Positions 1-64,000 of a stretch of 64,000 bases of DNA are shown here, piece after piece (within the stretch, counting starts at the first letter, position 1; the number at the start of each line of letters is the position of its first letter). This DNA is from Deltaproteobacteria bacterium. Lineage in GTDB: Bacteria; Desulfobacterota; Binatia; UBA1149; CAYXZP01. Location of the stretch: contig JAYGCL010000074.1 in NCBI GenBank assembly GCA_046583365.1, positions 670 to 64,669 on the forward strand. The letters are read 5' to 3'. Under the pieces are notes generated by a model. That model saw nothing but the letters and a program-made list of their open reading frames with translations, made no database searches and had not been told where the DNA came from. A program made the position numbers and the translations under genes.

Positions 1-892
1 CGCCATCGACTTCGTCGCGGCAGCGCTGGCCCGAATCGTTGGCCAGCAGGCAGGCCATCCTGGCTTTGAACTCACGTATGAGCATCATCGAAGAACGCCG
101 CGCTATGTTGTTCTGGCAGGTTACGTAGCGTTTGGTCTCCAAGGCTTGGCAGGTTGAATCCACGGGCTGGCACAGGCCGACTCCCGCATTGATACAGACT
201 GAATCCGATGTGCAGTCGATGGCCTCGTCATCGGAGCAGGTACGGCAGTTCTGGCTGCTCGAGCAGGACCTGTTTGTGTCGCCGCCGCAGTACTTATTTT
301 CAAAAAGTGCTGCCCGGTCCAGGTCCGGATAGGTAGCATCGAAGAGGTCGGCAATGGTGTCCTCGGTTTTGAGTACCACGCAGGCTTCGAAGTCGAAGAA
401 GGTATATCCGGCCACCGCATCGGTGGCCGGCGGGCAGGCCGATGGGGGGAATCCGAGGTCCGCGGGTGCGATGCCCAGACAGCCTTTGAGCAGGGCGTCC
501 CTGAACTTCGTGCGCCTGCGGCTGCTGAGTTTGTTTACCTTGTCGAGGAGGGCCTGGTACTTGGCCTCATCGACATCGAGAATGCGGTCGGCGGCCTCTG
601 GCATCTGAGACTCGCGGCATACGGTCTCACGGTTGGCGGGGTCGCCCAGCTTGAGCATTTTGTGGTAACAGACCTGTCCCCCCTTGAGGATGCGCGTGGT
701 GTAACGAAGCGCTGCTTTGTTGGCGACTTTGCTGCACCGTGACAGGGAGACTGCCGCCTGGGCCTGGCCGGCCGTGGTGGCCGTGACCACGACGGTCGCC
801 AGGCCCACGGTCACCATCACCGCCGCTACGCGGGACCAGGAGCGCCACGAGGGAAAAAGACTGGCCGGTCTGTCAGTGCTGGAAAAACGCAT
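1..892 (-). CDS. Secreted cysteine-rich repeat protein, N-terminal 297 aa only (gene runs off the window start); paralog of the 25138..28083 product
   Basis: Manual translation from minus-strand ATG at 892 is open to position 2 with no stop; it is absent from the ORF track only because it is edge-truncated. It has an N-terminal signal peptide (MRFSSTDRPASLFPSWRSWSRVAAVMVTVGLATVVVTATTAGQAQA) followed by a Lys-rich module CSKVANKAALRYTTRILKGGQVCYHKM that matches the CAGKVAKGAAKVSNTVIKETMKC module of the large protein. Cys-rich segments follow (CGGDTNRSCSSQNCRTCSDDEAIDCTSDSVCINAGVGLCQP). Confidence 0.55.
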   Translation of the reverse strand, partial: MRFSSTDRPASLFPSWRSWSRVAAVMVTVGLATVVVTATTAGQAQAAVSLSRCSKVANKAALRYTTRILKGGQVCYHKMLKLGDPANRETVCRESQMPEAADRILDVDEAKYQALLDKVNKLSSRRRTKFRDALLKGCLGIAPADLGFPPSACPPATDAVAGYTFFDFEACVVLKTEDTIADLFDATYPDLDRAALFENKYCGGDTNRSCSSSQNCRTCSDDEAIDCTSDSVCINAGVGLCQPVDSTCQALETKRYVTCQNNIARRSSMMLIREFKARMACLLANDSGQRCRDEVDG

Positions 893-1102
893 GGAGTAAC
901 TTCGGCTTGCACTATAGCAAGATGCTACGGCACAACCGACCCTAGACGTTAGCCGGGATTGTTGAGTGACGTCAAGGGGTTAAGCAGTGACAAACCGGCC
1001 CCACAGGCCCGTGTCAGGGTGTTTCGGGCCTTGTCGGGGGTGGTGGTTTAATATCCCCCGGTATACGGTCTGGTCGGCTGGGCCGGGCGTGGGCAGGCAA
1101 CA

Positions 1103-1118
1103 CCCCCCTGTGGGGGGG
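1103..1118. promoter_or_regulatory. C6-TGT-G7 perfect hairpin / G-rich element in the divergent intergenic region upstream of apbC
   Basis: CCCCCCTGTGGGGGGG read directly, about 65 nt upstream of the proposed apbC GTG start. Confidence 0.25.
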
Positions 1119-1183
1119 CAATCAGCGCATTGCGCATAGCCATTGAGGGCTGGAGGGGACCAGTGGGTCCAGGATTTGTTCAA

Positions 1184-2272
1184 GTGACGGCAGACGAGAT
1201 CAAAGAACGGTTAAAGGCCGTCAAGTACCCGGGGTTCAGCCGCGATATCGTTTCTTTCGGTATCATCAAGGAAGTAAGCCTCGACGAGAAGGCCCTGCAG
1301 GTCAGGTTGTCGGTTGTGACCGAGGACGAAGAGGTCCGCCAGCAGATAGTCGCCGGCATCGAAGCGGTACTGGATTCCATCACCGGCCTGCCGACCGTGG
1401 ATATAATAGTCGAGCGTCCACAGACCCCTGCCAGCGGGCACTCAGCCCCACGGACTGCCGGGACCGGAGGGGGCCATGGGGCGGGGACAATCCCCGGCAT
1501 TTCCCGGATCCTGGCCGTGGCCAGCGCCAAGGGCGGGGTGGGCAAGTCTACCGTGGCGGCCAACCTTGCCGTGTCCCTGGTCGGGCTCGGGTTTTCAACC
1601 GGCCTGCTGGATGCGGACATATACGGCCCCAGTATTCCCACCATGTTCGGCGTCGACCCCCAGGAGAGGTTGGGGCAAAGCGAGGACGGCAAACTTCTGC
1701 CCATCGAGCGTCATGGGGTTAAACTCGTATCGATGGGCTTTTTTGTCCCCCCCGGGTCGGCACTTATCTGGCGCGGGCCGATGCTTACCAAAGCCCTGAC
1801 CCAATTTATCGGCGACGTCAGGTGGGGGGAACTCGACTATCTTATCCTCGACCTTCCGCCGGGAACCGGTGACGTGCAGATGACCCTTACCCAGAGACTG
1901 GCGATGGACGGGGGCGTGATTGTTACCACACCGCAGGATGTGGCCCTTGCCGATGTCGAACGTGGCATAAGGATGTTCAAACAGGCCAAGGCTCCGGTGG
2001 CCGGGGTGATAGAGAACATGAGTTTTTATGTTTGCCCGTGCTGCGGAGAACGGACCCACTTGTTTGGTGAAGGTGGTGGTGCGCGCGTGGCCGAACGTTA
2101 CGACGTACCGTTTTTAGGGGGGATTCCATTGTTGCGGGCGGTGAGGGAGGGGGGCGATGCCGGTTGTCCGGTGGCCCGTTCAGAACCCGACGGTGAGGTG
2201 GGACTGGCCTTCCTGGATCTTGCCCGTAAGCTGGCCACGGCGATGCCTGCACGTGAGGTGGGCCATGCCTGA
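1184..2272 (+). CDS. apbC: Mrp/ApbC-family Fe-S cluster carrier ATPase with N-terminal DUF59/MIP18 domain
   Basis: P-loop AVASAKGGVGKST, CPCCG motif (YVCPCCGERTH), and N-terminal DUF59-like VKYPGFSRDIVSFGIIKEV. ORF-track start is 1130; in-frame GTG at 1184 (AGGA 9 nt upstream) gives the typical N-terminus MTADEIKERL. Confidence 0.85.
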   Translation: MTADEIKERLKAVKYPGFSRDIVSFGIIKEVSLDEKALQVRLSVVTEDEEVRQQIVAGIEAVLDSITGLPTVDIIVERPQTPASGHSAPRTAGTGGGHGAGTIPGISRILAVASAKGGVGKSTVAANLAVSLVGLGFSTGLLDADIYGPSIPTMFGVDPQERLGQSEDGKLLPIERHGVKLVSMGFFVPPGSALIWRGPMLTKALTQFIGDVRWGELDYLILDLPPGTGDVQMTLTQRLAMDGGVIVTTPQDVALADVERGIRMFKQAKAPVAGVIENMSFYVCPCCGERTHLFGEGGGARVAERYDVPFLGGIPLLRAVREGGDAGCPVARSEPDGEVGLAFLDLARKLATAMPAREVGHA

Positions 2273-3389
2273 AGCACGGCCACAGGCTCCGGGTGTATCG
2301 CGGCAGGCTCCGATAGAGGGTGTGGCCCGTATTCTTGCCGTAAGCAGTGCCAAGGGTGGGGTTGGCAAGTCCACCGTTGCCGTGAACCTGGCCCTGGCTC
2401 TGCGCGACCTTGGTCTGAAGGTGGGGCTTGCCGATATGGACATCTACGGCCCCAGTGCGCCTATGATGTTGGGGATCAGTGGTCAGCCCCGTCCCGGCCA
2501 GGGAGAGCTCATTCCTCCGTTGTCGGCCCACGGCATAAAGGTTATCTCGATGGGGCTTTTCCTCGACGACGATGCGCCGGTTATCTGGCGTGGTCCCATG
2601 GCTATGAGTGCTACCAAGCAGTTTCTACGCGGTGTCGAGTGGGGAGAACTGGACGTACTGGTAATCGACCTGCCTCCCGGCACCGGTGATATCGTTCTGA
2701 CCCTGGCCCAGGAAGTGCCCATCGACGGTACGGTTATAGTGACCACACCTCAAGACGTTGCCCTGGCCGACGTGCGTCGTGGGATTGCCATGCTGGCCAA
2801 GGTCAACGCTCCGGTGTTGGGTATGGTTCAGAATATGGCCGGCTATGTCTGTAGCAACTGTGGCACCCGCGATGATATCTTCGGCGAGCGACCGGCGGCA
2901 CTGAACGCCTCCGAGTTGGGAGTTCCGTTGCTTGCCGAACTGCCCCTTGTCCCGGACCTGGTCGACAGTGGGGATGCGGGAACGCCGTTGGTCGTCAGCA
3001 ATCCCGGCCACGCCGTCAGCCGTATCATGGCCGAACTGGCGGTCGCGGTATGTGAAGGCATGGACAAGGGAGAAGGCGCCAGCCGGGGGCCCGAACCCGC
3101 CGACATAGAGCACAACGAGGAACGCTCGGTATTGCGCATACGCTGGAGCGACGGGGTAACGACCGAGTACACGTTGGCCGGTCTCAGGGGCTGGTGTCCC
3201 TGTGCATCATGTCAGGGGCACGGCAGCGAGCGCAACTTTGTAAGCGAGGGGACCTCGCGGCTGTCTTCTTTTGAAGGCGTGGGCCGTTATGCTCTGAGGC
3301 TTCTATGGGACGACGGCCACTCCACCGGGATGTACGCTTATTCCTACCTTCGCGAGATTGCCGAGTTCCCGGAGTGCCGTCCTTCTTAG
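2265..3389 (+). CDS. Mrp/ApbC-like P-loop ATPase paralog with C-terminal DUF971 domain
   Basis: ILAVSSAKGGVGKST P-loop and CSNCG motif. C-terminal WCPCASCQGHGSERNF...LLWDDGHSTGMYAYSYLREIAEF is DUF971-like. ATG at 2265 (GAGGTG RBS) overlaps the upstream stop as ATGCCTGA; the ORF-track start 2157 would overlap apbC by 116 nt. Confidence 0.85.
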   Translation: MPEARPQAPGVSRQAPIEGVARILAVSSAKGGVGKSTVAVNLALALRDLGLKVGLADMDIYGPSAPMMLGISGQPRPGQGELIPPLSAHGIKVISMGLFLDDDAPVIWRGPMAMSATKQFLRGVEWGELDVLVIDLPPGTGDIVLTLAQEVPIDGTVIVTTPQDVALADVRRGIAMLAKVNAPVLGMVQNMAGYVCSNCGTRDDIFGERPAALNASELGVPLLAELPLVPDLVDSGDAGTPLVVSNPGHAVSRIMAELAVAVCEGMDKGEGASRGPEPADIEHNEERSVLRIRWSDGVTTEYTLAGLRGWCPCASCQGHGSERNFVSEGTSRLSSFEGVGRYALRLLWDDGHSTGMYAYSYLREIAEFPECRPS

Positions 3390-3404
3390 ACCGTTTGGCG
3401 GCCG

Positions 3405-4259
3405 TTAATCTTTGGTCTCCCACCAGGGGTAGAAGTCGGGCATATCCGACCACGGGCTCATCGAGAATCTGGCCGGACGTTTTTCCAGGAAGCTGCTGAC
3501 TCCTTCGTAGGCGTCGGCCTGCCCCCCGGCCCACTGCATGCAACGGGAGTCTATCATGTGGGCGTCGTAGGGGTTCGACAAACCGAGGCCATGCCAGAGC
3601 AGGGCTTTGGACAGGGCCACCGACACGGCCGAGGTGTTATCGGCAATTTCACGGGCCAGCAGCGTAGCCTTTGGCAATACCTGGTCCTGGGGCAGCACGT
3701 AGCTGAACAGGTGTGAGTCCTTTTCCTCTGCGGCTTTGAACACCCGTCCGCTGTAGCACAGCTCCGCGGCCTTGGAGATGCCGACTATGCGGGGCAGAAA
3801 CCAGGACGAACAGGCCTCGGGTACAATCCCCCGGCGAGAGAAGACAAACCCTATCTTGGCGTCTTCGGCCACGATACGGATGTCGGCGGCCAGGGTCATG
3901 GTGATACCCACACCCACGGCGGCGCCGTTTATAGCGGCGATAACCGGTTTACGGCAACCGAATATGGCAAGTGCCACGCGTCCACCGCCGTCGCGCAACG
4001 GTTCTGACTTGCCCTTTGCGCCACGTTTGGCGTAGTCGAAGGTCTCGCCTGCTGCCGACAGGTCGGCGCCGGCGCAAAACGCCCTGCCGGCTCCGGTCAG
4101 TATAACCGCGCGCACCCCGTCATCACGGTCCACGGCCTCGAAGATGCCGGTCAGTTCGAATACCATCCTTGCCGTAAAGGCATTGAGGCGGTCGGGGCGG
4201 TTGAGTGTAACGGTGGCAATACCGTTGTTGACGGAATAAGTGGTGTCTTTTAAATCCAT
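3405..4259 (-). CDS. Enoyl-CoA hydratase/isomerase (crotonase) family protein
   Basis: VTLNRPDRLNAF...GAGRAFCAGADL crotonase signature. Start trimmed to MDLKDTTYSV (codon 51 of the ORF). Confidence 0.85.
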   Translation of the reverse strand: MDLKDTTYSVNNGIATVTLNRPDRLNAFTARMVFELTGIFEAVDRDDGVRAVILTGAGRAFCAGADLSAAGETFDYAKRGAKGKSEPLRDGGGRVALAIFGCRKPVIAAINGAAVGVGITMTLAADIRIVAEDAKIGFVFSRRGIVPEACSSWFLPRIVGISKAAELCYSGRVFKAAEEKDSHLFSYVLPQDQVLPKATLLAREIADNTSAVSVALSKALLWHGLGLSNPYDAHMIDSRCMQWAGGQADAYEGVSSFLEKRPARFSMSPWSDMPDFYPWWETKD

Positions 4260-4332
4260 GACCCATGTCTTACACGGTGTCAGCACTGTAGGAAGCGTGG
4301 GCATGGTGGTAGACTCGGGAGTGGGACGGATT

Positions 4333-5070
4333 ATGGAGACAAGCAACCAACGTGTAGAAATTGCGGTCGGGGCCGACAGCATGGGCGGATACCTCGCACG
4401 CCCGGCCAATGACGACGGTTATCCCGGCGTCCTCCTGTTTATGGAAGTGTTCGGTATTAACCGGCATATCCGCGCGGTCGTCGACCGGGTGGCCGCCGAA
4501 GGTTACGTCGTGCTGGCCCCCGACGTGTTTCACCGCAGCGGTCCGGGGGTGGAACTCGAATACGATGCAGACGGTTTGTCCCGTGGCGTAGACATGATGG
4601 GACAGGTCGGGGCCGGCGAGTTGATCGCCGACATGAAAGCGGCGGTGGAGTTCCTCGAGACGCGTGAGGACGTCAGTGGCAAGGGTGTAGGGGTAATGGG
4701 CTTTTGTTTTGGCGGCCACGCGGCCTATCTGGCGGCTTGCGAATTGCCCGTAAAGGCCGCTGTAAGCTTTTACGGGGGTGGTGTGGCAACCGCGGCCCCG
4801 GGCAACGAAGGGCTACCCACGGTAGAGCGTAGTGGATCTATAACCGGCAGCATCCTCTGTTTGTTCGGGGAAAATGACACCTACATTCCGGCCGATAACG
4901 TCGCCACGGTACGCGAGGCCTTGGCCAACGCCGACGTAGACCACGAGGTGGTGGTCTACGATGGTGTCGGTCACGGTTTCTTCTGCGACGAACGTCCCGA
5001 TTACGACAAAGACTCGGCCGATGATGCGTGGGCGAGATTAACGACACTGTTTGCGGACAAGCTTGCCTGA
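4333..5070 (+). CDS. Dienelactone hydrolase family protein
   Basis: GVLLFMEVFGIN...MGFCFGG nucleophile elbow...HGF. Start at METSNQRVEI (ORF codon 32), divergent from the crotonase gene. Confidence 0.8.
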   Translation: METSNQRVEIAVGADSMGGYLARPANDDGYPGVLLFMEVFGINRHIRAVVDRVAAEGYVVLAPDVFHRSGPGVELEYDADGLSRGVDMMGQVGAGELIADMKAAVEFLETREDVSGKGVGVMGFCFGGHAAYLAACELPVKAAVSFYGGGVATAAPGNEGLPTVERSGSITGSILCLFGENDTYIPADNVATVREALANADVDHEVVVYDGVGHGFFCDERPDYDKDSADDAWARLTTLFADKLA

Positions 5071-5087
5071 CGGCCGGGCTGGGTGTT

Positions 5088-5429
5088 GTGGGGATAGCAA
5101 TCAAACCTGCTCTGGCGTCAGGCCTGCTGCTGGCCCTGGTGCTTGTGGCCGGGGCGGGGCGGGTCGAGGCGCAACTGTACCGCCCCGGGGCGCTTCCAGG
5201 CCAGGACCACCTCGAAGCCTTGCCCCACGCCCGTACCAGTACCTGTCCCCAGGGCCTTGAAACCCTGCCGTCCCCGGTTCCCGGCGGTGGTGAGTTAATC
5301 GACCTCAAAGGGCGCTTTCGCAGCATAGTGGTGGCACACAGACGCGCCGACGGTAGCCTGGCGCTTTCCTGCACGACCGCCGGATCCGATGATGACGGAC
5401 CGGCCGGGGCGGAGCGGACAGACCGATGA
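5088..5429 (+). CDS. Candidate small secreted protein (about 114 aa) translationally coupled to the downstream metalloprotease
   Basis: In-frame GTG at 5088 gives MGIAIKPALASGLLLALVLVAGAGRVEA|QL, a Sec-type signal peptide. The stop TGA overlaps the ATG of the 5426 gene (ATGA). GC3 is high as in real genes here; there is no homology support. Confidence 0.3.
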   Translation: MGIAIKPALASGLLLALVLVAGAGRVEAQLYRPGALPGQDHLEALPHARTSTCPQGLETLPSPVPGGGELIDLKGRFRSIVVAHRRADGSLALSCTTAGSDDDGPAGAERTDR

Positions 5430-6613
5430 GGGCACGTGGGGGCGGCAGGTATGCGTTGGTCGGGGCCTTTGTCCTTACGGCCCTGGCGACTCTCAGTTCC
5501 CCGGCCTGGGCGGCTACGATTACCATTCTGAATCTGGACTCCAGCGGCGAGGGTTTAAACGACCCCTCGACTCGCGACACAGTGGGGGGCAATACCGGCA
5601 CCACGCTGGGCGAGCAGCGCCTGCTGGTCATTGAAGAGGCGGCCAAACGTTGGGGAGCCAGGCTCTCCAGCGACGTGGAAATAACCATCGGCGTCGATTT
5701 CAGCCCGCTTGAGTGTAGTGCCCTGCAGGCCGTGCTCGGCAGTGCCGGTCCCGAGGTTACCGCATCCAACTTTTCCGGTGCCCCAAGGGCCGACACTATC
5801 TATTCCGTGGCCTTGGCCAACAGTCTGGCCGGCCTCGACCTCTGCCCTGAGTCCTCCTGTCCCACCTACTGGGACATAGGCGCTACTTTTAATTCGAGCC
5901 TCGACGACAACGAGGACTGTCTCGCTTGGACGAGTTGGTACTATGGCTTTGACGGCAATGATTCAGGGGGCGGCAACGTCCATTTTGACGTTGACCTTCT
6001 GAGCGTGGCCTTGCACGAATTCGGCCACGGTTTGGGTTTTCTCTCCTATGTGAACCTGGCAGACGGCAGCAAGCTGGCGGGGCTTGACGATGCCTACATG
6101 GTGCTTCTTGAGGACCACTCCAGCGGCCTAACCTTTCCCGACATGAGTGACAGCGAACGCTTGGTGGCCATGACCGACACCGGCGACCTGCACTGGACCG
6201 GTTTGGCCGTGCGCTCGGAGGCCGATTCTCTGAGTGCCGGTCTTGACCCGTCCGAGCATGTGGAGATGTACGCGCCGTATCCATCCGAGCCGGGGTCGTC
6301 GGTTTCTCATTTCAGTACCACCCTTGCACCCGACCAGTTGATGGAACCGGTGGCCACCGACCAGCACGGCCTCGACATGACGGCGGCTCTGCTCGGGGAT
6401 ACCGGCTGGACGACGGTCGAGTGCGGAGACTACGACGGCAGTGGCAGCATTCTGGCCGCCGATGCCCTGTCGGTCTTAAAAGGCGCGGTAGGTCTGATCG
6501 AGTGTGTAATCTCGGTCTGCGATGCCAGCGCTGACGGTTCTCTGACGGCCGCCGATGCCCTGCTCGTACTCAAGGCAGCGGTGGGTCTTACCGGCGACCT
6601 CGACTGCGGTTAG
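5426..6613 (+). CDS. Secreted zinc metalloprotease (HEFGH motif) with two C-terminal dockerin-type repeats
   Basis: Signal peptide MRARGGGRYALVGAFVLTALATLSSPAWA. HExxH zinc site VALHEFGHGLGF. Tandem repeats DYDGSGSILAADALSVLKGAVGL and CDASADGSLTAADALLVLKAAVGL match the dockerin Ca-binding loop plus helix pattern. Confidence 0.75.
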   Translation: MRARGGGRYALVGAFVLTALATLSSPAWAATITILNLDSSGEGLNDPSTRDTVGGNTGTTLGEQRLLVIEEAAKRWGARLSSDVEITIGVDFSPLECSALQAVLGSAGPEVTASNFSGAPRADTIYSVALANSLAGLDLCPESSCPTYWDIGATFNSSLDDNEDCLAWTSWYYGFDGNDSGGGNVHFDVDLLSVALHEFGHGLGFLSYVNLADGSKLAGLDDAYMVLLEDHSSGLTFPDMSDSERLVAMTDTGDLHWTGLAVRSEADSLSAGLDPSEHVEMYAPYPSEPGSSVSHFSTTLAPDQLMEPVATDQHGLDMTAALLGDTGWTTVECGDYDGSGSILAADALSVLKGAVGLIECVISVCDASADGSLTAADALLVLKAAVGLTGDLDCG

Positions 6614-7951
6614 TCAGGAACCTGGTTCTGGGCTTATGTCCTCGAGTTCCCGCCTGCGCGTCTCCGGCAGAGTCAGGATGGGGGCAACCCCGATCACACA
6701 AAAAAGCGACAGTATGACGGCGGCAGCACCCATGCCGCCCAGGCCGGCTGCTGCCAGCGAGTGCAACCACAGGCCACCGGCCCAGCCCAGGGTTTGCGTG
6801 AAGGCCAGCCAGCCTGCCGCCGTGCCCCGGTAGGAAGTGGGAAACAGTTCGGTGGCCAGGGCTTTGAGGACGACATCGCAGGCGGTGAAGCTGAAGACTA
6901 TCATTGCCCAGGCCAGGGGCAGGGTGGTGCTGCCCCCGCTGTAGAACAACCAGGCGGATATGGGGAAAGTCAGGAGGAAGAGGGTCCCCACCCTGCGCCG
7001 TCCCCAGCTGTCGCCGAGACGGCCGGCCACTACGTTGCCGACTATTCCAAAGGCACCTGCTGTTATTACCATCAACGAGTAATGGCCAGGACTCCAGCCG
7101 TGTACGTTGAGCAGGTAGTAGCCGCTGAACTGGAAGGCCGAAGCGGCGCCCAGGGCCGACATCAGAGCGGTGAGCGTCAGTCCCAGGGTGCGGGCCGGGT
7201 AGGCCGAGAACAGCCACAGCAGGGGACGGCCCCAGGAGGCAAAGGCCGAGGGTGCCGGGTCCGAACCGCTTTTGGCAAGCACCTCGTTGCGCCGTTGGTG
7301 GAAACGGGATGTTTCGGTAACCCCGCCCCGCAGCCGCCCGAGCAGAGCCAGGGGAAGAAGACCTATGAAATAGAGTGATCGCCAGCCGTAAGGCAGGTAT
7401 TCGATGGCTGCAAACAGGCCGGCACCGAGTCCGTGTCCGCACGCGGCCAGGGCGCCCATGATGCCGATGGCCCAGCCCCGGTGTTGGGCGGGAAACTCCT
7501 CGGTGATGATGGCCACACTGGTGGCCGCGGCCGCGATCATGAACATGCGGCACACCATCTGGATGAGGATAAACTGGGTCGCGTCCATGGCGAAAGCGCT
7601 GAGGCAAGTGCACACGCTGAACCCCACAATGCTGGCGAGAAAAATCCGACGCCGCCCCAGCCAGTCGGCCAGTGGCACGATGAGTATCGCGGGAAGGGCT
7701 CCGAGCCGGATCAGTCCGGTATAGAACCCCAGGCGTCCTTCTTCCATGGCCAGGTCTTCGGCAATGAACTTCAGTGCCGAGGTGAGCATGGAGACGTCGT
7801 AGCCTTCGAAGAACAGGGCCAGTGAGACGAAACCCAGCAGGGAAAGAAGGCGTGGCTCCAGTGCTGGTACTGCGCCCAGGAAAAAGGGAATCCACCAGGG
7901 GCGCTTGCGCCGAGGGCCGTTAGGGGATGCTGACGATGATGTATCCGTCAC
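6614..7951 (-). CDS. MFS transporter
   Basis: About 12 predicted TM helices and an MFS motif region (GRLGDSWGRRRVGTLF, LADWLGRRRIFLASIVGF). Convergent and abutting the metalloprotease stop. Confidence 0.8.
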   Translation of the reverse strand: MTDTSSSASPNGPRRKRPWWIPFFLGAVPALEPRLLSLLGFVSLALFFEGYDVSMLTSALKFIAEDLAMEEGRLGFYTGLIRLGALPAILIVPLADWLGRRRIFLASIVGFSVCTCLSAFAMDATQFILIQMVCRMFMIAAAATSVAIITEEFPAQHRGWAIGIMGALAACGHGLGAGLFAAIEYLPYGWRSLYFIGLLPLALLGRLRGGVTETSRFHQRRNEVLAKSGSDPAPSAFASWGRPLLWLFSAYPARTLGLTLTALMSALGAASAFQFSGYYLLNVHGWSPGHYSLMVITAGAFGIVGNVVAGRLGDSWGRRRVGTLFLLTFPISAWLFYSGGSTTLPLAWAMIVFSFTACDVVLKALATELFPTSYRGTAAGWLAFTQTLGWAGGLWLHSLAAAGLGGMGAAAVILSLFCVIGVAPILTLPETRRRELEDISPEPGS

Positions 7952-8252
7952 TGATGCTTACCGGCAGCGAGTGCAGTTTTTTGCCGGCCGGAGGGCCGTC
8001 GACACAATGACCGCTGTCGATCTGGTAAAGCGCCCCGTGGGTGGCACACTGAATGTAACAGCCGTCGCGGGACAGGAAACGGTTGTCCACCCAGTCCATG
8101 GTCATGGGAATGTGGCGGCATTCGTTGATATACGCGAACAGACGGCCCTTGTGGCGGATTACAAAACCTTGCTTGTCGTCCCCGCTGGAGTCCTTAAAGG
8201 AGAACTTGGCGGTCCCGCCTTCGCCCAATTCCGTATCGGCGGCTACCTTCAT
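7920..8252 (-). CDS. Rieske [2Fe-2S] domain protein
   Basis: CRHIPMTMDW...CATHGALY (CxH...CxxH Rieske ligands). Its 3' end overlaps the annotated MFS start by 32 nt, so the MFS start may be internal. Confidence 0.75.
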   Translation of the reverse strand: MKVAADTELGEGGTAKFSFKDSSGDDKQGFVIRHKGRLFAYINECRHIPMTMDWVDNRFLSRDGCYIQCATHGALYQIDSGHCVDGPPAGKKLHSLPVSISDGYIIVSIP

Positions 8253-8306
8253 AGGCTGAAACTAGCAGCGCGCCTGCTGCGTTACTAATTCTGCTAGAAT
8301 CGGTTC

Positions 8307-10124
8307 GTGATGACCAAGCCGGTATTTGTATATGACGGCGACTGTGACTTCTGCCGTGTATGGATAGAGCGCTGGCGTGAGTTGACCGGCGAGGCGGTCG
8401 ACTACCGTCCCTACCAGCAGGCCGCCGCCGATTTTCCCCACATCCCCGCCGAGGATTTTGTGCGGGCGGCCCACCTCGTCGAGCCCGACGGCAGTGTGAG
8501 CGAAGGGGCTGAGGCCGTGTTCAAAGCCCTGGCTCTGGTGGAGGGGAGGGGGTGGTTGCTCAAACTCTACGCGCTCCCCGGCTTTGCTCGTGCAGCCTCG
8601 GCCGTGTACCGGGCGGTGTCCTCCCACCGCCGCACGGCATCACTGCTGACCTCGCTTTTATGGGGTAAGCGGGTAAAGCGTCCACGCTACAGTCTGGTTC
8701 GTTGGGTCTTCCTCAAGGGCATGGGGGTGGTCTACGCCGTAGCTTTTCTGTCGTTGTGGGTGCAGGTGCATGGGCTTATCGGCAGCCGTGGCATCCTGCC
8801 CGTCGGCCCCTGGCTGGAGTCGGTAGGGATGCAGCAGGCCACGGTCTGGCGTTTTGTAAAGGTTCCCACCCTGCTGTGGTTGGGGTCGGGCGATACCGCC
8901 CTCCACTTGCTCTGTGCCGCCGGCCTGCTGTCGTCGTTGGCCCTGGCCGGCGGTCTGTTGCCCCGCCTTGGCGCGCTGGGAGCCTGGCTCTGCTACCTCT
9001 CCCTGTTCACGGCCGGGCGCGTATTCCTGAGCTTTCAGTGGGACATCCTTCTACTCGAGGCTGGATTTCTGGCCTTACTGTTTGCACCCGGCCGCTTGCG
9101 GCCCGGAGTATTCGGGGGCCGTCCCCCCTCTGCTGCGGTTGTATGGCTTCTACGCTGGCTGCTTTTCCGGCTGATGTTTCTCTCCGGGGCCGTCAAACTT
9201 CTAAGCGGCGACGCTGCGTGGTCGGACCTGACGGCGCTCGGCTTTCACTGGCAAACCCAGCCCCTGCCGGTGGCGACGAGTTGGTATCTCCACCAACTCC
9301 CCGGCTGGTCCCAGCAGGTCTTGTGCGCGGGGGTTTTTGTCGTGGAACTGATAGTGCCGTTTTTTGTCTTTGCCCCTCGCCGCCTGCGCCTGCTGGCCTG
9401 TGGAATCTTTTTGTTCTTTCAGGCCTTGATTGTGGCTACCGGCAACTACGCATTCTTCAACCTGCTTACCGTGGTCCTCTGCATCTGCCTGTTAGACGAC
9501 GATTGGTTGGGACATATGTTGCCAAAACGTATGGCGGGTGTGGCAAGCAAGCCTCCTGTTGCGGCACGGTGTTTTACCGCCGCCGCGGCTTTTGCGGCCC
9601 TGGTCTCACTGCTCGTGGTCACGAGTGGCGCCCAGTTCGCGGGCAGGCTGGGTACTCCGCTTCCACCCGCGCTGCGGGGTCTCGTGTCTGCCTTGGCCCC
9701 CTTGCGCCTGACCAACAGCTACGGGCTCTTTTCCGTCATGAGCAGAAAACGTCCCGAGATAATCGTCGAGGGCAGCATGGACGGAAAAACGTGGCAGGCC
9801 TACGAATTTAAGTGGAAGCCCGGTGACCTCCAGGGCCGGCCCCGTATTGTGGCGCCCCACCAGCCGAGGCTGGACTGGCAGATGTGGTTCGCGGCCCTCG
9901 GCAGTTACCACCGTAATCCCTGGTTTGTCAGCTTCGTGGGGCGTCTGCTGGAGGGGTCCCCGCAGGTTCTTGGTCTGCTCGCGAACGATCCTTTTGATGG
10001 CCGTCCTCCGCGCTATGCAAGGGCGGTGGTCTACGATTACAGCTTTTCCAGTCCCGGCGACGATGCCTGGTGGCGGCGGGTACCTTTGCGTCTCTACATG
10101 CCGGTCATGCAACGCCCCGACTGA
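8307..10124 (+). CDS. Fusion protein: N-terminal DCC-family thiol-disulfide oxidoreductase (DUF393) plus lipase maturation factor (LMF)-like membrane domain
   Basis: N-terminal VYDGDCDFCRVWI (DCC CxxC). The C-terminal half has LMF-like motifs (YGLFSVMSRKRPEIIVEGSMDGKTWQAYEFKWKPGD...DWQMWFAALGSY) and multiple TM helices. Confidence 0.75.
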   Translation: MMTKPVFVYDGDCDFCRVWIERWRELTGEAVDYRPYQQAAADFPHIPAEDFVRAAHLVEPDGSVSEGAEAVFKALALVEGRGWLLKLYALPGFARAASAVYRAVSSHRRTASLLTSLLWGKRVKRPRYSLVRWVFLKGMGVVYAVAFLSLWVQVHGLIGSRGILPVGPWLESVGMQQATVWRFVKVPTLLWLGSGDTALHLLCAAGLLSSLALAGGLLPRLGALGAWLCYLSLFTAGRVFLSFQWDILLLEAGFLALLFAPGRLRPGVFGGRPPSAAVVWLLRWLLFRLMFLSGAVKLLSGDAAWSDLTALGFHWQTQPLPVATSWYLHQLPGWSQQVLCAGVFVVELIVPFFVFAPRRLRLLACGIFLFFQALIVATGNYAFFNLLTVVLCICLLDDDWLGHMLPKRMAGVASKPPVAARCFTAAAAFAALVSLLVVTSGAQFAGRLGTPLPPALRGLVSALAPLRLTNSYGLFSVMSRKRPEIIVEGSMDGKTWQAYEFKWKPGDLQGRPRIVAPHQPRLDWQMWFAALGSYHRNPWFVSFVGRLLEGSPQVLGLLANDPFDGRPPRYARAVVYDYSFSSPGDDAWWRRVPLRLYMPVMQRPD

Positions 10125-10138
10125 ACCGGGTTTTCACG

Positions 10139-11554
10139 GTGGGCTTACCGCCATGGTGGTATTCGCGTAGAATCCCTCTCATCCCTTACTTATCCAACAG
10201 TCGGCGGTGGCGGCGCCTGCGCGAGGCCTTTGGCGTTTACCGCGACCCCCGCATCGTCTCGATCCTCTTCCTCGGATTCTCCAGCGGCCTGCCTCTGGCG
10301 CTTACGTTTTCCACTTTGACCTTCTGGCTCAAGGAGTCGGGACTCACCAATACCACCATCGGTTTGTTCGCATCCGTATCGACCCCCTATGCGCTTAAGT
10401 TTTTGTGGGCACCGCTGGTAGACCGCCTGAACCTGCCCCTGCTGAGCCGGCTTCTGGGACGGCGGCGGGGTTGGGCGGTGGCTACCCAGGTCGCCCTGAT
10501 GGCCGCTCTGGTGGGCCTCGGTTCCACCGACCCGGCCACCCAGGCCGGCACCACGGCGCTGCTGGCTTTTATCGTCGCTTTTTGTTCAGCGTCCCAGGAT
10601 ATTGTCGTTGATGCCTACCGCGTCGAGATCCTCGAGGAACGCCAATATGCGGCAGGCGCGGCGGCCATCGTCTTCGGCTACCGGGTGGGCATGCTGGTTT
10701 CCGGGGCCGGAGCCTTGTTGCTGGCCACCTATGTAGGGTGGTTCGAGGTCTACGTTGCCATGGCGGCTCTGGTCAGTGTGGGCCTGATCACCATCCTTTT
10801 GAGTCCCGAACCGCAAGAGAAATTTACGCAAGAGAGCATCGAGCGGGAAGAACGGGCCACCGAGTACCTGCGCACGCGTCCCCACCTGTCGGGGATGGTC
10901 GCAGACGTGACGGCCTGGCTCTACGTCGCCGTAGCGTGCCCCTTCGCCGATTTTATGGCGCGACGAGGTTGGCTGGCGGTTCTCCTGTTTGTGATGTTCT
11001 ACAAGTTTGGTGATGCCCTGGCCGGGGTCATGACCAACCCCTTCCTGCTCGAACTCGGGTTCACTAAGGCCGAGGTCGCGGCGGTGGTAAAGACCTATGG
11101 TCTGGGTGCCACCCTGGTCGGTGCAGTCCTGGGGGGCAGCCTCATGAAGAGTGTGGGGATGATGCGTTGTCTGTGGATCTGCGGGTTTTTACAGATGTCG
11201 TCCAATCTGATGTTCGCCGTGCAGGCCTGGGCCGGCCACGATCTTATGGTACTGGCGGTTACCATCGGATTGGAAAATCTTGCCGGTGGTATGGGCACGG
11301 CGGCTTTTGTCGCCTACCTCAGCAGTCTGTGCAACGTGGCTTACACGGCCACCCAGTACGCGTTGCTCAGTTCCCTGATGTCGGCGGCGCGAACCTGGCT
11401 GTCGGCTTCGGGCGGTTGGCTGGCCGACCACATGAGTTGGCCCGAGTTCTTTGTGCTGACCACGGTTGCTGCGTTGCCGGGATTGATGTTGTTGGCCCTT
11501 ATCGGGCGCCGCCACATGGGCGGCCTGCCGCAAGTCGGGCAAAGGGAAGGCTAG
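10139..11554 (+). CDS. ampG: AmpG-family muropeptide MFS permease
   Basis: ILFLGFSSGLPLALTFSTLTFWLKESG...GLFASVSTPYALKFLWAPLVDR matches the AmpG N-terminal signature. GTG at 10139 is chosen just after the upstream stop (ORF-track start 10070 overlaps the preceding gene); the start is uncertain. Confidence 0.8.
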   Translation: MGLPPWWYSRRIPLIPYLSNSRRWRRLREAFGVYRDPRIVSILFLGFSSGLPLALTFSTLTFWLKESGLTNTTIGLFASVSTPYALKFLWAPLVDRLNLPLLSRLLGRRRGWAVATQVALMAALVGLGSTDPATQAGTTALLAFIVAFCSASQDIVVDAYRVEILEERQYAAGAAAIVFGYRVGMLVSGAGALLLATYVGWFEVYVAMAALVSVGLITILLSPEPQEKFTQESIEREERATEYLRTRPHLSGMVADVTAWLYVAVACPFADFMARRGWLAVLLFVMFYKFGDALAGVMTNPFLLELGFTKAEVAAVVKTYGLGATLVGAVLGGSLMKSVGMMRCLWICGFLQMSSNLMFAVQAWAGHDLMVLAVTIGLENLAGGMGTAAFVAYLSSLCNVAYTATQYALLSSLMSAARTWLSASGGWLADHMSWPEFFVLTTVAALPGLMLLALIGRRHMGGLPQVGQREG

Positions 11555-11895
11555 GGATTGGAACGTTCTTCGAAGCTTGAAATGTAGTAACCGCTGTTGC
11601 CCAGGGCTTTGTTACATGCTTTCTGGTCGAGGGTTTTGCCGGCCGCCATTTTAACCACCGCGCGTTTGTCGTCGAAGCTGACCTCGGCGCTTTCGACCCC
11701 GTCTATTTTTTTAAGTGCCCCCTCGATGTAGGGCGGGCAACCGACAGAGCAGGACATACCTTCGATGCCGAGTACGTACTCGTGTGCCGGAGCATTGCCT
11801 GACGGAGCGTCGGCAGCGGCCACCGGCCCAGGACAGGCCATCGCCAGAAAGACGGCAACTGTAAATGCGGCCCGGCGCTCTGCTCGCTTTCGCAT
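11551..11895 (-). CDS. Secreted heavy-metal-associated (HMA) domain protein
   Basis: Signal peptide MRKRAERRAAFTVAVFLAMACPGPVAAA plus GMSCSVGC (MxCxxC) HMA motif. Start trimmed from the ORF-track 12090. Confidence 0.75.
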   Translation of the reverse strand: MRKRAERRAAFTVAVFLAMACPGPVAAADAPSGNAPAHEYVLGIEGMSCSVGCPPYIEGALKKIDGVESAEVSFDDKRAVVKMAAGKTLDQKACNKALGNSGYYISSFEERSNP

Positions 11896-11959
11896 ATCGA
11901 CTACATAGAATCGGCCGGGCCGGGAATCAAGCCGCGTGGGCGGCGTGCCAGGGAAAGCA

Positions 11960-13027
11960 ATGTTCAAACAACTGGATATGGGCAGTATAAAGCCGGCTCT
12001 TGACCACTGGCTCAGGCAAAAAATCGGTGATCCCGGTCTCGAGGCCGTCAATATGCGCACACCCGGAGCCGGCGGGATGTCCAACGACACGATTCTTTTC
12101 GAGACCCGGGACAGCGGCGGCCGGGTCCATGAACGACTGGTGGCCAGGCTGGCGCCGACAGAGCAGTTGGTCTTTCCCTCCTACGATCTTTCGGCGCAGT
12201 TCAAGGTCATGAGCAGGCTTGCCGACAGCGGCATCCCCGTACCCGAAACCAGATGGTTGGAGGAGGACACGGAGATCCTGGGAACGCCTTTTTACGTTAT
12301 GGGCGCCGTAGACGGGGAGGCGCCCTCGGATGTTCCCCCTTACCACACCGCGGGTTTGTGTGTGGAGGCCGACGTCGGCCAGCGCGAGACAATGTGGTGG
12401 AGTGGCCTGGACACGATGGCCGCAATCCATGCCCTGGATTGGGAGAAAGCGGGGCTCGATTTTCTCGGCAAGCCCGCCTCTGCGGTTGCGGCTCTGGATG
12501 CCCAACTCTCTTATTGGGAGAACTACCTGGACTGGGCACGTACCGACGAACCCCAGCCGGTGATAGATGCGGGCCGGGTCTGGTTGAGAGAGAACAGTCC
12601 TTCTCCCAGCCGTACGGCCCTGTGTTGGGGCGACTCCCGTCTTCCCAACATGATGTTCAAGGATTTCAAGGTGGCGGCAGTACTCGACTGGGAGATGGCC
12701 TTTATCGGTGACCCCGAGGCCGACCTGGCCTGGTGGTTGTTCCTGGACTGGCACCACAGCGCTGGCTATGGGCTGGAACGTTTGGAAGGTCTACCCGGAC
12801 GTGAGCAGACCGTGGCCCGTTACGAGGAAATAAGCGGCCGGCCGGTGGAGAATCTTTTCTATTACGAAGTGTTTGCGGCCTACCGTTTCGCTGCGATCAT
12901 GATTCGTGTGGTCGAAAATTTGAAGGTAAGAGGCTTCCCGTTGTCGGGACCGGACTTTGGCAGTAACAACCCCTGTACATGCCACCTGGCCGAACTGCTC
13001 GAACTTCCCTCGCCGTCAAACCCCTAG
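11960..13027 (+). CDS. Phosphotransferase (APH/choline-kinase-like) family protein
   Basis: LPNMMFKDFKVAAVLDWEMAFIGDPEADLA is the Brenner/APH catalytic-loop region. ATG at 11960 with GGGAAAG RBS. Confidence 0.75.
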   Translation: MFKQLDMGSIKPALDHWLRQKIGDPGLEAVNMRTPGAGGMSNDTILFETRDSGGRVHERLVARLAPTEQLVFPSYDLSAQFKVMSRLADSGIPVPETRWLEEDTEILGTPFYVMGAVDGEAPSDVPPYHTAGLCVEADVGQRETMWWSGLDTMAAIHALDWEKAGLDFLGKPASAVAALDAQLSYWENYLDWARTDEPQPVIDAGRVWLRENSPSPSRTALCWGDSRLPNMMFKDFKVAAVLDWEMAFIGDPEADLAWWLFLDWHHSAGYGLERLEGLPGREQTVARYEEISGRPVENLFYYEVFAAYRFAAIMIRVVENLKVRGFPLSGPDFGSNNPCTCHLAELLELPSPSNP

Positions 13028-13049
13028 GCGGACCTGCGGGGTCGTTTGG

Positions 13050-14060
13050 ATGTTGGAGACAGCCGGCTACCGAATGCCCGCCGAATGGGAGCCCCACCGT
13101 GCCTGCTGGTTGGCCTGGCCTTGTCAGGAGGACCTGTGGGGAGAAGACCTTGACGGCGTACGTCGCGAGTTTGTGGGTCTTTGCCGGGCCATCGGTGGTG
13201 AGAAAGTTGAGGTCCTGGTCTTCGACGAAGCCGGCCAACGGCAGGCCCGCCGTGAACTGGCAGGAGTAGACGCCGATTTCCACCGTGCGGCCTATGGGGA
13301 TGTGTGGCTACGTGACACCGGTCCGTCCTTTCTCGTTGACGCCGGTGGTGGGCTGGCCGGGCTGTGTTTCAGGTTTAACGGTTGGGGGGAAAAATACCTG
13401 TTTGAATCCGACGACACGGTGGGCGTTCGTGTAACCGTCCTGGCCGGTGCGGCGGTGTTGGAAGCCGGGGGTATGGTGGTCGAGGGCGGAGCCCTCGAGG
13501 TTGACGGCCAGGGCACCTGTCTGACCACCCGCAGTTGCCTGCTCAACCACAACCGTAACCCGCAAATGGACGAGGAAGGGGCGGGAGCGTTTTTGTGTGA
13601 GGCTTTGGGGGTGGAAAAAGTTTTGTGGCTGGAACGCGGACTCGATAGCGACCATACCGATGGTCACGTGGACACTCTGGCCCGTTTTAGTCAGCCTGGA
13701 CGCGTGGTTTGTATGCGGGCGGGCAATGCCGGTGATCCCGGCTGTGAGGTGTTTGCCGAGGTGGAAAAGACGCTGTCGGCGGCCACCGATGCCGGCGGAC
13801 GGCGATTGGAAGTCGTTACCCTGCCTTCGCCCGGTGCGGTTAACGGGCAGGACGGGTCTCTGTTGCCGGCCAGCTATCTCAACTTTTATATCTCCAACTC
13901 AAGCGTCGTAATTCCCGTCTACGGTTCGGTCCACGACCGGGAGGCTGTTGACACCATTGCCTCTCTGTTCCCCGGCCGCGAGGCCGTGGCTCTTGAGGCC
14001 CGGTTGTTGTTGGGCGGTGGCGGGGCTTTCCACTGTATCACCCAGCAGGAGCCGGCATGA
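13050..14060 (+). CDS. aguA: Agmatine deiminase
   Basis: MPAEWEPH...WLRDTGP...GGALEVDGQGTCLTT...DGHVD...GGGAFHCITQQ is the agmatine deiminase/PAD family pattern. Confidence 0.85.
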   Translation: MLETAGYRMPAEWEPHRACWLAWPCQEDLWGEDLDGVRREFVGLCRAIGGEKVEVLVFDEAGQRQARRELAGVDADFHRAAYGDVWLRDTGPSFLVDAGGGLAGLCFRFNGWGEKYLFESDDTVGVRVTVLAGAAVLEAGGMVVEGGALEVDGQGTCLTTRSCLLNHNRNPQMDEEGAGAFLCEALGVEKVLWLERGLDSDHTDGHVDTLARFSQPGRVVCMRAGNAGDPGCEVFAEVEKTLSAATDAGGRRLEVVTLPSPGAVNGQDGSLLPASYLNFYISNSSVVIPVYGSVHDREAVDTIASLFPGREAVALEARLLLGGGGAFHCITQQEPA

Positions 14061-14926
14061 AAGATCTGCTGCTGGCTGTGGTGCAGGCGGCACTCGGTGG
14101 CGACCGTGCCCACAACAACGCCAGGATAGAGGAACTCGTGCGCGAAGCGGCCGGTCGCGGGGCCGGCTTCGTGGTACTTCCCGAACTGTTTGATGGTCCG
14201 TATTTCTGCAAGGGCAAGGACCCTCGCCACTTCGACCTGGCCCGCCCGGCCGGCAGTCACGAGACGGTTGAACGCTTCAGGCGCCTGGCCGCCGAGCTCG
14301 GTCTGTGTCTGCCGGTTTCTTTCTTCGAGCGAGACGGAGAGCGTTTCTACAACAGTGTGGCTCTGATTGATGGTGGGGGGCGTATCGACGGAGTTTATCG
14401 CAAGAGCCACATCCCTGATGGTCCGGGCTACGAAGAGAAATACTACTTCGAAGCCGGCGACAGCGGCTTCAATGTCTGGTCCACCAAACACGGTTGCGCC
14501 GGAGTGGGCATATGCTGGGATCAGTGGTTCCCCGAGTGCGCCCGTTCTCTGGTGCTTGGGGGGGCAGATTTTCTGGTCTACCCCTCGGCCATAGGCAGCG
14601 AACCCGAAGACCCGGACCTGGATACCAGGGGGCCCTGGCGGCGTGTAATGATCGGACATGCCGTGGCCAACGCGGTGGCGGTGGCCGCTGCCAACCGTAT
14701 TGGAGAGGAAGATGGGCAGGTGTTTTACGGCAACTCTTTTATCGCCGACCACAAAGGGGAAGTATTGGCCTCACTGGCCGAGGATGAAGAGGGCGTTGCC
14801 GTGGCGAGGGTGGATATTGCCGAGGTGAGACGCTACAGAGAGTCCTTCTCCCTGATCGGCGACCGCCGTCCCGACCTCTATCAATCCCTTGTCGGTGGGC
14901 AAGGCGTGAAAACGGTAAAGCGATGA
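14057..14926 (+). CDS. aguB: N-carbamoylputrescine amidohydrolase (CN-hydrolase family)
   Basis: Nitrilase-superfamily E-K-C triad context (VLPELF...GICWDQWFPE). ATGA overlap with aguA. Confidence 0.85.
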   Translation: MKDLLLAVVQAALGGDRAHNNARIEELVREAAGRGAGFVVLPELFDGPYFCKGKDPRHFDLARPAGSHETVERFRRLAAELGLCLPVSFFERDGERFYNSVALIDGGGRIDGVYRKSHIPDGPGYEEKYYFEAGDSGFNVWSTKHGCAGVGICWDQWFPECARSLVLGGADFLVYPSAIGSEPEDPDLDTRGPWRRVMIGHAVANAVAVAAANRIGEEDGQVFYGNSFIADHKGEVLASLAEDEEGVAVARVDIAEVRRYRESFSLIGDRRPDLYQSLVGGQGVKTVKR

Positions 14927-15321
14927 AACAGACTTTTGGAGACCTGCTCGGGTACAAGCACCGCCGCGCCAAGGGCGACAGTGCGGTGGTCGAGTTGGAA
15001 CTCGGCCCCCAACACATGAGCCGTGCCGAGAGGGTCCATGGTGGTGTTCTCTTTTCCCTTCTCGATACGGCCATGGGCCGTGCCGTGATTTCGGCCCTGC
15101 CCGCGGGCAAGGGCTGTGCCACCGTTGAGATGAAGATCAATTTCTTCCGTCCCGTCCAGTCCGGCCGTGTGAGAGCCACAGGTCGTCTGGTCAACCTTAC
15201 GCGTCACACGGCCTACACCGAGGGGGAACTTCACAACGAAGATGGCAAGTTGGTGGCCAAAACCTCGGGCACTTTTTTCATCACGTCTACCCGCAAACAG
15301 TCCGAGCGCGAACGGGTCTAA
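14923..15321 (+). CDS. PaaI/hotdog-fold thioesterase
   Basis: HGGVLFSLLDTAMGRAV is the 4HBT motif. ATGA overlap with aguB. Confidence 0.75.
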   Translation: MKQTFGDLLGYKHRRAKGDSAVVELELGPQHMSRAERVHGGVLFSLLDTAMGRAVISALPAGKGCATVEMKINFFRPVQSGRVRATGRLVNLTRHTAYTEGELHNEDGKLVAKTSGTFFITSTRKQSERERV

Positions 15322-16031
15322 GCGCCGCAGTCAGGCTGGTCGGCCAGCCGGGCCGGGTCGGGGCAGACGACGGTCCTTCCCTTGTCAAAGCGCAGGGCCG
15401 TAGTGCCCAGAGCGGCAGCCTCTTCGGGGTCGTGGGTTACCAGCACACAGGGGATAGTGTGGCGTTTGAGAGTTTCGGCCACGGTAGCGATGAGTTGGTC
15501 ACGACCCTCACGGTCCAGCGAGGTAAAAGGCTCGTCGAGCAGCAGGAGGTCGGGTTGCGGGGCCAGAGCTCTGGCCAGGGCTACCCGCTGGGCTTCCCCT
15601 CCCGAAAGGGTCCCGGGTGTCTTGGCTGCCAAGTCTGCGATCTTGAGTTCCTCCATCAGCTCCATGACCATGGTGTTGCCCCGGCGGCGTTGTTGGCGGG
15701 GCAGTCCGAAGGTGACGTTGTCCAGAACACTGCAAAAGGGAAACAGCGAGCGTTGTTGGGGGAGGTATCCGAAGCCCCGGTCCTGGGGGGGCACCCAGAC
15801 CCCCGTGCTGCTGTCGTATAGAGTGCGTGTACGGGTCTTGATAAGACCGCTGCCGGGACGCAGGTGGCCGGCAAGGGCGCGCAGGCAGGAGGACTTGCCC
15901 GACCCCGATGGTCCAAACAATACCAGTACGCCCGTTTGCAACTCAAAGTCGGCCTCAAGTTGGAAAGGCCGGTGGCTGTCTCCGAGGGTGACGTTGATGG
16001 TTGCCGACAAGGCCGGAGCAGCAGGTATCAT
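15318..16031 (-). CDS. modC: Molybdate/tungstate ABC transporter ATP-binding protein
   Basis: Walker A GPSGSGKSS, signature LSGGEAQRVALARAL, Walker B LLLLDEP. It is the terminal gene of the modABC operon. Confidence 0.8.
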   Translation of the reverse strand: MIPAAPALSATINVTLGDSHRPFQLEADFELQTGVLVLFGPSGSGKSSCLRALAGHLRPGSGLIKTRTRTLYDSSTGVWVPPQDRGFGYLPQQRSLFPFCSVLDNVTFGLPRQQRRRGNTMVMELMEELKIADLAAKTPGTLSGGEAQRVALARALAPQPDLLLLDEPFTSLDREGRDQLIATVAETLKRHTIPCVLVTHDPEEAAALGTTALRFDKGRTVVCPDPARLADQPDCGA

Positions 16032-16708
16032 GTCGATTGTCCTCGGGGGCGGGGAGAGAAACGGGAGGAGAGTATCACCACGAGCAGAGAGAAGGCCGTG
16101 AGACAGAGGACGTAGAAAAGCGCTCGGCCATCGTCGCCGGCCTGGTAGGCGGAAAAAATTTCCAATGGCATGGTGTTGGTGCGTCCGGGGATGTTGCCGG
16201 CAAACATAAGTGTAGCGCCGAACTCACCCAGGGCTCGGGCATAGGCCAGGGCTATGGCGGCCAGTATCCCCCGCCAGGCCGCCGGCAGGATGACGCGAAA
16301 GAACAGAGTCCAGGAGCGCAGGCCCAACGAGCGACCCACCTCTTCGAGTTCCAGGGGAACGCTTTCTATGGCCGGTTGTGCGGTCTTTACCAGGATGGGC
16401 AACGCGACCACGGCGGCCGCTATCACGGCCGCAAACGGAGAAAAGATTATCCGCAGGTCGAAGATACCTTCGAGCCATCGGCCTATAGGGCCCTGCCTTC
16501 CCATGGCCATGACGAGGAAGAACCCGACTACCGAGGGGGGTAGCACCATGGGCAGCAGGATTACGGCATCCACCAGCGGGCGCAGAAAGTAGCGGCGGCG
16601 GGCTTGCAGGTAGACCAGGGCCAGTGCCGGTGGAGTCACGATGAGAATGGCCGCGGTTGCCACTTTGAACGACAGGACCAGGGGGAAGTAGTTGATACCC
16701 TCCGGCAT
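16028..16708 (-). CDS. modB: Molybdate ABC transporter permease
   Basis: ModB-like EAA-loop region (LGEFGATLMFAGNIPGRTNTMP). 4-nt overlaps at both ends. Confidence 0.85.
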   Translation of the reverse strand: MPEGINYFPLVLSFKVATAAILIVTPPALALVYLQARRRYFLRPLVDAVILLPMVLPPSVVGFFLVMAMGRQGPIGRWLEGIFDLRIIFSPFAAVIAAAVVALPILVKTAQPAIESVPLELEEVGRSLGLRSWTLFFRVILPAAWRGILAAIALAYARALGEFGATLMFAGNIPGRTNTMPLEIFSAYQAGDDGRALFYVLCLTAFSLLVVILSSRFSPRPRGQST

Positions 16709-17502
16709 CAGCCGCCCTCTCCATTCAGGCTGGAAATGCTTGGGCCGAAGCCATGCTTGGAAAACAGAGCAACTGCCGTGGGGGTGGTTAAAAAATCGAC
16801 GAACTCCGCAGCCCGCAGTCGTCGCCGTTCCGTCGTTGCTGTGACGGCGGCGACCACTTCTCCCAATGGAGCATCATCGAGGGTGTCCAGGATCACCGCG
16901 TCTTTCATTCCTCTGACGTCGGTTTCGTAGACTATGCCCGCCCTTACTTCGCCCCTGCGTACATAGGCCAATACCATTGCGACGTTCCTGCCCAGCACCA
17001 GGTTGTTTTGTACGGACTCCCAGAGTCCGGCCCGCCTGAGAGCGACTCGGGCGTATTGTCCCACCGGGGCGAGGTGTGGGTCGCCTATGGCCAGGTGCTG
17101 GTCGGCAGCGAGACTGTCCAGTTGGCTCAGGCTTAGCGGTTTGCTGTTTTCTGGTCCGGCCAACACCAGGCGGTTTGTTGCCACCGAGCGTTGCGACTTC
17201 TTATCGGCGAATCCCTCTTTGATAAGGGTCCCGACGGGCAGCGGGGACGCCAGTACTACGGCATCGACCGGGGCTCCACGTCGAACCTGCTGCAGGGCGG
17301 TGCCCGAAGAAGAATAGGTGGCCGTTATGCTTATGTCGGGGTGAGTGGAGACAAAAGACACGATTAACTCGGGCATGATATGGCGCAGGCTCGACGCTGC
17401 GGCAATGACAAGGGGGCGGTCTTGCTGGTGGGAACACGCAGAGACCGCAAATACGATGGCGATGAGGAAAATGTTGGGCGGCCGTTGGTGTAGAGCAGAC
17501 AC
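16708..17502 (-). CDS. modA: Molybdate-binding periplasmic lipoprotein
   Basis: The ModA-like domain begins at PLVIAAASSL...GAPVDAVVLAS and is preceded by the lipoprotein signal ...IFLIAIVFAVSAC. The N-terminal 150 aa of ORF 16708..17955 is low-complexity junk; GTG at 17502 is the proposed start. Confidence 0.75.
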   Translation of the reverse strand: MSALHQRPPNIFLIAIVFAVSACSHQQDRPLVIAAASSLRHIMPELIVSFVSTHPDISITATYSSSGTALQQVRRGAPVDAVVLASPLPVGTLIKEGFADKKSQRSVATNRLVLAGPENSKPLSLSQLDSLAADQHLAIGDPHLAPVGQYARVALRRAGLWESVQNNLVLGRNVAMVLAYVRRGEVRAGIVYETDVRGMKDAVILDTLDDAPLGEVVAAVTATTERRRLRAAEFVDFLTTPTAVALFSKHGFGPSISSLNGEGG

Positions 17503-17527
17503 CGGGCAGGCTCTATCATGGGAGTGC

Positions 17528-17546
17528 TTCCAACGGTACGTTGGAA
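17528..17546. promoter_or_regulatory. Perfect inverted repeat TTCCAACG-gta-CGTTGGAA in the modA / yfcH-like divergent intergenic region (candidate operator)
   Basis: 8-bp arms read directly; located 26-44 nt upstream of the proposed modA start. Confidence 0.3.
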
Positions 17547-17605
17547 CGGCTGTTTTATTGCTCGCCGTTTGAGTCGGGTAGGTTACCGGGCAAGTTAGCG
17601 GGGCT

Positions 17606-18529
17606 ATGAAGATCCTCGTGACCGGGGCGACCGGACTTATAGGCAAGGCTCTGGTGCGCGAACTGCTGGCCGCCGGCGACGAGGTGAGAGTGGTGACTCG
17701 CAACGAGGCGAGGGCCCGCGAGGTCCTCCCTGACCTGTGCCGGTTTTCGACCTGGAACGTCGAGCGACACGAGCTTGACCCCTCCGTGTTTGCGGGAGTT
17801 GATGCCGTTGTGCACCTGGCCGGGGAACCGGTGGCAAAGGGACGCTGGACGCCCAAGCGCAAGAAGGCGATCTTCAGTTCCCGTGTCCGGGGGGCCGACC
17901 TTCTTACCGATACGATTGCGTCTTTGCCCGAAGACGCAAGGCCCGGCACTTTCATTTCCGCCTCCGCGGTGGGTTTTTACGGCGACACCGGCAAGTTTCG
18001 TGTGGATGAAACAGTGTTGAATGGATACGGTTTTCTCTCCGAGGTCTGCCAGGCCTGGGAGGCCGAAGCCCTTGCAGCCAGGAGTCTGGGGATGCGCGCC
18101 GTAGCCATGCGGATAGGCATGGTTTTGTCGAGGGATGGGGGCGTGCTTGAGCGTGTGTTGCCGATTTTTCGTCTTGGCCTGGGTGGCAACCTGGGGTCGG
18201 GACGGCAGTGGGTGGCGTGGATTCATATTGATGATCTCCTATCCCTGTTTCGTTTTGCCCTCAGCGACGCCAGGATTGAGGGGCCGCTGAACGCCACCTC
18301 CCCACGTCCGGTAATGAACGAGGAGTTTACACTGGAACTTGGCCGCGCCCTCGGACGCTCGACATTGTTAGGGGTGCCCGCTTTCGTTCTAAAGATGGTT
18401 TTTGGAGAACAGTCCGAACTTTTTCTTTCCAGCACTCGGGCCGTGCCAAACAAGGCCGCCCATCTCATGTTCGGGTTCCGGTACCCCGACCTGGCCACCG
18501 CATTGGCAGACCTGGTGGGTCATCACTGA
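17606..18529 (+). CDS. TIGR01777/YfcH-like NAD-dependent epimerase family protein (DUF1731 C-terminus)
   Basis: MKILVTGATGLIGKAL Rossmann motif. The C-terminal DUF1731-like region is conserved. Confidence 0.8.
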   Translation: MKILVTGATGLIGKALVRELLAAGDEVRVVTRNEARAREVLPDLCRFSTWNVERHELDPSVFAGVDAVVHLAGEPVAKGRWTPKRKKAIFSSRVRGADLLTDTIASLPEDARPGTFISASAVGFYGDTGKFRVDETVLNGYGFLSEVCQAWEAEALAARSLGMRAVAMRIGMVLSRDGGVLERVLPIFRLGLGGNLGSGRQWVAWIHIDDLLSLFRFALSDARIEGPLNATSPRPVMNEEFTLELGRALGRSTLLGVPAFVLKMVFGEQSELFLSSTRAVPNKAAHLMFGFRYPDLATALADLVGHH

Positions 18530-18545
18530 GGGGTTTTCCGCCGGT

Positions 18546-19859
18546 CTAGTGGCCGGTTGCTCTTACCGGTACAACCACGGCACGACGTATAGAGCGGTCT
18601 TTCTCTTTGGGGCAGGCCGAGGTTATGTGGCGGACGAGGTTGTAAGCGTGGTACAGTTCGGGGTAGGCCACCGGTTTGCCGCTGGTCATAATAGCCGCGC
18701 TCAGGTGCCTTTCCGGGTCCGCCCAGCACAGGATATTGCTCAGCCCCAGGTGGCCGAAGGCGTGTTGGGTGTCGGCCCCGTACAGGCTCATCCGTCGGCC
18801 GCCGAGCATGAAGCCCATCCCGTAGCGCAGCGGGAGGCCGAGGGTCCTGTCGAATTCCATGTAAGACTGTTCGGCCGTGGCCCGGCGTATGGTGCGTGAG
18901 TCGAAGATATTGATACCATCGAGCTCGCCCCCATTCAGGAGCAATTCGAAGAAACGGCTCATTTCGTTGGCGTTGGCGAACAGGTTGCCCGCCGGCACCG
19001 TGGCCAGCAGGAAACGGGGGTCATTGGATTCCCTGACCGCCCGGTAATAGTTGACGCCGAGCAGGCGGTGGAGAACGGTGGATACCGGAGGCCACACCGG
19101 CGCGCCGGTGAAATAATTCTCGGCGACTTTATCGAAGTCGTCTTTTTGAATGCCGTAGTTGAGCCAACGGAAACGCAGCGGTTGGCGAATTTCACGGTCG
19201 AGGACGGCACGGATTGTCATGCCAGTGACCCGCCGGACTATCTCACCGAGTACGAAACCTCCGCTGAGGGCGTGGTAGCCTATGTGTCTGCCCGGTCTCC
19301 ACGATAGCTTGGTTTTGCAGAGCATTTCGACAATCTCGCGCGGGTGGTCGAGGACGTCCAGGTCCATGGCTTCGGCCGGCAGGTTGGGTATGCCCGCACG
19401 GTGGGTGAGGATATGGCGGATGGTGATCCCCTGTTTGTCGTGAGCTGCAAATTCGGGGATGTATTCACACACCGGATCTTCAAGGTGCAAGATGTGGCGC
19501 TGGTCGAGAAGGTGGACCACCATTGCCGTGACCACCTTTGAAGCCGAGAAGATGTTGAAAGGGGTGTCGGTGGTAAGGGGAATTTTCGGCGCTTCGGCGG
19601 GGTCTTCCGGCCCGTTGCCCTGGGCGTAACCTATGGCCCGGTCGAGAACGACCTGGCCGCGGCGACGTACGCACACCTGTATGGCGGGGTGGATGCCGCT
19701 TTTGTAAAGCTGGGTAGCGGCTTGCCAGGCTGCCTCCACACCACGGCGACTGGCACCTACTTCACGTGCAGGGGTCTCGTTGCCAGTGGAGATAACGGCC
19801 TCTATGGAGTCGGGAACCGGGGCGCGGGTAATGATGGTGGGTAACACGTTGGCAACCAT
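18546..19859 (-). CDS. Serine hydrolase, beta-lactamase (class C/esterase) family
   Basis: SxxK motif FNIFSASKVVTAM. Start trimmed to MVANVLPTII (codon 138 of the ORF); the upstream part is Arg/Pro-rich junk. Confidence 0.75.
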   Translation of the reverse strand: MVANVLPTIITRAPVPDSIEAVISTGNETPAREVGASRRGVEAAWQAATQLYKSGIHPAIQVCVRRRGQVVLDRAIGYAQGNGPEDPAEAPKIPLTTDTPFNIFSASKVVTAMVVHLLDQRHILHLEDPVCEYIPEFAAHDKQGITIRHILTHRAGIPNLPAEAMDLDVLDHPREIVEMLCKTKLSWRPGRHIGYHALSGGFVLGEIVRRVTGMTIRAVLDREIRQPLRFRWLNYGIQKDDFDKVAENYFTGAPVWPPVSTVLHRLLGVNYYRAVRESNDPRFLLATVPAGNLFANANEMSRFFELLLNGGELDGINIFDSRTIRRATAEQSYMEFDRTLGLPLRYGMGFMLGGRRMSLYGADTQHAFGHLGLSNILCWADPERHLSAAIMTSGKPVAYPELYHAYNLVRHITSACPKEKDRSIRRAVVVPVRATGH

Positions 19860-19927
19860 AGCACCGGTACCATTGCTGTCCGAATGACGCTCTGTGGCAT
19901 TGACCTTGAGGGGGTCTGTGTTTAGCG

Positions 19928-20833
19928 TTGCGGGCCTTGGACCCGGCCTCCGACAAGCAAGAACTCCGCTTTGACCTCTCCGACGGCCTGACCATGGTCG
20001 CCGATGCACGGGGCAATCCCGAAGACCCACCGGTTTTCCTGCTCCACGGTGGGGGCCAGACCCGTCATGCCTGGGGCGGTACCGCGCGCGAGCTGGCGAC
20101 GGCCGGCTTTTACACCCTGTCCTTCGACCTGCGCGGCCACGGTGACAGCGACTGGGATCCCGACGGCGATTACATGATCGAGACCTTTTCCAGGGATCTG
20201 GTGGAGATGGTCGATGGTATGGGTGTGCATCCCTGCGTGGTAGGTGCGTCTTTGGGAGGGCTGACCGCACTGCTGGCCGAAGGCGAGATTCGCCCCGGCC
20301 TCCTTAAAGCGGTGGTGTTTGTGGACATAACCCCGCGCATGACTCCCGAGGGGACCGAACGTATTTTTAAGTTCATGACGGCCAAGCCCGACGGTTTTGT
20401 GTCGTTGGAGGAAGCCGCCGATCATGTGGCCGCATTCATGCCCCACCGTCCTCGCCCGGACGACCACAGTGGCCTGGAGAAGAACCTTCGTCTGGGAGAG
20501 GATGGCCGCTACCGCTGGCATTGGGATCCACAGTTTCTCAATGGGCGCATCAACCGGTCTTATAGCGAGGAGGAAAGGGCGGCATTTCTTGGCCGTCTGA
20601 ACGGGGCCGCCGCTTCCCTGTCCCTCCCCACCATGCTGATACGCGGGCGCATGAGTGACATTGTCAGTGAGGATGCTGCGCGCGAGTTTCTCGAATTGGT
20701 GCCGCATGCGGAATATGTGGACGTCGAGGATGCCGCGCACATGGTTGCGGGTGACCGCAATGATATTTTCACGAAAGCGGTGAAGGATTTTCTGGTTCGG
20801 GCGGTGCCGCGCCCGAGCGTAGACCGTCGTTAG
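19928..20833 (+). CDS. Alpha/beta hydrolase fold protein
   Basis: PVFLLHGGGQTRHAW...GASLGG nucleophile elbow. TTG start per ORF track; exact start uncertain. Confidence 0.8.
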   Translation: MRALDPASDKQELRFDLSDGLTMVADARGNPEDPPVFLLHGGGQTRHAWGGTARELATAGFYTLSFDLRGHGDSDWDPDGDYMIETFSRDLVEMVDGMGVHPCVVGASLGGLTALLAEGEIRPGLLKAVVFVDITPRMTPEGTERIFKFMTAKPDGFVSLEEAADHVAAFMPHRPRPDDHSGLEKNLRLGEDGRYRWHWDPQFLNGRINRSYSEEERAAFLGRLNGAAASLSLPTMLIRGRMSDIVSEDAAREFLELVPHAEYVDVEDAAHMVAGDRNDIFTKAVKDFLVRAVPRPSVDRR

Positions 20834-22731
20834 TTTCCTGGAGCCATCAGTACGGTGGCGAAGCGGGCCTGCCTGTCTCGCCATATCTCAACCACTCGCA
20901 TGCCGCCGCCGGTGGCGAGATTGCGGATCTCATCTTCCGAGTATTTGTAGGAATCTTCGGTGTGGATGCGCTCTCCCTTGCCGAAAACCACCCTCAGGCC
21001 GAGGGCGTTGACCACTACGGTCTGCTGGCGGCAACTTTCAATGTGCATCTCCACCCGCCCCTCGGCCTCCAGATATATGGCCCGGTGTCTGAAGCCATCA
21101 AGGTCGAAGTCGGCGCCGAGTTCACGGTTGATTCGTGCCAGGATGTTGAGGTTGAAACGAGCCGTAACTCCGCTGGCGTCGTCGTAGGCGCGTTCCAGGG
21201 TTTCGCGGTCCTTTCTGAGGTCAACGCCGATAAGAAGACGGTCGGCTGCCGACATCAGCTTGCCGAGGCCGGTCAAAAATTCAGCGGCGGCCTTCCTTTC
21301 AAAATTGCCCACATTGGATCCCAGCCAGGCTATGAGTTTTGCACCGTGGGACAACTCGGCGGTTCTCTGCAGTCCCTCGGTATACTCTGCAGCTACGGGG
21401 ATGATTTCCAGGCCTTCGAATTCGTTTTTCAGTTCAGCCTCGCTCTGGGTCAGAGCCGATGTCGAGATGTCGATGGGTATATAACGACGGAGTCCGCCAG
21501 GTTGTGCCCGGAAGGCCGCGATGAGGTTGTGGGTTTTTCTGGCACTGCCGCTTCCCAATTCGACAATCTCACTGACCCCGTCGCAGAGCGCTGCGATGCT
21601 GGACGAATAGGTTTTTAAAATCTCTTCTTCGCTACGAGTCAGGTAGTACTCGGGCAGTTCACAGATTTCTTCGAAAATTCGTGAACCCTCCTGGTCGTAG
21701 AAAAACCGGCAGGGGAGGCGTTTGGGACTGGCCCCCAGCCCCTGGCCTACGGCTTGGGCAAGTCCGCTGTCCATTGTGTCGTCGGCCGGCAGTAGCTCGG
21801 CAAGAAGGTTGCGCCAGGCCTCTTTTTCTTTTGCCGGCCTGACACGGTCGGCAAGGCGCGAGATTGCACCTTTCAAGGAACGATAGAACAGGGGGTCGTT
21901 TTCTGCACGTAGAATAAGGCGGGCCAGGCCGGCTACGTCGCCGCTTGCAAAGTAGCCGGGGTAGTCGTGGCCCAGTATGCCCAACGAACCGGGTATGCGC
22001 GATGCCAGTATTGGTGTGCCTGTGGCGATGGCCTCCGATATCACATTGGCCCCTCCCTCCAGGCGAGATGGGTGTATGAGCAGGTGGGAGGAGGCCAGGA
22101 CAGCCAGGGCCTCCTGGCTTCCGACCTCGCCAAGCCAGGTGTAGCGGTGGTTTGCCCTTTGCTCGGCCCTGGCTCTTGCCGCCATACCCTCTGCTATGCC
22201 GCGACCGGCTTGCAGCATGGACACCCGCGAGTGGCTTGGCAGCAGGCGCAGGGCCTTGGCCGGCAGGAAGGGGTCTTTGACGGCTCGTAGATGGCCGAGC
22301 ACGCAGGCTTGAAAGCCTGCCGCCCGGCGTTGGGGAATTGGCGGTTTTGCCGACTGGTAGATGACCCTGGTCTTTTTGCGCGCCTCGGGCGGCAGTTCAC
22401 GTGTGGCCTGGGGTTGCAGTACCACCAAGCGGGAGGCCTGGGAGATTACTTGCATGGCTTGGGGGCTGTTGTGGATGTCGTGGTAAAGGTCGGTTCCGGC
22501 CAGACCCACGATCAGTGGCATATCCGGGTTGGCATCTTTGAATCGAAGCGCCGCTGGCGCGCTGCGGTGGGCGTGGAGGGCTATGAGAAGGTCGCAGTCC
22601 TGGCCGTCGTAGTGGTCGGATATGCTCGTTCGGTGGCCCAGTTCCTCAAGAATCCCGGCCCAGCGCAAAGCGGTAACACTATTGCCCCCCGGCACCAGGA
22701 CCCCTCCCGGTGTGACCAGATGTATTTTCAT
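20830..22731 (-). CDS. Fusion protein: N-terminal GT-B glycosyltransferase (SenB/TIGR04348-like) plus C-terminal EgtD-type L-histidine N-alpha-methyltransferase
   Basis: N-terminal MKIHLVTPGGVLVPGGNSVTALRWA...EGGANVISEAIATGTPILAS is a GT4-like C-terminal motif. The C-terminal half carries the full EgtD signature FFYDQEGSRIFEEICELPEYYLTRSEEEIL...ELGSGSARKT...YDDASGVTARFNLNILARINRELGADFDLDGF. The ATG at 22731 overlaps the upstream stop (ATGA); the ORF-track N-terminal extension to 23091 lies inside the egtB-like gene. Confidence 0.75.
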   Translation of the reverse strand: MKIHLVTPGGVLVPGGNSVTALRWAGILEELGHRTSISDHYDGQDCDLLIALHAHRSAPAALRFKDANPDMPLIVGLAGTDLYHDIHNSPQAMQVISQASRLVVLQPQATRELPPEARKKTRVIYQSAKPPIPQRRAAGFQACVLGHLRAVKDPFLPAKALRLLPSHSRVSMLQAGRGIAEGMAARARAEQRANHRYTWLGEVGSQEALAVLASSHLLIHPSRLEGGANVISEAIATGTPILASRIPGSLGILGHDYPGYFASGDVAGLARLILRAENDPLFYRSLKGAISRLADRVRPAKEKEAWRNLLAELLPADDTMDSGLAQAVGQGLGASPKRLPCRFFYDQEGSRIFEEICELPEYYLTRSEEEILKTYSSSIAALCDGVSEIVELGSGSARKTHNLIAAFRAQPGGLRRYIPIDISTSALTQSEAELKNEFEGLEIIPVAAEYTEGLQRTAELSHGAKLIAWLGSNVGNFERKAAAEFLTGLGKLMSAADRLLIGVDLRKDRETLERAYDDASGVTARFNLNILARINRELGADFDLDGFRHRAIYLEAEGRVEMHIESCRQQTVVVNALGLRVVFGKGERIHTEDSYKYSEDEIRNLATGGGMRVVEIWRDRQARFATVLMAPGN

Positions 22732-23879
22732 CAGCCAGTAGCCACGGTGCGAAACCCAGCCATTACATCGCGGCGGTCGGGTGTGTAGTAGTTGCGCAGG
22801 GTGTTGCGCAGCAGCCTTGATCTGGTGGCCCAGCACCCGCCCCGCAGCACCTTGTGGCCCAGAAACCACGGCACCGAATACTCCTTGTAGGGATCCGGAA
22901 TAAATCCGGGGTAAGGGCCGAAATCTGATGCCGTCCATTCCCAGACCTTGCCGCCGTCGAGCAAGCCGGCCGCAGCCGCGGCTTCCCACTCGGCCTCGCC
23001 GGGCAGACGACGGCCGGCCCAACGGCAGTAGGCCTGGGCCTCGTGCCAGTTCACATGGATGACGGGTCTTGACGGGTCCAGTTGCGTCCACTGGTCAAAG
23101 CGGCGGACCAGCCAACCTCGGCCTGGCTCGGACTTCCAGTAAACAGGGTTTTCGGCCGCGGCTGATTTGCGCCACGACCAACCGTCCGGGCTCCACAGCC
23201 GGCGCTGGCGGTAGCCGCCGTCGTCTACAAAGGCGGCAAACTCGGCCTCACTTACGGCCGCGCGCGCAATGGCAAAGGCCGGCAACAGGACTTCGTGGCC
23301 CCACTTCTCATTGTCGAAGACAAACTCTTCACTGCCGTTGGCCCCCAGCATAAATCGCTGTGTTGGCATTGTCGCGTCGCCTTGGACCCCGTGCTTCGGA
23401 GCGGACTCGGAGAGTTGCCTCTGCATTTTGACGGGCGGTGGCGGGTAGGCCAGCGTCTGTCTGGTACAGACGAAGGCCTCATCGTGCATGTCTTCGTGAA
23501 ATACACTGTAGAGGATGAAGTAGAGCAGGCCGCGGGTGGGCTGGCGGCCGCCGAGCAGGTCGAGTACCCGGTCACCAACGGTGGCCACGTACCCAAGGGT
23601 GTCGGAGCGCGATGGCAGCGGCAGGTCCCAACGCAGGTCGTGGGCGATGGCAATGGAGTCCCACAGGGCGTCGCCGTCGGGACGGATTGGCGCCAGCCCG
23701 CAGGCGTGGCGCAGAACCCATTTCTCCTGGAACCAGGCGATGTGGCCCAGTTCCCAGAGCAGCGGGTTGACGGTGGCCAGACGGGGGCCGATGAGTTGAG
23801 CGTCGTCGAGGTCGGCAACCAGAGTGAGGCTCCGTTTGCGGGCGTTCTCGACCCAGCCGGCAAGAGTAGAGGGGTCCAA
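22731..23879 (-). CDS. EgtB-family sulfoxide synthase (DinB_2 plus FGE-sulfatase domains); ergothioneine EgtB or selenoneine SenA-like
   Basis: WELGHIAWFQEKWVLR plus FHEDMHDEAF form a 3-His iron site in the DinB-like domain. The C-terminal FGE-sulfatase domain reads VNWHEAQAYCRWAGRRLPGEAEWE...RGGCWATRSRL. It uses a TTG start. Confidence 0.8.
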   Translation of the reverse strand: MDPSTLAGWVENARKRSLTLVADLDDAQLIGPRLATVNPLLWELGHIAWFQEKWVLRHACGLAPIRPDGDALWDSIAIAHDLRWDLPLPSRSDTLGYVATVGDRVLDLLGGRQPTRGLLYFILYSVFHEDMHDEAFVCTRQTLAYPPPPVKMQRQLSESAPKHGVQGDATMPTQRFMLGANGSEEFVFDNEKWGHEVLLPAFAIARAAVSEAEFAAFVDDGGYRQRRLWSPDGWSWRKSAAAENPVYWKSEPGRGWLVRRFDQWTQLDPSRPVIHVNWHEAQAYCRWAGRRLPGEAEWEAAAAAGLLDGGKVWEWTASDFGPYPGFIPDPYKEYSVPWFLGHKVLRGGCWATRSRLLRNTLRNYYTPDRRDVMAGFRTVATG

Positions 23880-23942
23880 GGCGGCCGGAGTTTAGCATGG
23901 CGGCTTGTTCATCCCAGCCCCGTACTGCTACAAGACCATGCC

Positions 23943-24374
23943 ATGCAGGAAGTAGAGGTAAAGGCCAGCATAAACGGCCGTCGTGAGGAAGTCTGGAATT
24001 TGTATACCGACCATGTCTCCTGGCAGGAGTGGTCGAAGATAGGCAAGGTCCGTCTGGCTTGCGAAGGACAGCCGGCACCCAATGGGGTGGGCTGCGTTCG
24101 TGTCATATCCAATGGCCCGATTTCGGTTGAAGAGAAGATCCTCAGTTTCGATAGTCCCCGGCGTATGACCTACACGATTGTGCGTGGTGGCCTGCCCATA
24201 AAAGACCACCTTGGAGAGGTGGTCTTCAGCGATGAGGGGGAGACCACTCTTATTACCTGGCGCTGCCGCTTCCGTTCCCGGATCCCCGGACTCGGCTTTT
24301 TGTGGAAGGCCATAGTCAACCGTGTGTTCACGCAGACTCTGGATTCTCTCGGCCGCCGTTTTGGACAGCCGTAG
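23943..24374 (+). CDS. SRPBCC (polyketide cyclase/START-like) family protein
   Basis: Only the C-terminal 143 aa of ORF 23295..24374 is plausible (MQEVEVKASINGRREEVWNLYTDHVSWQEW...). The upstream part is antisense to the egtB-like gene. Confidence 0.6.
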   Translation: MQEVEVKASINGRREEVWNLYTDHVSWQEWSKIGKVRLACEGQPAPNGVGCVRVISNGPISVEEKILSFDSPRRMTYTIVRGGLPIKDHLGEVVFSDEGETTLITWRCRFRSRIPGLGFLWKAIVNRVFTQTLDSLGRRFGQP

Positions 24375-24378
24375 ACCT

Positions 24379-24834
24379 ATGCCGGCTGATTCAAAGGGAT
24401 TTTCTGAGATCTACGACCAGGCCATCGCCGATACCCTGATTTCCCTGAACGATTCGGTGGGTGGGTTGCCGGCATACCTGGGGGCCCGGCTTGAGGAGTT
24501 TTCTCCCGGCCGTCTGCTCGTGAGGATGGAGGTTCGTGATGAGTTTCTCACCCCGATGGGGGCCATGCACGGGGGAATTATGGCGGGGTTCGTCGACCAC
24601 GCTCTTGGCTGTGTACTCTACCCGTTGATGAAAAGAGGGCAGTGGGCGGCCACCACCGAGTTCAAACTCAACTATCTGGTGCCCGTGAAAAAAGGCGAAT
24701 TGCTGGCCGAGTCTGTGGTCGTTTCCATGGGCAGGCGTTCGTCCGTTGTCAGGGTGGAGGTTACCAACGGGGGGCGCCCCGTGTGTGTGGCCCAGGGCAC
24801 TCTGCTCATTTCCGAGCCACCGGCAAAAAAGTGA
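24379..24834 (+). CDS. PaaI/hotdog-fold thioesterase
   Basis: MGAMHGGIMAGFVDHALGCVLYPL is the 4HBT motif. Start at MPADSKGF, 5 nt after the upstream stop. Confidence 0.7.
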   Translation: MPADSKGFSEIYDQAIADTLISLNDSVGGLPAYLGARLEEFSPGRLLVRMEVRDEFLTPMGAMHGGIMAGFVDHALGCVLYPLMKRGQWAATTEFKLNYLVPVKKGELLAESVVVSMGRRSSVVRVEVTNGGRPVCVAQGTLLISEPPAKK

Positions 24835-25137
24835 GTCGGGGAGGGATTGGTGAACTACGTCTATGTAGCCCCCACACGGGTGGGTGGGGTTGAGTTGGAG
24901 GCAGCTGCGAGGCGGTTTTTACCGGCAAAGTTGCTTGGGCTGCAGTATAGCTTATTCCCCAGCCCCGGCTGGGATTTTGCCAGTTGGTACAGTTTCTTTC
25001 GGTCCGGCAGGGCTTTTTGAGGCTCGTTGGGGCTGTTTATCATTGACAACCGGGGCCGGGTTTTTCTAACTTGGACAGTGGTGGAAATGTTTTTCCAAGC
25101 GTTTCCCGGTGTTGACAGGATTCAGGGGAGGAACTCC

Positions 25138-28083
25138 ATGCGCATATCCAAATCGGTGATTTTTACGGTCGGCGCTCTTGCAGCGGTCGTCTTGCTGTCG
25201 GCTGCTCCCGCTTCGGCTGCGGTGACTTCGGCTGCGATGACCAAACTCGAGGCCAAGTGTGCCGGCAAGGTGGCCAAGGGGGCGGCCAAGGTCAGCAACA
25301 CGGTTATCAAGGAGACCATGAAGTGCCGGGACCGGGACATTTCCGGCAAGACCGTGGGGGTCTGCCCCAGTTCTGCCAGTAACGCGAAGGTCGCCAAGGC
25401 CAACGCCAAGCTTGCCAAAATCGCGCGCAAGACCTGTGGGAGTACCTGCAAGTTGACCACCGACCTCTTCTGCTTGGTCAACGCCCATTGCCCACCTCTG
25501 GGGGCGACCGACGAACGCTGTTCGGGAGATACCGGTCTCAAGGTTTTCGACATGAACCGTGTCGGTTTTCCAGGGGCCTTTTGTGACGGAGTCCTGGGCC
25601 ATGAAATCCTCAGTGCCGACGATATCGCCGAATGTGCAGGGTTGGTGGTGACCGGTGCCGCCAACAACCTGGTCACCGCCGTATACGGTGGTACGACCAA
25701 TGCGTCGTCTCTTTCCAAGGGGGCCCAGAAGTGTCTCAGCGGCATAGGCAAGTCGGCCAACAAACTGGTCCAGACTATTTTGAAGGGAACCGTGAAATGT
25801 CGTGGGGCCATTACTAAGGGCAAGATATTCGGCGACCCCGTGACCTGCGCCCTGGCAGACCCCAAGATTGCCGGCAAGATAGCCAAGATTCAGGCCAAGC
25901 TAAGTACAACGTTTTCGTCCAAGTGCAGCGATGAGACCGTGGCCGTCCTCGACCTTTGCGGCAACGGGGTTGGTGGTACCGCCGACGTGGTGGCGGCCGA
26001 AGCTTGTATCCTGGACGCGGCCAGAGAAATTGCCGACGGTCAGGAATTGGCGACGGCCCGAAACTACTCCTCCAAGTCAATCATTGAAGGGGCCTTCCCT
26101 CCGGCTCCCTCTTGCGGTGACGGCATTGTAAACCAACTTGCCGGCTTTTACCTGCGCCTAGGGGAGGAGTGCGACGGTGACGATGATAGCGCGTGTCCGG
26201 GGCTCTGCTTTCCGCCCGGAGACTTGTTCGAGTGCACCTGTGCAAACGTTGCGCGTATTCTCGTAATCAACGACGGCCCGGGCAGTGATAACGACACCGG
26301 TTGGACAGGGCTTGCCCACAACCAACCTATACCCGACCAGGGGGGTTACATCCAGGCTGTAAGCGGCTGCGACTGTGACGACTTTGATGGCTTGAACTGT
26401 GTAGGCAACAGTACCGACAGTGTATGCGACCTTGACGGCTATCAGACGCCGGTTTGTTCCGGGGATCCCCACAGCCAGACGAGCTGTGATCAGCACGGGG
26501 ACAATAACGGCAGAGACACTGACAGCGATTGTTACGTCTGTGACCAGTACAACACCAATGTCGGCGACTCGTGCACGAATTCCAGCGGCTGTCAGGCCCA
26601 GTGCCACGACACGGACTTAAACCCCACCGGCCAGCTCTGTGACCGCCAGAGCGATTGCGATGCCGGCAGTTTCTGCCGTGGACGCTGCGATGACTCCCGG
26701 CGCTGCCTGAAATCCTATAACGGTGGCCCCTTGCCGGTTTCAACCGCCAGTTCAGCGGCGTGTGCGACGCAGGTATTTCGCACCAACACTACCGGAACCG
26801 TCAACATCCAGACCGGTGCAAGTGAAGAGTGGTACGGACTTTTTGCCGGAATCTTTCTTGGCGTCGGTTCCACCTATCCCTGCCCGATCTGCGGCGGTTT
26901 CTGCGATGGCGGTAGCCGCCCCGGTGACACTTGCGAGGGGACCTGCGAGAATAGTGGTGCGTTTTGCCGCTTCGACAGCGATTGTAGTGACGGTGAGGCG
27001 TGCGATGGAGACACTCCGCTCTGTCCCGATGGTGGCACCTGCGTTCTCGAGAACATCTGCCGTTGGGGCCCCAACGAGGGCGAGACCTGTAAGATCGACT
27101 ACCGCCACGCCCAATTCGGGACCATGTCCAACCATTGTCCGCCCGATAAAGGCAAAAATATCTCCGGCGATGGCCTGAGGGCGGAGAATGTGCCCCTGAC
27201 TACTACCGACCGCACCTTTGTGGCTGAACTGCCGTGTTCGTCGCCCGGTTACGAGTTGTTCAGTTGCCACTGTCCAGACGACGGTGGGGCGCTGACAAAG
27301 CCCAACTCCTGCTCCCCGGCTTGCACGGCCGGAGCCGAGGCCGGCCAGGGCTGTGCCGATTCCAACTCAACCACCGGTGGCGGGGACTTTACGGCTTGTG
27401 CCGGTGGTGCCAACGTGGGCAAGGCCTGCGATGAAGACGGCGACTGCCCCGGCAGCTCCTGTTCGGTCAATCCATTGCACTGTAGTGGTGATGCTGCCTA
27501 CGAACATATGCCGTGTTCGGGAGACGGTGACTGTGGCAGTGGCAGTTGTGTGGACGCCTGTCCGCAAGGCCGCTGCGTGCCCCTTTGTGTGGCCAAGGAT
27601 GGCGCTCCATACGAAGGCGTCTGTGCTGCCGGCCCCCCGGTCTTTCACTGCGAGTCGGGCAAGTACACTGGGCGCAACTGCCCGCCCTCGGCTGCGTATT
27701 CCGACTGTCAGGCCACCTGTAGCGGTTCGGGGGTATTGTGTACTGGTGACGAGCAGTGTCCGGCCGGCCAGACCTGTGCGGGCCCCTGCGATACCCACAG
27801 GGAATGTGGTGCCGGCCTCGACGGTATTCTCGGCAACTGGGATGACCTCTTTGGTGCCGGCGCCTGTATTGCCGACGAACGCAGTTGCTTCTCCGCTCAG
27901 ATTCCCGGAACGGGCGGGACTACTTTGAATGGTAAGGGTGATGCCACCAACGTGTTCCAGAACAACCTGACCTGTTACACCTCGACCAACAATGCGCCCA
28001 CCAACAATGTTACGGGCCTGGGTGGGCCGGCCAGGAATCACAAGCACGCGACGCGTATCCCCAATTTCACGTCTTTACCCTAG
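25138..28083 (+). CDS. Large secreted cysteine-rich repeat protein (about 981 aa) with Myxococcus-type cysteine-rich repeats (TIGR02232/DUF4215-like)
   Basis: Signal peptide MRISKSVIFTVGALAAVVLLSAAPASA with GGGGAGG RBS. N-terminal Lys-rich repeats (AKCAGKVAKGAAKVSNTVIKETMKC; AQKCLSGIGKSANKLVQTILKGTVKC). Then CGDGIVNQLAGFYLRLGEECDGDDDSACPGLC repeats and about 100 Cys in C-x-C spacings. A paralog lies at 1..892. Confidence 0.8.
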   Translation: MRISKSVIFTVGALAAVVLLSAAPASAAVTSAAMTKLEAKCAGKVAKGAAKVSNTVIKETMKCRDRDISGKTVGVCPSSASNAKVAKANAKLAKIARKTCGSTCKLTTDLFCLVNAHCPPLGATDERCSGDTGLKVFDMNRVGFPGAFCDGVLGHEILSADDIAECAGLVVTGAANNLVTAVYGGTTNASSLSKGAQKCLSGIGKSANKLVQTILKGTVKCRGAITKGKIFGDPVTCALADPKIAGKIAKIQAKLSTTFSSKCSDETVAVLDLCGNGVGGTADVVAAEACILDAAREIADGQELATARNYSSKSIIEGAFPPAPSCGDGIVNQLAGFYLRLGEECDGDDDSACPGLCFPPGDLFECTCANVARILVINDGPGSDNDTGWTGLAHNQPIPDQGGYIQAVSGCDCDDFDGLNCVGNSTDSVCDLDGYQTPVCSGDPHSQTSCDQHGDNNGRDTDSDCYVCDQYNTNVGDSCTNSSGCQAQCHDTDLNPTGQLCDRQSDCDAGSFCRGRCDDSRRCLKSYNGGPLPVSTASSAACATQVFRTNTTGTVNIQTGASEEWYGLFAGIFLGVGSTYPCPICGGFCDGGSRPGDTCEGTCENSGAFCRFDSDCSDGEACDGDTPLCPDGGTCVLENICRWGPNEGETCKIDYRHAQFGTMSNHCPPDKGKNISGDGLRAENVPLTTTDRTFVAELPCSSPGYELFSCHCPDDGGALTKPNSCSPACTAGAEAGQGCADSNSTTGGGDFTACAGGANVGKACDEDGDCPGSSCSVNPLHCSGDAAYEHMPCSGDGDCGSGSCVDACPQGRCVPLCVAKDGAPYEGVCAAGPPVFHCESGKYTGRNCPPSAAYSDCQATCSGSGVLCTGDEQCPAGQTCAGPCDTHRECGAGLDGILGNWDDLFGAGACIADERSCFSAQIPGTGGTTLNGKGDATNVFQNNLTCYTSTNNAPTNNVTGLGGPARNHKHATRIPNFTSLP

Positions 28084-28107
28084 ACGTTGGTTGGCGCGCC
28101 GCTCCTG

Positions 28108-28145
28108 AAAAAAGGGGCCGTCCTTTTGGGCGGTCCCTTTTCTTT
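28108..28145. terminator. Bidirectional rho-independent terminator between the convergent Cys-rich protein gene and the CDF gene
   Basis: AAAAAA-GGGGCCG-(10 nt loop)-CGGTCCC-TTTTCTTT: a 7-bp GC stem (one G:U) flanked by A and T tracts on both sides. Confidence 0.6.
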
Positions 28146-29071
28146 CAGGGGCAAACATCGCTTTCTTCAAAGCCGCTTGCTTCTATCTGTATGGTGATGT
28201 GGCCGATGCCGAAATCACCAAGGACGAGTGCGCGGATGCGGGCGAGCAGGTCTTGCTGACGGCTACCGTCGGCAATCACGACGTGCCCCGACAGTGCCTC
28301 CATGCCGCTGGAGATGGTCCAGATGTGCAGGTCGTGAACCTCAAGGACTCCGTCCAGGGCCGCTATAGAATCCCTGACCCCATCCACGTCTATGTGGCCA
28401 GGGGCTCCTTCCATTAACACGGCGACCACTTCTTTCAGCAACGCCCAGGATGAGTAGATCACCAGGATAGAGATAAGGAAGGAGGCGGCCACATCGGCCT
28501 GATTCCAGCCCAGCTTCCAGATCAGCAATCCGGCGACAATGGCACCCACGCTGCCCAGGGCGTCGCTTACCAGATGGAGCCAGGCTCCGCGCAGGTTGAG
28601 GCTTTCACCCTTGCCGGAATTCAGGAGGAAAAGGCCGACGATGTTTACGGCAAGTCCTCCACAGGCCACTACCAACATGGGTCCCCCGAGTACGGGCACG
28701 GGGGCGGACAGCCGCGAGTAGGCTTCAAGGAGAATGTAGGCGGCGATGGCCACAAGGGCGGCGCCGTTTACCAGGGCGGCGAGGATCTCGATACGGTAGT
28801 ACCCGTAAGTGCGGCTTGGTGTCGGTGGCCGTTTAGCGACCCACACCGCAAATAGTGATAGGGCCAGGGCGGCCACATCGGTAAGCATGTGGCCGGCGTC
28901 GGCCAGCAGGGCCAAGGAACCGGTGAGCAGGGAACCGACGACCTCGGCGACCATGTAAACCGCCTGCATGGCCAGTACTGTGGCCAGGCGCCGCGTGCTG
29001 CGGGCCGTCGGGCTGCTGTGGCCAGGGTGCGAAGGGTGGGGGTGGTGGGAATGTTCGTGGGGGGTCGTCAT
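28145..29071 (-). CDS. Cation diffusion facilitator (CzcD/ZitB-type) transporter
   Basis: His-rich N-terminus, six TM helices, HMLTDVAAL and HLVSDALGSV motifs, and a C-terminal cytoplasmic domain. Confidence 0.85.
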   Translation of the reverse strand: MTTPHEHSHHPHPSHPGHSSPTARSTRRLATVLAMQAVYMVAEVVGSLLTGSLALLADAGHMLTDVAALALSLFAVWVAKRPPTPSRTYGYYRIEILAALVNGAALVAIAAYILLEAYSRLSAPVPVLGGPMLVVACGGLAVNIVGLFLLNSGKGESLNLRGAWLHLVSDALGSVGAIVAGLLIWKLGWNQADVAASFLISILVIYSSWALLKEVVAVLMEGAPGHIDVDGVRDSIAALDGVLEVHDLHIWTISSGMEALSGHVVIADGSRQQDLLARIRALVLGDFGIGHITIQIEASGFEESDVCP

Positions 29072-29172
29072 TAGGGTCTGCCATCCGAGCCTTGGATTCT
29101 AGCAGCCCGGAGGGTTCAGACACCAGCATCGGCGGTTGCCGGATGAGAGTTGCGCAGGTATGGCTTAGGACT

Positions 29173-30243
29173 ATGACTACCGCTGTCCCCGGCCCTGAAC
29201 TGCACAGGTCTTATCACCAACTCAGGGTTGCCCGTGTCATTGAGGAAACCGCCGATGCCGTCTCCATCGTTCTGGGTATTCCCGCCGACCTTGAGGGGGT
29301 GTTTCAATATCAATCGGGACAATTCCTTACTTTCAAGATTCCGTACGAGGATAAGGTGTTGGTCCGGTGCTATTCACTTTCCAGTGCACCCGGGTGTGAT
29401 GCCGAACATCAGGTTACGATAAAGCGGATCGCCGACGGACGCATTTCCAACTGGGTCAACGACACGGTGTGTGCGGGTTCAACCTTGATGGTGCTTCCCC
29501 CGGCCGGGCTTTTTACTCTGGCCGACAGTGACCGCGACCTGGTTTTTTTCAGCGCGGGTAGTGGCATAACGCCGGTATTTTCGCTTATGAAGTCGGCCCT
29601 GGCCGCCTCCCAACGCACCGTCCGGCTGGTCTATGCCAACCGCGATGAGGGATCGATTATCTTCAAGGATGAGATCGAGTGTCTGTCGGTGGCCTACGGG
29701 CAAAGGCTTTCGGTTGTTCACCGCCTTGACGATGTAGATGGTTTTATGGACGTGGCGGCAGCGAGAGAAATAGTCGCCGCCGGGCGCGATGCCGAGTTCT
29801 ATATGTGCGGACCTGGTCCCTTCATGGATGTGGTCAAGCAGGCGTTGACTGCAGAGCACATTGCAGAGCAGTGTTGTCACGTCGAGTGTTTCGAGTCTCC
29901 TCCCGACGAACCGTACGAGGAAATGCACGACAGGGCGGTACTCGAGGCCCAGGCGGCCGGCGATATTCCGGAACTGATAACGGTAAATCTCGACGGCAGT
30001 ACTCAGCAGGTGGCCTACACGGCCGGTGAAACCGTGCTGGGCGCCATCCGGCGTGCGGGGGTCGAGCCGCCGTTTTCCTGTACCGACGGCTATTGTGGTT
30101 GCTGTATGGCCAAGCTTGAGGACGGCGAGGTCAAGATGGCCAATAATGATTTTTTGTCGGACGAAGATGTGGCCGCAGGCTGGATTCTTACCTGCCAGTC
30201 TTGTCCCATCACCGCCAGCTGTGAAGTAACCTATCCGGACTGA
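29173..30243 (+). CDS. PaaE-like ferredoxin-NAD(P) reductase (FNR-like FAD/NAD domain plus C-terminal plant-type [2Fe-2S])
   Basis: RCYSLSS (RxYS FAD motif), GSGITP NAD motif, and C-terminal CTDGYCGCCMAKL...LTCQS. Start chosen at MTTAVPGPEL (ORF-track start 29092); uncertain. Confidence 0.75.
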   Translation: MTTAVPGPELHRSYHQLRVARVIEETADAVSIVLGIPADLEGVFQYQSGQFLTFKIPYEDKVLVRCYSLSSAPGCDAEHQVTIKRIADGRISNWVNDTVCAGSTLMVLPPAGLFTLADSDRDLVFFSAGSGITPVFSLMKSALAASQRTVRLVYANRDEGSIIFKDEIECLSVAYGQRLSVVHRLDDVDGFMDVAAAREIVAAGRDAEFYMCGPGPFMDVVKQALTAEHIAEQCCHVECFESPPDEPYEEMHDRAVLEAQAAGDIPELITVNLDGSTQQVAYTAGETVLGAIRRAGVEPPFSCTDGYCGCCMAKLEDGEVKMANNDFLSDEDVAAGWILTCQSCPITASCEVTYPD

Positions 30244-30258
30244 GGAGGAATAGCAGGG

Positions 30259-31407
30259 TTGGGACCGTTGAAGGGAATTAGAATAGTCGAGATCGCCGGC
30301 ATAGGGCCGGTGCCTTATGCCGGCATGTTGCTCGCGGACCTGGGGGCCGAGGTCATTCGTATTGACCGTGTGGTTGCCGGGGCTTTGGGGAGTTGGCCCG
30401 AGCCGCGCTTCGATGTGCTTGGACGGGGCCGCCGCAGCGTTGCGTTGAACCTCAAGGACCCCGGTGGTCTTGATGCGGCACTGAGAATAATAGACCGAGC
30501 GGATGCTCTCATAGAAGGGTTCCGTCCTGGCGTGGCCGAGAGGCTGGGCTTGGGTCCCGAGGTCTGCAGGCAGCGCAACCCGCGCCTGGTGTATGGGCGT
30601 ATGACGGGCTGGGGCCAGGAGGGCCCGCTGGCCCAGGCCGCCGGCCACGACATCAACTACATTGCCCTGACCGGGGCTTTGCACGCCATTGGTGGCCGTG
30701 AGGGAGGTCCGGTTGTGCCGTTGAATCTGGTCGGTGATTTCGGCGGGGGTTCCCTGTTTCTGGTCCTCGGCGTGGTGAGCGCCCTGTTGGAAGCAGCGCG
30801 TTCGGGCAAGGGACAGGTGATAGATGCGGCGATGGTGGATGGGGCATCCTCATTGATGTCTGTTTTTTACGCGACCATGGCGGTGGGATTCTGGCAAGAG
30901 GAGCGGGGTTCCAACATGCTCGACGGTGGCGCCCACTTCTACAGCGTCTACGAAACCAAAGACGGCAAATACGTATCGGTGGGTCCGGTGGAACCCCAGT
31001 TCTATGCCCAACTGCTCGAGCGTATCGGATTGCAGGCCGACGATCTTCCTTTCCAACTCGACCAGTCCCAGTGGCCGGCGATGCGGCAAAGGTTGTCTGA
31101 GATCTTTCTCACCAGAACCCGGGACCAGTGGTGTGAGCTTCTCGAAGGTAGCGACGTGTGTTTCGCCCCCGTGCTGTCCCTTGGTGAGGTGTCCGACCAT
31201 CCTCATATGAAGGCACGCTCCAGCGTTGTTGAGATCGATGGCGTTGCTCAGCCGGCTCCGGCTCCCCGTTTCAGCCGTACCAAGGCCGAGGTGGTCTGTC
31301 CTCCCAGGGCTGCGGGTGCCGACACGGACTCCCTGCTGGCCGAGGCCGGGCTCTCTGCAGATGAGATTGCCGGACTGAGGGCCCGGGGCATAGCCGCCGG
31401 TGACTGA
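30259..31407 (+). CDS. CoA-transferase family III (CaiB/BaiF/MCR-like) protein
   Basis: [35 protein letters not shown]-terminal signature. TTG start 9 nt after a GAGGAGG RBS. Confidence 0.8.
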
Positions 31408-31424
31408 TCTTCGCGGGCCTGGTC

Positions 31425-32387
31425 CTAGCCGGTCCTGGCTGGAAGGTCGCGCAGTTGTTTGGGCAGGGCGAAGGCCACCTTCTCTTCTGCGGTCTTGAGT
31501 TCGCTGACGCTTTGGCAGCCCAGGCTTTTCAGGTGCTCGATGGTGTCCTCGACCAGTTCTTCCGGGGTGGAGGCACCGGCGCTGAGTCCGACGGCGGAGA
31601 CGCCTCGGAGCCAATCGGCTTGAATGTCGGCGGCGCTTTCAATCAGCCGAGACTCCACCCCTGCATTGCGGGCCACCTCGACCAGACGGTTGGCGTTGCT
31701 CGAAGTGGGGGAGCCCAGGATCAGGACCAGCTCGTTGTCGCGGGCCAGAGCCTTGACGGCCTCCTGGCGGTTTTGAGTGGCGTAACAGATGTCGTCTTTG
31801 CCGGGGGTAAGGACGTCGGGAAAACGCAGACGGATCGCTTTGATGATATCGTGCGTGTCATCCACCGACAGTGTGGTCTGGGTGACTACGGCCACGTGCG
31901 AAGGGTCCCTGACCTGTACCCTGGCCACATCGGCCACGGTCTCCACCAGTTGCATGGCCTCGGGAGCATGGCCGATGGTGCCCTCGACCTCCACGTGTCC
32001 GCGGTGGCCGATGAGCAGGATCTCGTATCCCTTATCGGCAAAACGCATGGCCTCCAGATGAACCTTGGTGACCAGGGGGCAGGTGGCATCGACCACACGG
32101 AGGTTGCGGCTTGCGGCCTCAGCCTTCACGGCCGGCGATACTCCGTGGGCACTGAAGATCAGCAGGCTGCCTTCGGGCACATCTGAAAGGTCGTCTACAA
32201 AGCGGGCTCCGCGCTTGCGCAAGCCCTCTACTACGTGACGGTTGTGGACAATCTCGTGGCGTACGTAAACGGGGGGACCGTAGTGGTCGAGAACCAGGTT
32301 GACGATGTCGATGGCGTAGGACACACCCGCGCAAAAGCCGCGGGGGCTGGCGATCTGTACAGTGTTGGTTGCCAAATCCTCGTCCAT
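31425..32387 (-). CDS. ispH: 4-hydroxy-3-methylbut-2-enyl diphosphate reductase
   Basis: SPRGFCAGV...SAHGVSP...ATCPLVTKVH...IGHRGHVEVEG are conserved LytB/IspH blocks. Confidence 0.9.
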   Translation of the reverse strand: MDEDLATNTVQIASPRGFCAGVSYAIDIVNLVLDHYGPPVYVRHEIVHNRHVVEGLRKRGARFVDDLSDVPEGSLLIFSAHGVSPAVKAEAASRNLRVVDATCPLVTKVHLEAMRFADKGYEILLIGHRGHVEVEGTIGHAPEAMQLVETVADVARVQVRDPSHVAVVTQTTLSVDDTHDIIKAIRLRFPDVLTPGKDDICYATQNRQEAVKALARDNELVLILGSPTSSNANRLVEVARNAGVESRLIESAADIQADWLRGVSAVGLSAGASTPEELVEDTIEHLKSLGCQSVSELKTAEEKVAFALPKQLRDLPARTG

Positions 32388-32399
32388 ACCGGTTGTCGT

Positions 32400-33362
32400 T
32401 CAGTGGGGAGCGAGGTTGGTCAGGATAGCCGTGGCCTGGCTTACCACACGCTCTACGATCTCGGCGCAGGTGGGTATGTCGTTGATGCCTCCGGCGCCCT
32501 GCCCACAAGGCATGCAGTCGAGGTCGGGGTCGAGTTCGATAAGCTCGGGCTGGGCCATTTTCATTGCGTTGTCTCTGAATGTGCTCACGAACTGGGCGGG
32601 GAAAGGCTGAATCTCGTCCGCCCTCTGCTCCCAGGACTGGGCATAGGGGTTGTCGATCACCCGCATGGGTTTGCCCGAGTAGCAACGAGTAATGCGGGTG
32701 TCCTCGTCGTCGATTTCTTTGATGCGGTGTTTGTAGACATCATCGGCATGGGCTTCCTGGGAGGCGATAAAACGGGTGCCCATCCATACCCCCTGGGCTC
32801 CCAGCGAAAGCGCGGCGGCCAGGCCACGGCCATCATAGAGCCCTCCGGCCGCTAGGACGGGGGCGCTCACGGCGTCAACGATTTGCGGGACCAGGGCCAT
32901 GCCGCCGATTTTTCCAGTGTGGCCGCCGGCCTCGGTACCCTGGGCCACCAGAACGTCGACGCCGGCTTCTTCGGCGCGCCGGGCGTGTTTGACCTTGCCG
33001 CAGAGGTTGAAGACCTTGAGGCCTGCCTCGTGGCACATTTCGATGACCGGGCCGGGAACGCCCAGGCCGGCTACGAAGGCAGCCACGCCCTCTTCGCAGA
33101 TGACCTTGGCTTGGGCGGGAACCTGGTCTGGAAGTGCGGTAAGGACGTCGACACCGAAAGGTTTGTCGGTGAGCCGCCGGACCTCCTGGATTTGTTCGCG
33201 GATCCAGTCCGGGTCCATGCCGGCCGCTCCTATGCAGCCAAAGCCCCCGGCTTCGGACACCGCCGCGCAGACCTCGGCGTAGGCCACTCCGCCCATGCCG
33301 GCCAGGAATACCGGGTGCTCAATACCCAGGGTTTCGCACAGTGGGGTTGTCAGTGTGTCCAT
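32400..33362 (-). CDS. Nitronate monooxygenase / NAD(P)H-dependent flavin oxidoreductase (NMO family)
   Basis: HPVFLAGMGGVAYAEV...GGFGCIG is the NMO/2-nitropropane dioxygenase pattern. Confidence 0.8.
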   Translation of the reverse strand: MDTLTTPLCETLGIEHPVFLAGMGGVAYAEVCAAVSEAGGFGCIGAAGMDPDWIREQIQEVRRLTDKPFGVDVLTALPDQVPAQAKVICEEGVAAFVAGLGVPGPVIEMCHEAGLKVFNLCGKVKHARRAEEAGVDVLVAQGTEAGGHTGKIGGMALVPQIVDAVSAPVLAAGGLYDGRGLAAALSLGAQGVWMGTRFIASQEAHADDVYKHRIKEIDDEDTRITRCYSGKPMRVIDNPYAQSWEQRADEIQPFPAQFVSTFRDNAMKMAQPELIELDPDLDCMPCGQGAGGINDIPTCAEIVERVVSQATAILTNLAPH

Positions 33363-33472
33363 CGTATCAGTCTCCTTTCCCGAATGTAGCGGTCCGGCGG
33401 TCGTCGGTCCAACAGGTGGGGAAGGGGCTGTGGTGGTCGACAGGTGTGTGGCTCCCGGCTAAGAGAGCCGGC

Positions 33473-35545
33473 ATGCAGTTGCCGGCCAAAGGCGCGACCA
33501 CCCAGGAGATCCAGGCGTTCGTGGACTGGTGTCTCGATGAGCTGAGCCTCGATGAGAAAATCTACCTGATGTCGGGTCACGGTTTTATTGAACAGTATCT
33601 GGCCGACGATGGCCAGTACAATATTTCTCCCTATCAGACCGGCGGCGGCAATGAGCGTCTGGGTTTGCCCAAGCTCATGTTTACCGACGGCCCGCGCGGT
33701 GTGGCGCTTGGCAGTTCAACGTGTTTCCCCGTGGCCATGGCCCGCGGAGCATCCTGGGACGTGGCCCTCGAAGAACGTATCGGTGAGGCCATCGGCCGCG
33801 AGGCACGTGCCCAGGGTTCCAATTTCTTCGGTGGCGTATGCATCAACCTGTTGCGCCATCCGGCCTGGGGGCGTGCGCAAGAGACCTACGGCGAGGACCC
33901 CTGGCACCTGGGTGAAATGGGCGCCGCACTGGTTCGCGGTGTGCAGCGTCACAACGTGGTTGCGACCGTCAAACATTTTGCCTGCAACAGCATCGAGAAC
34001 GCGCGCTTCAAGGTCGATGTCATAGTTGGCGAGCGCGAACTGCGTGAGGTGTATCTGCCTCACTTTAAACGCTGTGTCGACGAAGGCGTGGCCTCGGTGA
34101 TGAGCGCCTACAACAAGGTAAACGGTCCCTACTGTGGTCATAGCCGTACACTGCTGCGCACAATTCTGAAGGAGGAATGGGGTTTCCAGGGTTTCGTGCA
34201 TTCCGACTTCGTAAAGGGGGTGTACGGGCCCGATGCGGTGACGGCGGGGCTCGACGTTGAGAATCCCGAGACAGTCTTCTTCGGTGGCCCCCTGGTCGTG
34301 GCAATAGAGCATGGTGAGGTCTCGCGTGCCGACGTCGATGATGCCGCGCGCCGCATACTGACGACCTTGATGACCTTTGAAACACGCCCCGACCCGGAAT
34401 GTTACGATCTGTCGGTGGTGGCGTGTTCCGAGCATCGGGCGCTCGCACGAGAGGCTGCCGAAAAGAGTGCCGTGTTGTTGCGCAACGAGGGCGGGCGGTT
34501 GCCTCTCTCGCGTACCGGCCTGACTCGGTTAGCGGTGGTTGGGGCGTTGGCCGATAACGTCAGTCTCGGTGACCGCGGTTCCAGCCTCGTGCGACCACCA
34601 TCGACGGTCAGTGTTCTTGAGGGACTTCGCGGCTACGTCGGTGATGCGGTGGAACTCATCCACGATGACGGCAGCAACCTGGGCTCGGCCGTTGCTGCGG
34701 CGCATGCATCAGAGGTTGCGGTGGTGGTGGTCGGCTATACGCATGAGGATGAGGGCGAGTTTGTCCCCGGCGACATGACCATGGAAGGCAAGGGCGAGGG
34801 GATAGGCGGTGACCGCGACAGCCTGTCGCTGTCTGAGGCCGACGAGGCGTTGATATTGGCGGTTGCCGCCGCCAATGCACGTACGGTCGTGGTCGTGGTC
34901 GGCGGTAGCGCGATCACCATGGAGCGATGGCGTCACAGCGTCGATGCGATCCTGATGCTGTGGTACGCAGGCATGGAAGGCGGGCACGCGGCGGCGCGTT
35001 TGCTGTTCGGCGAGGTCAGCCCGAGTGGCAAACTCCCGTTTACGATTCCTACGGATACGGCCGACCTGCCTTTCTTCGACAAGGAAGCCGAGAGTATCGA
35101 GTACGGCTTGTACCATGGCTATACGTTGTTGGATCGCGACCAGATCCAACCAGCCTACTGTTTCGGATTCGGGCTCAGCTATGCGCGCTTCGACTATGGC
35201 GCAGTATGCGGCACCGTCGATGGCGACACGGTTGCACTACGCTGTGAGGTTACGAACGCCGGGGGCTGTGCGGCAGAAGAAGTTGTGCAGTGCTACGTCG
35301 GCTTCGAGCGGTCGACGATCGACCGGCCGAAGAAGCTGTTGTGGGGATTTCGCAAGCTGACGCTTGAGCCGGGCCAGTCGCGCGAGGTCGTTTTCGAATT
35401 GTGCGCCGACGACCTGGCCTACTTCGACCCCAACGGCGGCGGCTGGACGGTAGAGCCGATTGTTTACAGCGCCTGGATCGTGCCCACCTCGGCGCTCGCG
35501 CAGCGGCCGGGGTTTGAGTTCTCGGTGAACCGTGAACCCATTTAG
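33473..35545 (+). CDS. Glycoside hydrolase family 3 beta-glucosidase
   Basis: GH3 N- and C-terminal domains plus an Fn3-like tail. Start trimmed to MQLPAKGATT (AAGAGAG RBS). Confidence 0.8.
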   Translation: MQLPAKGATTQEIQAFVDWCLDELSLDEKIYLMSGHGFIEQYLADDGQYNISPYQTGGGNERLGLPKLMFTDGPRGVALGSSTCFPVAMARGASWDVALEERIGEAIGREARAQGSNFFGGVCINLLRHPAWGRAQETYGEDPWHLGEMGAALVRGVQRHNVVATVKHFACNSIENARFKVDVIVGERELREVYLPHFKRCVDEGVASVMSAYNKVNGPYCGHSRTLLRTILKEEWGFQGFVHSDFVKGVYGPDAVTAGLDVENPETVFFGGPLVVAIEHGEVSRADVDDAARRILTTLMTFETRPDPECYDLSVVACSEHRALAREAAEKSAVLLRNEGGRLPLSRTGLTRLAVVGALADNVSLGDRGSSLVRPPSTVSVLEGLRGYVGDAVELIHDDGSNLGSAVAAAHASEVAVVVVGYTHEDEGEFVPGDMTMEGKGEGIGGDRDSLSLSEADEALILAVAAANARTVVVVVGGSAITMERWRHSVDAILMLWYAGMEGGHAAARLLFGEVSPSGKLPFTIPTDTADLPFFDKEAESIEYGLYHGYTLLDRDQIQPAYCFGFGLSYARFDYGAVCGTVDGDTVALRCEVTNAGGCAAEEVVQCYVGFERSTIDRPKKLLWGFRKLTLEPGQSREVVFELCADDLAYFDPNGGGWTVEPIVYSAWIVPTSALAQRPGFEFSVNREPI

Positions 35546-35575
35546 ACCTCTCCCCTGGTTCTGTGGCCGTCGTGT

Positions 35576-36004
35576 TTACAGGATAATTTGTACGGCCATC
35601 CCGAAGATAGAGAGATAACCCGCGAAGTAAAAGATCGCCCGCCACGGTTGGAGGTGGTTCAGGTAGGCTACCCAGTGAAGCAGCCTGGCAATGGTAAAGG
35701 TCCAGCAATAGACGGCGGCGGCCGAAGCCGATGCCCCGTCGAGCACGTAGATCAGGCCGATGATGAAGAAAAGCGGGATGTTCTCAAGGTCGTTGCGTTG
35801 AATGCGCAGGGCGTGAGCGACGGCCGGGTGCTCTTGTGCATTGGCCTGTCCCTTAAAGGCCTTGGCGTCTTCTTCGTTGACAAACCTCTTGGTACGCATG
35901 CGTTGGGCTGATGTATAATTGCCCGTAAGCAGCATCTTGATTGCCAGGATTGCGCTGCAGACCGCGTAGGCCTGAAAGGCGGGATTCTCTATCAGTACGT
36001 TCAT
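35576..36004 (-). CDS. MAPEG-family membrane protein
   Basis: MNVLIENPAFQAYAVCSAILAIKMLLTGNYTSAQRMR...RIQRNDLENIPLFF is MAPEG-like. The ORF-track N-terminal extension to 36283 runs through a tRNA gene and was rejected. Confidence 0.7.
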   Translation of the reverse strand: MNVLIENPAFQAYAVCSAILAIKMLLTGNYTSAQRMRTKRFVNEEDAKAFKGQANAQEHPAVAHALRIQRNDLENIPLFFIIGLIYVLDGASASAAAVYCWTFTIARLLHWVAYLNHLQPWRAIFYFAGYLSIFGMAVQIIL

Positions 36005-36024
36005 TCGTGTTCCTCCGTATCGAG

Positions 36025-36100
36025 TGGCTCCCCGGGCCGGACTCGAACCAGCGACAAGGTGGTTAACAGCCACCTGCTCTACCAACTGAGCTACCGGGGA
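36025..36100 (-). tRNA. tRNA-Asn (GTT)
   Basis: Cloverleaf read by hand: acceptor TCCCCGG/CCGGGGA, D-arm GCTC-AGTTGGTA-GAGC, anticodon stem GGTGG/CCACC with loop CTGTTAA, T-arm GCTGG-TTCGAGT-CCGGC, discriminator G, encoded CCA. Confidence 0.85.
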
Positions 36101-36194
36101 ACGCAGTGGGGAAAAGTAACCCGGCAGCCTTGCGCGGGCAACGTGCGGGTGCCAGTAAGTGCCGGGCGGCCAGTAGCTGTCAGGGGAGGGGCTT

Positions 36195-37280
36195 ATGGGT
36201 AGCGAGTATGAAACCGGCAAGGCGTTCAACGAACTGTTGGATACGGTGAGAAGTTTTGAGGGCCATTTTCTTGCCGGTCCCAACGCCGTTACGGCCCAAG
36301 CCGATGTGCTCGACGGCTACGTCTGGGCCACCACGATGCTGAGGGTGGGGCTGGACGTTTATCTGTGGGCCGACCCTTTAAGGCCCGAGTTTAAAAATAT
36401 TCTGAGTCCCACCAAGAGATGGGGCGGTGATAATGCCGATGCCCACTATATGTTGGCGGCTATAGATGGCGAGCATTCCTACCGTATCCGTGGTCGCAGG
36501 GGGGATGCCTGTTACCTTTCGATTACCGTCTATGGAGGTCCCCGCAACGGTGACTACGGTGCCCAGCATACAGTGGCCACGCTCAACCACCGCGATATGG
36601 AGATCGAGGCCGACGGTTCCTTCGAAATTGTACTGGGAGGCGAGAAGCAGGAGGGCAACTGGCTCGGCCTCAGCGACGATTCCGTGTTTGTCATCACCCG
36701 CGACTACATGACAGATTCCGTAAATGGCCGCCGTACCGAGTGGGTAATCGAGGCCGTTGAGACGGCCCCACCGCCGCGTTCAAACGATGCCGAGATGGCG
36801 GCGCGGTTTCGTGCGGTGGCGCGTTTTCTCAAGGACCAGTTGAGTTTTCAGCCCATCCCTCTGCCGCCGGCCAACACCATGCAGGATCCGGTGCCCGCCC
36901 AGACTACTTTTGGTTGGCCTGCCGGCGACGCCATCTATGCGATGGGCAGTTTCGACCTGGCCGACGACGAGGCCCTGGTCATCAAGGGGCATTCCCCCCA
37001 GTGCGCCTTCTGGAACGTGTGTCTGTGGAACCCCTTTCTCCACAGCTACGACTACCGCAGCGAACGCGTCACCCTGAACACGGCCCAGTGCAGTTATGCA
37101 GACGATGGTTCGTGGACGATAGTCATCAGTCCCGAAGACCCGGGCCACCCCAACTGGATTTCTACGGCCGGCCGCCGGTCCGGGCTGGTCTGGTTCCGTT
37201 GGTTTCTGGTCGACGAACTGCCCGCTCCTCTGGAGACTGAGGTTGTGGCCTTGTCGTCGGCGGGCCTTCAGTCCAGATAA
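36195..37280 (+). CDS. Hypothetical protein (possibly DUF1214/DUF1254 family)
   Basis: Protein-like composition and conserved-looking blocks (WGGDNADAHY, FWNVCLWNP). Family assignment is tentative. Confidence 0.5.
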   Translation: MGSEYETGKAFNELLDTVRSFEGHFLAGPNAVTAQADVLDGYVWATTMLRVGLDVYLWADPLRPEFKNILSPTKRWGGDNADAHYMLAAIDGEHSYRIRGRRGDACYLSITVYGGPRNGDYGAQHTVATLNHRDMEIEADGSFEIVLGGEKQEGNWLGLSDDSVFVITRDYMTDSVNGRRTEWVIEAVETAPPPRSNDAEMAARFRAVARFLKDQLSFQPIPLPPANTMQDPVPAQTTFGWPAGDAIYAMGSFDLADDEALVIKGHSPQCAFWNVCLWNPFLHSYDYRSERVTLNTAQCSYADDGSWTIVISPEDPGHPNWISTAGRRSGLVWFRWFLVDELPAPLETEVVALSSAGLQSR

Positions 37281-38632
37281 CCGAGCGAACGTAGCTCTTC
37301 GCGGAGTTGTCGAGGCAGTGGGGCCGACTGTCGGCTGTCGGCGTCCGTGGCCCGGTGTTCTTCGGCCCACGAGGGAAGCTTGGCCGCCAAGCGGTAGGTC
37401 GGGTGGCCTTGGGGCAGCGGGCTGCTCTCGGCCGGGTCACGAACGCGGTCGAAGGCTTCCTGGCTGCCTTCTTCGGTGTAGATCACGATTTTTGAATCGG
37501 TGGTGGTAATCGCAATGGCCTCGCCCCTGCTCCCTCGGTGTCCGGACTTGCTGATGGCATGGCTGTAGACCGGCTGCGCGTAGCGTTGACCGCGCTCGAC
37601 GGCGGCGAGCAGCGAGGGGCCGGCGATGGGGGATTCAACACCGGTGAGGGCGAGCAGCGTGGGGGCGATCGAACGTGAGGCCGGCACCGGGCCACCGACC
37701 CGCCGTGAGGGCAGCCCCGGCACCTGTACCAGGTAGGGAACATGCAAGGTTTCTCGGTAAAGGCTGAGGGCGTGGTCGCAGTTGCCGTGTTCGAAAAATT
37801 CTTCTCCGTGGTCGGAAGTTAGCAGGACAATCGTTTTTTCACTCAGGCCGGATTTTCCCAAAGCATCAAACAGAAGCCCCAGAGAGCGGTCGGCGTGATG
37901 GATGGCCGCGTCGTAGTAGGAGATCACGGTGTCAAGGTCCCTGGGCCTCGAAGGGTTGTCACCGCGGCAAAACTCGCGGCGTTCTACCTCAAGGGTTCCT
38001 TCCAGACCCACGGCCCGTTTGTCCTGTGCTTCGGAATAGTAGGGTCGGTGGGCGTCGTAGCCGTGCAGGAAGAGGAAGAAGGGGCGGCTTCCCTGCTGGC
38101 CGATCCAGGCCAGGGCCTGCCCGATGTTGTGTTCAAAACGGCGGCCGCTGCTGGTGTAGACATCGAAACCACGGCCGAAACCAAAGTGGGCGGCTACAAA
38201 GCCGCCGCCCGTAAACCCCGCCGTGGCATAGCCGGCGGCCTGGAAGGCGCTTGCGAGCGTGGGCACCGTGGCCGGGATGATGCGGGGTGAGTGGAGTGAA
38301 GGATAGGCGGTAAGTCCGAGTTCGGCCGGCTGCAGCCCTGTGAACATCGATGCATGGGCGGGAAGCGTCCAAGCCGCCTGGCTGATGGCGTCCTCGAAGA
38401 TCACGGAGTTGCGCGCCAGGCGGTCTATGTTTGGCGATGTGTCTTTGCCGTAGCCGTAGACGCCCAGATGGTCGGCGCGTACGGTGTCCATTGATACGAG
38501 TACGACGTTGCAGCGTTTGCAGGCGGCGGCGGGGTCATCGGTGTGCGATTGTCGGCCGGTGATCTTTGAACACGAAAGCAGAGCAAGGCAGGCTAGCAGA
38601 GTTGCTGTCCGTCGAAGGCGCAGGGTCATCAT
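37268..38632 (-). CDS. Sulfatase-like hydrolase/transferase (alkaline phosphatase superfamily) lipoprotein
   Basis: Lipoprotein signal ...LACLALLSCS. VVLVSMDTVRADHLGVYGYGKDTSPNIDRLA metal-binding N-terminus, with no CxPxR FGly motif. Confidence 0.8.
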   Translation of the reverse strand: MMTLRLRRTATLLACLALLSCSKITGRQSHTDDPAAACKRCNVVLVSMDTVRADHLGVYGYGKDTSPNIDRLARNSVIFEDAISQAAWTLPAHASMFTGLQPAELGLTAYPSLHSPRIIPATVPTLASAFQAAGYATAGFTGGGFVAAHFGFGRGFDVYTSSGRRFEHNIGQALAWIGQQGSRPFFLFLHGYDAHRPYYSEAQDKRAVGLEGTLEVERREFCRGDNPSRPRDLDTVISYYDAAIHHADRSLGLLFDALGKSGLSEKTIVLLTSDHGEEFFEHGNCDHALSLYRETLHVPYLVQVPGLPSRRVGGPVPASRSIAPTLLALTGVESPIAGPSLLAAVERGQRYAQPVYSHAISKSGHRGSRGEAIAITTTDSKIVIYTEEGSQEAFDRVRDPAESSPLPQGHPTYRLAAKLPSWAEEHRATDADSRQSAPLPRQLREELRSLGYLD

Positions 38633-38674
38633 CCGTTCCCGCTCTATAGCTGGCCATCAGCAGGTGCAAAATAC

Positions 38675-40120
38675 GTGAGGCTGTTTGTAACCATAATCCT
38701 GGGGGCTTTGCTGCTGGCCGCGGCAATGTTTGTCAGCACCGGCACAGATCAGTGGTCCCCGCGCCCAAAGGTTTTTGTGTTCGGCATAGACGGGGGCTCC
38801 TGGAACGTGATCGACCCGATGCTGGCCAGAGGCGAGCTGCCCAATCTGGCTTCTCTTCACAAACGGGGTCTTCGTGGGGTGTTGCGGTCCCGCCACCCAG
38901 CCCTTTCGCCGGTGGTGTGGACGACAATTTTCACCGGCCACCTGCCCCCCAAACACGGTGTGCGCAATTGGAAAACCTCCCACTCCACCCACCGCAGGGT
39001 AAAACCCCTGTGGCGTATCACTTCACAGGCGGGCCTTGAGACCAACGTGTTCAACGTGCCCTCCACCTGGCCCCCCGAGGAAGTAAACGGGGTCATGATC
39101 TCGGGTTTTCCTTTGGCCGGATCACAGGTCGGCGGCGGTACCGGCAACGTGATGACGTTGAACGAAATATTTAATTCCAAGGCGGCGGCCATCTATCGTG
39201 ACAACAGCGATGTCCTTGCGCGGGCCGGGGTTCAGCTTGGCGTGGGTCAATGGAGCGACTGGCTCGAAGTCGGGCTTGACGATCATCCGGAATGGGAGGG
39301 GCGGATGAAGGTAAAATATCTGAGTGAGGGGAGTTTCTACATATCGCCGTTTTATCGGACCGACCCCGGCCTTGTCATCAGCCACCCTCCGGGTCTTGCC
39401 CGGCGCTTGCGATTGGAGCAGGCTTATATACCGGAAGGACCGGGTTGGAGGCGGTGGCGCGAAGACGCCACCCCGTCCTACCTCTACGACCACCTCGTCG
39501 ATGTTTCCAGAATTCAGACTTCCGCGGCCTCCATGTTTGCCGCCGGCGATTGGGATGTGTTTGTCTACGTCAACACCCTGGTCGACCGCGTTTCCCATCC
39601 CTACTGGGCCTATATGGAGCCACAGGACTACCAGGGGGTGGACCGGGACAAAGCCGGTCTTTACCGCGAGGCTGTACGCGACGCCTATCGTGAGACCGAC
39701 CGGCAGTTGGGCAGTATGCTGGCCAAGATAGACCCCGGGGCCCACGTGATCATCGTCTCCGACCACGGTTTCCAGTCCAGCCCCAACCCCGACAAACAGA
39801 TAGGCACCCATCGCTTTGACGGCATTTATCTGATGGCCGGCCCACGCATCGTTGCCGGCGATGGACGGCGTCTCAACATTGAAGACATCGCCCCTTCTCT
39901 GCTCTACCTGCTCGGTTTGCCGGTGGGTAGGGATATGACGGGTAAAGTTTCGCCCGACCTCATTGGTTTTCACCGCAGGCCGCCCGCCAGAATCGACAGT
40001 TACGAGACTGTGGAAATAGAGGGTTCCGATCTGCCGGTGGATGAGTCCACCTGGGAGCAGCTGCGTTCGCTTGGCTATGTCAGCGGCGAGGCACCGACCG
40101 GTCGTCTCAGCGACCAGTAG
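38675..40120 (+). CDS. Alkaline-phosphatase-superfamily type I phosphodiesterase/nucleotide pyrophosphatase-like protein
   Basis: N-terminal TM/signal segment, then VFVFGIDGGSWNVIDPML...VWTTIFTGHLPPKHGV. GTG start. Confidence 0.75.
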   Translation: MRLFVTIILGALLLAAAMFVSTGTDQWSPRPKVFVFGIDGGSWNVIDPMLARGELPNLASLHKRGLRGVLRSRHPALSPVVWTTIFTGHLPPKHGVRNWKTSHSTHRRVKPLWRITSQAGLETNVFNVPSTWPPEEVNGVMISGFPLAGSQVGGGTGNVMTLNEIFNSKAAAIYRDNSDVLARAGVQLGVGQWSDWLEVGLDDHPEWEGRMKVKYLSEGSFYISPFYRTDPGLVISHPPGLARRLRLEQAYIPEGPGWRRWREDATPSYLYDHLVDVSRIQTSAASMFAAGDWDVFVYVNTLVDRVSHPYWAYMEPQDYQGVDRDKAGLYREAVRDAYRETDRQLGSMLAKIDPGAHVIIVSDHGFQSSPNPDKQIGTHRFDGIYLMAGPRIVAGDGRRLNIEDIAPSLLYLLGLPVGRDMTGKVSPDLIGFHRRPPARIDSYETVEIEGSDLPVDESTWEQLRSLGYVSGEAPTGRLSDQ

Positions 40121-40123
40121 TAA

Positions 40124-40363
40124 TCAGTGGGGGACCGGGCAGTCTGCCCTGTCGTCGTCGAAGGCGATCTCACCGTCGTCAATCAGGGCGCCCAGTACCT
40201 CATTGAGGCTGTCCAGCGGTTCTCCGGTCAGGGAGTAGTAGCATACACCCCGGCGGATGGCGTCCGAGAGTTCGGCGATCAAGAACACCGTGTCGTAGGA
40301 AGAATCCTGTATGTCGCGGCGGGTAAGCGGCGCGCGTACGGTCGCGTGGCGATCGTATTCCAT
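40124..40363 (-). CDS. Small acidic hypothetical protein (79 aa)
   Basis: MEYDRHATVRAPLTRRDIQDSSYDTVFLIAELSDAIRRG... lies 13 nt downstream of the zinc-ribbon gene. An in-frame antisense ORF (40127..40468 +) also exists; the minus strand is preferred on composition. Confidence 0.35.
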   Translation of the reverse strand: MEYDRHATVRAPLTRRDIQDSSYDTVFLIAELSDAIRRGVCYYSLTGEPLDSLNEVLGALIDDGEIAFDDDRADCPVPH

Positions 40364-40376
40364 GAAGCCAGCCTCG

Positions 40377-40691
40377 CTAGGCATGCCTGGCCACCGAGGC
40401 CAGAGCGCCCTCCACTGTCTGATAGCCGTCTTCGAATGGGTCCAGGGAATCCAGGGCCGGGAAGATGAGGGTGGCTTGGAAGTAGACGGTACGGCTGCTG
40501 TCGGCCAGCCGGCGTTCGGTGCGCAAGTGTCCACCACGTCGTGAACAGCGCGGGCAGCCCAGCTTGTGGGCCAGGGCGCCGAGGTCGTCGTGGGTGACGG
40601 CTATGTCCCAACTGTAGCCACAGCCGTTGTTGCCACAGCGGGTGCGGTAGACGATGCGTGATTTGGCTTTTTGGATGTTGTTTGTGGTCAC
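40377..40691 (-). CDS. FmdB-family zinc-ribbon protein
   Basis: GTG start with AAGAGGTG RBS 5 nt upstream. IVYRTRCGNNGCGY...GCPRCSRRGGHLRTERRL resembles the FmdB CxxC...CxxC ribbon. Confidence 0.5.
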   Translation of the reverse strand: MTTNNIQKAKSRIVYRTRCGNNGCGYSWDIAVTHDDLGALAHKLGCPRCSRRGGHLRTERRLADSSRTVYFQATLIFPALDSLDPFEDGYQTVEGALASVARHA

Positions 40692-40882
40692 CTCGGCACC
40701 TCTTTGGGGGTCGTTCCCTCGTACCCCGGATACATCAATATCCGTGCCAGACCCGCCGCCCGCCCCGGCCGGGGGCCAGGCTTTAATAGGCGTGGGTGGG
40801 GTTGGCTTATGGCAGACCGGCCGGAGGCCGACGTTAGTAGTGGGGGCCGTTGTCATCCCGCAGGATTGCGCGGGACAGCTAC

Positions 40883-41335
40883 TTATTGCACCGGCGCAGT
40901 GTTTTCTACCGGTTCTGGGGGAATACTGGCTGCAGGGGCCTGTGTTCTGGAGGGTGGTCGTGTTTGTGTCTGGGCCTTGGCGCTCAGGCAGGCGTCTACC
41001 CAGCGGGCCAGCCTTTCGCGGTCGCGCCCGCAGGCTTCCAGGTCGAGGTCTGATTGGGCCGACTGGTCGTTCTGATTGACAAGACGGTCGAGGGCGTCGG
41101 TCTGCTCGTCCATCCTACGGTGGTGGAGGTCCAGTTTGCGCGCCAGAGTTTTGTAGAGTTCCTTAAAATCATGGCCGTTGCTCGACGAGGCCAGGCGGCT
41201 CCTGAGAGTATCGGTCTCCAGGACCATACTGTTAAGGGACTCGGTAAGCTTGGCCACACGTGCCCCCCACAACAGGTAACCGATGCCCAGACCAGCGAGA
41301 ATGCAGAAGAGTAGTGTGAAGGTGCGCCTCATCAC
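40883..41335 (-). CDS. Membrane-anchored coiled-coil hypothetical protein
   Basis: N-terminal TM (FTLLFCILAGLGIGYLLW), then a heptad-like region and a Pro-rich tail. Confidence 0.5.
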   Translation of the reverse strand: MMRRTFTLLFCILAGLGIGYLLWGARVAKLTESLNSMVLETDTLRSRLASSSNGHDFKELYKTLARKLDLHHRRMDEQTDALDRLVNQNDQSAQSDLDLEACGRDRERLARWVDACLSAKAQTQTRPPSRTQAPAASIPPEPVENTAPVQ

Positions 41336-41430
41336 CGGCCAAGCCTAAACAGGGTCCGGGAGGCAGTCAAAGGGGACCGCATTTGCCCGTTTCTGTTTGA
41401 ACGGCGGTTAGCTCCAGATAAGTAGGCGCA

Positions 41431-42138
41431 ATGGAGCGTAATTGCCGTTGGGGTGCTATCGTTGCGTTGGCCTGTATCCTTGTTGTACGGGTGGCCCCGG
41501 TGATGGCCGCAAGTACGGCGGGGAGCGGCCTGCAAGGGCGTATAAAGGCGGGGGTGTCTCTGGCCATACCCGAACCCCTGTCGGTGGCCGTTGACGCCTG
41601 GGCCTGCGGTGACAACGGGAGTGTGCCCGACCCGCGCCTGGTGATTGGCAAGGAGCGTGGTCTGGCCAACGTCGTGGTAACGGTCAAGAATCCCCCCGAC
41701 CTCCGGCCTTACATCAGTTTTGAGCAAACCGTCATCGATCAGAAAGGCTGTGTCTTTAAGCCTCATATGGTTCTGGTGGCCCCCGGCCAGGTTATGAAGG
41801 TGACCAACAGCGACCGTGTCCTGCATACTTTTCGTACCCGGGCCCGGGCCAACCCCAACATCAATAAGGCCCAGCCCGGGGGCAAGATAGACACCATGGT
41901 TTTTGCCAAACCGGAGATCATTCGCGCCGAGTGCGACGTGCACTATTGGATGAGTGCGGTGGTGGCGGTGGCCCCCCATGCCTACACGGCTGTGAGTGAT
42001 GGTGAGGGACGTTTCAGGATAGGCGGCCTGGCCCCGGGTAGCTACGAGCTTGAACTGTGGCACGAGACGCTCGGCAGCATATCAAGAACCATCCGCCTCG
42101 GGGACCCGAGCGGGCCGGTCCAGATCGTCTGGGAGTAG
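41431..42138 (+). CDS. Secreted cupredoxin-like (blue-copper) domain protein with C-terminal carboxypeptidase-regulatory-like domain
   Basis: Signal peptide. GCVFKPHMVLVAPGQVMKVTNSDRVLHTF plus AECDVHYWM (H...C-x2-H-x2-M type-1 Cu ligand pattern). C-terminal GRFRIGGLAPGSYELELWHETLG is CarbopepD_reg-like. Confidence 0.65.
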   Translation: MERNCRWGAIVALACILVVRVAPVMAASTAGSGLQGRIKAGVSLAIPEPLSVAVDAWACGDNGSVPDPRLVIGKERGLANVVVTVKNPPDLRPYISFEQTVIDQKGCVFKPHMVLVAPGQVMKVTNSDRVLHTFRTRARANPNINKAQPGGKIDTMVFAKPEIIRAECDVHYWMSAVVAVAPHAYTAVSDGEGRFRIGGLAPGSYELELWHETLGSISRTIRLGDPSGPVQIVWE

Positions 42139-42153
42139 GGGGCAAACCCCGGA

Positions 42154-42585
42154 TCAGGGTTCGACAATAATTTCCTTTGACGATTCCCAGGCCGCCGAAT
42201 GGGTGGGAGCCTCAAGGGCCCTCAACTCGGCACTCTCCTCCAGGGCGATGGTGAAGGTGACCTTCGGGCTGGTCTGTACGGGATGCAGATAGGTACGGGC
42301 CAGTTCGACGTCGTTTTTATAGAGGGCGATCCAGCGTACGTGGTGTTCAACCATCGAAGGGTGGCGGGTTCCCTGGCCGATTTCCACCGTCACGTCGAAC
42401 CACTGGCCGGCCTTGACCTTGTCGGGGGCGGTGATCTTGGGCGTATGCTTCGGGTCGTAGGCTTTGCTCGGGGCTTTAAAGGCGGGGGTTATGAGGTCAG
42501 CCTGGCCTTCGGCCATGGCCGGGGTTGAAACGGTGGACAAGCCAAAGACGGCAAGCACGGATACTGAGAGTAGCAATCGAGTCAC
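42154..42585 (-). CDS. Periplasmic desulfoferrodoxin/superoxide-reductase-like domain protein lacking the conserved Cys ligand
   Basis: Sec signal MTRLLLSVSVLAVFGLSTVSTPAMA. KHTPKI...RHPSMVEHHVRWIALY aligns to SOR EKHVPVIE...HPNTTEHHIRYIELY (His ligands kept). The C-terminal APTHSAAWE replaces the CNIHGLWE block, and there is no Cys anywhere in the mature protein. Confidence 0.65.
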   Translation of the reverse strand: MTRLLLSVSVLAVFGLSTVSTPAMAEGQADLITPAFKAPSKAYDPKHTPKITAPDKVKAGQWFDVTVEIGQGTRHPSMVEHHVRWIALYKNDVELARTYLHPVQTSPKVTFTIALEESAELRALEAPTHSAAWESSKEIIVEP

Positions 42586-42715
42586 GGTTTTCTCCCTTCT
42601 TGTTGAGCGGTCTGACGCGGACGTTAGCCCATAAAAACATTTCGTACAAAAGGGCCAAAGGCCAGGCGGTTGCGCCTATCCCCCTTGGCCGCGAATTTGG
42701 GTATGCTTACAGGCT

Positions 42716-44722
42716 ATGGCTCGGCAAGGTAGTTTCAAGCTGGTAAGCGATTTTTCTCTCCAGGGCGACCAGCCCGAGGGGGTGCGACAGTTGGTTGCCG
42801 GCGTCCGTGCCGGGGATCCCTACCAGGTGCTGCTTGGTGTTACGGGGTCGGGCAAGACCTTCACGATGGCCAATGTGATTGCGCGCCTGAACCGTCCCAC
42901 CGTTGTACTGGCTCCCAACAAGACCCTGGCGGCCCAACTCTACAACGAGTTCAGGCAACTCTTTCCGGAAAATGCGGTCCGCTATTTCGTTTCCTACTAC
43001 GATTACTATCAACCCGAGGCCTACCTTCCGAGTACCGACACCTACATAGAGAAGGACTCTTCGATCAACGACGAGATCGACAAGCTCCGGCATTCGGCCA
43101 CGCGGGCCCTGCTCGAGCGCAACGATGTTCTGATCGTGGCCTCTGTATCCTGCATCTACGGTCTGGGTTCCCCCGAGGAATACTTCGACATGCTCCTGTT
43201 CATCGAGGAGGGGATGAACATAGACCGTGACGATGTTCTCAAGAAGCTGGTGGCGATCCAATACCAGCGGGGCGACTATGACTTTCACCGCGGCACCTTC
43301 CGTGTGCGCGGTGACATAATCGAGATTTTTCCTGTCTACGAGGATTCACGCGGCCTACGTATTGAGTTCTTCGACGACGAGGTCGAGTCTATAAAAGAGA
43401 TAGACCCCCTGCGCGGTAGCGTGATGGGTAGGCTCAAGCGTTGCTGTGTCTATCCGGCAAGCCACTATGTGACCAGCCCCAAGCGACTGCGCCGGGCCAT
43501 AGAGGGCATACGCTGGGAACTGGGGGAGAGGCTTGCCGAACTCAGACAGGAGGGCAAGGATCTTGAGTTGCAAAGGCTCGAACAGCGAACGCTTTACGAC
43601 ATTGAGCTACTCTCGGAAATGGGAACCTGTCCTGGCGTGGAGAACTATTCCCGTCACCTCACGGGGCGCAAACCGGGAGAATCCCCGCCCACTCTGCTCC
43701 ACTACTTTGAGGGGGAATTTCTGACCTTTATCGACGAGAGCCACGTTACGGTTCCCCAGGTGGGTGGCATGTACCGGGGGGACAGGGCGCGCAAGGAGAC
43801 TCTGGTGGAGTTCGGTTTCCGCCTGCCGTCGGCGCTCGATAACCGGCCGCTCAAGTTTGACGAATTCGAAGGCGTGGTCGGTCCGGTGGTGTACGTCTCG
43901 GCCACCCCCGGAGATTACGAAATGGAAAAAACCGGGGGTGCGGTGGTCGAACAACTCGTCCGTCCTACCGGTCTTGTGGACCCGGCCGTAGAGGTGCGTG
44001 CGGCAACCACTCAGGTCGACGACCTTCTTGAGGAAATTCGTATCTGCGTGGAACGCGGCGAACGGGTCCTGGTGACCACCCTGACCAAGAAGATGGCCGA
44101 GGATCTGACCGACTACTACCAGGACGTTGACGTACGGGTCCGCTATCTGCATTCGGACATCAAGACCCTGGAAAGGGTGGAGATCATCCGTGACCTCAGG
44201 AAAGGTGTTTTCGATGTTCTGGTGGGAATTAATCTTTTGCGTGAAGGGCTCGACCTCCCCGAGGTCTCGCTGGTGGCCATTCTCGATGCCGATAAGGAGG
44301 GTTTTCTGCGCTCCACCCGTTCGCTGATCCAGACCATGGGGAGGGCGGCGCGTCATTTGAATGGCCGGGCCATCCTCTACGCCGACCGTATTACGGGATC
44401 CATGCGGGCCGCTATGGAGGAGACCGGGCGCCGCCGGGTCTTTCAGGAACATTACAACCAGGAGCACGGCATAGAACCGCGGTCGGTGATAAAAAATGTG
44501 GACGATCCGATGGTGCTCATGGCCGCCGCCGATTATGCGGCCGTTCCTGCGATTGCCGAAGAAGGTCCTGCCTACAGCAGCCATTCCCAACTCAAACGCG
44601 AAGTTGAACGTCTCCGCAAACGCATGCGCGAGGCTGCCGAGAGGCTGGAGTTCGAGAAGGCCGCCGACCTGCGCGACAAGGCCATAAAATTGGAACAATC
44701 GGAGCTTGGGCTCGATGGCTGA
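42716..44722 (+). CDS. uvrB: Excinuclease ABC subunit B
   Basis: GVTGSGKT Walker A, helicase motifs, beta-hairpin region, and a C-terminal UVR domain. Confidence 0.95.
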
Positions 44723-46553
44723 AGAGACCGACAAGCTGGTTGCCAGGATCGAGGGATTGCCGGCCCGGCCCGGGGTCTACCTTTTCAAGAATGCCCGTGG
44801 CGGTGTCATTTACGTGGGGAAAGCGAAGTCCCTGCGTAGCCGCCTGCGTGGCTATCTGCGCGAGGGGGACGGCCGCTACCAGGTGCGCTTTCTTATGGAC
44901 AAGGCTCGCGACGTGGAGACCCTGGTCACGGCTACGGAAACCGAGGCTCTTATCCTTGAGAACAATCTGATCAAGCAGTACAAGCCCCGCTACAACATCC
45001 AACTCAAGGACGACAAGAGTTATTTGTCGGTAAAAATCACCAGCAAGGACGATTGGCCGCGGGTAATGGTGACCCGCAACATTAAACGCGACGGCAACAC
45101 CTACCTTGGTCCCTATGTCTCGGCTTCGTCACTGCGTGTTACAATCGACACTATCCGCAAGGTGTTTCCCTTGCGGACCTGTTCCGATGCCGTTTTTCGC
45201 AACCGCTCCCGCCCCTGTCTCGAGTATCAGATAAAGCGTTGTATGGCCCCCTGTGTGTTCGACATCGACCGCAAGCAGTATGCACTTCACCTTAAGGGTG
45301 CCATCAGGCTGCTCGAGGGCAAGGCCGAAGGCCTGATCGAGGACTTGTCCGGACAGATGCATGCGGCATCGCAAGCGGACCGTTTCGAAGAGGCGGCAAA
45401 ACTGCGCGACCGGATCGAGGCCGTCCGCAAAGTTTCCGAAGGCCAGAAGGTCCTTCTCCACGGGGGCGGGGACCGCGATGTGTTTGGCCTTTACCGTGAA
45501 GGTGGCTTTATCGAGGTCCAGGTTCTGTTGGTCAGGGCGGGCCGGCTGGTAGGCAACCGTGGTTTCAATTTTAAAGACAACGAACTTCCCGACGACGAGG
45601 TGCTCTCTTCCTTGCTCGGTCGTTTCTATTCAGGCCGCCCGGCGGTGCCCGACGAGGTGCTGCTGCCTTTCGTGGTAGAGGGGATGGGTGCCCTCGGCCA
45701 GTATCTGAGCGATTACCGTGACCGTAAGGTTTCGGTGGTGGCGCCGCTGCGGGGGGAGAAGAGACGTTTGGTCGAAATGGCAATGGAGAATGCCGAACAT
45801 GGTTTTGCCGAACGCAACGACGAGGCCGTGCGTCGTGAGGCCACACTGGCGGAACTCAAGATCAAACTGTCTCTGGCCAGCGTGCCCAAGCGCATAGAAT
45901 GTTTCGACATTTCCCACATACAGGGAGAGGCGGTGGTTGCTTCGATGGTAACCTTCGATGAGGGCCAGGCCGACAAGGCCGGCTATCGTCGTTACCGTCT
46001 TCGCGGGGTGCAGCGCAACGATGACTTTGCGGCCATGAAGGAGGTGCTCTCCAGGCGCCTCCAGCGGGGTCTCAAGGAAGGGGGGCTGCCCGACCTGTTG
46101 GTGGTTGACGGCGGCCGTGGCCAGCTGGCCCAGGCGGTGGAGGCGATCAAGGAACTTGAGGTCAAGGGCGTGGAGCTTTGCGCCTTGGCAAAGGAGAAAG
46201 TCGAGGCGGCGCCCCGGCAAGAAGAAATAAAACGGGTCGAGGACCGGGTGTTTCGGCCCGGCCGCTCCAATCCTGTAAAATTGAGCCGCAACTCCAGCGC
46301 TCTTTTTCTTCTCCAGCAGATTCGCGATGAGGCCCACCGTTTTGCTATCAGCTACCATCGTTCTTTGCGCTCCAGGACCCGTCTACGCTCGGCCCTGGAC
46401 GCAGTTGAGGGAGTAGGCGCGGCCAGGGCCAAGGCCCTGCTTTCCCGTTTCGGCAGCACCAAAAGGGTGGCAAAGGCCAGTATTGAGGAGTTGACCAGTG
46501 TGCGCGGTATCACTGAGCCACTGGCCCGCCGTATTCTCAAGACCCTGACTTGA
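44715..46553 (+). CDS. uvrC: Excinuclease ABC subunit C
   Basis: GIY-YIG N-terminus (PGVYLFKN...[10 protein letters not shown]), UVR domain, and C-terminal endonuclease V and HhH. Start chosen at MAEETDKL overlapping the uvrB stop (ATGGCTGA); ORF-track start 44706. Confidence 0.9.
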
Positions 46554-46587
46554 AATTACCGCGCTTTAATTTTTCTGTTGCGGACGC

Positions 46588-46893
46588 TTGAACAACGGGC
46601 CCCCGTTCGAGTACACCAGTGGAGTGGCGCTTTATTTTGCGGCCGCCGCCGCGTTGGCGGCCCAGTGGCTGGCCTCTGCCGCCCGGCCGGGGCCCGCCGA
46701 TGCCCTGGCCCTTGCCCTGGTTATGGGGTTCATGTCGGCCGGTGCGGGTAATCGTTATGGGTTTCCCCACGCCGAGGTCCGGCGGCGTTATCACAGGTCG
46801 GGGGCCCGGGTGTTGTCCACGGCCCTTTGGGGCGCCGTTAGTGTCGGCATAAGCCACCGTGGAATAGACGTTGACCGTGCGCAGCGTCGTTGA
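46588..46893 (+). pseudogene. Remnant of the C-terminus of a ComEC/Rec2-type MBL-fold protein
   Basis: The 101-aa ORF contains GNRYGFPHAEVRRRYHRSGARVLSTALWGAV, matching the ComEC C-terminal NRYGHPxxEVLxRLxxxGxxVxRTDxxGAV block, but there is no room for the preceding roughly 650 aa. Confidence 0.4.
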
Positions 46894-46946
46894 CTATTTC
46901 CGGGTTTCACCGATAACTAGGCCGCGCCCGGCGTTCCCTCGGATTT

Positions 46947-48227
46947 GTGAAGATACCTCCAGTAAAGGGTTTTCGGGATGTCTTTCCCGACGAAACCGTC
47001 CACCGCCGTGGCATTGTGAGCGCCGCGGTGGGGGTGCTCGAAAGCTACGATTTCAGGGAAGTTGAGCTGCCCCTGCTCGAGCGCGCCGCGTTGTTTTCCT
47101 CGTCGGTGGGCGCAACCACCGATATCGTGGAGAAGGAGATGTACGCCTTCGAGGACCGCGACGGCACGGTGGTGGCGCTACGTCCGGAAGGAACCGCATC
47201 CCTGGTGCGGGCCTACACGGATGCGGGTCTTGGCCGCTCGGAACCCGAGGCCAGGTTTTACTACGTTGGGCCTATGTTCCGCCGCGAGCGTCCCCAGAAA
47301 GGACGTTTCCGCCAGTTCACGCAGATTGGGGCCGAATGCATAGGACGTGCCGACGCCGCAGCCGACGCCGAGGTCATATGCATGGCCGCCGATATTTGTG
47401 AGGCCACCGGTATTGCGTCGGCGCGCATGGAAATAAACTCGCTTGGAGACGGCAACTGCCGTCCTGCCTACCGAGAGGCCTTGTTGGCCTACGGACGCGA
47501 GAGAACGGGGCAACTTTGCGAGAACTGCCGCAACCGTCTGGAGCGCAACCCCCTGCGCATCCTCGATTGCAAGGAGGAGTCCTGCCGCGTGATTGCCGCC
47601 GACGCACCGCAGATGTCCGACTTCCTGTGTGCCGGGTGTAAGGAGCACCACGGCCGTGTGCTCGACCTGCTCGGGGCCTGTTCGGTGGAGGTGGTTGCCA
47701 ACCCCAACATGGTCAGGGGGCTGGATTACTACTGCCGTACCGCTTTCGAGATCATCGCCGAAGGGCTCGGCGCCCAGGACGCGATCGGTGGGGGTGGACG
47801 TTACGATGGCCTGGTCGGCGCTCTGGGTGGGCCGGACCTGGCCGGGGTCGGCTTTGCCTTTGGCGTGGAACGTATGCAGATGGCCGCCGGCGGCGGCGCG
47901 GCAGCGGAGACCGCCGAATTCGTGCTGGCGCCTCTCGAGGAATCCGCCGACGGGGCGGCTCTGGCCCTGGCCCGGCGCATGCGTCGGGGGGGCATGTCGG
48001 TTGCTGTCGGCACTTCGGCGCGGCGCCTCAAGGTGCAGATGAAAAAAGCGGCCAAGGCTGGTGCGCGTTACGTGGTGATCATCGGTGAGGCCGAGTTGGC
48101 AAGCGGCCGGGCCAGCGTACGCGACATGGACGAACAGCGTGATTATCCGGCTTGCGTTCCTCTGGATGCGGCCGATGCGGTGGCCGTCAGCGAGGCGATA
48201 AAGAGGGCAAAAGACGGTGAAGCGTAG
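46947..48227 (+). CDS. hisS: Histidine--tRNA ligase
   Basis: Class II aaRS motifs (EKEMYAFEDRDG...LRPEGTASLVRA) and a C-terminal anticodon-binding domain. GTG start. Confidence 0.9.
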   Translation: MKIPPVKGFRDVFPDETVHRRGIVSAAVGVLESYDFREVELPLLERAALFSSSVGATTDIVEKEMYAFEDRDGTVVALRPEGTASLVRAYTDAGLGRSEPEARFYYVGPMFRRERPQKGRFRQFTQIGAECIGRADAAADAEVICMAADICEATGIASARMEINSLGDGNCRPAYREALLAYGRERTGQLCENCRNRLERNPLRILDCKEESCRVIAADAPQMSDFLCAGCKEHHGRVLDLLGACSVEVVANPNMVRGLDYYCRTAFEIIAEGLGAQDAIGGGGRYDGLVGALGGPDLAGVGFAFGVERMQMAAGGGAAAETAEFVLAPLEESADGAALALARRMRRGGMSVAVGTSARRLKVQMKKAAKAGARYVVIIGEAELASGRASVRDMDEQRDYPACVPLDAADAVAVSEAIKRAKDGEA

Positions 48228-49974
48228 CTGTTACTGCACCGAGGTGGGTGAGGAAGACGTTGGCAAGCGGCTGGTCCTGCAGGGCTGGGTGAACACCCGC
48301 CGTGATCACGGCGGAGTGATCTTCGTCGACCTGCGCGACCGCAGCGGTACCGTCCAGGTAGTCTTTAACCCCGACAACAGCAAGACGGCACACACCACGG
48401 CTGCCGAGTTGAGAAACGAGTACGTTGTGGAAGTAGAGGGGGAGTTGAGGCTTCGCACCGAGGATACCGTAAACCCGGAATTGTTGACTGGCAAAGTCGA
48501 GTTGATGGCCTCCCATCTGGAAATCCTGAACACCTCCGAGCCCAGTCCCTTTGCCATCGACGATGACGAACAGGTGACCGAGAACGTACGTTTGTCTCAC
48601 CGCTACCTCGACCTGCGCCGCCCTCTCATGCAGAAAAACCTGCTGGTGCGCCACCGGGTCTGCCGTGTCGTACATAACTATTTCGACGAACGGGGTTTTC
48701 TGGAAGTCGAGACTCCGATGCTCACCCGCAGCACCCCCGAGGGAGCCCGCGACTACCTGGTCCCCAGCCGTACGAGTCCGGGCAACTTCTTCGCTCTGCC
48801 CCAGTCTCCCCAACTGTTCAAACAGCTTTTGATGATCGGAGGGATCGACCGCTACTATCAGATTGCACGGTGCTTTCGTGATGAAGATCTGCGGGCAGAC
48901 CGACAGCCCGAATTCACACAGGTAGACCTGGAATTGTCCTTTGCGTCGGCGGAGGACGTGATGGCGATAGTCGAAGATCTTCTGAAGGCGGTTTTTTCAA
49001 CCATACGGGGAGGGTCTTACCAGGAACCCTTTCCCCGCCTTGACTACGACCAGGCCCTGGCGCGTTTTGGAACCGACCGGCCCGACACCCGTTTTGGTAT
49101 GGAACTGGTGGATCTTTCCGGGGTCTTCGGCCAATCGGAGTTTAAGGTTTTTCGCAGCGCAGTGGCCGCAGGGGGCTGCGTAAAGGCGATGGTCGTTCGT
49201 GGCGGTGCGGCGATGTCGCGCAAGGAGATAGACGATCTTGGCCGTCACGCGACCGAGGCCGGGGCCAAGGGCCTGGCCTGGATCAAGGTGGAGGGTGGGT
49301 CCTGGCAGTCCCCGATCGTAAAATTCTTCTCGGACGGCGAACGCGAGGCCCTGGCCTCGGCGGCCGGTCTCGAAGATGGCGACCTGGTTCTTTTTGGTGC
49401 CGACAAGACCGCAGTGGTCAACCAGGTCCTCTCAACCCTGCGTTGCCGTCTGGGTGCCGAGCGTGGGCTTATCGACGACAGCCGCCTGGATTTCGTCTGG
49501 GTCACCGATTTTCCCCTGGTCGAGTACAACCAGGACGATTCCCGTTACTATGCCTTGCACCATCCCTTTACCGCGCCCCGTAGTGCAGACCTCGACCTGC
49601 TTGAGTCCGACCCCCTGGCTCTGCGCGCCGACGCTTACGATATCGTCCTCAACGGTGTCGAGCTGGGCGGGGGTTCGGTGCGTATTCACAAGAGCGAAAT
49701 TCAGAAGCGCGTGTTTGCACTGTTGGGAATCTCGGCCGACGAGGCCCGCGCCAAGTTCGGTTTTTTGCTCGACGCTCTTGCCCACGGTGCTCCGCCCCAC
49801 GCTGGTCTGGCCCTGGGCCTGGACCGGCTGGTGGCAATCCTGACGGGCAGCGAATCAATACGTGACGTAATCGCTTTTCCAAAAACACAAAGGGCCGCCT
49901 GCCTTCTTACCCAGGCGCCCTCGGCGGTAGAGGATGGGCAGCTCAGGCAGCTGGGCTTGAGGAGGGACGTTTGA
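48217..49974 (+). CDS. aspS: Aspartate--tRNA ligase
   Basis: N-terminal OB fold (LQGWVNTRRDHGGVIFVDLRDRSG), class II motifs, and FAIDDDEQ. The GTG start overlaps the hisS stop. Confidence 0.9.
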   Translation: MKRSCYCTEVGEEDVGKRLVLQGWVNTRRDHGGVIFVDLRDRSGTVQVVFNPDNSKTAHTTAAELRNEYVVEVEGELRLRTEDTVNPELLTGKVELMASHLEILNTSEPSPFAIDDDEQVTENVRLSHRYLDLRRPLMQKNLLVRHRVCRVVHNYFDERGFLEVETPMLTRSTPEGARDYLVPSRTSPGNFFALPQSPQLFKQLLMIGGIDRYYQIARCFRDEDLRADRQPEFTQVDLELSFASAEDVMAIVEDLLKAVFSTIRGGSYQEPFPRLDYDQALARFGTDRPDTRFGMELVDLSGVFGQSEFKVFRSAVAAGGCVKAMVVRGGAAMSRKEIDDLGRHATEAGAKGLAWIKVEGGSWQSPIVKFFSDGEREALASAAGLEDGDLVLFGADKTAVVNQVLSTLRCRLGAERGLIDDSRLDFVWVTDFPLVEYNQDDSRYYALHHPFTAPRSADLDLLESDPLALRADAYDIVLNGVELGGGSVRIHKSEIQKRVFALLGISADEARAKFGFLLDALAHGAPPHAGLALGLDRLVAILTGSESIRDVIAFPKTQRAACLLTQAPSAVEDGQLRQLGLRRDV

Positions 49975-50627
49975 GGCAGCACCGCTACACAGTGACCGCC
50001 ACCTGGGGGCGCGTTGCTTGTGCCTGTCTGACCCTGGTTCTTGCAGCCGTCCCCGGGTGTTCGGCCCTCGACGCTGTGATCGCTCCGGCTACGGAAAGTT
50101 CGGTGCGTCGAATCGCCATCCTGCCTTTTGCCCACCGGGCCGAAGGGCAGAAGGGAGCTTGTCCTCTGTGTCCCGACCAGGTTGTTATGGACGTTGTCGC
50201 CGAGGAGCAGGCCTTGCTGGTGACGGCTTTTTTCTATGAGGAGATGGCCAAGTACCCGCGTTTCTCCATCGTCCGGGCCTCGGCCGTGGAGCGTGCATGG
50301 GGAAAGGGTGGCGACGGTGTGGTAGACCGACTCCTGGCACGCGAGGATATCGACGCGGTGCTGATTGGCGCTTTGCTGGAACTGAGAGAAGCCGGACCCC
50401 ACCGGCCGCGTGCGGGTGCTGCCGTTTACGCCGCACTGTTGGAGTCGGATGGACTCACGCCGTTGTGGAGCGGTTTTTTCAACGAGAACGCTTTGCAGCG
50501 GACAAGGATAGGCCGATACCTGAACAGACTGATGGGTGACGGCGATGAGGGGAATATGTCGGCATTGGGAGTCGCCCACTACGGGACAGCCAAACTGGTG
50601 GAGCGTTTGGCCGGTGAGGCCAGATAG
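49971..50627 (+). CDS. Hypothetical lipoprotein
   Basis: Lipobox LAAVPGC. Protein-like composition; no family assigned. Start uncertain (TTG 49971 or GTG 49992). Confidence 0.5.
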   Translation: MRQHRYTVTATWGRVACACLTLVLAAVPGCSALDAVIAPATESSVRRIAILPFAHRAEGQKGACPLCPDQVVMDVVAEEQALLVTAFFYEEMAKYPRFSIVRASAVERAWGKGGDGVVDRLLAREDIDAVLIGALLELREAGPHRPRAGAAVYAALLESDGLTPLWSGFFNENALQRTRIGRYLNRLMGDGDEGNMSALGVAHYGTAKLVERLAGEAR

Positions 50628-50648
50628 CCGGTTTTGGGGGATAGAGGC

Positions 50649-51506
50649 TTGGCTCGCATAATCGACGGCAAGGCGATGGCCGAAGACATCAGGCGTGACC
50701 TGGCTCTACGCATATCCGCCCGCCGGGAGAAAGGGCTCAGGGTGCCGGGGTTGGTAACCATTATGGTCGGCGAGAATCCTGCCTCCCGGGTCTACGTCGG
50801 CCGCAAACAGAAAGAGTCTCAGGCCGTCGGTATGCTGGCAGAGTCGGTGGAACTGCCTGCCTCAACGAGCGAGGAAAAGGTGATCGCCACGGTCGAGGAG
50901 TACAACCGCCGTGACGATATAGACGGGATCCTTGTGCAGTTGCCCTTGCCCGACGGGCTCGACACGGACCGAATCATAGCCTCACTCGACCCGGCCAAGG
51001 ACGTTGACGGTCTCCATCCTCTCAACCAGGGCGCGTTGTTTACCGGCCGGCCGGGAATTCGTCCCTGTACACCGGTAAGCTGTATGCGCCTTATAGACAG
51101 CACCGGTATAGACCCGTCCGGTCTACACGCAGTGGTTGTCGGGAGGTCTGTCCTGGTCGGTAAACCGGTGGCCATGCTGCTCCTGGAACGCAACGCGACG
51201 GTGGTATTGTGCCATTCGCGTACGATCGACCTTGACAGACACCTGGCCGAGGCCGATATCGTCGTTGCCGCCGTGGGCAGCCCGCGTCTGGTCAAGGGCA
51301 ACTGGATAAAACCGGGGGCGGTGGTTATCGACGTGGGTATAAACCGGGTTGACGGCAAACTGGTTGGTGATGTTGAGTTTGAAACGGCCAGCCAGCGCGC
51401 CGCTCACATCACACCGGTGCCCGGCGGCGTGGGGCCGATGACGGTGGCCATGCTGTTGTGCAACACACTGGAGGCCTGCCAGGCTCACAACGGTCGAAAC
51501 GTATGA
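50649..51506 (+). CDS. folD: Bifunctional methylenetetrahydrofolate dehydrogenase/cyclohydrolase
   Basis: ARIIDGKAMAEDIRRDL N-terminus, YVGRKQKES, GRSVLVGKP. TTG at 50649 with GGGGGA RBS (ORF-track start 50634). Confidence 0.9.
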   Translation: MARIIDGKAMAEDIRRDLALRISARREKGLRVPGLVTIMVGENPASRVYVGRKQKESQAVGMLAESVELPASTSEEKVIATVEEYNRRDDIDGILVQLPLPDGLDTDRIIASLDPAKDVDGLHPLNQGALFTGRPGIRPCTPVSCMRLIDSTGIDPSGLHAVVVGRSVLVGKPVAMLLLERNATVVLCHSRTIDLDRHLAEADIVVAAVGSPRLVKGNWIKPGAVVIDVGINRVDGKLVGDVEFETASQRAAHITPVPGGVGPMTVAMLLCNTLEACQAHNGRNV

Positions 51507-52630
51507 GCGGGCCGGCCGACCAGGGGATGCGCACTCCGCTTTATCAGGAACATGTGGACGCCGGTGCCCGCATGGTTGAGTTTGCCGGTTGGCAGATGCC
51601 GGTCCAATACACCTCGATTGTGGCCGAGCACCACGCCGTGCGTACAGCGGCAGGTCTTTTCGACGTCAGCCACATGGGTGAGATCGAGATTTCCGGTGCC
51701 GCAGCCGAGGACTGTTGTTGTCGGTTGTTCTCCAACGACGCTTCCCGTCTTGCTCCCGGTCGCGCCCAGTACAGTCTGATTGTAAATGAAGATGGCGGTA
51801 CCGTGGACGACATTATAGTCTACCGTCTTGAGGCCGAGCGTTTTTTTGTCTGTGTTAATGCCGCGAACGCGGCCAAGGATTTTGCCTGGATAGACGAGCG
51901 GGCGCCGGCCGGCGCAACCGTAAAGGATGTCAGCGCGGAGTATGCGCTGTTGGCCCTTCAGGGACCTGCGGCTGTGGGTGTGGTGGAGCAGTTGACGGGC
52001 ATCGGGGGAAGTGTCGAACTGCCCCGGCGTTTCTGCGTTGGCCGTGTTGAGGTGGCCTCGGTTCCGGTCTTGCTGGCACGCACCGGTTACACAGGTGAGG
52101 ATGGTTTTGAAATGTTCGTTCCCGCCCAGGCCGCTGCTCAGCTGTGGCGGGCCGTATTGGATGCCGGTCGCCAACACGGCGTGGTGCCGGTGGGTCTGGG
52201 GGCCCGCGACACCCTGAGACTGGAGGCTGCGCTGCCCCTTTACGGACACGAGTTGGGCGAGGATATCAACGCCTACGAGGTCGGCCTCGGATGGGCGGTC
52301 AAACTCAACAGGCCTCATATGACGGGTCATGGAGCCCTGGCCTCGGTGCATGAGGCCGGCCCCCGCCGCCGTCTCCTGGGCCTGGAGGTGGAGGGGGGTA
52401 TAGCACGCAGCGGTCATATGGTAGTTGCCGGTGAAAAGGTCGTAGGTGCCGTGACCAGCGGCTCCCACTGTCCCACCTTGGGCAGGGCCCTGGCCCTGGC
52501 CCTGGTGGAGGCGGACTCTCCCGGAGAGGGGCTGGCCGTGGAGATCAGGGGCAAGGCGAGGGGGGTCAGCGTGACGGACCTCCCGTTTTATGTTAGGCAG
52601 CGGCATCTGGCCGACGGGCAAGGCTCGTAA
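51503..52630 (+). CDS. gcvT: Glycine cleavage system aminomethyltransferase (T protein)
   Basis: TPLYQEHVDAGARMVEFAGWQMPVQY. ATG at 51503 overlaps the folD stop (ATGA); ORF-track start 51458. Confidence 0.9.
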   Translation: MSGPADQGMRTPLYQEHVDAGARMVEFAGWQMPVQYTSIVAEHHAVRTAAGLFDVSHMGEIEISGAAAEDCCCRLFSNDASRLAPGRAQYSLIVNEDGGTVDDIIVYRLEAERFFVCVNAANAAKDFAWIDERAPAGATVKDVSAEYALLALQGPAAVGVVEQLTGIGGSVELPRRFCVGRVEVASVPVLLARTGYTGEDGFEMFVPAQAAAQLWRAVLDAGRQHGVVPVGLGARDTLRLEAALPLYGHELGEDINAYEVGLGWAVKLNRPHMTGHGALASVHEAGPRRRLLGLEVEGGIARSGHMVVAGEKVVGAVTSGSHCPTLGRALALALVEADSPGEGLAVEIRGKARGVSVTDLPFYVRQRHLADGQGS

Positions 52631-52647
52631 AGGACAAAGGACTGGCA

Positions 52648-53040
52648 ATGGAGTTTCCGGACAATCTTAAATACAGCAAAGAGCACGAGTGGGTCAGGGT
52701 GGAGGACGACGGCTCGGTGGTCATAGGCATCACCGAGTACGCCCAGGACCAACTTGGCGACATCGTCTTCATAGAACTCCCCGAGGTCAGCGAAAAGATT
52801 ATCGCCAAGGATGACCCTTTTGCGGTTGTGGAATCGGTCAAGGCGGTGTCCGACGTTTACGCGCCGGTTAGCGGTAAGGTGGTGGAAGTCAACGACGAGC
52901 TTCCCAAGACTCCCGAAATCGTAAACCAGGACTGTTATGGCGACGGTTGGATGGTGAGAATGGAACTGGAACACGGCACCGAGCTGGAAGATATGATCTC
53001 GGCGGCCGATTACCAGCAGCACGTAGACGATATTTCCTAA
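52648..53040 (+). CDS. gcvH: Glycine cleavage system H protein
   Basis: Lipoyl-lysine motif ESVKAVSDVYAPVSG. Confidence 0.9.
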   Translation: MEFPDNLKYSKEHEWVRVEDDGSVVIGITEYAQDQLGDIVFIELPEVSEKIIAKDDPFAVVESVKAVSDVYAPVSGKVVEVNDELPKTPEIVNQDCYGDGWMVRMELEHGTELEDMISAADYQQHVDDIS

Positions 53041-53049
53041 GCCTTATTG

Positions 53050-54405
53050 ATGCGCTTCCTGCCACACACAGAGCACGACGTAGCGCGCATGCTTGAGACC
53101 GTGGGGGTGAGGTCGGTGGGCGACCTGCTCGCGCACGTTCCCCATTCCCTGCTCGACCGCGCCCATCTGGACCTCCCCGCGGGGTTGGGGGAGATGGAGG
53201 TTTTGCAGGAGATGGCCTCACTGGCCACCGCCAACCGTACCCCGCCTTCTTTTCAGGGGGCCGGGTGCTACCGTCACTTCGTACCGTCGGCGGTGTTGCG
53301 TATGCTTGAGCGTTCCGAGTTCGCTACCGCCTATACACCCTACCAGCCCGAAGTCAGCCAGGGCACACTGCAGGCCACTTTCGAGTTTCAGACCTATGTG
53401 TCGATCCTGACCGGGCTCGATGTGGCCAACGCCAGCCTCTACGACGGTGCCTCGGCTCTGGCCGAGGCCGTTTTGATGGCCCTGAGGATAGCCAAGGGGC
53501 GCGAGAGGGTGTTGATATCGGCCGGCGTACATCCCGAATACCGAGCCGTAGTCGAAACCTATCTTGACGGCTACGGCCGTGGTTGTATTGAGGAGGTCCC
53601 TCTTGGTCCCGACGGCGCTACCGACATGGCTGCGCTTGAGGAGGCCTGCGGCAGCGATGTAGCGGTCGTGTGTACGGGCTACCCGAACGTTTACGGGGTG
53701 ATCGACGATCTGACGGCGGCCTCGCGTCTGGCCCACGCCAATGGTGCCCTGTCGGTGAGTGTTACGGCCGAGTCTCTGGCCCTGGCCCTGCTGCAGTCGC
53801 CAGGGAAGTCGGGCGCCGACATTGCGGTGGCCGAAGGGCAAAGCCTCGGGCTGCCCCTTTCCTACGGTGGGCCGGGAGTGGGGTTGTTTGCCGCCAGCCA
53901 GGAGTACCTGCGGCAGATGCCGGGCCGTTTGGTGGGGGAGACCGTCGATGGCCAGGGGCGTCGGGGCTATGTACTGACCCTGTCGACCCGCGAGCAACAC
54001 ATCAGAAGGGAGAAGGCCACCTCTAATATCTGTACCAACCAGGGGTTGGCCACGCTTGCCATTACGGTGTTCCTCTCTCTGGCCGGGCGGCGGGGGTTAA
54101 GAGAACTGGCTTTGCTCAACGCCTCTCGCGCCCACCAGGTGGCCCAGCGTCTGGACCGCGAGGCAGGCCGGGCAACGGTGTTTGACGCTCCGTTCTTCAA
54201 CGAGTTTGTGATCGACGAGCCCCTTGATCCGGGCTGGTGGCAGCGGGCCCTTGATGCCGGTGTCATTCCTGGCGTGAGGCTTGGAGAGTTGATCCCCGGG
54301 TGTACACACTCGCGTGGTCGTTTGTTGGTTACCGTAACCGAGTGCTGCAGTGACGCCGACATCGACACTCTGGTTGGCCAACTGTCGGGGCAGGCGGCGG
54401 CATGA
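53050..54405 (+). CDS. gcvPA: Glycine dehydrogenase (decarboxylating) subunit 1
   Basis: MRFLPHTEHDVARMLE N-terminus. Split P-protein N-terminal half. Confidence 0.9.
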   Translation: MRFLPHTEHDVARMLETVGVRSVGDLLAHVPHSLLDRAHLDLPAGLGEMEVLQEMASLATANRTPPSFQGAGCYRHFVPSAVLRMLERSEFATAYTPYQPEVSQGTLQATFEFQTYVSILTGLDVANASLYDGASALAEAVLMALRIAKGRERVLISAGVHPEYRAVVETYLDGYGRGCIEEVPLGPDGATDMAALEEACGSDVAVVCTGYPNVYGVIDDLTAASRLAHANGALSVSVTAESLALALLQSPGKSGADIAVAEGQSLGLPLSYGGPGVGLFAASQEYLRQMPGRLVGETVDGQGRRGYVLTLSTREQHIRREKATSNICTNQGLATLAITVFLSLAGRRGLRELALLNASRAHQVAQRLDREAGRATVFDAPFFNEFVIDEPLDPGWWQRALDAGVIPGVRLGELIPGCTHSRGRLLVTVTECCSDADIDTLVGQLSGQAAA

Positions 54406-55850
54406 GGCAGTCAATGGAAGCGCCGATTTTCGAAAAGGGCAGCCCTGGCAGGGCGGGCCTGGACGTCGGGGCTCCGGGCGGAGTTGGGGCTGTGGGCATC
54501 GATGCGGCACTTTTTCGCGATGATCTTGGAGGCATGCCCGAGGTCAGCGAACCCGAGGTGGTCAGGCACTACACGCGTCTTTCTCAGCTGAACTTTTCGG
54601 CCGCCACCAACTTCTATCCCCTCGGGTCATGTACGATGAAGTACAATCCGGTGGCCAACGATGTGGCGGCCTCGCTGCCGGGTTTTTCCTCCATCCACCC
54701 CTACGCACCGGTCGAGACCGTTCAGGGTGCTTTGAGGTTGATGAAAAACCTGGAGCACTGGCTGGCCGAAATATCCGGTCTGGCTGCGGTGTCGTTGCAA
54801 CCCGCAGCCGGTGCTCAGGGCGAACTGACCGGCATGAAGGTGATCCGGGCCTGGCACCAGGCCCGCGGCAATGCCAAACGCAAGGTGCTCATTCCCTCCA
54901 GTGCCCACGGTACCAACCCGGCCAGTGCTCATCTTTGCGGTTACGACTGTGTAGTGGTGCCCTGTGACGAGCGCGGTCTGATGACGGCTGAAGCCGTACG
55001 CGGACTCGTCGACAACGAGGTCGCCGCGCTGATGGTGACCAACCCCAATACTCTGGGCCTGTTTGAGGTGGAGATTGAAGCCATCGCCGCCGCCGTCCAC
55101 GACGCCGGCGGGCTGGTCTATATGGATGGTGCCAACATGAATGCTCTGATGGGCGTGGCAAAGCCCGGACACATGGGCGCCGACGTCTTGCATTTCAATC
55201 TGCACAAGACTTTTTCGACCCCCCACGGGGGAGGTGGTCCGGGGGCCGGTCCGGTGGCCGTACGCGGAGACCTCGAGGAGTTTCTGCCCTTCCCGCGTAT
55301 CAAAGAGGGGGGGGGAGAGTTGGCCTGGGACTTTACCCGCCCCGCTTCAGTGGGGCGGGTACGTTCGTTTTACGGTAACTTCGGTATCCTGGTGCGTGCC
55401 TATGCCTATATGCTCGCCTGCGGGGGGGACGGTCTTGAGCGTTCCACCGCCATGGCGATACTGGCCGCCAACTACTTGCGGGCCCGTCTGGCCGGGCCCT
55501 ACCACCTGCCCTTCGACGAGCCTTCCATGCACGAGGTTGTGTTGACCGACAAGGTGCAGAATCAGCACGGTGTAAAGACCTTGGACATTGCCAAGCGTCT
55601 CCTCGACTATGGCTTCCACGCGCCCACCATCTACTTTCCCCTGGTTGTTGCCGGGGCCCTGATGATAGAGCCCACAGAGACAGAGAGCCTGTCGACCCTG
55701 GACAGTTTTGCCGAGGGCATGCTGGCCATTGCCGACGAAGCCGCATCCGACCCTGACCGGGTGCTGTCGGCACCGAGCGAGACGGTGGTGAGCCGTCTGG
55801 ACGAGACCCGCGCGGCCCGCCGCCCTGTGTTGCGCTGGTACCCCGATTAG
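54402..55850 (+). CDS. gcvPB: Glycine dehydrogenase (decarboxylating) subunit 2
   Basis: PLP-lysine region NLHKTFSTPHGGGGPG. ATGA overlap with gcvPA. Confidence 0.9.
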   Translation: MRQSMEAPIFEKGSPGRAGLDVGAPGGVGAVGIDAALFRDDLGGMPEVSEPEVVRHYTRLSQLNFSAATNFYPLGSCTMKYNPVANDVAASLPGFSSIHPYAPVETVQGALRLMKNLEHWLAEISGLAAVSLQPAAGAQGELTGMKVIRAWHQARGNAKRKVLIPSSAHGTNPASAHLCGYDCVVVPCDERGLMTAEAVRGLVDNEVAALMVTNPNTLGLFEVEIEAIAAAVHDAGGLVYMDGANMNALMGVAKPGHMGADVLHFNLHKTFSTPHGGGGPGAGPVAVRGDLEEFLPFPRIKEGGGELAWDFTRPASVGRVRSFYGNFGILVRAYAYMLACGGDGLERSTAMAILAANYLRARLAGPYHLPFDEPSMHEVVLTDKVQNQHGVKTLDIAKRLLDYGFHAPTIYFPLVVAGALMIEPTETESLSTLDSFAEGMLAIADEAASDPDRVLSAPSETVVSRLDETRAARRPVLRWYPD

Positions 55851-55907
55851 AGTGGCCGGTTGGCCGCCGGTCGGGCTTTCGACTACTATGGGCGACGGGG
55901 GATTTTT

Positions 55908-56123
55908 ATGTTCGGACTAGGTGTAACCGAGCTCATCATCATTCTGGTCATCGTTCTGATCATGTTCGGGGCCGGCAAGCTGCCCGAGATCGGCGAGGGG
56001 TTGGGCAAGGGCATTCGTAATTTTCGCCGTGCCACAAAAACTCCCGACGAGATCGACGTCACTCCCGGTCAAGAAAGCTCCGGGGAGGATGATCGGGAAG
56101 AGGCTCCACCGAAGCAATCCTGA
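55908..56123 (+). CDS. tatA: Twin-arginine translocase TatA/E subunit
   Basis: [51 protein letters not shown] 4 nt upstream of ATG 55908. Confidence 0.8.
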
Positions 56124-56703
56124 GAGAGACCTCGTCGATTTCCTCGCGTGGCCTTACGAAGGTTACCTGACACCGCACCGAGTCGCCGGGTCGGAGGATT
56201 GTGGGAGAGGGATTGTCGAGTGAGCCTAGAACCTTTACGGCTTCCTTGGGAAGCCGCTCCAGTAATGTGCGTGAGATTGCCTTGCCGCAGGGGGTTGATG
56301 CCCTGTTGACCATGGCGCCGCTTGAGAAAGTCGTTGCCTCGACTATTACATCTCCTCGTACCGTGATGAGGGATTCGTTGATGACAACGGTTTCAGCCAC
56401 TACTGCCCGTGTGCGGTCTTTCAGATGGACCACCCATGCGGAGCTGTTGGTCATACGCAGTTGTCCGTTGAGGGATGGGTCAGCGGCAAGGCTCGAGGCC
56501 GGGCCCGGTCCCGGCAGGCCTGCCATCAGACGGTCGGTCCATGCGTGGTTGCGAACCATGAACAGGGCCAGTAGCGAGAAGGATGTAAGCAGGGCCAGCA
56601 GCAACACCACGGCGGTCGGCAACAGCAAGGCCTTTTGTTGTTTGGGCACTACGGTGTTGGATCGTTGCGGCATGGGCGTGGGCAGGGATAAGTTTAAGGC
56701 CAT
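56059..56703 (-). CDS. Hypothetical membrane-anchored protein
   Basis: TM segment [26 protein letters not shown] followed by a beta-rich soluble domain. It overlaps the tatA 3' end by 65 nt (convergent); the alternative plus-strand ORF is Arg/Ser-rich junk. Confidence 0.4.
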
Positions 56704-56712
56704 GGGGGCACG

Positions 56713-57501
56713 ATGACAACGATCGGGCTGCATTGTGAGGGCGATCTTGAGCTGAGCCTGGTGGTGCCGGCCTTCAACGAGGCCGGTGATATAGCCGGGG
56801 TGTTAGGCTCGGCGGCGGCTTATCTGGAAGGGGCGGGCATAGACTACGAGATAAACGTCGTCGATGATGGCAGCCGTGATGGCACCGCAGGGGTGCTCGG
56901 CCGCGTGAGCGAGAAGAATCCACGGGTGAGGGTTGTGACCCACCAACGCAATCGGGGTTACGGTGCGGCCTTGCGCAGCGGCATTGCCGTGGCACGTGGG
57001 AAACGAATTCTGGTGAGCGATGGCGACGGCCAGTTCGATATCAGTAACATGGCTGCCCTGTGGGCCCGGCGCGACGAGGCCGACATGATAATCGGCTACC
57101 GCCGCCGCCGTCGCGACCCCATCCTCCGCAGGGTCGCGGGTTGGTTGTACAGTCGAGTGGTAATTCCGTGTCTCCTGGGTGGTCGCTACAGGGACGTTAA
57201 TTGCGGCTTCAAACTCATATCACGGCGTGTCCTTGCCGGTATGGAACTCACTTCGAATGGGGCCCTGATAAGCGCCGAACTCTTGACCCGGGCACGCATG
57301 GAAGGGGCTAGTGTTGTCGAAGTCGGGGTTGACCACAGGCCCCGCCGCCACGGCCGTGGCAGTGGTCTTTTACCCCGGGTTGTCTTTACCATGCTCCGTG
57401 AACTAGCGGTTTTTCGTCTGCGCGCCGTTGCGCAAGTGGCCGCAAACCGGCAGGCAAGCTTGCCCCATGGCTCCGATACGGTAAAATCGCGGGCTTCCTG
57501 A
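56713..57501 (+). CDS. Family 2 glycosyltransferase (dolichyl-phosphate mannose synthase-like)
   Basis: LSLVVPAFNEAGDI...VVDDGSRDGT...GKRILVSDGDGQFD (DxD) are GT2 motifs. Confidence 0.8.
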   Translation: MTTIGLHCEGDLELSLVVPAFNEAGDIAGVLGSAAAYLEGAGIDYEINVVDDGSRDGTAGVLGRVSEKNPRVRVVTHQRNRGYGAALRSGIAVARGKRILVSDGDGQFDISNMAALWARRDEADMIIGYRRRRRDPILRRVAGWLYSRVVIPCLLGGRYRDVNCGFKLISRRVLAGMELTSNGALISAELLTRARMEGASVVEVGVDHRPRRHGRGSGLLPRVVFTMLRELAVFRLRAVAQVAANRQASLPHGSDTVKSRAS

Positions 57502-57503
57502 TT

Positions 57504-57590
57504 GCGAAAGTGGCGGAATTGGCAGACGCGCTAGACTCAGAATCTAGTGGCCGAAAGGTCGTGGGGGTTCAAGTCCCCCCTTTCGCACCA
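57504..57590 (+). tRNA. tRNA-Leu (CAG)
   Basis: Type II tRNA read by hand: acceptor GCGAAAG/CTTTCGC, anticodon stem CTAGA/TCTAG with loop CTCAGAA, long variable arm, T-arm GGGGG-TTCAAGT-CCCCC, encoded CCA. Confidence 0.85.
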
Positions 57591-57630
57591 TAAAACCCGG
57601 CGGCAGGTCCCCGGCAAGGTTTTTTCCAGG

Positions 57631-58116
57631 GTGAGTATAGACCGAGACAGTTTCCGTTCGATTCTCGGCAATTTTGCGACCGGCGTGACGGTGATCACCA
57701 CAAAAGTGGAAGATCGCCTGCACGGATTTACCGCTAATGCCGTAACCTCGCTCTCGCTTGACCCCTTGCTCCTGCTGGTCTGTGTGGACAAGACCGCCAA
57801 TGCCCATGCCGAAATAGAAAAGGCCGGCAGTTTTGGAGTCAACATCCTGGCCCACGACCAGCGGGATATATCCCGACTGTTCGCCGAAAAGGGGCAACCC
57901 GAGAGTGGTCGTTTACGCGGCGACACTCCCTATGCCCTGGGCGACCACGGCGCTCCGCTTATCGACGGCTGTCTTGGGACCCTGGAGTGTGAGGTGGCCG
58001 GGGCCGTGGAGGGTGGTGACCACACTATCTTCATAGGCCGGGTGGTCGGCGGTTCGGCAGACTCCCAGCGTCCTCCGTTGCTGTTTTTCCGGGGCACCTA
58101 CGCCGAGTTGGCCTAG
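57631..58116 (+). CDS. Flavin reductase (FMN-binding split-barrel, HpaC-like)
   Basis: FRSILGNFATGVTVITT...GFTANAVTSLSLDPLLLLVCV is the flavin-reductase-like domain. Start trimmed past the tRNA to GTG 57631 (VSIDRD...). Confidence 0.75.
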   Translation: MSIDRDSFRSILGNFATGVTVITTKVEDRLHGFTANAVTSLSLDPLLLLVCVDKTANAHAEIEKAGSFGVNILAHDQRDISRLFAEKGQPESGRLRGDTPYALGDHGAPLIDGCLGTLECEVAGAVEGGDHTIFIGRVVGGSADSQRPPLLFFRGTYAELA

Positions 58117-58120
58117 GCGG

Positions 58121-58594
58121 TCAGCCCAGGCTGTCGAAAGCCTCGACCACGTCCGTCGGGGCCTGCACGAGTTCTATCAGTACGCCCTCGCCACCGATGG
58201 GGGATTCGTCGTTGCCCTTTGGGTGGATGAAGCAAACGTCGAAACCCGCCGCCCCTTTGCGGATACCGCCGGGAGTAAAGCGCATGCCGGCTTGAGAGAG
58301 CCACTCCACGGCCGCCGCCAGGTCGTCTATCCACAGGCCCACATGGTTTAAGGCGGGTTCGTGTACCCGCGGACGCTTGTCGGGGTCGATGGGCTGCATG
58401 AGGTCGACCTCCACCTTCAGGGGGCCGCTGCCGACCGTGGCGATATCTTCGTCCACGTTTTCGCTCTCGCTTTGAAAATCGCCGCTGAGGGTGAGGCCGA
58501 GGGTATCAACCCAGAGCCGGCGTAGCTTTTGTTTGTCCAGGCCCCCCACGGCTATCTGCTGGATCCCGAGTACGCGAAAAGGTCTGTCCCCCAC
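58121..58594 (-). CDS. VOC (glyoxalase/bleomycin-resistance/dioxygenase) family protein
   Basis: Two beta-alpha-beta-beta-beta modules ([11 protein letters not shown]...; [11 protein letters not shown]). GTG start with perfect AAGGAG RBS 6 nt upstream. Confidence 0.75.
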
Positions 58595-58722
58595 TTTAAA
58601 CTCCTTGTTTGCTGCGCTGTTGCCGCCCGTGCGACGCCCGGCGACTTTAGACCCAAGGGCGCGATGCCTCAAGCCGGGGGCGACTTTTCACGGCACAGCG
58701 GCGTGTTATAGTCGGCCTCTCC

Positions 58723-61356
58723 GTGGCCGCATACGATCCTAAAAGCTTCGAAGAAAAGTGGTACCGGCTCTGGGATGAGGCCGGCGAGTTCTCCCCCCGC
58801 CCCTGCGAGGAGGGAGAAACGCAGTTTTCCATGGTCATCCCTCCGCCCAATGTGACGGGTTCCCTGCACATGGGCCATGCGCTCAACACCACAGTTCAGG
58901 ACATCCTTGCACGTTACCACCGCATGCAGGGCCACCCTACGCTGTGGCTGCCGGGAACCGACCACGCGGGCATCGCCACCCAGAACGTTGTTGAACGACA
59001 ACTCCTTGAGGCTGGGCAGCGCCGTGAGGAACTTGGACGCGAAGCCTTTGTGGCCAGGACCTGGCGTTGGAAAGAGGAATCGGGCGGCAAGATAACAGAA
59101 CAGTTGCGACGTCTCGGGGTGTCGTGTGACTGGAGCCGCGAGCGTTTCACCCTCGACGAGGGTCTGTCGCGGGCCGTGCGGGAAGTGTTTGTGCGGCTTT
59201 ACGAAGAGGGGCTGATTCATCGTGACCGTTATCTCATCAACTGGTGTCCACGTTGTTGCACCGCGCTTTCCGACATCGAGGTCGAGCACGAAGACCGCGC
59301 CGGTCACTTATGGCACCTGCGCTACCCGCTCGAGGACGGCAGTGGTTACCTTTCGGTGGCCACCACTCGCCCCGAGACCATGCTCGGCGACACCGCCGTG
59401 GCCGTGCATCCCGACGACCAACGCTATGCCGGCCTCGTCGGCAAGAACGTTGTGTTGCCCATCATAGGCAGGCTTTTGCCGGTAGTGGCCGATTCCCACG
59501 TCGACCGGGAGTTCGGCTCGGGGGCTGTCAAGATAACTCCCGGCCATGACCCCAACGATTACGAACTCGGTCTGCGCCACAAACTGGAGATGATTTCGGT
59601 TATGAACGAGGACGGCACTATGTCGGATGAGGCCGGTGAGTTTGCCGGCCTGAGTATCCAGCAGTGCCGCACGACTCTGGTCGAACGTTTTGAGAGTGAT
59701 GGTACGCTCGAGAAGGTTGAAGACCACAACCACTCGGTGGGTACCTGCTACCGATGCCACGAAACAGTCGAGCCCCTGCTTTCCCTGCAGTGGTTTGTGG
59801 AGGTGCGTGGCCTTGCCGACCAGACTCTGGCGGCCATCGAGGATGGCCGCACCCGTTTTGTGCCGCCGCACTGGGAGAAGACCTACCGGGCCTGGATGGA
59901 AAACATCCGTCCCTGGTGCATATCGCGACAGCTGTGGTGGGGGCACAGAATTCCGGCCTGGTATTGTGAGGCCTGTTCCAGTACCTGCGTTGCCCGCCAG
60001 GACCCGGACAGTTGCCCTCAGTGCGGGGGGCCGTTGGTGCAGGACCCCGACGTTCTGGATACCTGGTTTTCTTCGGCACTGTGGCCTTTTTCGACCCTGG
60101 GCTGGCCCGATGAGACCCCCGACCTGTCGAGGTTCTATCCCACCAGTGTCCTGGTCACCGGTTTCGACATCATCTTCTTCTGGGTGGCCCGCATGATGAT
60201 GATGGGGCTGAAGTTTATGGACGAGGTGCCGTTCCGCGATGTTTACATTCACGCCCTGGTTCGCGACGAGCAGGGTCGCAAGATGTCTAAATCAAAGGGC
60301 AATGTTATAGACCCACTCGACATTATAGATGAGTATGGAGCCGATGCCTTGCGTTTCACCCTGGCCGCCTCTGCTGCCATGGGCCGGGACGTGCGCCTTT
60401 CCGAGGACCGCATCGGCGGTTACCGTAACTTCATCAACAAACTGTGGAATGCCGCTCGCTTCGTGGAACTGAAGCGCGACGGCGAGCAAACTTCCTGCGC
60501 AATGCCCGTCGAGTTGCTGCTTCCCGCCAACCGCTGGATTCGCTCACGTCTGGGCGCAGTCATAGACGACGTGCGTGAAGCGTTGGACTCGTACCGATTT
60601 AACGACGCGGCTTCGCGCCTCTACCAGTTTACCTGGCACGAGTTCTGCGACTGGTACATCGAAATATCCAAGGTCTACCTGGAGGGCGAGCACGCCCGCG
60701 AAACCCGCCGCACACTGAACGCGGTTCTAGAGACCTTGCTGCGTCTGCTCCACCCGCTGGTCCCCTTTGTGACCGAAGAACTCTGGCAGTCCCTGCCCAC
60801 CGAAGGCCGCCAGTCGTGCAGCAGCATAATGACATCGAACTACCCGCAGGCACCGGCCGAATGGCGCGACCCGGAGATCGACCGGGATTTTGGTGTACTC
60901 GTAGAGACCGTGCGTGGGGTAAGAAACATCAGGGCTGAGATGAACATCGCTCCCAAAGTAGAACTTGAGGTATACCTTGGCCCCGGCCAGGCGGCGTCCG
61001 TAGTAGGACGCAACGAGGCTCTGGTACGCCGCTTGGCCCGGCTGTCTTCGGTTGCTTATAGTGTGCCTGTGCCCGATGGTTGCGCCACGACGGTGGCCGC
61101 CGAGACCGAGGTCTCGGTTGCGGTTGCCGGCCATGTAGACCTGGCGGCCGAAGTGGTGAGGCTCAATCGTGAACTCGAACGTATCAACAAGGAATTGACG
61201 CGTCTCGACGGCAAACTGGCAAACCAGAAGTTCCTGCAACGGGCTCCGGCCGAAGTCGTTGAGCAGGAAAGGGGACGCCGTGCGGCGGCCTGCGCGGAGC
61301 ACGAGACGCTGAGTCGCAGTCTGAAGAGGGTAGAGGCCATGGGGGGTGCAAGCTGA
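58723..61356 (+). CDS. valS: Valine--tRNA ligase
   Basis: PPNVTGSLHMGH (HIGH), KMSKS, and a C-terminal coiled coil. Confidence 0.95.
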   Translation: MAAYDPKSFEEKWYRLWDEAGEFSPRPCEEGETQFSMVIPPPNVTGSLHMGHALNTTVQDILARYHRMQGHPTLWLPGTDHAGIATQNVVERQLLEAGQRREELGREAFVARTWRWKEESGGKITEQLRRLGVSCDWSRERFTLDEGLSRAVREVFVRLYEEGLIHRDRYLINWCPRCCTALSDIEVEHEDRAGHLWHLRYPLEDGSGYLSVATTRPETMLGDTAVAVHPDDQRYAGLVGKNVVLPIIGRLLPVVADSHVDREFGSGAVKITPGHDPNDYELGLRHKLEMISVMNEDGTMSDEAGEFAGLSIQQCRTTLVERFESDGTLEKVEDHNHSVGTCYRCHETVEPLLSLQWFVEVRGLADQTLAAIEDGRTRFVPPHWEKTYRAWMENIRPWCISRQLWWGHRIPAWYCEACSSTCVARQDPDSCPQCGGPLVQDPDVLDTWFSSALWPFSTLGWPDETPDLSRFYPTSVLVTGFDIIFFWVARMMMMGLKFMDEVPFRDVYIHALVRDEQGRKMSKSKGNVIDPLDIIDEYGADALRFTLAASAAMGRDVRLSEDRIGGYRNFINKLWNAARFVELKRDGEQTSCAMPVELLLPANRWIRSRLGAVIDDVREALDSYRFNDAASRLYQFTWHEFCDWYIEISKVYLEGEHARETRRTLNAVLETLLRLLHPLVPFVTEELWQSLPTEGRQSCSSIMTSNYPQAPAEWRDPEIDRDFGVLVETVRGVRNIRAEMNIAPKVELEVYLGPGQAASVVGRNEALVRRLARLSSVAYSVPVPDGCATTVAAETEVSVAVAGHVDLAAEVVRLNRELERINKELTRLDGKLANQKFLQRAPAEVVEQERGRRAAACAEHETLSRSLKRVEAMGGAS

Positions 61357-61397
61357 GACTTATCTGCCCGTCCAACGACCCCGCCGTTGTCGCCCTG

Positions 61398-62234
61398 TTG
61401 GCTGTCAGTCTGCAGGAGGACCTCGGCGACGGTGACATTACCACTCTGGCCACAGTGTCCGCCGGTCTCAAGGCCACGGCCCGGGTGGTGGCAAGGGAAG
61501 ACCTGGTGGTGGCCGGCCTGGCGTTGTTTGAAGCTCTGGCCGCGGCCATGACGGCCAGAGGCAAAGACGGGGAGGAAGCCGCTTCGCTTTGTTTTATTAA
61601 AGGGCTGGCCGATGGTGACCGGGCGGCCTGTGGTGAGACGGTTTGTATGCTGGGCGGAAGTGCCCGTGCCCTGCTCGCCCTCGAGCGCACTTTCTTGAAC
61701 TACCTTGGCCGCCTTTCCGGCATCGCCACCATGACCTCGACCTATGTCGGGGCAGCCGGCGACTGGAGTGGCCGCATTCTCGACACCAGAAAGACCACAC
61801 CGGGCCATCGCGTACTGGAAAAGTGGGCGGTAAGTCTTGGTGGTGGCAGTAACCACAGGCAGGGTCTTTTCGATGCCATGCTCATAAAGGACAACCACAT
61901 CGCTGCGGCCGGTTCGGTACGAGAGGCTGTGGTCCAAGCTCTGGCCAAGGTTCCCGAGGGCGTTGGCGTCGAGTGCGAGTGTGACAACCTGGACCAGCTC
62001 GAAGATGCGCTTGGGGCGGGTGCCACCTCGGTTTTGCTCGACAATTTTTCGCCATCGGCGGTTGCCGAAGCGGTCAAGGCGGTTGCCGGACGTGCGCGGG
62101 TGGAGGTCTCCGGTGGTATAACCCTCGACAACGTCGGTGAGTACGCGCGTACAGGGGTCGATGATATATCCGTCGGACGGCTGACCCATTCAGCAACAGC
62201 CGTGGATTTGTCCATGCAATTGGAGTTGGAATGA
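61398..62234 (+). CDS. nadC: Nicotinate-nucleotide pyrophosphorylase (quinolinate phosphoribosyltransferase)
   Basis: QEDLGDGDITT...LDTRKTTPGHRVLEKWAV...LDNF match NadC blocks. First canonical start is TTG 61398; the conserved N-terminal helix appears to be encoded further upstream (see findings). Confidence 0.85.
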   Translation: MAVSLQEDLGDGDITTLATVSAGLKATARVVAREDLVVAGLALFEALAAAMTARGKDGEEAASLCFIKGLADGDRAACGETVCMLGGSARALLALERTFLNYLGRLSGIATMTSTYVGAAGDWSGRILDTRKTTPGHRVLEKWAVSLGGGSNHRQGLFDAMLIKDNHIAAAGSVREAVVQALAKVPEGVGVECECDNLDQLEDALGAGATSVLLDNFSPSAVAEAVKAVAGRARVEVSGGITLDNVGEYARTGVDDISVGRLTHSATAVDLSMQLELE

Positions 62235-63211
62235 ATACCCGTGGCCGCATACTGGAAGCACTGGAAGGCCGGGGGGGCTTTGTTTCCGGTGCCGGTCTGG
62301 CCGCCGGCCTGGGTATTTCAAGAGCGGCGGTGTGGAAACAAATAGACAGGCTCAAGGACGAAGGTTATGCCATAGAGGGTGTCCGTTCGCGGGGCTACCG
62401 TCTGCTCTCTCGCCCCGACTCCATCAACGACCACGAGATTTCCCGGCGCTTGACCACTGCCGTGCTCGGACGGCGGTTGTTGTGTCTGTCCCGGACCGGG
62501 TCCACCAATACCGATGCGGCAGCCCTGGGACGCGAAGGTGCGGTCGAGGGTACCGTAGTGCTGGCCAACGAACAGACGGCAGGGCGTGGACGCCTCGGAC
62601 GACAGTGGTTGTCGGTGGCCGGAGTCAACCTTTACATGTCGGTGCTGTTGCGTCCCCCCATAGTACCGGCCCAGGCCCCCCAGCTTTCCCTGTTGGCGGG
62701 AGTGGCGGTGGCCGCCGCGCTTGAGGCCGAAGGCGTGGATACGCGCATCAAGTGGCCCAACGATGTATTGGTGGGTTCCAGAAAAATCTGCGGTGTACTG
62801 ACTGAAATTGAGGCCGAGGCCGACCACGTGGGGTTTGTGGTGGTGGGCATGGGCATTAACGTCAATAGTCTTGATAAACATTTCCCCGATGAACTGAAGC
62901 CCATTGCCACCTCCATACTCATGGAAAGTGGCCGCGCGAGTTCTCGTGCGGCGTTGGCGGCCCGTGTGTTGGGTGAGATGGAAACCCGCTATCAGGATTT
63001 TTGCCGCAACGGCTTGGCAGCGGTGGCCGCGGAGTGGACGCAACGGTCTTGCCTGTCGGGCAAGGAGGTAAGGGTGAACGGTCCCAACGGTGAGATTGTC
63101 GGGATTTGTGCCGGGATTGACAGCGACGGGGCTCTTTTGGTCAAACAGGAGGGCGGTGGTACCGCGCAGAGGATTCTGGCTGGAGACGTGACCATGAGGG
63201 GAGGAGTTTGA
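62231..63211 (+). CDS. birA: Bifunctional biotin--[acetyl-CoA-carboxylase] ligase / biotin operon repressor
   Basis: N-terminal HTH (SGAGLAAGLGISRAAVWKQIDRLKDEGY), GRGRLGRQW biotin-binding loop, C-terminal SH3-like. ATGA overlap with nadC. Confidence 0.9.
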   Translation: MNTRGRILEALEGRGGFVSGAGLAAGLGISRAAVWKQIDRLKDEGYAIEGVRSRGYRLLSRPDSINDHEISRRLTTAVLGRRLLCLSRTGSTNTDAAALGREGAVEGTVVLANEQTAGRGRLGRQWLSVAGVNLYMSVLLRPPIVPAQAPQLSLLAGVAVAAALEAEGVDTRIKWPNDVLVGSRKICGVLTEIEAEADHVGFVVVGMGINVNSLDKHFPDELKPIATSILMESGRASSRAALAARVLGEMETRYQDFCRNGLAAVAAEWTQRSCLSGKEVRVNGPNGEIVGICAGIDSDGALLVKQEGGGTAQRILAGDVTMRGGV

Positions 63212-63993
63212 TGGGCGCTAACGGTTTTTTGATGGCTATCGACGTTGGCAATACCGACACGGTGATCGGGCTTTTCGAGGGCAAGGGACTGGTACGCCAC
63301 TGGCGGGTTGTTACCGAAGCCAATCGTACGGCCGATGAGTACGGCATGCTCATGTGGAGCCTTTTTAACGCCGCCGGCATGGATGTTCCCAGCGTTTCTG
63401 GTGTGGTGGTCTCTTGCGTGGTGCCGCCGATGATAGGGGTGGTCGAGGAGATGTGCCGCAACTATTTCAAGGTCGACCCTCTGGTTGTAGGACCCGGGGT
63501 GAAGACCGGCATGCCTATTCTGTACGAGAACCCACGCGAGGTGGGTGCCGACCGTATATGCAACGCCATCGCGGCCTACCAACGTACCCGGGACGTAACC
63601 ATCGTTGTCGACTTTGGCACGGCCACGACCTTTGATTACATCACGGCCAAGGGCGAGTATCTCGGTGGTGTGATTGTGCCGGGCATAGGTATATCGTTGG
63701 ATGCGCTTTACCAGCGTACGGCCAAGTTGCCGAGGGTTGAGCTTGTACGCCCCCCTCGTGTGGTGGGTCGCAACACCGTGAACGCCATACAGTCCGGAGT
63801 TATCTACGGTTACATGGAACTGGTTGACGGTATAGTAGGCCATATAGAAAAGGACGAAGGCGTCGAGGCCAGTGTAATCGCCACTGGTGGCCTGGCCGCG
63901 TTAATTGCTCCAGAGTCAAAAATGATAACTGAAATCGACGAGTTCCTTACCCTCGACGGCATGAGAATTGTGTACGAGAGGAACCAGCCTTGA
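63211..63993 (+). CDS. coaX: Type III pantothenate kinase
   Basis: MAIDVGNTDTVIGLF...DRICNAIAA...VVDFGTATTFD. ATG 63211 with GGGGAGGAG RBS overlaps the birA stop (TGATG). Confidence 0.9.
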   Translation: MGANGFLMAIDVGNTDTVIGLFEGKGLVRHWRVVTEANRTADEYGMLMWSLFNAAGMDVPSVSGVVVSCVVPPMIGVVEEMCRNYFKVDPLVVGPGVKTGMPILYENPREVGADRICNAIAAYQRTRDVTIVVDFGTATTFDYITAKGEYLGGVIVPGIGISLDALYQRTAKLPRVELVRPPRVVGRNTVNAIQSGVIYGYMELVDGIVGHIEKDEGVEASVIATGGLAALIAPESKMITEIDEFLTLDGMRIVYERNQP

Positions 63994-64000
63994 ACTGAGG

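What the first reader, a model, noticed from the sequence alone, without database searches (positions are those of the whole stretch)
5088..6613. Candidate small secreted protein translationally coupled (ATGA) to a secreted HExxH metalloprotease that carries dockerin repeats
The 355-nt spacer between the DLH gene and the protease contains an in-frame GTG at 5088. It would encode MGIAIKPALASGLLLALVLVAGAGRVEA|Q..., a plausible Sec signal, and an 88-aa mature peptide. Its stop overlaps the protease ATG (ATGA), the coupling signature used by bona fide operons in this window. A small co-secreted partner of a protease suggests an inhibitor, propeptide or chaperone. The protease itself is unusual: HEFGHGLGF has no obvious third metzincin ligand, and the tail has two dockerin-like Ca-binding repeats (DYDGSGSILAADALSVLK / DASADGSLTAADALLVLK), which implies cohesin-mediated anchoring outside a classical cellulosome organism.
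Basis: partly seen in the sequence, partly recalled or inferred. Interest (0 to 1): 0.55.

Follow-up and report, generated by a model that had tools for sequence, protein, structure and literature searches.

The report
Separately encoded prodomain of a secreted metalloprotease
The small upstream reading frame is a real gene that always accompanies this widespread family of secreted bacterial zinc proteases and matches the N-terminal prodomain that some relatives carry fused, so it most likely keeps the protease inactive, or helps it fold, until release.

Summary
GTG 5088 opens a 113-codon frame whose TGA overlaps the protease ATG at 5426 (ATGA). It is a real gene:
- dN/dS is 0.35 against a 92%-identical sister contig, and above 1 in the other frames.
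- That contig carries an in-frame 30-nt deletion.
- The protein makes a near-threshold NCBIfam NF047450 hit.

The small gene and the protease form an obligate pair.
- Among 80 genomes holding protease homologues, 56 pairs lie on the same strand, with gaps of about −4 to +10 nt.
- 39 of 39 loci found through the small domain carry the protease directly downstream.
- In a large Acidobacteria/Xanthomonadales clade, the same domain is fused as the N-terminal domain of the protease (hhalign probability 98%).

The last conserved column of the domain is Cys in 98 and His in 33 of 134 sequences. Usually it is the only Cys in the exported part. I therefore read the small protein as a prodomain encoded in trans, probably with a Cys/His-switch that blocks the catalytic zinc. 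That blocking step is inferred, not shown.

The protease does have a candidate third ligand. H295 and M306 align with His334 and Met345 of leishmanolysin. The tail is a true dockerin fold. Cohesin anchoring is untested.

Verdict: a new variant of a known kind.

The parts
5088..5429 (+). Small gene (113 codons plus TGA). It encodes an exported protein with an NF047450-type domain, the equivalent in trans of the N-terminal prodomain of fused relatives.
   Evidence: ORF and ATGA overlap. Purifying selection and an in-frame indel versus L001. NCBIfam NF047450 at 25.5 bits, E 1.8e-5. 134 relatives by phmmer. Synteny.
5088..5171 (+). Predicted Sec signal peptide (residues 1-28; Lys6, hydrophobic core ALASGLLLALVLVAGAG, V-E-A before the cut).
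   Evidence: Read from the sequence, by rule of thumb only because no signal-peptide predictor was available. 116 of 133 relatives also start with a hydrophobic stretch.
5238..5375 (+). Conserved core of the small protein (residues 51-96): STCPQGLETLPSPVPGGGELIDLKGRFRSIVVAHRRADGSLALSC. It contains GGG 66-68, D72, G75-R76-F77 and C95.
   Evidence: Family HMM consensus and column counts. hhalign to residues 47-89 of the fused family, probability 98.2%, E 2.8e-14.
5370..5372 (+). Codon of Cys95, the column that is Cys (98) or His (33) in 134 family members. It is the candidate fourth ligand of the catalytic zinc.
   Evidence: Column 46 of the family alignment. The matching residue is an invariant Cys in 71 of 71 fused proteins. 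It is the only Cys in the exported part in 75 of 133 proteins. Contact with zinc is inferred, not shown.
5426..6613 (+). Secreted zinc metalloprotease (395 aa plus TAG): signal peptide 1-29, catalytic domain about 30-330, dockerin module about 331-395.
   Evidence: More than 2,500 homologues. NCBIfam NF038122 at 49.7 bits, below the cut-off of 80. AF2 mean pLDDT 83.6, pTM 0.82.
6014..6040 (+). HEFGHGLGF (H197, E198, H201, G204): the HExxHxxG zinc-binding and catalytic motif.
   Evidence: Invariant in 25 of 25 and 71 of 71 aligned homologues. Aligns with HEMAHALGF of leishmanolysin 1lml.
6293..6349 (+). GSSVSH295...LM306EP block: candidate third zinc ligand (H295, nt 6308-6310) and Met-turn (M306, nt 6341-6343).
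   Evidence: Invariant G290 S291 S292 H295 M306 E307 P308. The profile alignment places H295 on chain residue 235 of 1lml and M306 eleven residues later. From my own knowledge of 1LML numbering, these are His334 and Met345. AF2 confidence is low in this stretch.
6416..6610 (+). C-terminal dockerin-like module: two EF-hand-like repeats plus four conserved Cys.
   Evidence: Module profile against PDB: type I dockerins 1ohz_B at E 8.4e-5 and 1daq_A at 2.2e-4. Foldseek: dockerins with probability 0.9-1.0, TM (target) 0.69-0.81, rmsd 1.8-3 Å. Pfam Dockerin_1 gives 14.6 bits for this protein, below the cut-off of 22.9, and hits 12 of 25 homologues.
4333..5070 (+). Upstream dienelactone hydrolase gene (context). 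Only 17 nt separate its stop from GTG 5088, so co-transcription is likely in this lineage.
   Evidence: Pfam DLH at 1.4e-53. Same gene order in L001. No promoter-like or terminator-like site lies between the genes. DLH is not part of the conserved pair in other genomes.

Best explanation
The frame 5088-5429 is a real gene. Its product is exported on its own Sec signal. It is the separately encoded counterpart of the N-terminal prodomain that some relatives of the neighbouring protease carry in the same polypeptide.

The two genes are translated as a coupled pair (ATGA), with the small gene first. Both chains cross the inner membrane separately and associate in the periplasm or outside the cell.

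The most likely job of the small protein is to hold the protease latent. It may also help it fold. Its one strongly conserved metal-binding residue, Cys95 here and Cys or His across the family, would occupy the fourth coordination position of the catalytic zinc held by H197, H201 and H295. This is what the cysteine of metzincin pro-segments does. Activity would appear when the small protein dissociates, is oxidised or is degraded.

What is shown: the gene is real, the pairing is obligate, the small protein is homologous to the prodomain of the fused clade, and one column holds only Cys or His in 131 of 134 sequences.

What is inferred: physical binding, inhibition, and zinc contact.

The protease is a divergent metzincin-type enzyme with a leishmanolysin-like distal third His. 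A dockerin module at its C-terminus probably attaches it to some partner or surface.
For: 1. The gene is real.
- dN/dS is 0.35 in frame and above 1 out of frame. There is a 30-nt in-frame deletion in L001.
- NF047450 scores 25.5 bits, E 1.8e-5.
- 134 relatives are found at E <= 1e-3 among 1.84 billion representatives. Of 131 relatives scanned, 123 match NF047450.

2. The pair is obligate.
- In 80 genome loci chosen through the protease, there are 56 same-strand small-plus-protease pairs. The stop-to-start distance is mostly −4 (ATGA/GTGA) to about +10 nt. The loci span Myxococcota, Binatia, Acidobacteriota, Alpha- and Gammaproteobacteria, Desulfobacterota, Krumholzibacteriota, Eisenbacteria and Calditrichaceae.
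- In 43 metagenome loci chosen through the small domain, 39 of the 39 with room downstream carry the protease directly downstream.

3. The domain occurs fused.
- In L057, L059, L061 and L069 the domain lies between the signal peptide and the catalytic domain in one ORF.
- This fused clade has at least 120 clusters.
- hhalign of the small domain against the fused family gives probability 98.2%, E 2.8e-14, with the terminal Cys on the invariant C87.
- AF2 folds this N-terminal domain confidently, with pLDDT 85-96.

4. The ligand-type column.
- It holds Cys in 98, His in 33 and a gap in 3 of 134 sequences.
- 75 of 133 proteins have exactly one Cys in the exported part, and 21 have none.

5. Precedent.
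- Cysteine-switch pro-segments are described for leishmanolysin (PMC11957388) and for mirolysin and the MMPs (PMC6949598).
- The catalytic motifs align in register with leishmanolysin.
Against: - In the AF2 model of a fused relative, the conserved Cys sits at the end of a beta-strand of a folded domain. Classical Cys-switches lie in an extended peptide.
- The window's own small protein has a second Cys (C53), as do P0002, P0126 and P0150. C95 could therefore be in a disulfide here.
- About 5 of 63 non-redundant pairs lack Cys or His at that column.
- The link of the catalytic domain to leishmanolysin is weak. The sequence E-value is 0.006. No Pfam M8 hit was found at E <= 1 for the window protein. 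Foldseek finds only serralysin, at E 0.14.
- The His295/Met306 region has low AF2 confidence.
- There are no expression data.
Confidence: 0.55

Rival explanations
1. The small protein is a dedicated folding helper or a permanent non-catalytic subunit. It is needed for the protease to fold or stay stable after Sec export, and it stays bound without blocking activity. Its Cys or His contributes to a structural metal site or to an interface rather than to the catalytic zinc.
For: - The same synteny and fusion data fit this reading.
- In the fused clade the domain is a compact, confidently folded module rather than a short peptide.
- Nothing shows that it is ever removed.
- Upstream position and translational coupling suit a partner needed in equal amounts.
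Against: - A column restricted to Cys or His with no partner ligands conserved within the small domain fits a fourth ligand of an existing site better than a new structural site.
- N-terminal domains of secreted metzincins that carry a lone Cys are, in the characterised cases, latency devices (PMC6949598; PMC11957388).
- Helper and inhibitor roles are not exclusive. Many prodomains do both (my own knowledge).
Confidence: 0.25
2. The small protein is a membrane or cell-surface tether. Its N-terminal hydrophobic segment stays uncleaved, or is lipidated, and the C-terminal domain captures the protease so that it is displayed on the cell.
For: - Relatives have long Pro/Ala-rich linkers between the N-terminal hydrophobic segment and the C-terminal domain.
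- 9 of 133 have a lipobox-like motif.
Against: - The window protein has a good V-E-A cleavage site and almost no linker.
- Fused relatives have the domain directly after a cleavable signal peptide, so tethering cannot be its conserved role.
- The protease already carries its own attachment module, the dockerin.
Confidence: 0.08
3. The small protein is a substrate or precursor that the protease cuts to release a peptide, such as a signal or toxin.
For: A small exported protein sits next to a protease. The N-terminal half is variable and the C-terminal half conserved.
Against: - The conserved part is a folded domain that also exists fused to the enzyme.
- No conserved short peptide or cleavage motif flanked by variable sequence was seen.
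- A precursor would not be expected in 1:1 coupling across at least nine named bacterial lineages.
Confidence: 0.05
4. The ORF is a chance open frame in a GC-rich spacer, and the region is a long 5' leader of the protease.
For: - There is no strong Shine-Dalgarno sequence before GTG 5088.
- There is no Pfam family.
- The word-based homology search found only two relatives.
Against: - Frame-specific purifying selection and an in-frame indel.
- An NCBIfam hit.
- 134 relatives by exhaustive HMMER search.
- Conserved position upstream of the protease across phyla, and natural fusions.
Confidence: 0.02

Closest known systems
Cysteine-switch zymogens of metzincins (MMP PRCGxPD pro-domain; mirolysin Cys23; leishmanolysin/GP63 pro-segment)
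   Same: - A secreted HExxHxxG zinc protease.
- An N-terminal pro-region with one conserved, unpaired Cys. In the known cases this Cys binds the catalytic zinc (PMC6949598; PMC11957388).
- Here the homologous domain is N-terminal in the fused clade and carries an invariant Cys.
   Different: - In the window and in most genomes, the pro-region is a separate gene with its own signal peptide. Latency, if it exists, would be non-covalent from the start and would need no cleavage to end.
- The ligand column alternates between Cys and His.
- There is no sequence similarity to the PRCGxPD, CG or HRCIHD motifs.
- The domain is a folded alpha/beta module of about 50-70 residues.
Free-standing propeptide-like protease inhibitors (e.g. 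Spi next to speB in Streptococcus; subtilisin-propeptide-like inhibitors, MEROPS I9). Cited from my own knowledge.
   Same: A small protein homologous to the protease's own prodomain, encoded as an independent gene beside or near the protease gene.
   Different: - Those cases concern cysteine or serine proteases, and there the protease still keeps its own prodomain.
- Here the split proteases have no prodomain of their own. A signal peptide is followed directly by the catalytic domain, so the small gene replaces the prodomain rather than duplicating it.
Periplasmic inhibitors of serralysins (AprI/Inh, MEROPS I38) encoded beside aprA/prtA. Cited from my own knowledge.
   Same: A small Sec-exported protein of about 100 aa, encoded next to a secreted metzincin. 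It is thought to protect the cell from the enzyme.
   Different: - No sequence similarity. The family profile finds no inhibitor in the PDB.
- AprI blocks the site with its N-terminus, not with a Cys or His.
- Serralysins leave by type I secretion and never meet the inhibitor on the normal route. Here both partners are Sec substrates, and the pairing is obligate.
Leishmanolysin (MEROPS M8, PDB 1LML)
   Same: - The HExxHxxGF motif.
- A long insertion before the third His (90 residues here; 62 in GP63, PMC11957388).
- A GSxxSH block followed by a Met eleven residues later, aligned in register.
- A Cys-bearing pro-region.
   Different: - The window protein shows no Pfam Peptidase_M8 match at E <= 1, and 1 of 25 relatives matches at E 0.0087.
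- Foldseek does not retrieve 1LML.
- The protein is bacterial, far smaller, and has a dockerin tail instead of a GPI anchor.
Non-cellulosomal dockerin-bearing proteins (Peer et al. 2009 FEMS Microbiol Lett 291:1, reference seen in PMC6487960)
   Same: A type I dockerin-like module with two EF-hand-like repeats at the C-terminus of a non-cellulolytic secreted enzyme.
   Different: - This module carries four conserved Cys (C4, C31, C36 and C65 of alignment A6), which classical dockerins lack.
- No cohesin partner is known.

Membership tests
NCBIfam NF047450 (post-PEP-CTERM-1 domain) | HMM score at or above the curated cut-off (28 bits) | tested here: not met
   The score is 25.5 bits, E 1.8e-5, covering residues 43-98 and profile positions 23-79 of 82. 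This is narrowly below the cut-off.
NCBIfam NF047450 (post-PEP-CTERM-1 domain) | Homology to proteins that do match the model | tested here: met
   134 relatives were found by phmmer. Of 131 scanned, 123 match NF047450 at E <= 0.01 (best 2.8e-15; how many reach the 28-bit cut-off was not reported).
NCBIfam NF047450 (post-PEP-CTERM-1 domain) | Association with PEP-CTERM proteins (implied only by the family's name; I could not read its description) | tested here: not met
   A pattern search found no PEP-CTERM-like tail in 94 complete protease ORFs, and none in ORFs upstream of the small genes.
NCBIfam NF038122 (metallo_LGF metalloprotease) | HMM score at or above the curated cut-off (80 bits) | tested here: not met
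   The score is 49.7 bits, E 4.9e-13. All 25 aligned relatives hit the model, best E 1.4e-19. This is a related but distinct subfamily.
Metzincin clan | Extended zinc motif HExxHxxG | tested here: met
   H197-E-F-G-H201-G-L-G204, invariant in alignments A2 and A3.
Metzincin clan | Third ligand His or Asp three residues after the Gly (HExxHxxGxxH/D) | tested here: not met
   The sequence continues F-L-S-Y. The candidate third ligand is distal, at H295.
Metzincin clan | Met-turn below the zinc site | tested here: inconclusive
   Invariant M306 aligns with the Met eleven residues after the third His of 1lml. AF2 pLDDT is only 52-63 there, and the coordinates could not be inspected.
Metzincin clan | Metzincin fold (five-stranded sheet, backing helix, active-site helix, C-terminal helix) | tested here: inconclusive
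Leishmanolysin, MEROPS M8 / Pfam PF01457 | Pfam Peptidase_M8 match above the gathering score | tested here: not met
   No match for the window protein at E <= 1. One of 25 relatives matches at E 0.0087. PF01457 is not among the 25 most-matched families listed for the 71 fused proteins; 12 further families were not shown.
Leishmanolysin, MEROPS M8 / Pfam PF01457 | Long insertion between the motif Gly and the third His, with the Met-turn eleven residues after that His | tested here: met
   G204 to H295 is 90 residues, and M306 is H295 plus 11. The profile alignment to 1lml is in register, whole-sequence E 0.006. The 62-residue insertion in GP63 is from PMC11957388.
Cysteine-switch pro-domains | A conserved unpaired Cys, or another metal ligand, in the pro-region | tested here: met
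   The column holds Cys in 98 and His in 33 of 134 sequences. It is the only Cys in 75 of 133 and is invariant in 71 fused proteins. Caveat: the window protein also has C53.
Cysteine-switch pro-domains | That residue coordinates the catalytic zinc in the latent form | not testable with these tools
Cysteine-switch pro-domains | The pro-region is part of the same polypeptide, N-terminal to the catalytic domain | tested here: not met
   It is a separate gene in the window and in 56 plus 39 pairs. It is part of the same polypeptide only in the fused clade.
Dockerin type I (Pfam PF00404) | Two tandem repeats of about 22 residues, each with an EF-hand-like Ca loop followed by a helix | tested here: met
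   D334-x-D-x-S-G-x-I-x-x-x-D345 and D366-x-S-x-D-G-x-L-x-x-x-D377. AF2 places helices at 344-354 and 375-385.
Dockerin type I (Pfam PF00404) | Pfam match above the gathering score (22.9 bits) | tested here: not met
   The window protein scores 14.6 bits, E 0.038. 12 of 25 relatives match at E <= 0.01, best 1.2e-6.
Dockerin type I (Pfam PF00404) | Dockerin fold, or homology to solved dockerins | tested here: met
   Module profile against PDB: 1ohz_B at 8.4e-5, 2ccl_B at 1.2e-4, and 1daq_A and 2mte_A at 2.2e-4. Foldseek: 4uyq_B and 4uyp_B with probability 1.00; 2ccl_B with TM (target) 0.79 and rmsd 2.1 Å.
Dockerin type I (Pfam PF00404) | A cognate cohesin in the same genome | not testable with these tools
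   Only 64 kb of the genome is available. None of the 20 window proteins scanned against Pfam matched a cohesin family.
Serralysin inhibitors (AprI/Inh, I38) | Sequence similarity to solved inhibitors | tested here: not met
   The family profile A4 finds nothing relevant in the PDB. The only hit is 6s5w_A 'surface protein' at E 0.035.

The most novel reading that the evidence does not exclude
This would be a natural 'split zymogen'. In a very large, uncharacterised family of bacterial metzincin-like proteases, the latency prodomain has been separated into its own gene. That gene is translationally coupled to the protease gene, and its product is secreted independently. The enzyme would therefore be inhibited non-covalently from birth by a Cys or His ligand supplied in trans. 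It would be switched on by loss, oxidation or degradation of the partner rather than by cleavage of a pro-peptide. The fused clade would record the ancestral or derived covalent state.
Probability: 0.4. Interest if true: 0.65.

Novelty: new variant of a known kind. Interest (0 to 1): 0.5.

Why it matters
The protease family is large. Each of two searches found more than 2,500 protein clusters. It is spread over many soil, sediment and marine phyla, and it has no Pfam family and no literature. The sources name its small partner only 'hypothetical protein'.

Showing that the two genes form one unit gives both proteins a testable function. It also corrects the gene start used in public data.

If the Cys/His-switch is confirmed, this would show how a zymogen mechanism can work with the inhibitory domain on a separate polypeptide. 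That bears on how secreted proteases are kept harmless in the periplasm. It could also offer a ready-made, genetically separable inhibitor and protease pair for biotechnology.

The Cys-bearing dockerin tail adds one more non-cellulosomal dockerin whose partner is unknown.

Tried and rejected
- The word-based homology search with the small protein found only two close relatives. The exhaustive HMMER search was needed.
- The start at GTG 5028 used by gene callers was rejected on substitution pattern.
- The first attempt to scan metagenomes with the full small-protein alignment failed because no stretch was conserved enough. A trimmed core alignment worked.
- PEP-CTERM link: none was found in the proteases or in upstream ORFs, so the NCBIfam name remains unexplained. 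No paper mentions NF047450 or NF038122.
- A PDB sequence search with the fused-family profile found nothing.
- Foldseek of the fused model found nothing better than E 0.8.
- I built a concatenated small-linker-protease paired alignment for a pseudo-complex prediction but did not submit it.
- Mutual information between the Cys/His state and protease columns gave only lineage signal.
- A possible link between the protease and the 1018-codon Cys-rich ORF at 25027-28083 was checked. A homologue lies next to the pair in one MAG (L004) but in none of the other loci, so the link was dropped.
- The AprI/Inh-type inhibitor idea was rejected for lack of any similarity.
Full report
**1. What is in the sequence**

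The dienelactone hydrolase gene (Pfam DLH, 1.4e-53) ends at 5070. Seventeen bases later, GTG 5088 opens a frame of 113 codons. Its TGA (5427-5429) overlaps the ATG (5426) of a 395-codon gene.

The small product starts MGIAIKPALASGLLLALVLVAGAGRVEA|Q. By rule of thumb this is a Sec signal peptide, because it has a basic residue, a hydrophobic core of 17 residues, and V-E-A before the cut. The mature part is 85 residues, not 88.

The large product has its own signal peptide (residues 1-29). Four-base overlaps between neighbouring genes occur elsewhere in the window.

**2. The small frame is a gene**

A 952-bp ENA contig (L001) carries the same three genes at 92% DNA identity, including the ATGA junction.

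| Region compared with L001 | dN/dS |
|---|---|
| Small frame | 0.35 |
| Small frame, mature part | 0.27 |
| The two other frames | 1.1-2.2 |
| Protease N-terminus | 0.22 |
| DLH | 0.03 |

Synonymous versus non-synonymous changes give Fisher p = 0.002. L001 differs by a 30-nt in-frame deletion in the acidic tail.

The stretch 5028-5087 is included by the public gene calls (P0001, 133 aa). It evolves in the DLH frame (0.05) and not in the small frame (0.76). GTG 5088 is therefore the likely start. GC by codon position is gene-like.

Pfam has no family for the protein. NCBIfam NF047450, 'post-PEP-CTERM-1 domain', matches at 25.5 bits against a cut-off of 28 (E 1.8e-5).

**3. It belongs to a widespread family that always sits in front of this protease**

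An exhaustive phmmer search of 1.84 billion representatives found 134 relatives at E <= 1e-3. Most are 110-180 aa with the conserved domain at the C-terminal end. Of 131 scanned, 123 match NF047450. The sources name the ten homologues I looked up at most 'hypothetical protein'.

The core consensus is STSSEGLVEVPSPVPGGGVMVDLQGRFRSALVATRDADGKLSTEC. It has an invariant Phe and nearly invariant GGG, D, L and GR.

The protease has more than 2,500 homologous clusters. They carry variable C-terminal modules: dockerin, Cys-rich repeats, PKD, FG-GAP and RTX.

In 80 genome loci retrieved through the protease:
- 56 small-plus-protease pairs lie on the same strand.
- The stop-to-start distance is mostly −4 (ATGA/GTGA), −1 (TAATG) or a few bases.
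- The loci come from Myxococcota, Binatia, Acidobacteriota, Alpha- and Gammaproteobacteria, Desulfobacterota, Krumholzibacteriota, Eisenbacteria and Calditrichaceae.
- With an iterated profile, 59 of 82 sequences (the 81 loci fetched by then plus the window) show the domain.

The reciprocal test used 43 metagenome loci retrieved through the small-domain pattern. All 39 with at least 200 nt of room downstream have the protease directly downstream. None lacks it.

The data answer it in the opposite sense.

**4. In one clade the domain is fused to the protease**

In L057, L059, L061 and L069, a single ORF encodes, in order:
- a signal peptide;
- the small domain;
- a linker of about 90 residues;
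- the catalytic domain.

This fused architecture has at least 120 clusters, mostly Acidobacteria (Pyrinomonadaceae/Blastocatellia) and Xanthomonadales.

Profile-profile comparison of the free-standing domain with the fused family gives probability 98.2%, E 2.8e-14. It covers residues 47-89 of P0280 and puts the terminal Cys on a Cys that is invariant in 71 of 71 fused proteins.

AlphaFold2 folds this N-terminal domain with pLDDT 85-96. It has a helix, four strands and a helix, and the Cys lies at the end of the last strand. The linker is poorly defined.

Split proteases have no prodomain of their own. Their signal peptide is followed directly by the ATITIVN start of the catalytic domain. The small gene is therefore the prodomain encoded in trans.

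**5. The clue to mechanism**

The last conserved column of the domain holds Cys in 98 sequences, His in 33 and a gap in 3 of 134. No other residue occurs there.
- In 75 of 133 proteins this is the only Cys in the exported part.
- In 21 of 133 there is no Cys in the exported part.

An exported domain with a lone Cys that alternates only with His is best explained by metal binding. The obvious metal is the catalytic zinc of the partner.

This is how pro-segments keep MMPs, mirolysin and leishmanolysin latent (PMC6949598; PMC11957388).

Caveats:
- The Cys sits in a folded domain rather than in an extended peptide.
- The window's subgroup has a second Cys (C53) that could pair with C95.
- About 5 of 63 pairs lack Cys or His at that column.

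**6. The protease**

HEFGHGLG fits the metzincin motif HExxHxxG. The family also has invariant G290 S291 S292 H295 and M306 E307 P308.

A profile search of the PDB gives leishmanolysin 1lml as the best hit (E 0.006). HEMAHALGF aligns with the motif, and GSAGSH...ELMAP aligns with GSSVSH...QLMEP. By the numbering of 1LML, which I take from my own knowledge, these are His264/His268, the third ligand His334, and Met345 of the Met-turn. The spacing of His to Met, eleven residues, is the same.

GP63 is known for a long insertion before its third His (62 residues; PMC11957388). Here the insertion is 90 residues.

The link is nevertheless weak.
- The window protein has no Pfam M8 match at E <= 1, and one of its 25 relatives matches at E 0.0087.
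- NF038122 scores below its cut-off, 49.7 against 80 bits.
- Foldseek finds only serralysins, at E 0.14.
- AF2 is unsure around residues 291-310.

I therefore describe the enzyme as a divergent metzincin-type protease with a leishmanolysin-like ligand arrangement. I do not file it as an M8 member.

**7. The tail**

The 65-residue C-terminal module is shared by most of the roughly 390-aa homologues. As a profile it hits type I dockerins in the PDB: 1ohz_B at 8.4e-5 and CelS at 2.2e-4.

In the AF2 model it superposes on dockerins with probability 0.9-1.0, TM (target) 0.7-0.8 and rmsd 2-3 Å. It differs from classical dockerins by four conserved Cys.

Whether a cohesin exists in this genome cannot be told from 64 kb. 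None of the 20 window proteins scanned against Pfam matched a cohesin family.

**8. Verdict**

The 'missing third ligand' claim is not supported. Cohesin anchoring is open.

The gene family is already catalogued without a function. The obligate pairing, the split and fused architectures, and the Cys/His-only column appear unreported.

I rate it a new variant of a known kind, of moderate interest. The central mechanistic step is still to be shown.

Noticed in passing
window 25027-28083 (+): A 1018-codon ORF, probably starting at Met37 with a signal peptide, has 82 Cys in 982 residues and no Pfam family at E <= 1e-3. It is 46% identical over 974 residues to an ORF in MAG JAJCZM010000005.1 (L004:5881-8925, − strand). 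There it lies about 700 nt downstream of that genome's small-plus-protease pair, in convergent orientation. It was not found in the other 122 loci.
   Followed up: partly
window 8307-10124 (+): A bacterial protein that combines a DCC1-like thiol-disulfide oxidoreductase domain with Lipase maturation factor domains (LMF1 at 2.3e-57, LMF1_C at 1.3e-49). It lies two genes downstream of the protease.
   Followed up: no
window 6611-6616: The protease stop TAG (6611-6613) directly abuts the stop of the convergent MFS transporter gene (TCA, the reverse complement of TGA, 6614-6616). There are no intergenic bases, and no terminator-like hairpin was found in 3900-7000.
   Followed up: no
NCBIfam NF047450; loci L002-L124: The family name 'post-PEP-CTERM-1' does not fit what is seen here. 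By pattern search, no PEP-CTERM-like tail occurs in 94 complete protease ORFs or in ORFs upstream of the small genes.
   Followed up: partly
L002, L044, L045; L007:2-8866: The pair occurs as tandem duplicates (small-protease-small-protease) in three genomes. In an Acidobacteriota MAG, one open frame of more than 8.8 kb holds four protease catalytic domains in a row with no small domain detected.
   Followed up: no
window 5088-5429 versus relatives: 98 of 133 small proteins have a second motif (Y/H)xDPxTGxxxxPP upstream of the core domain. The window protein lacks it (QLYRPGALPGQDH instead) and belongs to a short subgroup with an extra Cys (TSTC53).
   Followed up: partly
protease residues 278-280 (nt 6257-6265): The split family has a nearly invariant GHVEMY block (H278). 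The fused family has GRVQLF at the same place. This may be a difference linked to whether the prodomain is covalently attached.
   Followed up: no

Follow-up and report, generated by a model that had tools for sequence, protein, structure and literature searches.

The locus described here, in which a gene for an EgtB-like enzyme is followed by a gene joining a glycosyltransferase to the histidine methyltransferase EgtD, raises the question of whether it encodes selenoneine synthesis or a non-canonical route to ergothioneine. Both options had been put forward in a sequence-only reading of the window, the whole stretch of 64,000 nucleotides (64 kb) analyzed. The two open reading frames lie on the minus strand, in the same direction and at the coordinates given there, and the motifs WELGHIAWFQ, HEDMHDEA and FFYDQEGSRIFEEICELPEYY that it cited are all found in the sequence. 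The ATGA overlap it described is instead TGATG: the junction reads GGC TGA TGA AA, where the TGA of senA (22733..22731) and the ATG of senB::egtD (22731..22729) overlap by 1 nt, base 22731, common to both genes. The features are:

22731..23879, minus strand: senA, selenoneine synthase (non-heme-iron selenoxide synthase), short form, by family; 382 aa, TTG start
20830..22731, minus strand: senB::egtD, bifunctional gene; 633 aa plus stop
22729..22733, minus strand: TGATG junction of the senA stop and senB::egtD start, read directly from the sequence
21793..22731, minus strand: SenB domain (selenosugar synthase, GT-B), residues 1-313, from SenB structure matches
21769..21792, minus strand: inter-domain hinge, residues ~314-321 (LPADDTMD), including Met318, from pLDDT and linker length
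20833..21768, minus strand: EgtD domain (histidine N-alpha-trimethyltransferase), residues 322-633, from PF10017 and EgtD structures
23880..23942, strand unassigned: 63-bp spacer, presumed operon promoter region, from sequence reading
23943..24374, plus strand: divergent SRPBCC gene beyond the senA spacer, from a PF10604 match

The NCBI annotation has the same products of 382 aa and 633 aa. Since an in-frame TAA lies 15 nt upstream of the TTG at 23879, a longer senA is impossible. We infer that the 63-bp spacer 5' of senA acts as the promoter, although neither a sigma-70-like consensus nor an Rfam element was found in it. The TGATG sequence is consistent with translational coupling of senB::egtD to senA; in relatives (L001, L089 and the P0046 contig) the same junction is a 4-base overlap.

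The senA product scored 502.7 bits against NF041186, the NCBI curated SenA model (NCBIfam, cut-off 420 bits), with residues 3-380 aligned to model positions 5-382 of 382, whereas its 315.2 bits against the EgtB model TIGR03440 fall under the cut-off of 360 bits. This comparison had been proposed as a check together with the sequence-only reading, which had also correctly recognized the domain composition: DinB_2 (PF12867) and FGE-sulfatase (PF03781) were both found far beyond chance, and the histidines of the 3-His iron site, H46, H128 and H132, line up with those that bind iron in SenA and EgtB. The composite active-site motif of SenA, xNEH--HRHxHYYN(F/Y)(F/Y)R (PMC11030361), is complete, as N38 E43 H46 / H80 R83 / H128 M131 H132 / Y331 Y334 / N363 Y364 Y365 R369. 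The type I EgtB motif is SDH--RRHQH..NWD, with Arg87, Arg90 and Asp416 binding the thiol; relative to it the window protein has N/E for S/D, H80 for R87, M131 for Q137 and Y364/Y365 for W415/D416. In all SenA proteins, Arg87 of EgtB has given way to His, and Asp416 to Phe/Tyr (10.1101/2022.04.13.486033); the window protein has His and Tyr at these positions. A 51-aa segment of its ten closest homologs is missing from it; neither the characterized Variovorax paradoxus SenA nor the NCBIfam model is any longer there. The protein is 100% identical to MFP6626836.1, named 'selenoneine synthase SenA'. Its assignment to the selenoneine synthase family is supported, and selenoxide-synthase activity is predicted.

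The N-terminal part of the fusion matched the SenB model TIGR04348 at 358.9 bits (cut-off 300 bits), with residues 3-311 covering model positions 1-309 of 310. The best other GT4 model reached 106 bits on the N-terminal 311 aa, which settles a second proposed check in favor of SenB; Glycos_transf_1 was also found at residues 141-285, far beyond chance. Crystal-structure sequences of SenB (8k5u, 8jjn and 8fbx) matched the domain at 179-184 bits. The functional residues described for SenB are N20, T23, H58, R61, T83, T85, D86, R155, K158, E231 (in EGGAHV) and E239 (PMC10891094), and 10 of these 11 are kept, as N17, T20, H53, R56, T80, D81, R149, K152, E225 (in EGGANV) and E233. The exception is T83 of the V. 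paradoxus selenophosphate pocket, which is replaced by A78; the V. paradoxus T83A mutant is active, though impaired. The sugar-binding motif EGGANV, in place of EGGAHV, is clade-wide, and K152, R149, H53, D81, E225 and E233 are invariant across the fusion family. These features support a complete SenB, predicted to use selenophosphate as its glycosyl acceptor.

The C-terminal half scored 359.6 bits against the EgtD model TIGR03438 (residues 325-628; cut-off 290.9 bits), so that the fusion of a GT-B enzyme to a complete EgtD was read correctly from the sequence. Methyltransf_33 (PF10017) covers residues 325-629 at model positions 2-302 of 304 (E = 7e-108), and the EgtD structures 7scf and 4pim matched at 222-231 bits. 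In an alignment including 7scf and 4uy6, the substrate-binding blocks FYD..GS..F..I..LPEYY.TR, LGS.VGN, AYDD..GVTA.FN.N and TE.S.KY are kept. The AF2 model (mean pLDDT 91.6, pTM 0.56) consists of two domains, both well folded, on either side of a short hinge, with pLDDT below 50 at residues 316-320 alone. Few family members have so short a linker: it spans 39 residues between anchor columns, whereas the family median is 55. A complete SenB and a complete EgtD are thus tied by a flexible hinge of ~5 residues.

The fusion is not peculiar to this window. Both domains were present in 89 of the best 120 homolog clusters, and at least 81 public clusters combine a near-full SenB domain with EgtD, in the order SenB to EgtD throughout. 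These full fusions represent ~3% of the SenB-family representatives examined, are diverged (39-57% identity) and come from several phyla. A SenA-type gene adjoins the fusion in 6/7 contexts examined, and SenA motifs were found in all five neighbor genes with DNA to read. The two-gene locus itself was assembled independently more than once, in an NCBI MAG, in Logan contig L092 and in ENA contigs, and the 633-aa product is identical or 99% identical in four independent data sets. In one metagenome locus, L158, senA, senB and egtD form an unfused operon in which egtD starts 7 nt after the stop codon of senB. The founding paper reported egtD co-localized with a subset of sen clusters (10.1101/2022.04.13.486033).

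No SelD/SenC homolog was found in the 64-kb window by tblastn with E. coli SelD, as had been noted from the sequence; the best match (E 0.09) is a nitronate monooxygenase ORF. Nor was selD found within ±8-10 kb of the fusion in any of 7 contexts, and it lies nearby in 1/80 sampled loci of the window's SenB clade, in which the lack of a linked selD is therefore normal. In the founding survey, egtB and selD occurred within 5 kb for 827 of 2,353 TIGR04348 genes. The window locus does not show this canonical three-gene arrangement (egtB homolog, TIGR04348 gene and selD within 5 kb), and with no selD in 64 kb it would fall outside the 827 clusters. For selenophosphate, the locus would depend on a SelD/SenC gene at another place in the genome.

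The SenA, SenB and EgtD scores above their cut-offs, together with the complete SenA motif and the EgtB score below its own, support the selenoneine reading and not that of non-canonical ergothioneine. We consider it very probable that senA and the downstream senB::egtD form a two-gene operon for selenoneine synthesis.

The scarcity of linked selD, with A78 at the pocket Thr and EGGANV for EGGAHV, could also point to a selenium-independent variant, in which the SenB-like domain takes sulfur or another acceptor and the locus yields ergothioneine or an S-glycosyl derivative of hercynine. We regard this form of the non-canonical ergothioneine option as very improbable: the thiol-binding Arg and Asp of EgtB are replaced in the window protein just as in SenA. 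In addition, SenA accepts thioglucose very poorly and the sulfoxide formed gives no ergothioneine by elimination, SenC yielded no thiophosphate from sulfide, and we know of no biological source of thiophosphate. EgtC- or EgtE-like genes were not seen near the locus, and an unlinked selD is expected anyway from the survey's figures. We give equally little credence to the idea that the fusion cassettes, hardly ever linked to selD, reside in hosts without any selenophosphate synthetase and use another acceptor; if they did, a selenium-independent 2-substituted hercynine would result, such as a thiosugar-derived ergothioneine or a stable S-glycosyl sulfoxide.

It is still less credible that the EgtB-like enzyme is of the OvsA (ovoselenol) type or an ordinary EgtB. 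The EgtB model does still reach 315 bits, and the best plain-sequence structure match is OvsA 8ux5, at 267 bits against 254 for V. paradoxus SenA. However, 8ux5 is the engineered OvsA-YNF mutant, converted to SenA specificity, and it outscores wild-type OvsA exactly at the mutated positions. The window protein has the hercynine-specific residues Y334/N363/Y364, which exclude OvsA, against the histidine-binding M/Q/A of OvsA (...YMQAYR), only its SenA score passes the respective cut-off, and its gene is operon-linked to a fused EgtD, whereas egtD is missing from most OvsA organisms. Equally hard to sustain is the view that the fusion is a decaying pseudogene or an artefact of sequencing or assembly that erased the senB stop codon. 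With only 7 nt between the unfused genes of L158, one error could mimic a fusion, and the window linker is unusually short; against this stand the near-identical products in four data sets, the many diverged fusions in several phyla, and two domains that cover their models from one end to the other, keep their catalytic residues and have high pLDDT.

For the favored selenoneine operon, we infer all of the chemistry by homology to the reconstituted V. paradoxus pathway. The EgtD half would trimethylate histidine with SAM to hercynine, while the SenB half would use a UDP-sugar (GlcNAc or Glc) to glycosylate selenophosphate and then cleave the Se-P bond by hydrolysis, leaving a 1-seleno-sugar. 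SenA, an Fe(II)/O2 enzyme, would then join the selenosugar to C2 of hercynine, and the resulting selenoxide would yield selenoneine by spontaneous elimination. The fusion would place the makers of both SenA co-substrates on a single polypeptide at 1:1 stoichiometry, the stop/start overlap would couple its translation to that of SenA, and a cassette with its own EgtD could obtain hercynine without a separate ergothioneine pathway. Given two complete domains and a flexible hinge, we expect co-expression and co-localization rather than a channel.

The fusion is an uncommon and compact layout, apparently undescribed, of a selenoneine pathway known since 2022, and not a new pathway; it leaves our understanding of selenoneine chemistry unchanged. 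The sequence-only reading knew of no description of the architecture, and no paper in the searchable literature describes it. Its novelty is nevertheless less than claimed, because the SenA is already named in an NCBI record, the fusion occurs in at least 81 clusters, and the absence of selD is usual in the SenB clade. The sequence-only reading had held that common, already annotated fusions would speak against it; this objection applies in a weak form only, since they do recur but each is auto-annotated by one domain, as 'L-histidine N(alpha)-methyltransferase' or 'TIGR04348 family glycosyltransferase'. The window fusion itself is identical to MFP6626835.1, which has the former name with no SenB in it. 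Beyond this annotation blind spot, fusion loci escape all surveys in which selD must be linked, and selenoneine capacity is thus probably under-counted in Acidobacteriota, Planctomycetota, NC10 and 'Deltaproteobacteria' of soil, groundwater and sediment. The fusion is 'Rosetta-stone' evidence that, in selenoneine producers, the supply of hercynine is functionally tied to that of selenosugar. As a minimal cassette, the two genes with any SelD should suffice for selenoneine, which would be useful in metabolic engineering and genome mining.

Among known systems, the closest is senABC of V. paradoxus and Amycolatopsis palatopharyngis (Kayrouz et al. 2022; 10.1101/2022.04.13.486033), whose SenA and SenB are orthologous by the curated models. 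In both, senA adjoins senB, hercynine from EgtD is needed, and the active-site residues of SenA and SenB are alike, while the window egtD is covalently fused to the senB 3' end and no senC/selD lies in the cluster or the 64 kb. Similarity to V. paradoxus is moderate (SenA, 254 bits; SenB, 179 bits against crystal-structure sequences), and its SenB has EGGAHV and Thr83 where the window has EGGANV and Ala. L158 shares the gene set and order of the window, but as three separate polypeptides, and the compact cluster of Polynucleobacter meluiroseus (L042) has senB, egtD, selD and senA as separate genes, selD being extra.

Fungal Egt1, of the ergothioneine pathway, naturally combines an EgtD-like methyltransferase and an EgtB-like sulfoxide synthase in one protein. 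It is a precedent for fusing the methyltransferase that forms hercynine with a second enzyme from its own histidine-betaine pathway (the fusion is discussed in PMC4020840). Egt1 joins consecutive steps of the sulfur pathway, EgtD then EgtB, whereas the window joins EgtD to the selenosugar maker and keeps SenA separate. The ovs (ovoselenol) cluster, with OvsA, OvsM and SenB/SenC (PMC11030361), has the selenosugar cassette and a closely related non-heme-iron selenoxide synthase in common with the window. OvsA, however, acts on histidine and not hercynine, has M/Q/A specificity residues and occurs in hosts mostly without egtD (PMC11030361), whereas the window enzyme has Y/N/Y specificity residues and is linked to EgtD.

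The operon comprises two minus-strand open reading frames, both located where the sequence-only reading had placed them.

22731..23879, minus strand: senA (gene 1), 382 aa, TTG start
20830..22731, minus strand: senB::egtD fusion (gene 2), 633 aa plus stop
21778..21780, minus strand: codon of Met318 in the fusion hinge, ahead of the EgtD core (..PADDT-M-DSGLAQAVGQGL..), from the linker comparison

The senA start cannot move further 5', because an in-frame TAA lies 15 nt upstream of the TTG. The four-base ATGA overlap of stop and start described in the sequence-only reading has to be corrected: the junction is GGC-TGA-TGA-AA, and the two codons have only one base in common (TGATG). This arrangement suggests that translation of the fusion is coupled to that of SenA. 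Pfam assigns DinB_2 and FGE-sulfatase domains to gene 1, and Glycos_transf_1 (residues 141-285) and Methyltransf_33 (residues 325-629) to gene 2. Rfam, promoter and terminator scans around the operon yielded nothing above background, and across the window Rfam detected two tRNAs and no other element.

The family models resolve the EgtB-type enzyme as a SenA. Gene 1 matches the NCBIfam model NF041186, 'selenoneine synthase SenA', from end to end with 502.7 bits (cut-off 420), whereas the EgtB model TIGR03440 gives 315 bits, under its cut-off of 360. Among solved structures, the best phmmer match is to OvsA, the ovoselenol selenoxide synthase (267 bits, versus 254 bits for SenA). The top-scoring entry is 8ux5, which represents the engineered OvsA-M401Y/Q430N/A431F mutant switched to SenA specificity (PMC11030361), and Y334, N363 and Y364 of the window protein sit exactly at the three mutated positions. 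The residues at the specificity positions therefore rule out a classification as OvsA from the best PDB match. Moreover, the composite motif, with positions taken from alignments to SenA, OvsA and M. thermoresistibile EgtB, is N-E-H / H-R / H-M-H / Y-Y / N-Y-Y-R, in agreement with the SenA consensus xNEH--HRHxHYYN(F/Y)(F/Y)R and in disagreement with both OvsA (..YMQAYR) and EgtB-I (SDH--RRHQH..NWD). In place of the thiol-binding EgtB residues Arg87 and Asp416, the window protein has His and Tyr, and replacement of these two residues has been reported in all SenA proteins (10.1101/2022.04.13.486033).

The window SenA lacks a segment of about 51 residues of the FGE domain (..FPWG..AN..G..Q(M/L).GNVWEWT) at residues ~306-310, which is present in all ten of its closest homologs. 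Truncation or damage was ruled out, as the characterised Variovorax paradoxus SenA is short here too, and so is the NCBIfam model with its 382 positions; the window protein is thus the known short form. The SenA family has long and short forms, the latter possibly arising through independent deletions.

Gene 2 is the glycosyltransferase::EgtD fusion that had been claimed, and its N-terminal half is specifically a SenB. Residues 3-311 match TIGR04348, 'selenosugar synthase SenB', with 358.9 bits (cut-off 300), against 106 bits for the next glycosyltransferase model, and residues 325-628 match the EgtD model TIGR03438 with 359.6 bits (cut-off 290.9). Solved structures are matched with 179-184 bits by the SenB half (8k5u, 8jjn, 8fbx) and with 222-231 bits by the EgtD half (7scf, 4pim). 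Eleven SenB residues matter by mutagenesis or structure (PMC10891094), and ten of them are kept in the fusion (N17, T20, H53, R56, T80, D81, R149, K152, E225 and E233). The sole change is A78 in place of V. paradoxus Thr83, and the T83A mutant of the V. paradoxus enzyme is impaired yet active (PMC10891094). The SenB motif EGGAHV is EGGANV in the window fusion and likewise throughout its clade. AlphaFold2, given 35 fusion sequences, models two fully folded domains (mean pLDDT 91.6, pTM 0.56), with only residues 316-320 below a pLDDT of 50. The domain matches and this model together indicate a complete SenB and a complete EgtD joined by a short flexible hinge.

Logan contig L092, an independent assembly, carries the same gene pair, and ENA contigs encode both proteins as well, which excludes an assembly artefact; the intact domains likewise exclude a pseudogene. 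In the source record, an NCBI MAG labelled 'Deltaproteobacteria bacterium', PGAP correctly names gene 1 'selenoneine synthase SenA' (MFP6626836.1), while gene 2, identical to the window product, is called only 'L-histidine N(alpha)-methyltransferase' (MFP6626835.1). Both domains occur in 89 of the 120 top-ranked homolog clusters, SenB preceding EgtD in every case, at 39-57% identity and from sources that include NC10, Acidobacteria and Planctomycetes MAGs. These homologs are annotated as 'TIGR04348 family glycosyltransferase' or else as methyltransferases, so that the covalent SenB-EgtD arrangement of at least 81 public clusters is hidden behind single-domain names. Within the SenB family (590 representatives at 50% identity, E ≤ 1e-30), fusions account for only 4-5 of the 150 best, about 3%. 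The 80 metagenomic loci listed for the same SenB clade contain no fusion, and a scan of genome contigs with the full-length fusion alignment, which drew on EgtD-domain patterns only, returned 80 plain EgtD loci and no fusion, one of these contigs (L042) carrying a canonical unfused cluster.

Most fusions retain the natural EgtD N-terminus (RFTL(I/V)...FA.DV) in the linker. The window linker, one of the shortest, has no such N-terminus but retains Met318, a possible remnant of the original egtD start codon from which EgtD might in principle also be translated on its own. One of the 80 metagenomic SenB-clade loci, L158, carries an unfused senA-senB-egtD operon with 7 nt from the senB stop to the egtD start, and loss of the senB stop in such an operon would be the obvious route to the window architecture. 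The differing linker types hint weakly at more than one fusion event. A neighbor-joining tree of 222 SenB domains contains 20 separate fused groups but is essentially unsupported; in a thinned subset of 151 sequences, bootstrap values of at least 70% were reached in 10 of 148 splits, all of them tip groups of 2-3 sequences.

The operon has unrelated neighbours.

Overlapping the operon 3' end: convergent alpha/beta hydrolase
Operon neighbours: LipE-like esterase and oxidoreductase
Operon neighbour: hotdog thioesterase
15318..17955, minus strand: ModABC-type oxyanion ABC transporter (ATPase, ModB, ModA), ~3 kb past the operon 3' end
23943..24374, plus strand: SRPBCC/Polyketide_cyc2 protein, 143 aa, divergent from senA with a 63-bp spacer
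Further out in the window: UvrB, UvrC, HisRS, AspRS, ValRS and IspH housekeeping genes

The SRPBCC gene was concealed within a longer mechanical ORF (23295..24374), and the start of the ModA ORF, which matches its model from residue 164 only, was probably miscalled in the ORF list. The founding paper mentions a 'putative selenate transporter' in the vicinity of numerous sen clusters (10.1101/2022.04.13.486033). We set this role aside for ModABC as less likely: its ModA and ModB score above threshold on the molybdate models, and three unrelated genes lie between it and the operon. Elsewhere in the window, a 1018-aa ORF at 25027..28083 (plus strand) encodes a secreted protein, extremely rich in Cys, Gly and Asp and matched by neither Pfam nor NCBIfam, whose true start is probably the Met of MRISKSVIFTVGALAAVVLLSAAPASA, a predicted signal peptide. 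A 605-aa protein at 8307..10124 (plus strand) combines an N-terminal DCC1-like thiol-disulfide oxidoreductase with the lipase-maturation-factor domains LMF1 and LMF1_C.

Two further associations were observed at homologous loci. An ABC ATPase and a fused OpuAC/permease adjoin senA-senB::egtD in two unrelated contigs (L002, 2482..4748; L091, 8731..10955); this pair has the architecture of betaine-type (EgtUV-like) transporters and could be a selenoneine or hercynine transporter. In two independent fusion loci, senA is preceded by a gene for a Kelch-repeat beta-propeller protein, directly in L002 (4819..6573) and with an intervening Meth_synt_2 gene in L089 (5761..7383).

As the sequence-only reading had noted, the window contains neither selD nor senC: tblastn with E. 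coli SelD (annotated K-12 record) over the 64 kb gave a best E of 0.09, and this match, at 33015-33179, was dismissed since the ORF encodes a nitronate monooxygenase. No tRNA-Sec was found in the window. The locus is not unusual in lacking selD. Of seven other fusions, six have SenA adjacent, and none has an AIRS-family gene within ±8-10 kb. In contigs L004/L005 (Planctomycetota lineage), no SenA-type gene occurs within ±8 kb of the fusion at 8001..9950; fusion of two of the three activities therefore does not require linkage to the third. Among the 80 SenB-clade loci listed, senA lies directly upstream of senB in most, and selD is present in one (L153). In the founding survey, egtB and selD occurred within 5 kb of 827 of 2,353 TIGR04348 genes (10.1101/2022.04.13.486033).

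By homology to the reconstituted V. paradoxus pathway, the EgtD half would convert histidine and SAM to hercynine, and the SenB half would use a UDP-sugar and selenophosphate to form a selenosugar. SenA would then couple the two oxidatively at imidazole C2, and the resulting selenoxide would yield selenoneine by spontaneous elimination. The fusion would hold the two enzymes that supply the substrates of SenA at a 1:1 ratio and make the cassette independent of a separate ergothioneine pathway; the scheme requires selenophosphate from a SelD encoded elsewhere. The sequence-only reading had left room for a sulfur-based, non-canonical ergothioneine locus. This alternative is disfavoured by the SenA-type replacement of the thiol-binding residues and by the lack of any EgtC- or EgtE-like gene nearby. 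Thioglucose, moreover, is a very poor SenA substrate whose sulfoxide product does not proceed to ergothioneine. SenC, the SelD-type selenophosphate synthetase, makes no thiophosphate (founding survey, 10.1101/2022.04.13.486033). Selenium-independent chemistry in organisms without selD would be really novel if true, but we consider it highly improbable.

Taken as a selenoneine locus, the operon belongs to a pathway that is already known, as are both enzyme families and the co-localisation of egtD. A covalent SenB-EgtD is described neither in the full-text literature searched nor in the three SenB and SenA structure papers. We regard the fused locus as a known pathway in a new architectural form.

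Follow-up and report, generated by a model that had tools for sequence, protein, structure and literature searches.

A multi-copy family of exported 82-cysteine proteins in uncultured Binatia-like bacteria

The window analyzed here, a 64,000-nucleotide stretch of contig JAYGCL010000074.1 from a Deltaproteobacteria bacterium, carries on its + strand (25138..28083) a genuine gene for an exported protein of 981 residues plus stop codon. The product is identical (100%) to the NCBI MAG protein VCA74_07290, annotated there as 'hypothetical protein [Deltaproteobacteria bacterium]'. A Shine-Dalgarno sequence, GGGGAGG (25125..25131, +), can be read directly from the sequence 6 nt upstream of the ATG, and in alignments the start of the window protein coincides with that of about 59 full-length homologues. 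A longer ORF beginning at a TTG (25027) was dropped, since both the homologues and the Shine-Dalgarno sequence favour the ATG at 25138. Residues 1-27 (25138..25218, +) have the sequence features of a Sec-type (SPase I) signal peptide, with the layout MRISK-SVIFTVGALAAVVLLSAA-PASA/AV and predicted cleavage after ASA, consistent with the exported protein and good ribosome binding site proposed in the initial annotation. The same n-h-AxA start was seen in 52/52 aligned homologues and a lipobox Cys in 0/52; in the AlphaFold model, residues 1-32 are unstructured (pLDDT <50). Neither a lipobox nor a C-terminal sorting domain with a TM helix was found in the window protein, and NCBIfam sorting-domain models (LPXTG, PEP-CTERM, MYXO-CTERM, T9SS CTD class) gave 0 matches to it. 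The cleavage site is of the AxA type, the first Cys (residue 41) lies within a helix and the protein ends in ...NFTSLP with no hydrophobic tail. An identity as a lipoprotein or a sorted surface protein was rejected because both lipobox and sorting tail are lacking.

Downstream of the gene lies a GC-rich hairpin of 52 nt (28101..28152, either strand), with A-run and T-run arms and a predicted ΔG of -42.4 kcal/mol (z = -5.2; 0/200 shuffles fold as well). This structure is terminator-like in both directions, in agreement with the bidirectional terminator noted initially, and it separates the gene from a convergent gene for a CDF transporter (Cation_efflux + ZT_dimer, 28145-29071), the terminator being common to the two. 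A functional tie to the CDF transporter was rejected because this neighbour is not conserved. Indeed, the window copy sits amid unrelated metabolic genes (SRPBCC, 4HBT thioesterase, KshB-like reductase and CoA-transferase), a context that is not conserved at other family loci; an operon with the upstream thioesterase was rejected on the same grounds and for the 300-bp gap between the two genes.

The window protein contains 82 Cys (8.4%), rather than the 'about 100' first estimated, and 80 Asp. In an alignment of 52 sequences, roughly 70 of the 82 Cys never vary, another six being kept in 90% or more of the sequences; exactly 82 Cys are found in 29/52 homologues and an even number in 44/52. Cysteines 857-884 are gained or lost together, as a block of six. 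For an exported protein, the exact Cys number, the even parity and the block-wise gain or loss are more in keeping with structural disulfides than with thiolate clusters. The Cys/Asp pattern thus fits heavy disulfide bonding, as had been proposed from the sequence at the outset. The numbers of Cys and Asp, together with the convergent CDF gene that uses the same terminator, could also point to a periplasmic or extracellular protein that binds or buffers metals through Cys thiolates and Asp carboxylates and is linked to the adjacent CDF exporter. We consider this highly improbable: the CDF neighbour was not seen at any other family locus, no His is conserved, the properties of the Cys set better suit structural disulfides and the AlphaFold model, being confident and ordered, does not look like a metallothionein-type protein. 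A multihaem c-type cytochrome was rejected, given that CxxCH is absent and that none of the 15 His of the protein is conserved in the 52-sequence alignment.

The N-terminal part of the mature protein is predicted to be helical. A first hairpin module (aa 32-104; 25231..25449, +), delimited by AlphaFold helices at 36-69 and 79-99, by hhalign duplication and by charge, is Lys-rich and basic (pI 10) and has a conserved 4-Cys pattern (C41/C63/C76/C100), with C104 close after. An acidic Cys-containing insert (aa 105-189; 25450..25704, +; pI 4.2), defined from the AlphaFold model and charge, separates it from module 2 (aa 190-274; 25705..25959, +; helices 194-226 and 242-262), which is its duplicate (hhalign 98.3% probability, E 1.3e-14; 97.7% in profile self-comparison). 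The duplicated unit is a two-helix hairpin of about 70 aa with four Cys, present in tandem (aa ~32-100 and ~190-263). The initial annotation had counted at least four Lys/Ala-rich motifs here; these correspond to the four helices, and are better described as two copies of this single hairpin. Its view that the Lys-rich module at the N-terminus stands apart from the remainder of the protein was borne out. Although the hairpin modules are basic on family average (+6.5 and +4.8), the whole N-domain is only weakly basic in the window protein and neutral on average across the family, so that a role in electrostatic anchoring is weakly founded. A search for homologues of the N-domain by itself returned a single fragment, a result that we regard as a word-indexing artefact caused by K/A-rich sequence.

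Between the helical and C-terminal parts lies the most conserved stretch of the family (conservation 0.77 at aa 331-360), a single degenerate DUF4215-like unit with the sequence CGDG-x14-GEECDGDDDSACPGLC...CTC (aa 326-368; 26113..26241, +). The strings quoted in the initial annotation (CGDG..GEECDGDDD, CDCDDFDGLNC and CPICGGFCDGG) are all present in the protein, and had been read as repeats typical of TIGR02232/DUF4215. Residues 326-357 read CGDG-x14-GEECDGDDDSAC-x3-C. Compared with the repeat consensus, CG[DN]G-x(5-7)-GE.CDDGN...C...C, the unit carries an 8-residue insertion, and the likeness is a resemblance only. Pfam and NCBIfam gave 0 matches at E<=1 on the whole protein and nothing significant on seven excised segments, DUF4215 had 0 matches at E<=10 on excised aa 318-375, and precomputed Pfam domains were found on 0/68 homologues. 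Tandem copies of a Cys-rich unit of about 40-47 aa were also sought: CGDG...GEECD occurs once, and neither self-BLASTP nor profile self-comparison revealed an array, the C-terminal 660 aa giving weak mini-module echoes only (30-58% probability). With no HMM match, one degenerate unit only and no periodicity, membership of the Myxococcus repeat family is refuted by the criterion that the initial annotation itself had set.

The window protein does resemble Myxococcus cysteine-rich repeat proteins in being secreted, rich in Cys and Asp, of 'delta-proteobacterial' lineage and in having one CGDG...GEECDG...C...C unit. Shorter paralogues in family gene clusters end in a near-threshold DUF4215 unit, and these paralogues and distant relatives have sub-threshold scores (E 0.0017, 19 bits and E 0.0076, 17 bits; the curated cut-off of PF13948 is 27 bits). 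However, the unit of the window protein stands alone instead of in a tandem array, and the helical domain, beta core and other Cys-rich loops, which make up about 95% of the protein, are unrelated to the repeat. A Myxococcus-type adhesin built of tandem CGDG...EECD repeats is therefore very hard to credit, and the DUF4215 family has in any case no known function. In a broader sense, the protein may still be an adhesin or matrix protein.

The C-terminal acidic domain (aa 321-981; 26098..28080, +), delimited by the AlphaFold model, conservation and charge, has 66 Cys, a net charge of -55 and a pI of 4.2, and is acidic in every homologue (net charge -31 to -91). It contains the conserved motifs GWTGxxHN, PCPxCGG and NISGxGL, and the C-terminus ...NFTSLP is also kept. 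The full-length AlphaFold model (pLDDT 88.9, pTM 0.80) is helical from 36 to 320 and consists of beta strands and loops from 370 to 981; the C-domain modelled by itself is of similar quality (pLDDT 89.2, pTM 0.82). In the predicted secondary-structure string, long beta strands alternate with Cys-rich loops, from which the C-domain appears to be a beta core bearing inserted Cys-rich loops. A mini-motif, C-x2-D-x-[DQ]-C-x2-G-x2-C, recurs at aa 501-523, 610-635, 764-782, 793-817 and 868-890. Such mini-motifs resemble small disulfide-knot modules found in extracellular proteins of eukaryotes (the Dickkopf N-terminal Cys-rich region, LDL-A and EGF-like Ca2+-binding modules); the acidic domain may possibly be stabilised by Ca2+, judging from its conserved Asp/Asn positions, which would suit Ca2+ sites. 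EGF, LDL-A and TB had no Pfam match to the window protein at E<=1, and the best segment match, to Dickkopf_N, was non-significant (E 0.37, 11.6 bits, cut-off 25). In contrast to EGF, LDL-A and Dickkopf proteins, the modules of the window protein are loops inserted into a predicted beta core, not beads on a string.

The predicted fold has no relative that we could detect in structure databases. Foldseek found no match for the C-domain model in PDB and BFVD and non-significant helical bundles only for the full model against PDB, and PDB sequence searches with the single sequence and the 52-sequence profile gave noise only (T4 gp10, E 0.16; vinculin tail, E~1). These searches also bear on whether the protein is a secreted enzyme, such as a hydrolase or an oxidase, whose active site has escaped recognition. 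It is large, strongly conserved and, by prediction, globular and confidently folded, and in one distant relative the helical/CGDG region is fused to a tyrosinase domain. On the other hand, no enzyme family or fold was matched (Pfam, NCBIfam, PDB sequence, Foldseek), CxxCH, HExxH and GxSxG motifs are all absent from the window protein, and no His, Ser, Lys or Tyr is invariant in the 52-sequence alignment. There, conservation of polar residues is almost entirely confined to Asp, Asn and Glu, and the invariant residues other than Cys, Gly and Pro are E38, A287, D328, E343, D427, D464, D469, L637 and T752. We thus regard a catalytic role as very unlikely, a missing catalytic motif being nonetheless compatible with an unusual enzyme.

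The window protein belongs, as a founding-type member, to a multi-copy family that is as yet undescribed and occurs in uncultured Binatia-like bacteria. The full-length homologues (33-52% identity) occur in Binatia-type MAGs, usually at several loci per MAG, and a profile search returned 488 clusters at E<=1e-10. The window protein and P0002-P0059 are homologous and collinear over their full length (~935-1170 aa), and they share a signal peptide, a pair of 4-Cys hairpin modules, a CGDG..GEECDG unit, the GWTG, PCPxCGG and NISGxG motifs and a conserved C-terminus. No description of such an 82-Cys family was found in the literature on Binatia cysteine-rich proteins and on DUF4215, and PHROGs and PADLOC models for phage and anti-phage defence gave 0 matches to the window protein at E<=0.1.

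Shorter relatives combine parts of the protein differently. A 746-aa paralogue has both hairpin modules and aa 527-778 in common with it, whereas a 616-aa paralogue, whose N-terminus is dockerin-like, can be aligned to aa 382-705 and is without the large Cys-rich insertions. The family is in this respect like dockerin-bearing modular exoproteins, in that paralogues with the same Cys-rich beta core have dockerin-like N-terminal segments. A 505-aa protein at family locus L001 is a Pfam Dockerin_1 match and has only the helical module and CGNG..GE.CD units in common with the family. Together with the dockerin-like paralogues, this protein suggests one head domain carried on exchangeable attachment modules. 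Unlike in cohesin-dockerin systems, the window protein is without a dockerin, its N-terminal module being an unclassified pair of helical hairpins predicted to be disulfide-bonded, and no cohesin partner was identified.

The deep-branching copies of the family lie in a conserved cluster, called from crude ORF predictions like all our neighbours, that comprises a TonB receptor, PMT_2, DUF1302, F~720, F~1000, a PDZ-like protein, a Thr-rich lipoprotein and F~630. It also has a dockerin-like protein, taken to be a beta-propeller, and shorter paralogues of the dockerin type. In 13 loci DUF1302 is the second gene upstream of F~1000, the TonB receptor being part of the same cluster, and DUF1329 adjoins the tandem family copies at L001. 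A second conserved context reads TetR - P450 - FGGY/SCP2/aldolase fusion - KshA-type Rieske - F, and distant arrays of 3-6 family genes include a gene for a thioredoxin-like (DsbA-type CPFC) lipoprotein. It should be noted that the context of the window copy is not conserved, so that any argument from the envelope cluster is borrowed from paralogues.

These contexts suggest a more specific function, in which the family would be the exposed part of an outer-membrane apparatus, sitting on a DUF1302 barrel or a TonB-dependent receptor and capturing hydrophobic substrates (lipids, fatty esters, sterol-like or alkane-derived compounds) or handing them to the beta-oxidation and oxygenase machinery, which is abundant in Binatia. 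Both conserved contexts and the metabolic flanks of the window copy are consistent with such a role, as is the finding that mutation of DUF1302/DUF1329 impairs P. putida on fatty esters, Tween 20 among them (bioRxiv 10.1101/2020.07.04.188060). The older copies are, like DUF1302/DUF1329 outer-membrane systems, genomically associated with DUF1302 and once with DUF1329; however, those systems have no sequence relationship to the 82-Cys family, the window locus does not show the association and the function of DUF1302/DUF1329 is itself unsettled. Furthermore, contexts vary between paralogues, adjacency to catabolic genes may be due to chance since Binatia genomes are crowded with them, and no hydrophobic-ligand fold (SCP2, LolA, FadL) was detected in the window protein by Pfam or Foldseek. 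On balance, we think this specific role unlikely.

The reading we prefer, and to which we give about an even chance, is that the window protein is a non-enzymatic, disulfide-stapled binding or structural protein. It would be exported by Sec and then fold under oxidation, with about 41 disulfides holding the resulting rigid body together. The N-terminal ~290 residues, a helical domain made by duplication of the basic, Lys-rich, 4-Cys hairpin, would serve in attachment or assembly. The C-terminal ~660 residues, a strongly acidic domain that appears to be a beta core with many small Cys-knotted, Asp/Gly-rich inserted loops, would be the working head that binds a ligand or partner, possibly stabilised by Ca2+. 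This division of labour is suggested by the occurrence of the beta core on other N-modules (e.g. dockerin-like) and of the helical module on other C-domains. The family is a lineage-specific one that has expanded in Binatia-type genomes, its older copies lying within a cell-envelope gene cluster. The gene, its export signal, the domain layout, the duplication, the family with its Cys conservation and the absence of a match to known families are shown by the analysis, whereas the disulfide bonding, a binding or structural role outside the cytoplasm and the division of labour between the two domains are inferred. A bolder extension, which we view as quite unlikely, takes the last 660 residues to be an extracellular fold of a genuinely new kind, extremely dense in disulfides (~33 within a single domain), and makes this fold the defining feature of a large superfamily of modular exoproteins in Binatia and Polyangiaceae-type bacteria. 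Attached via interchangeable modules (basic helical hairpins or dockerins), such proteins would act with a DUF1302/TonB-receptor outer-membrane machine, possibly aided by dedicated oxidative-folding factors (the DsbA-like lipoprotein and a DCC1-LMF1 fusion), in capturing scarce substrates, hydrophobic or otherwise, in the deep ocean.

Bacterial exported proteins typically have few disulfides, and more than a few are rare. A protein of 981 residues with 82 positionally conserved Cys would be an extreme case of oxidative folding in the bacterial envelope, and one that genomes of an uncultured phylum maintain in several copies each. Our data correct an attractive but wrong annotation as a Myxococcus repeat adhesin; the lack of a Pfam, NCBIfam or PDB relative, combined with a high-confidence structure prediction, makes the protein a clean target for the definition of a new domain family, possibly a new fold. 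Binatia are abundant in deep-sea and soil metagenomes and have been implicated in the turnover of hydrocarbons and methyl compounds. The 82-Cys family provides a handle on the cell-surface biology of these bacteria.

The ORF ending at 28083 on the + strand of the window runs from an ATG at 25138, encodes 981 aa and is preceded by GGGGAGG at 25125-25131. All aligned homologues share the start, with an n-h-AxA signal peptide from the equivalent Met, and none has a lipobox. The gene is therefore real as initially annotated, its start is right, and so is the call that the product is exported. Its GC3 (0.68) is similar to that of the adjacent genes, and there is therefore no sign of recent import. 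The terminator proposed downstream was also borne out: a 52-nt hairpin (28101-28152, dG -42.4 kcal/mol, z -5.2) separates the gene from a convergent CDF transporter gene, and bidirectional function is plausible. The protein is indeed rich in Cys and Asp, with 82 Cys (8.4%; about 100 had been estimated), 80 Asp and 125 Gly.

The initial annotation had further assigned the protein to the Myxococcus-type Cys-rich repeat family (TIGR02232/DUF4215) as a candidate adhesin with CGDG..GEECD repeats. No Pfam or NCBIfam model matched the whole protein at E<=1, and DUF4215 gave no match at E<=10 in seven excised segments, including aa 318-375, which carry the CGDG...GEECDG string; the best match of these segments, to Dickkopf_N (E 0.37), was non-significant. 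Precomputed Pfam domains were absent from all 68 database homologues, and PDB sequence and profile searches with the protein and its family returned only noise. The CGDG...GEECD motif occurs once, self-BLAST detected no repeats, and profile-profile self-comparison of the family alignment gave only one strong internal repeat, located N-terminally. With no HMM match, a single motif and no C-terminal periodicity, the repeat-protein reading fails, also by the standard that the initial annotation had set for its rejection. Its remnant is one degenerate DUF4215-like unit carrying an 8-residue insertion. The description as a secreted, probably disulfide-rich protein stands; a repeat adhesin of the Myxococcus type is very unlikely.

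The N-terminal region is, as had been proposed, a module separate from the rest. The four Lys/Ala-rich stretches, previously described as at least four motifs, are present and correspond to four helices, making up two copies of a ~70-aa module with four conserved Cys (aa ~32-100 and ~190-263, from hhalign and AlphaFold). The duplication was detected by hhalign with 98.3% probability (E 1.3e-14; 97.7% in self-comparison), and aa 36-320 are modelled as helical. Modules 1 and 2 have a pI of 10 and 8.9, respectively, with an acidic insert between them; over 52 homologues, their mean net charges are +6.5 and +4.8, the entire N-terminal domain being near neutral.

The AlphaFold model of the full protein is ordered (pLDDT 88.9, pTM 0.80), as is that of the C-terminal 662 aa alone (pLDDT 89.2, pTM 0.82). 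Long strands of the C-domain (373-387, 403-409, 539-547, 551-556, 562-574, 680-688, 938-946 and 964-975) are separated by long stretches rich in Cys, Asp and Gly, and we read this predicted domain as a beta core interrupted by loops. With Foldseek, nothing in PDB or BFVD matched at E<=0.001 (best match of the C-domain: E 3.6, TM ~0.05). The domain carries a strong negative charge in all homologues (net -31 to -91). The extreme C-terminus (aa 968-981, window 28039-28080) is conserved family-wide to the final residue as N-[FV]-[TPD]-S-[LI]-P-COOH; in the window protein this end (...NFTSLP) follows the last strand, 964-975, and could conceivably serve in recognition or sorting.

The window protein is identical to the MAG protein VCA74_07290 at NCBI ('hypothetical protein, Deltaproteobacteria bacterium') and has ~59 full-length collinear homologues (935-1170 aa, 33-52% identity), from Candidatus Binatia, Binatota or 'Deltaproteobacteria' MAGs where the source is named. 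In the 52-sequence alignment, ~70 of the 82 Cys show no variation and another 6 occur in >=90% of sequences; 29 homologues have exactly 82 Cys and 44 an even number, and the six Cys at 857-884 are gained or lost as a block. Such parity and block-wise gain and loss would be expected of structural disulfides. The only invariant residues other than Cys, Gly and Pro are E38, A287, D328, E343, D427, D464, D469, L637 and T752; His, Ser, Lys and Tyr are nowhere invariant in the alignment. Given the lack of conserved catalytic residues, an unrecognised enzyme is very improbable. In GTDB data (one genome per species), 115 stretches encode relatives, and the close family covers ~24 MAG species, usually with 2-7 loci per MAG (7 in OFTM64) and tandem pairs at several loci. 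When 1.84 billion cluster representatives were searched by profile, the number of matching clusters rose from 118 (E<=1e-30) to 488 (E<=1e-10) and 1354 (E<=1e-3), the last tier possibly including composition-driven matches. Family genes also occur on contigs of MAGs labelled Nitrosopumilus sp., an archaeon (L035, L036; CAXQPB010000172/191), and Gemmatimonadaceae (L047); these contigs most likely come from Binatia and were mis-binned. The window protein thus belongs to a family that is undescribed and has expanded within its lineage, with a fold unmatched in the structure searches run.

Genomic context was analyzed by crude ORF calling in 81 loci followed by clustering, together with a neighbour-joining (NJ) tree built from the members of ~1000 aa. 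The window copy falls in a clade of dispersed paralogues, and its neighbours (an SRPBCC protein, a 4HBT thioesterase, the CDF exporter, an FNR/Fer2 reductase and a CoA-transferase) are not conserved at the other family loci compared. A metal-binding protein is very improbable: the CDF neighbour is not conserved, and both the Cys parity and the ordered AlphaFold model speak against it. The SRPBCC ORF (23295-24374, +; 359 aa) matches Polyketide_cyc2/SRPBCC only over residues 217-356 and probably starts much later, because its 5′ part overlaps an EgtB-like gene (DinB_2 + FGE-sulfatase) on the opposite strand. The latter belongs to an ergothioneine-type pair (20830-23879, -) with a 753-aa EgtD-like histidine methyltransferase (Methyltransf_33) bearing an N-terminal GT4 glycosyltransferase fusion.

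Window 2157-14926 is syntenic with the surroundings of family genes at two other loci, L001 and L014. An MFS transporter gene (6614-7951, -) occupies the site where these carry a Cys-rich gene, and the window's own Cys-rich gene lies 15 kb downstream, which suggests relocation or replacement of a paralogue. The syntenic stretch includes an agmatine deiminase (PAD_porph) and CN_hydrolase pair forming an agmatine-to-putrescine route (12957-14926, +; shared with L014) and a 395-aa ORF without Pfam match (5426-6613, +), whose homologues are separated by a few genes from the Cys-rich ones (L001 13409-14839, L014 13579-14757). It also encodes a 605-aa protein in which a DCC1-like thiol-disulfide oxidoreductase is fused to LMF1 and LMF1_C, a lipase maturation factor (8307-10124, +), followed by an MFS/Acatn transporter (10070-11554, +). 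The fusion (47-48% identity) adjoins family paralogues in L001 and in L014, where it is divergent from the family gene at ~100 bp; the link was seen in only 3 loci. Because eukaryotic LMF1 aids maturation of disulfide-rich lipases, the fusion is a candidate folding helper.

Deep-branching family copies are located in a conserved gene cluster. Its order is a TonB-dependent receptor, a dockerin-like protein taken as a beta-propeller, an ECH/3HCDH enzyme, a PMT_2 glycosyltransferase, a DUF1302 outer-membrane barrel, a small Cys-rich lipoprotein, family members of ~720 and then ~1000 aa, a protein with a weak PDZ-like match, a Thr-rich lipoprotein with an acidic double-disulfide repeat, a ~630-aa member, small lipoproteins and a TPR membrane protein. 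This Binatia cluster, with three Cys-rich superfamily members of different length and most components lacking a Pfam family, was seen at L024, L026, L027, L029, L038-L041 (for example L040 169-18089), L044, L057, L059, L062 and L063. A younger clade has a different context: TetR, P450, an FGGY/2-Hacid_dh/SCP2/aldolase fusion, a KshA-type Rieske protein and the family gene. The shorter paralogues reveal the modular assembly of the family. The ~630-aa member starts with a dockerin-like segment and ends in a near-threshold DUF4215 match; it can be aligned with aa 382-705 of the window protein but is without the large Cys-rich insertions. The ~720-aa member has the two hairpin modules and aa 527-778 in common with the window protein. 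In a 505-aa protein encoded nearby in L001, the helical module and CGNG..GE.CD units are joined to a Pfam Dockerin_1 domain, and a distant 1928-aa relative (P0129) has both a tyrosinase domain (PF00264, aa 358-546) and the helical/CGDG region of the family (aa 1276-1501). More distant family genes (27-29% identity) form arrays of 3-6 in MAGs of Polyangiaceae and Binatia; these arrays include a gene for a thioredoxin-like CPFC lipoprotein (NF041057, E 1e-34; Rcas_1661 family; L070 15238-17031, also L071, L075 and L081), which may be a dedicated disulfide oxidoreductase.

The window protein is unusual in its predicted disulfide density and in having been without any annotation. We give even chances to a Sec-exported, Dsb-dependent, non-enzymatic protein that joins an attachment module to an acidic head binding a ligand or partner. 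A sharper version, in which the family works with DUF1302 and TonB receptors in capturing hydrophobic substrates, is suggested by the gene context and by the fatty-ester phenotypes of P. putida DUF1302/DUF1329 mutants (bioRxiv 10.1101/2020.07.04.188060), but we consider it rather unlikely because such genes abound in Binatia genomes. The metal-binding, enzyme and repeat-adhesin readings rank below both. In the broader, attachment-module reading, the duplicated basic helical hairpin, replaced elsewhere by a dockerin, would serve for attachment or assembly and carry an acidic, disulfide-stapled head domain, possibly stabilised by Ca2+, which would bind its ligand or partner either at the envelope or extracellularly.
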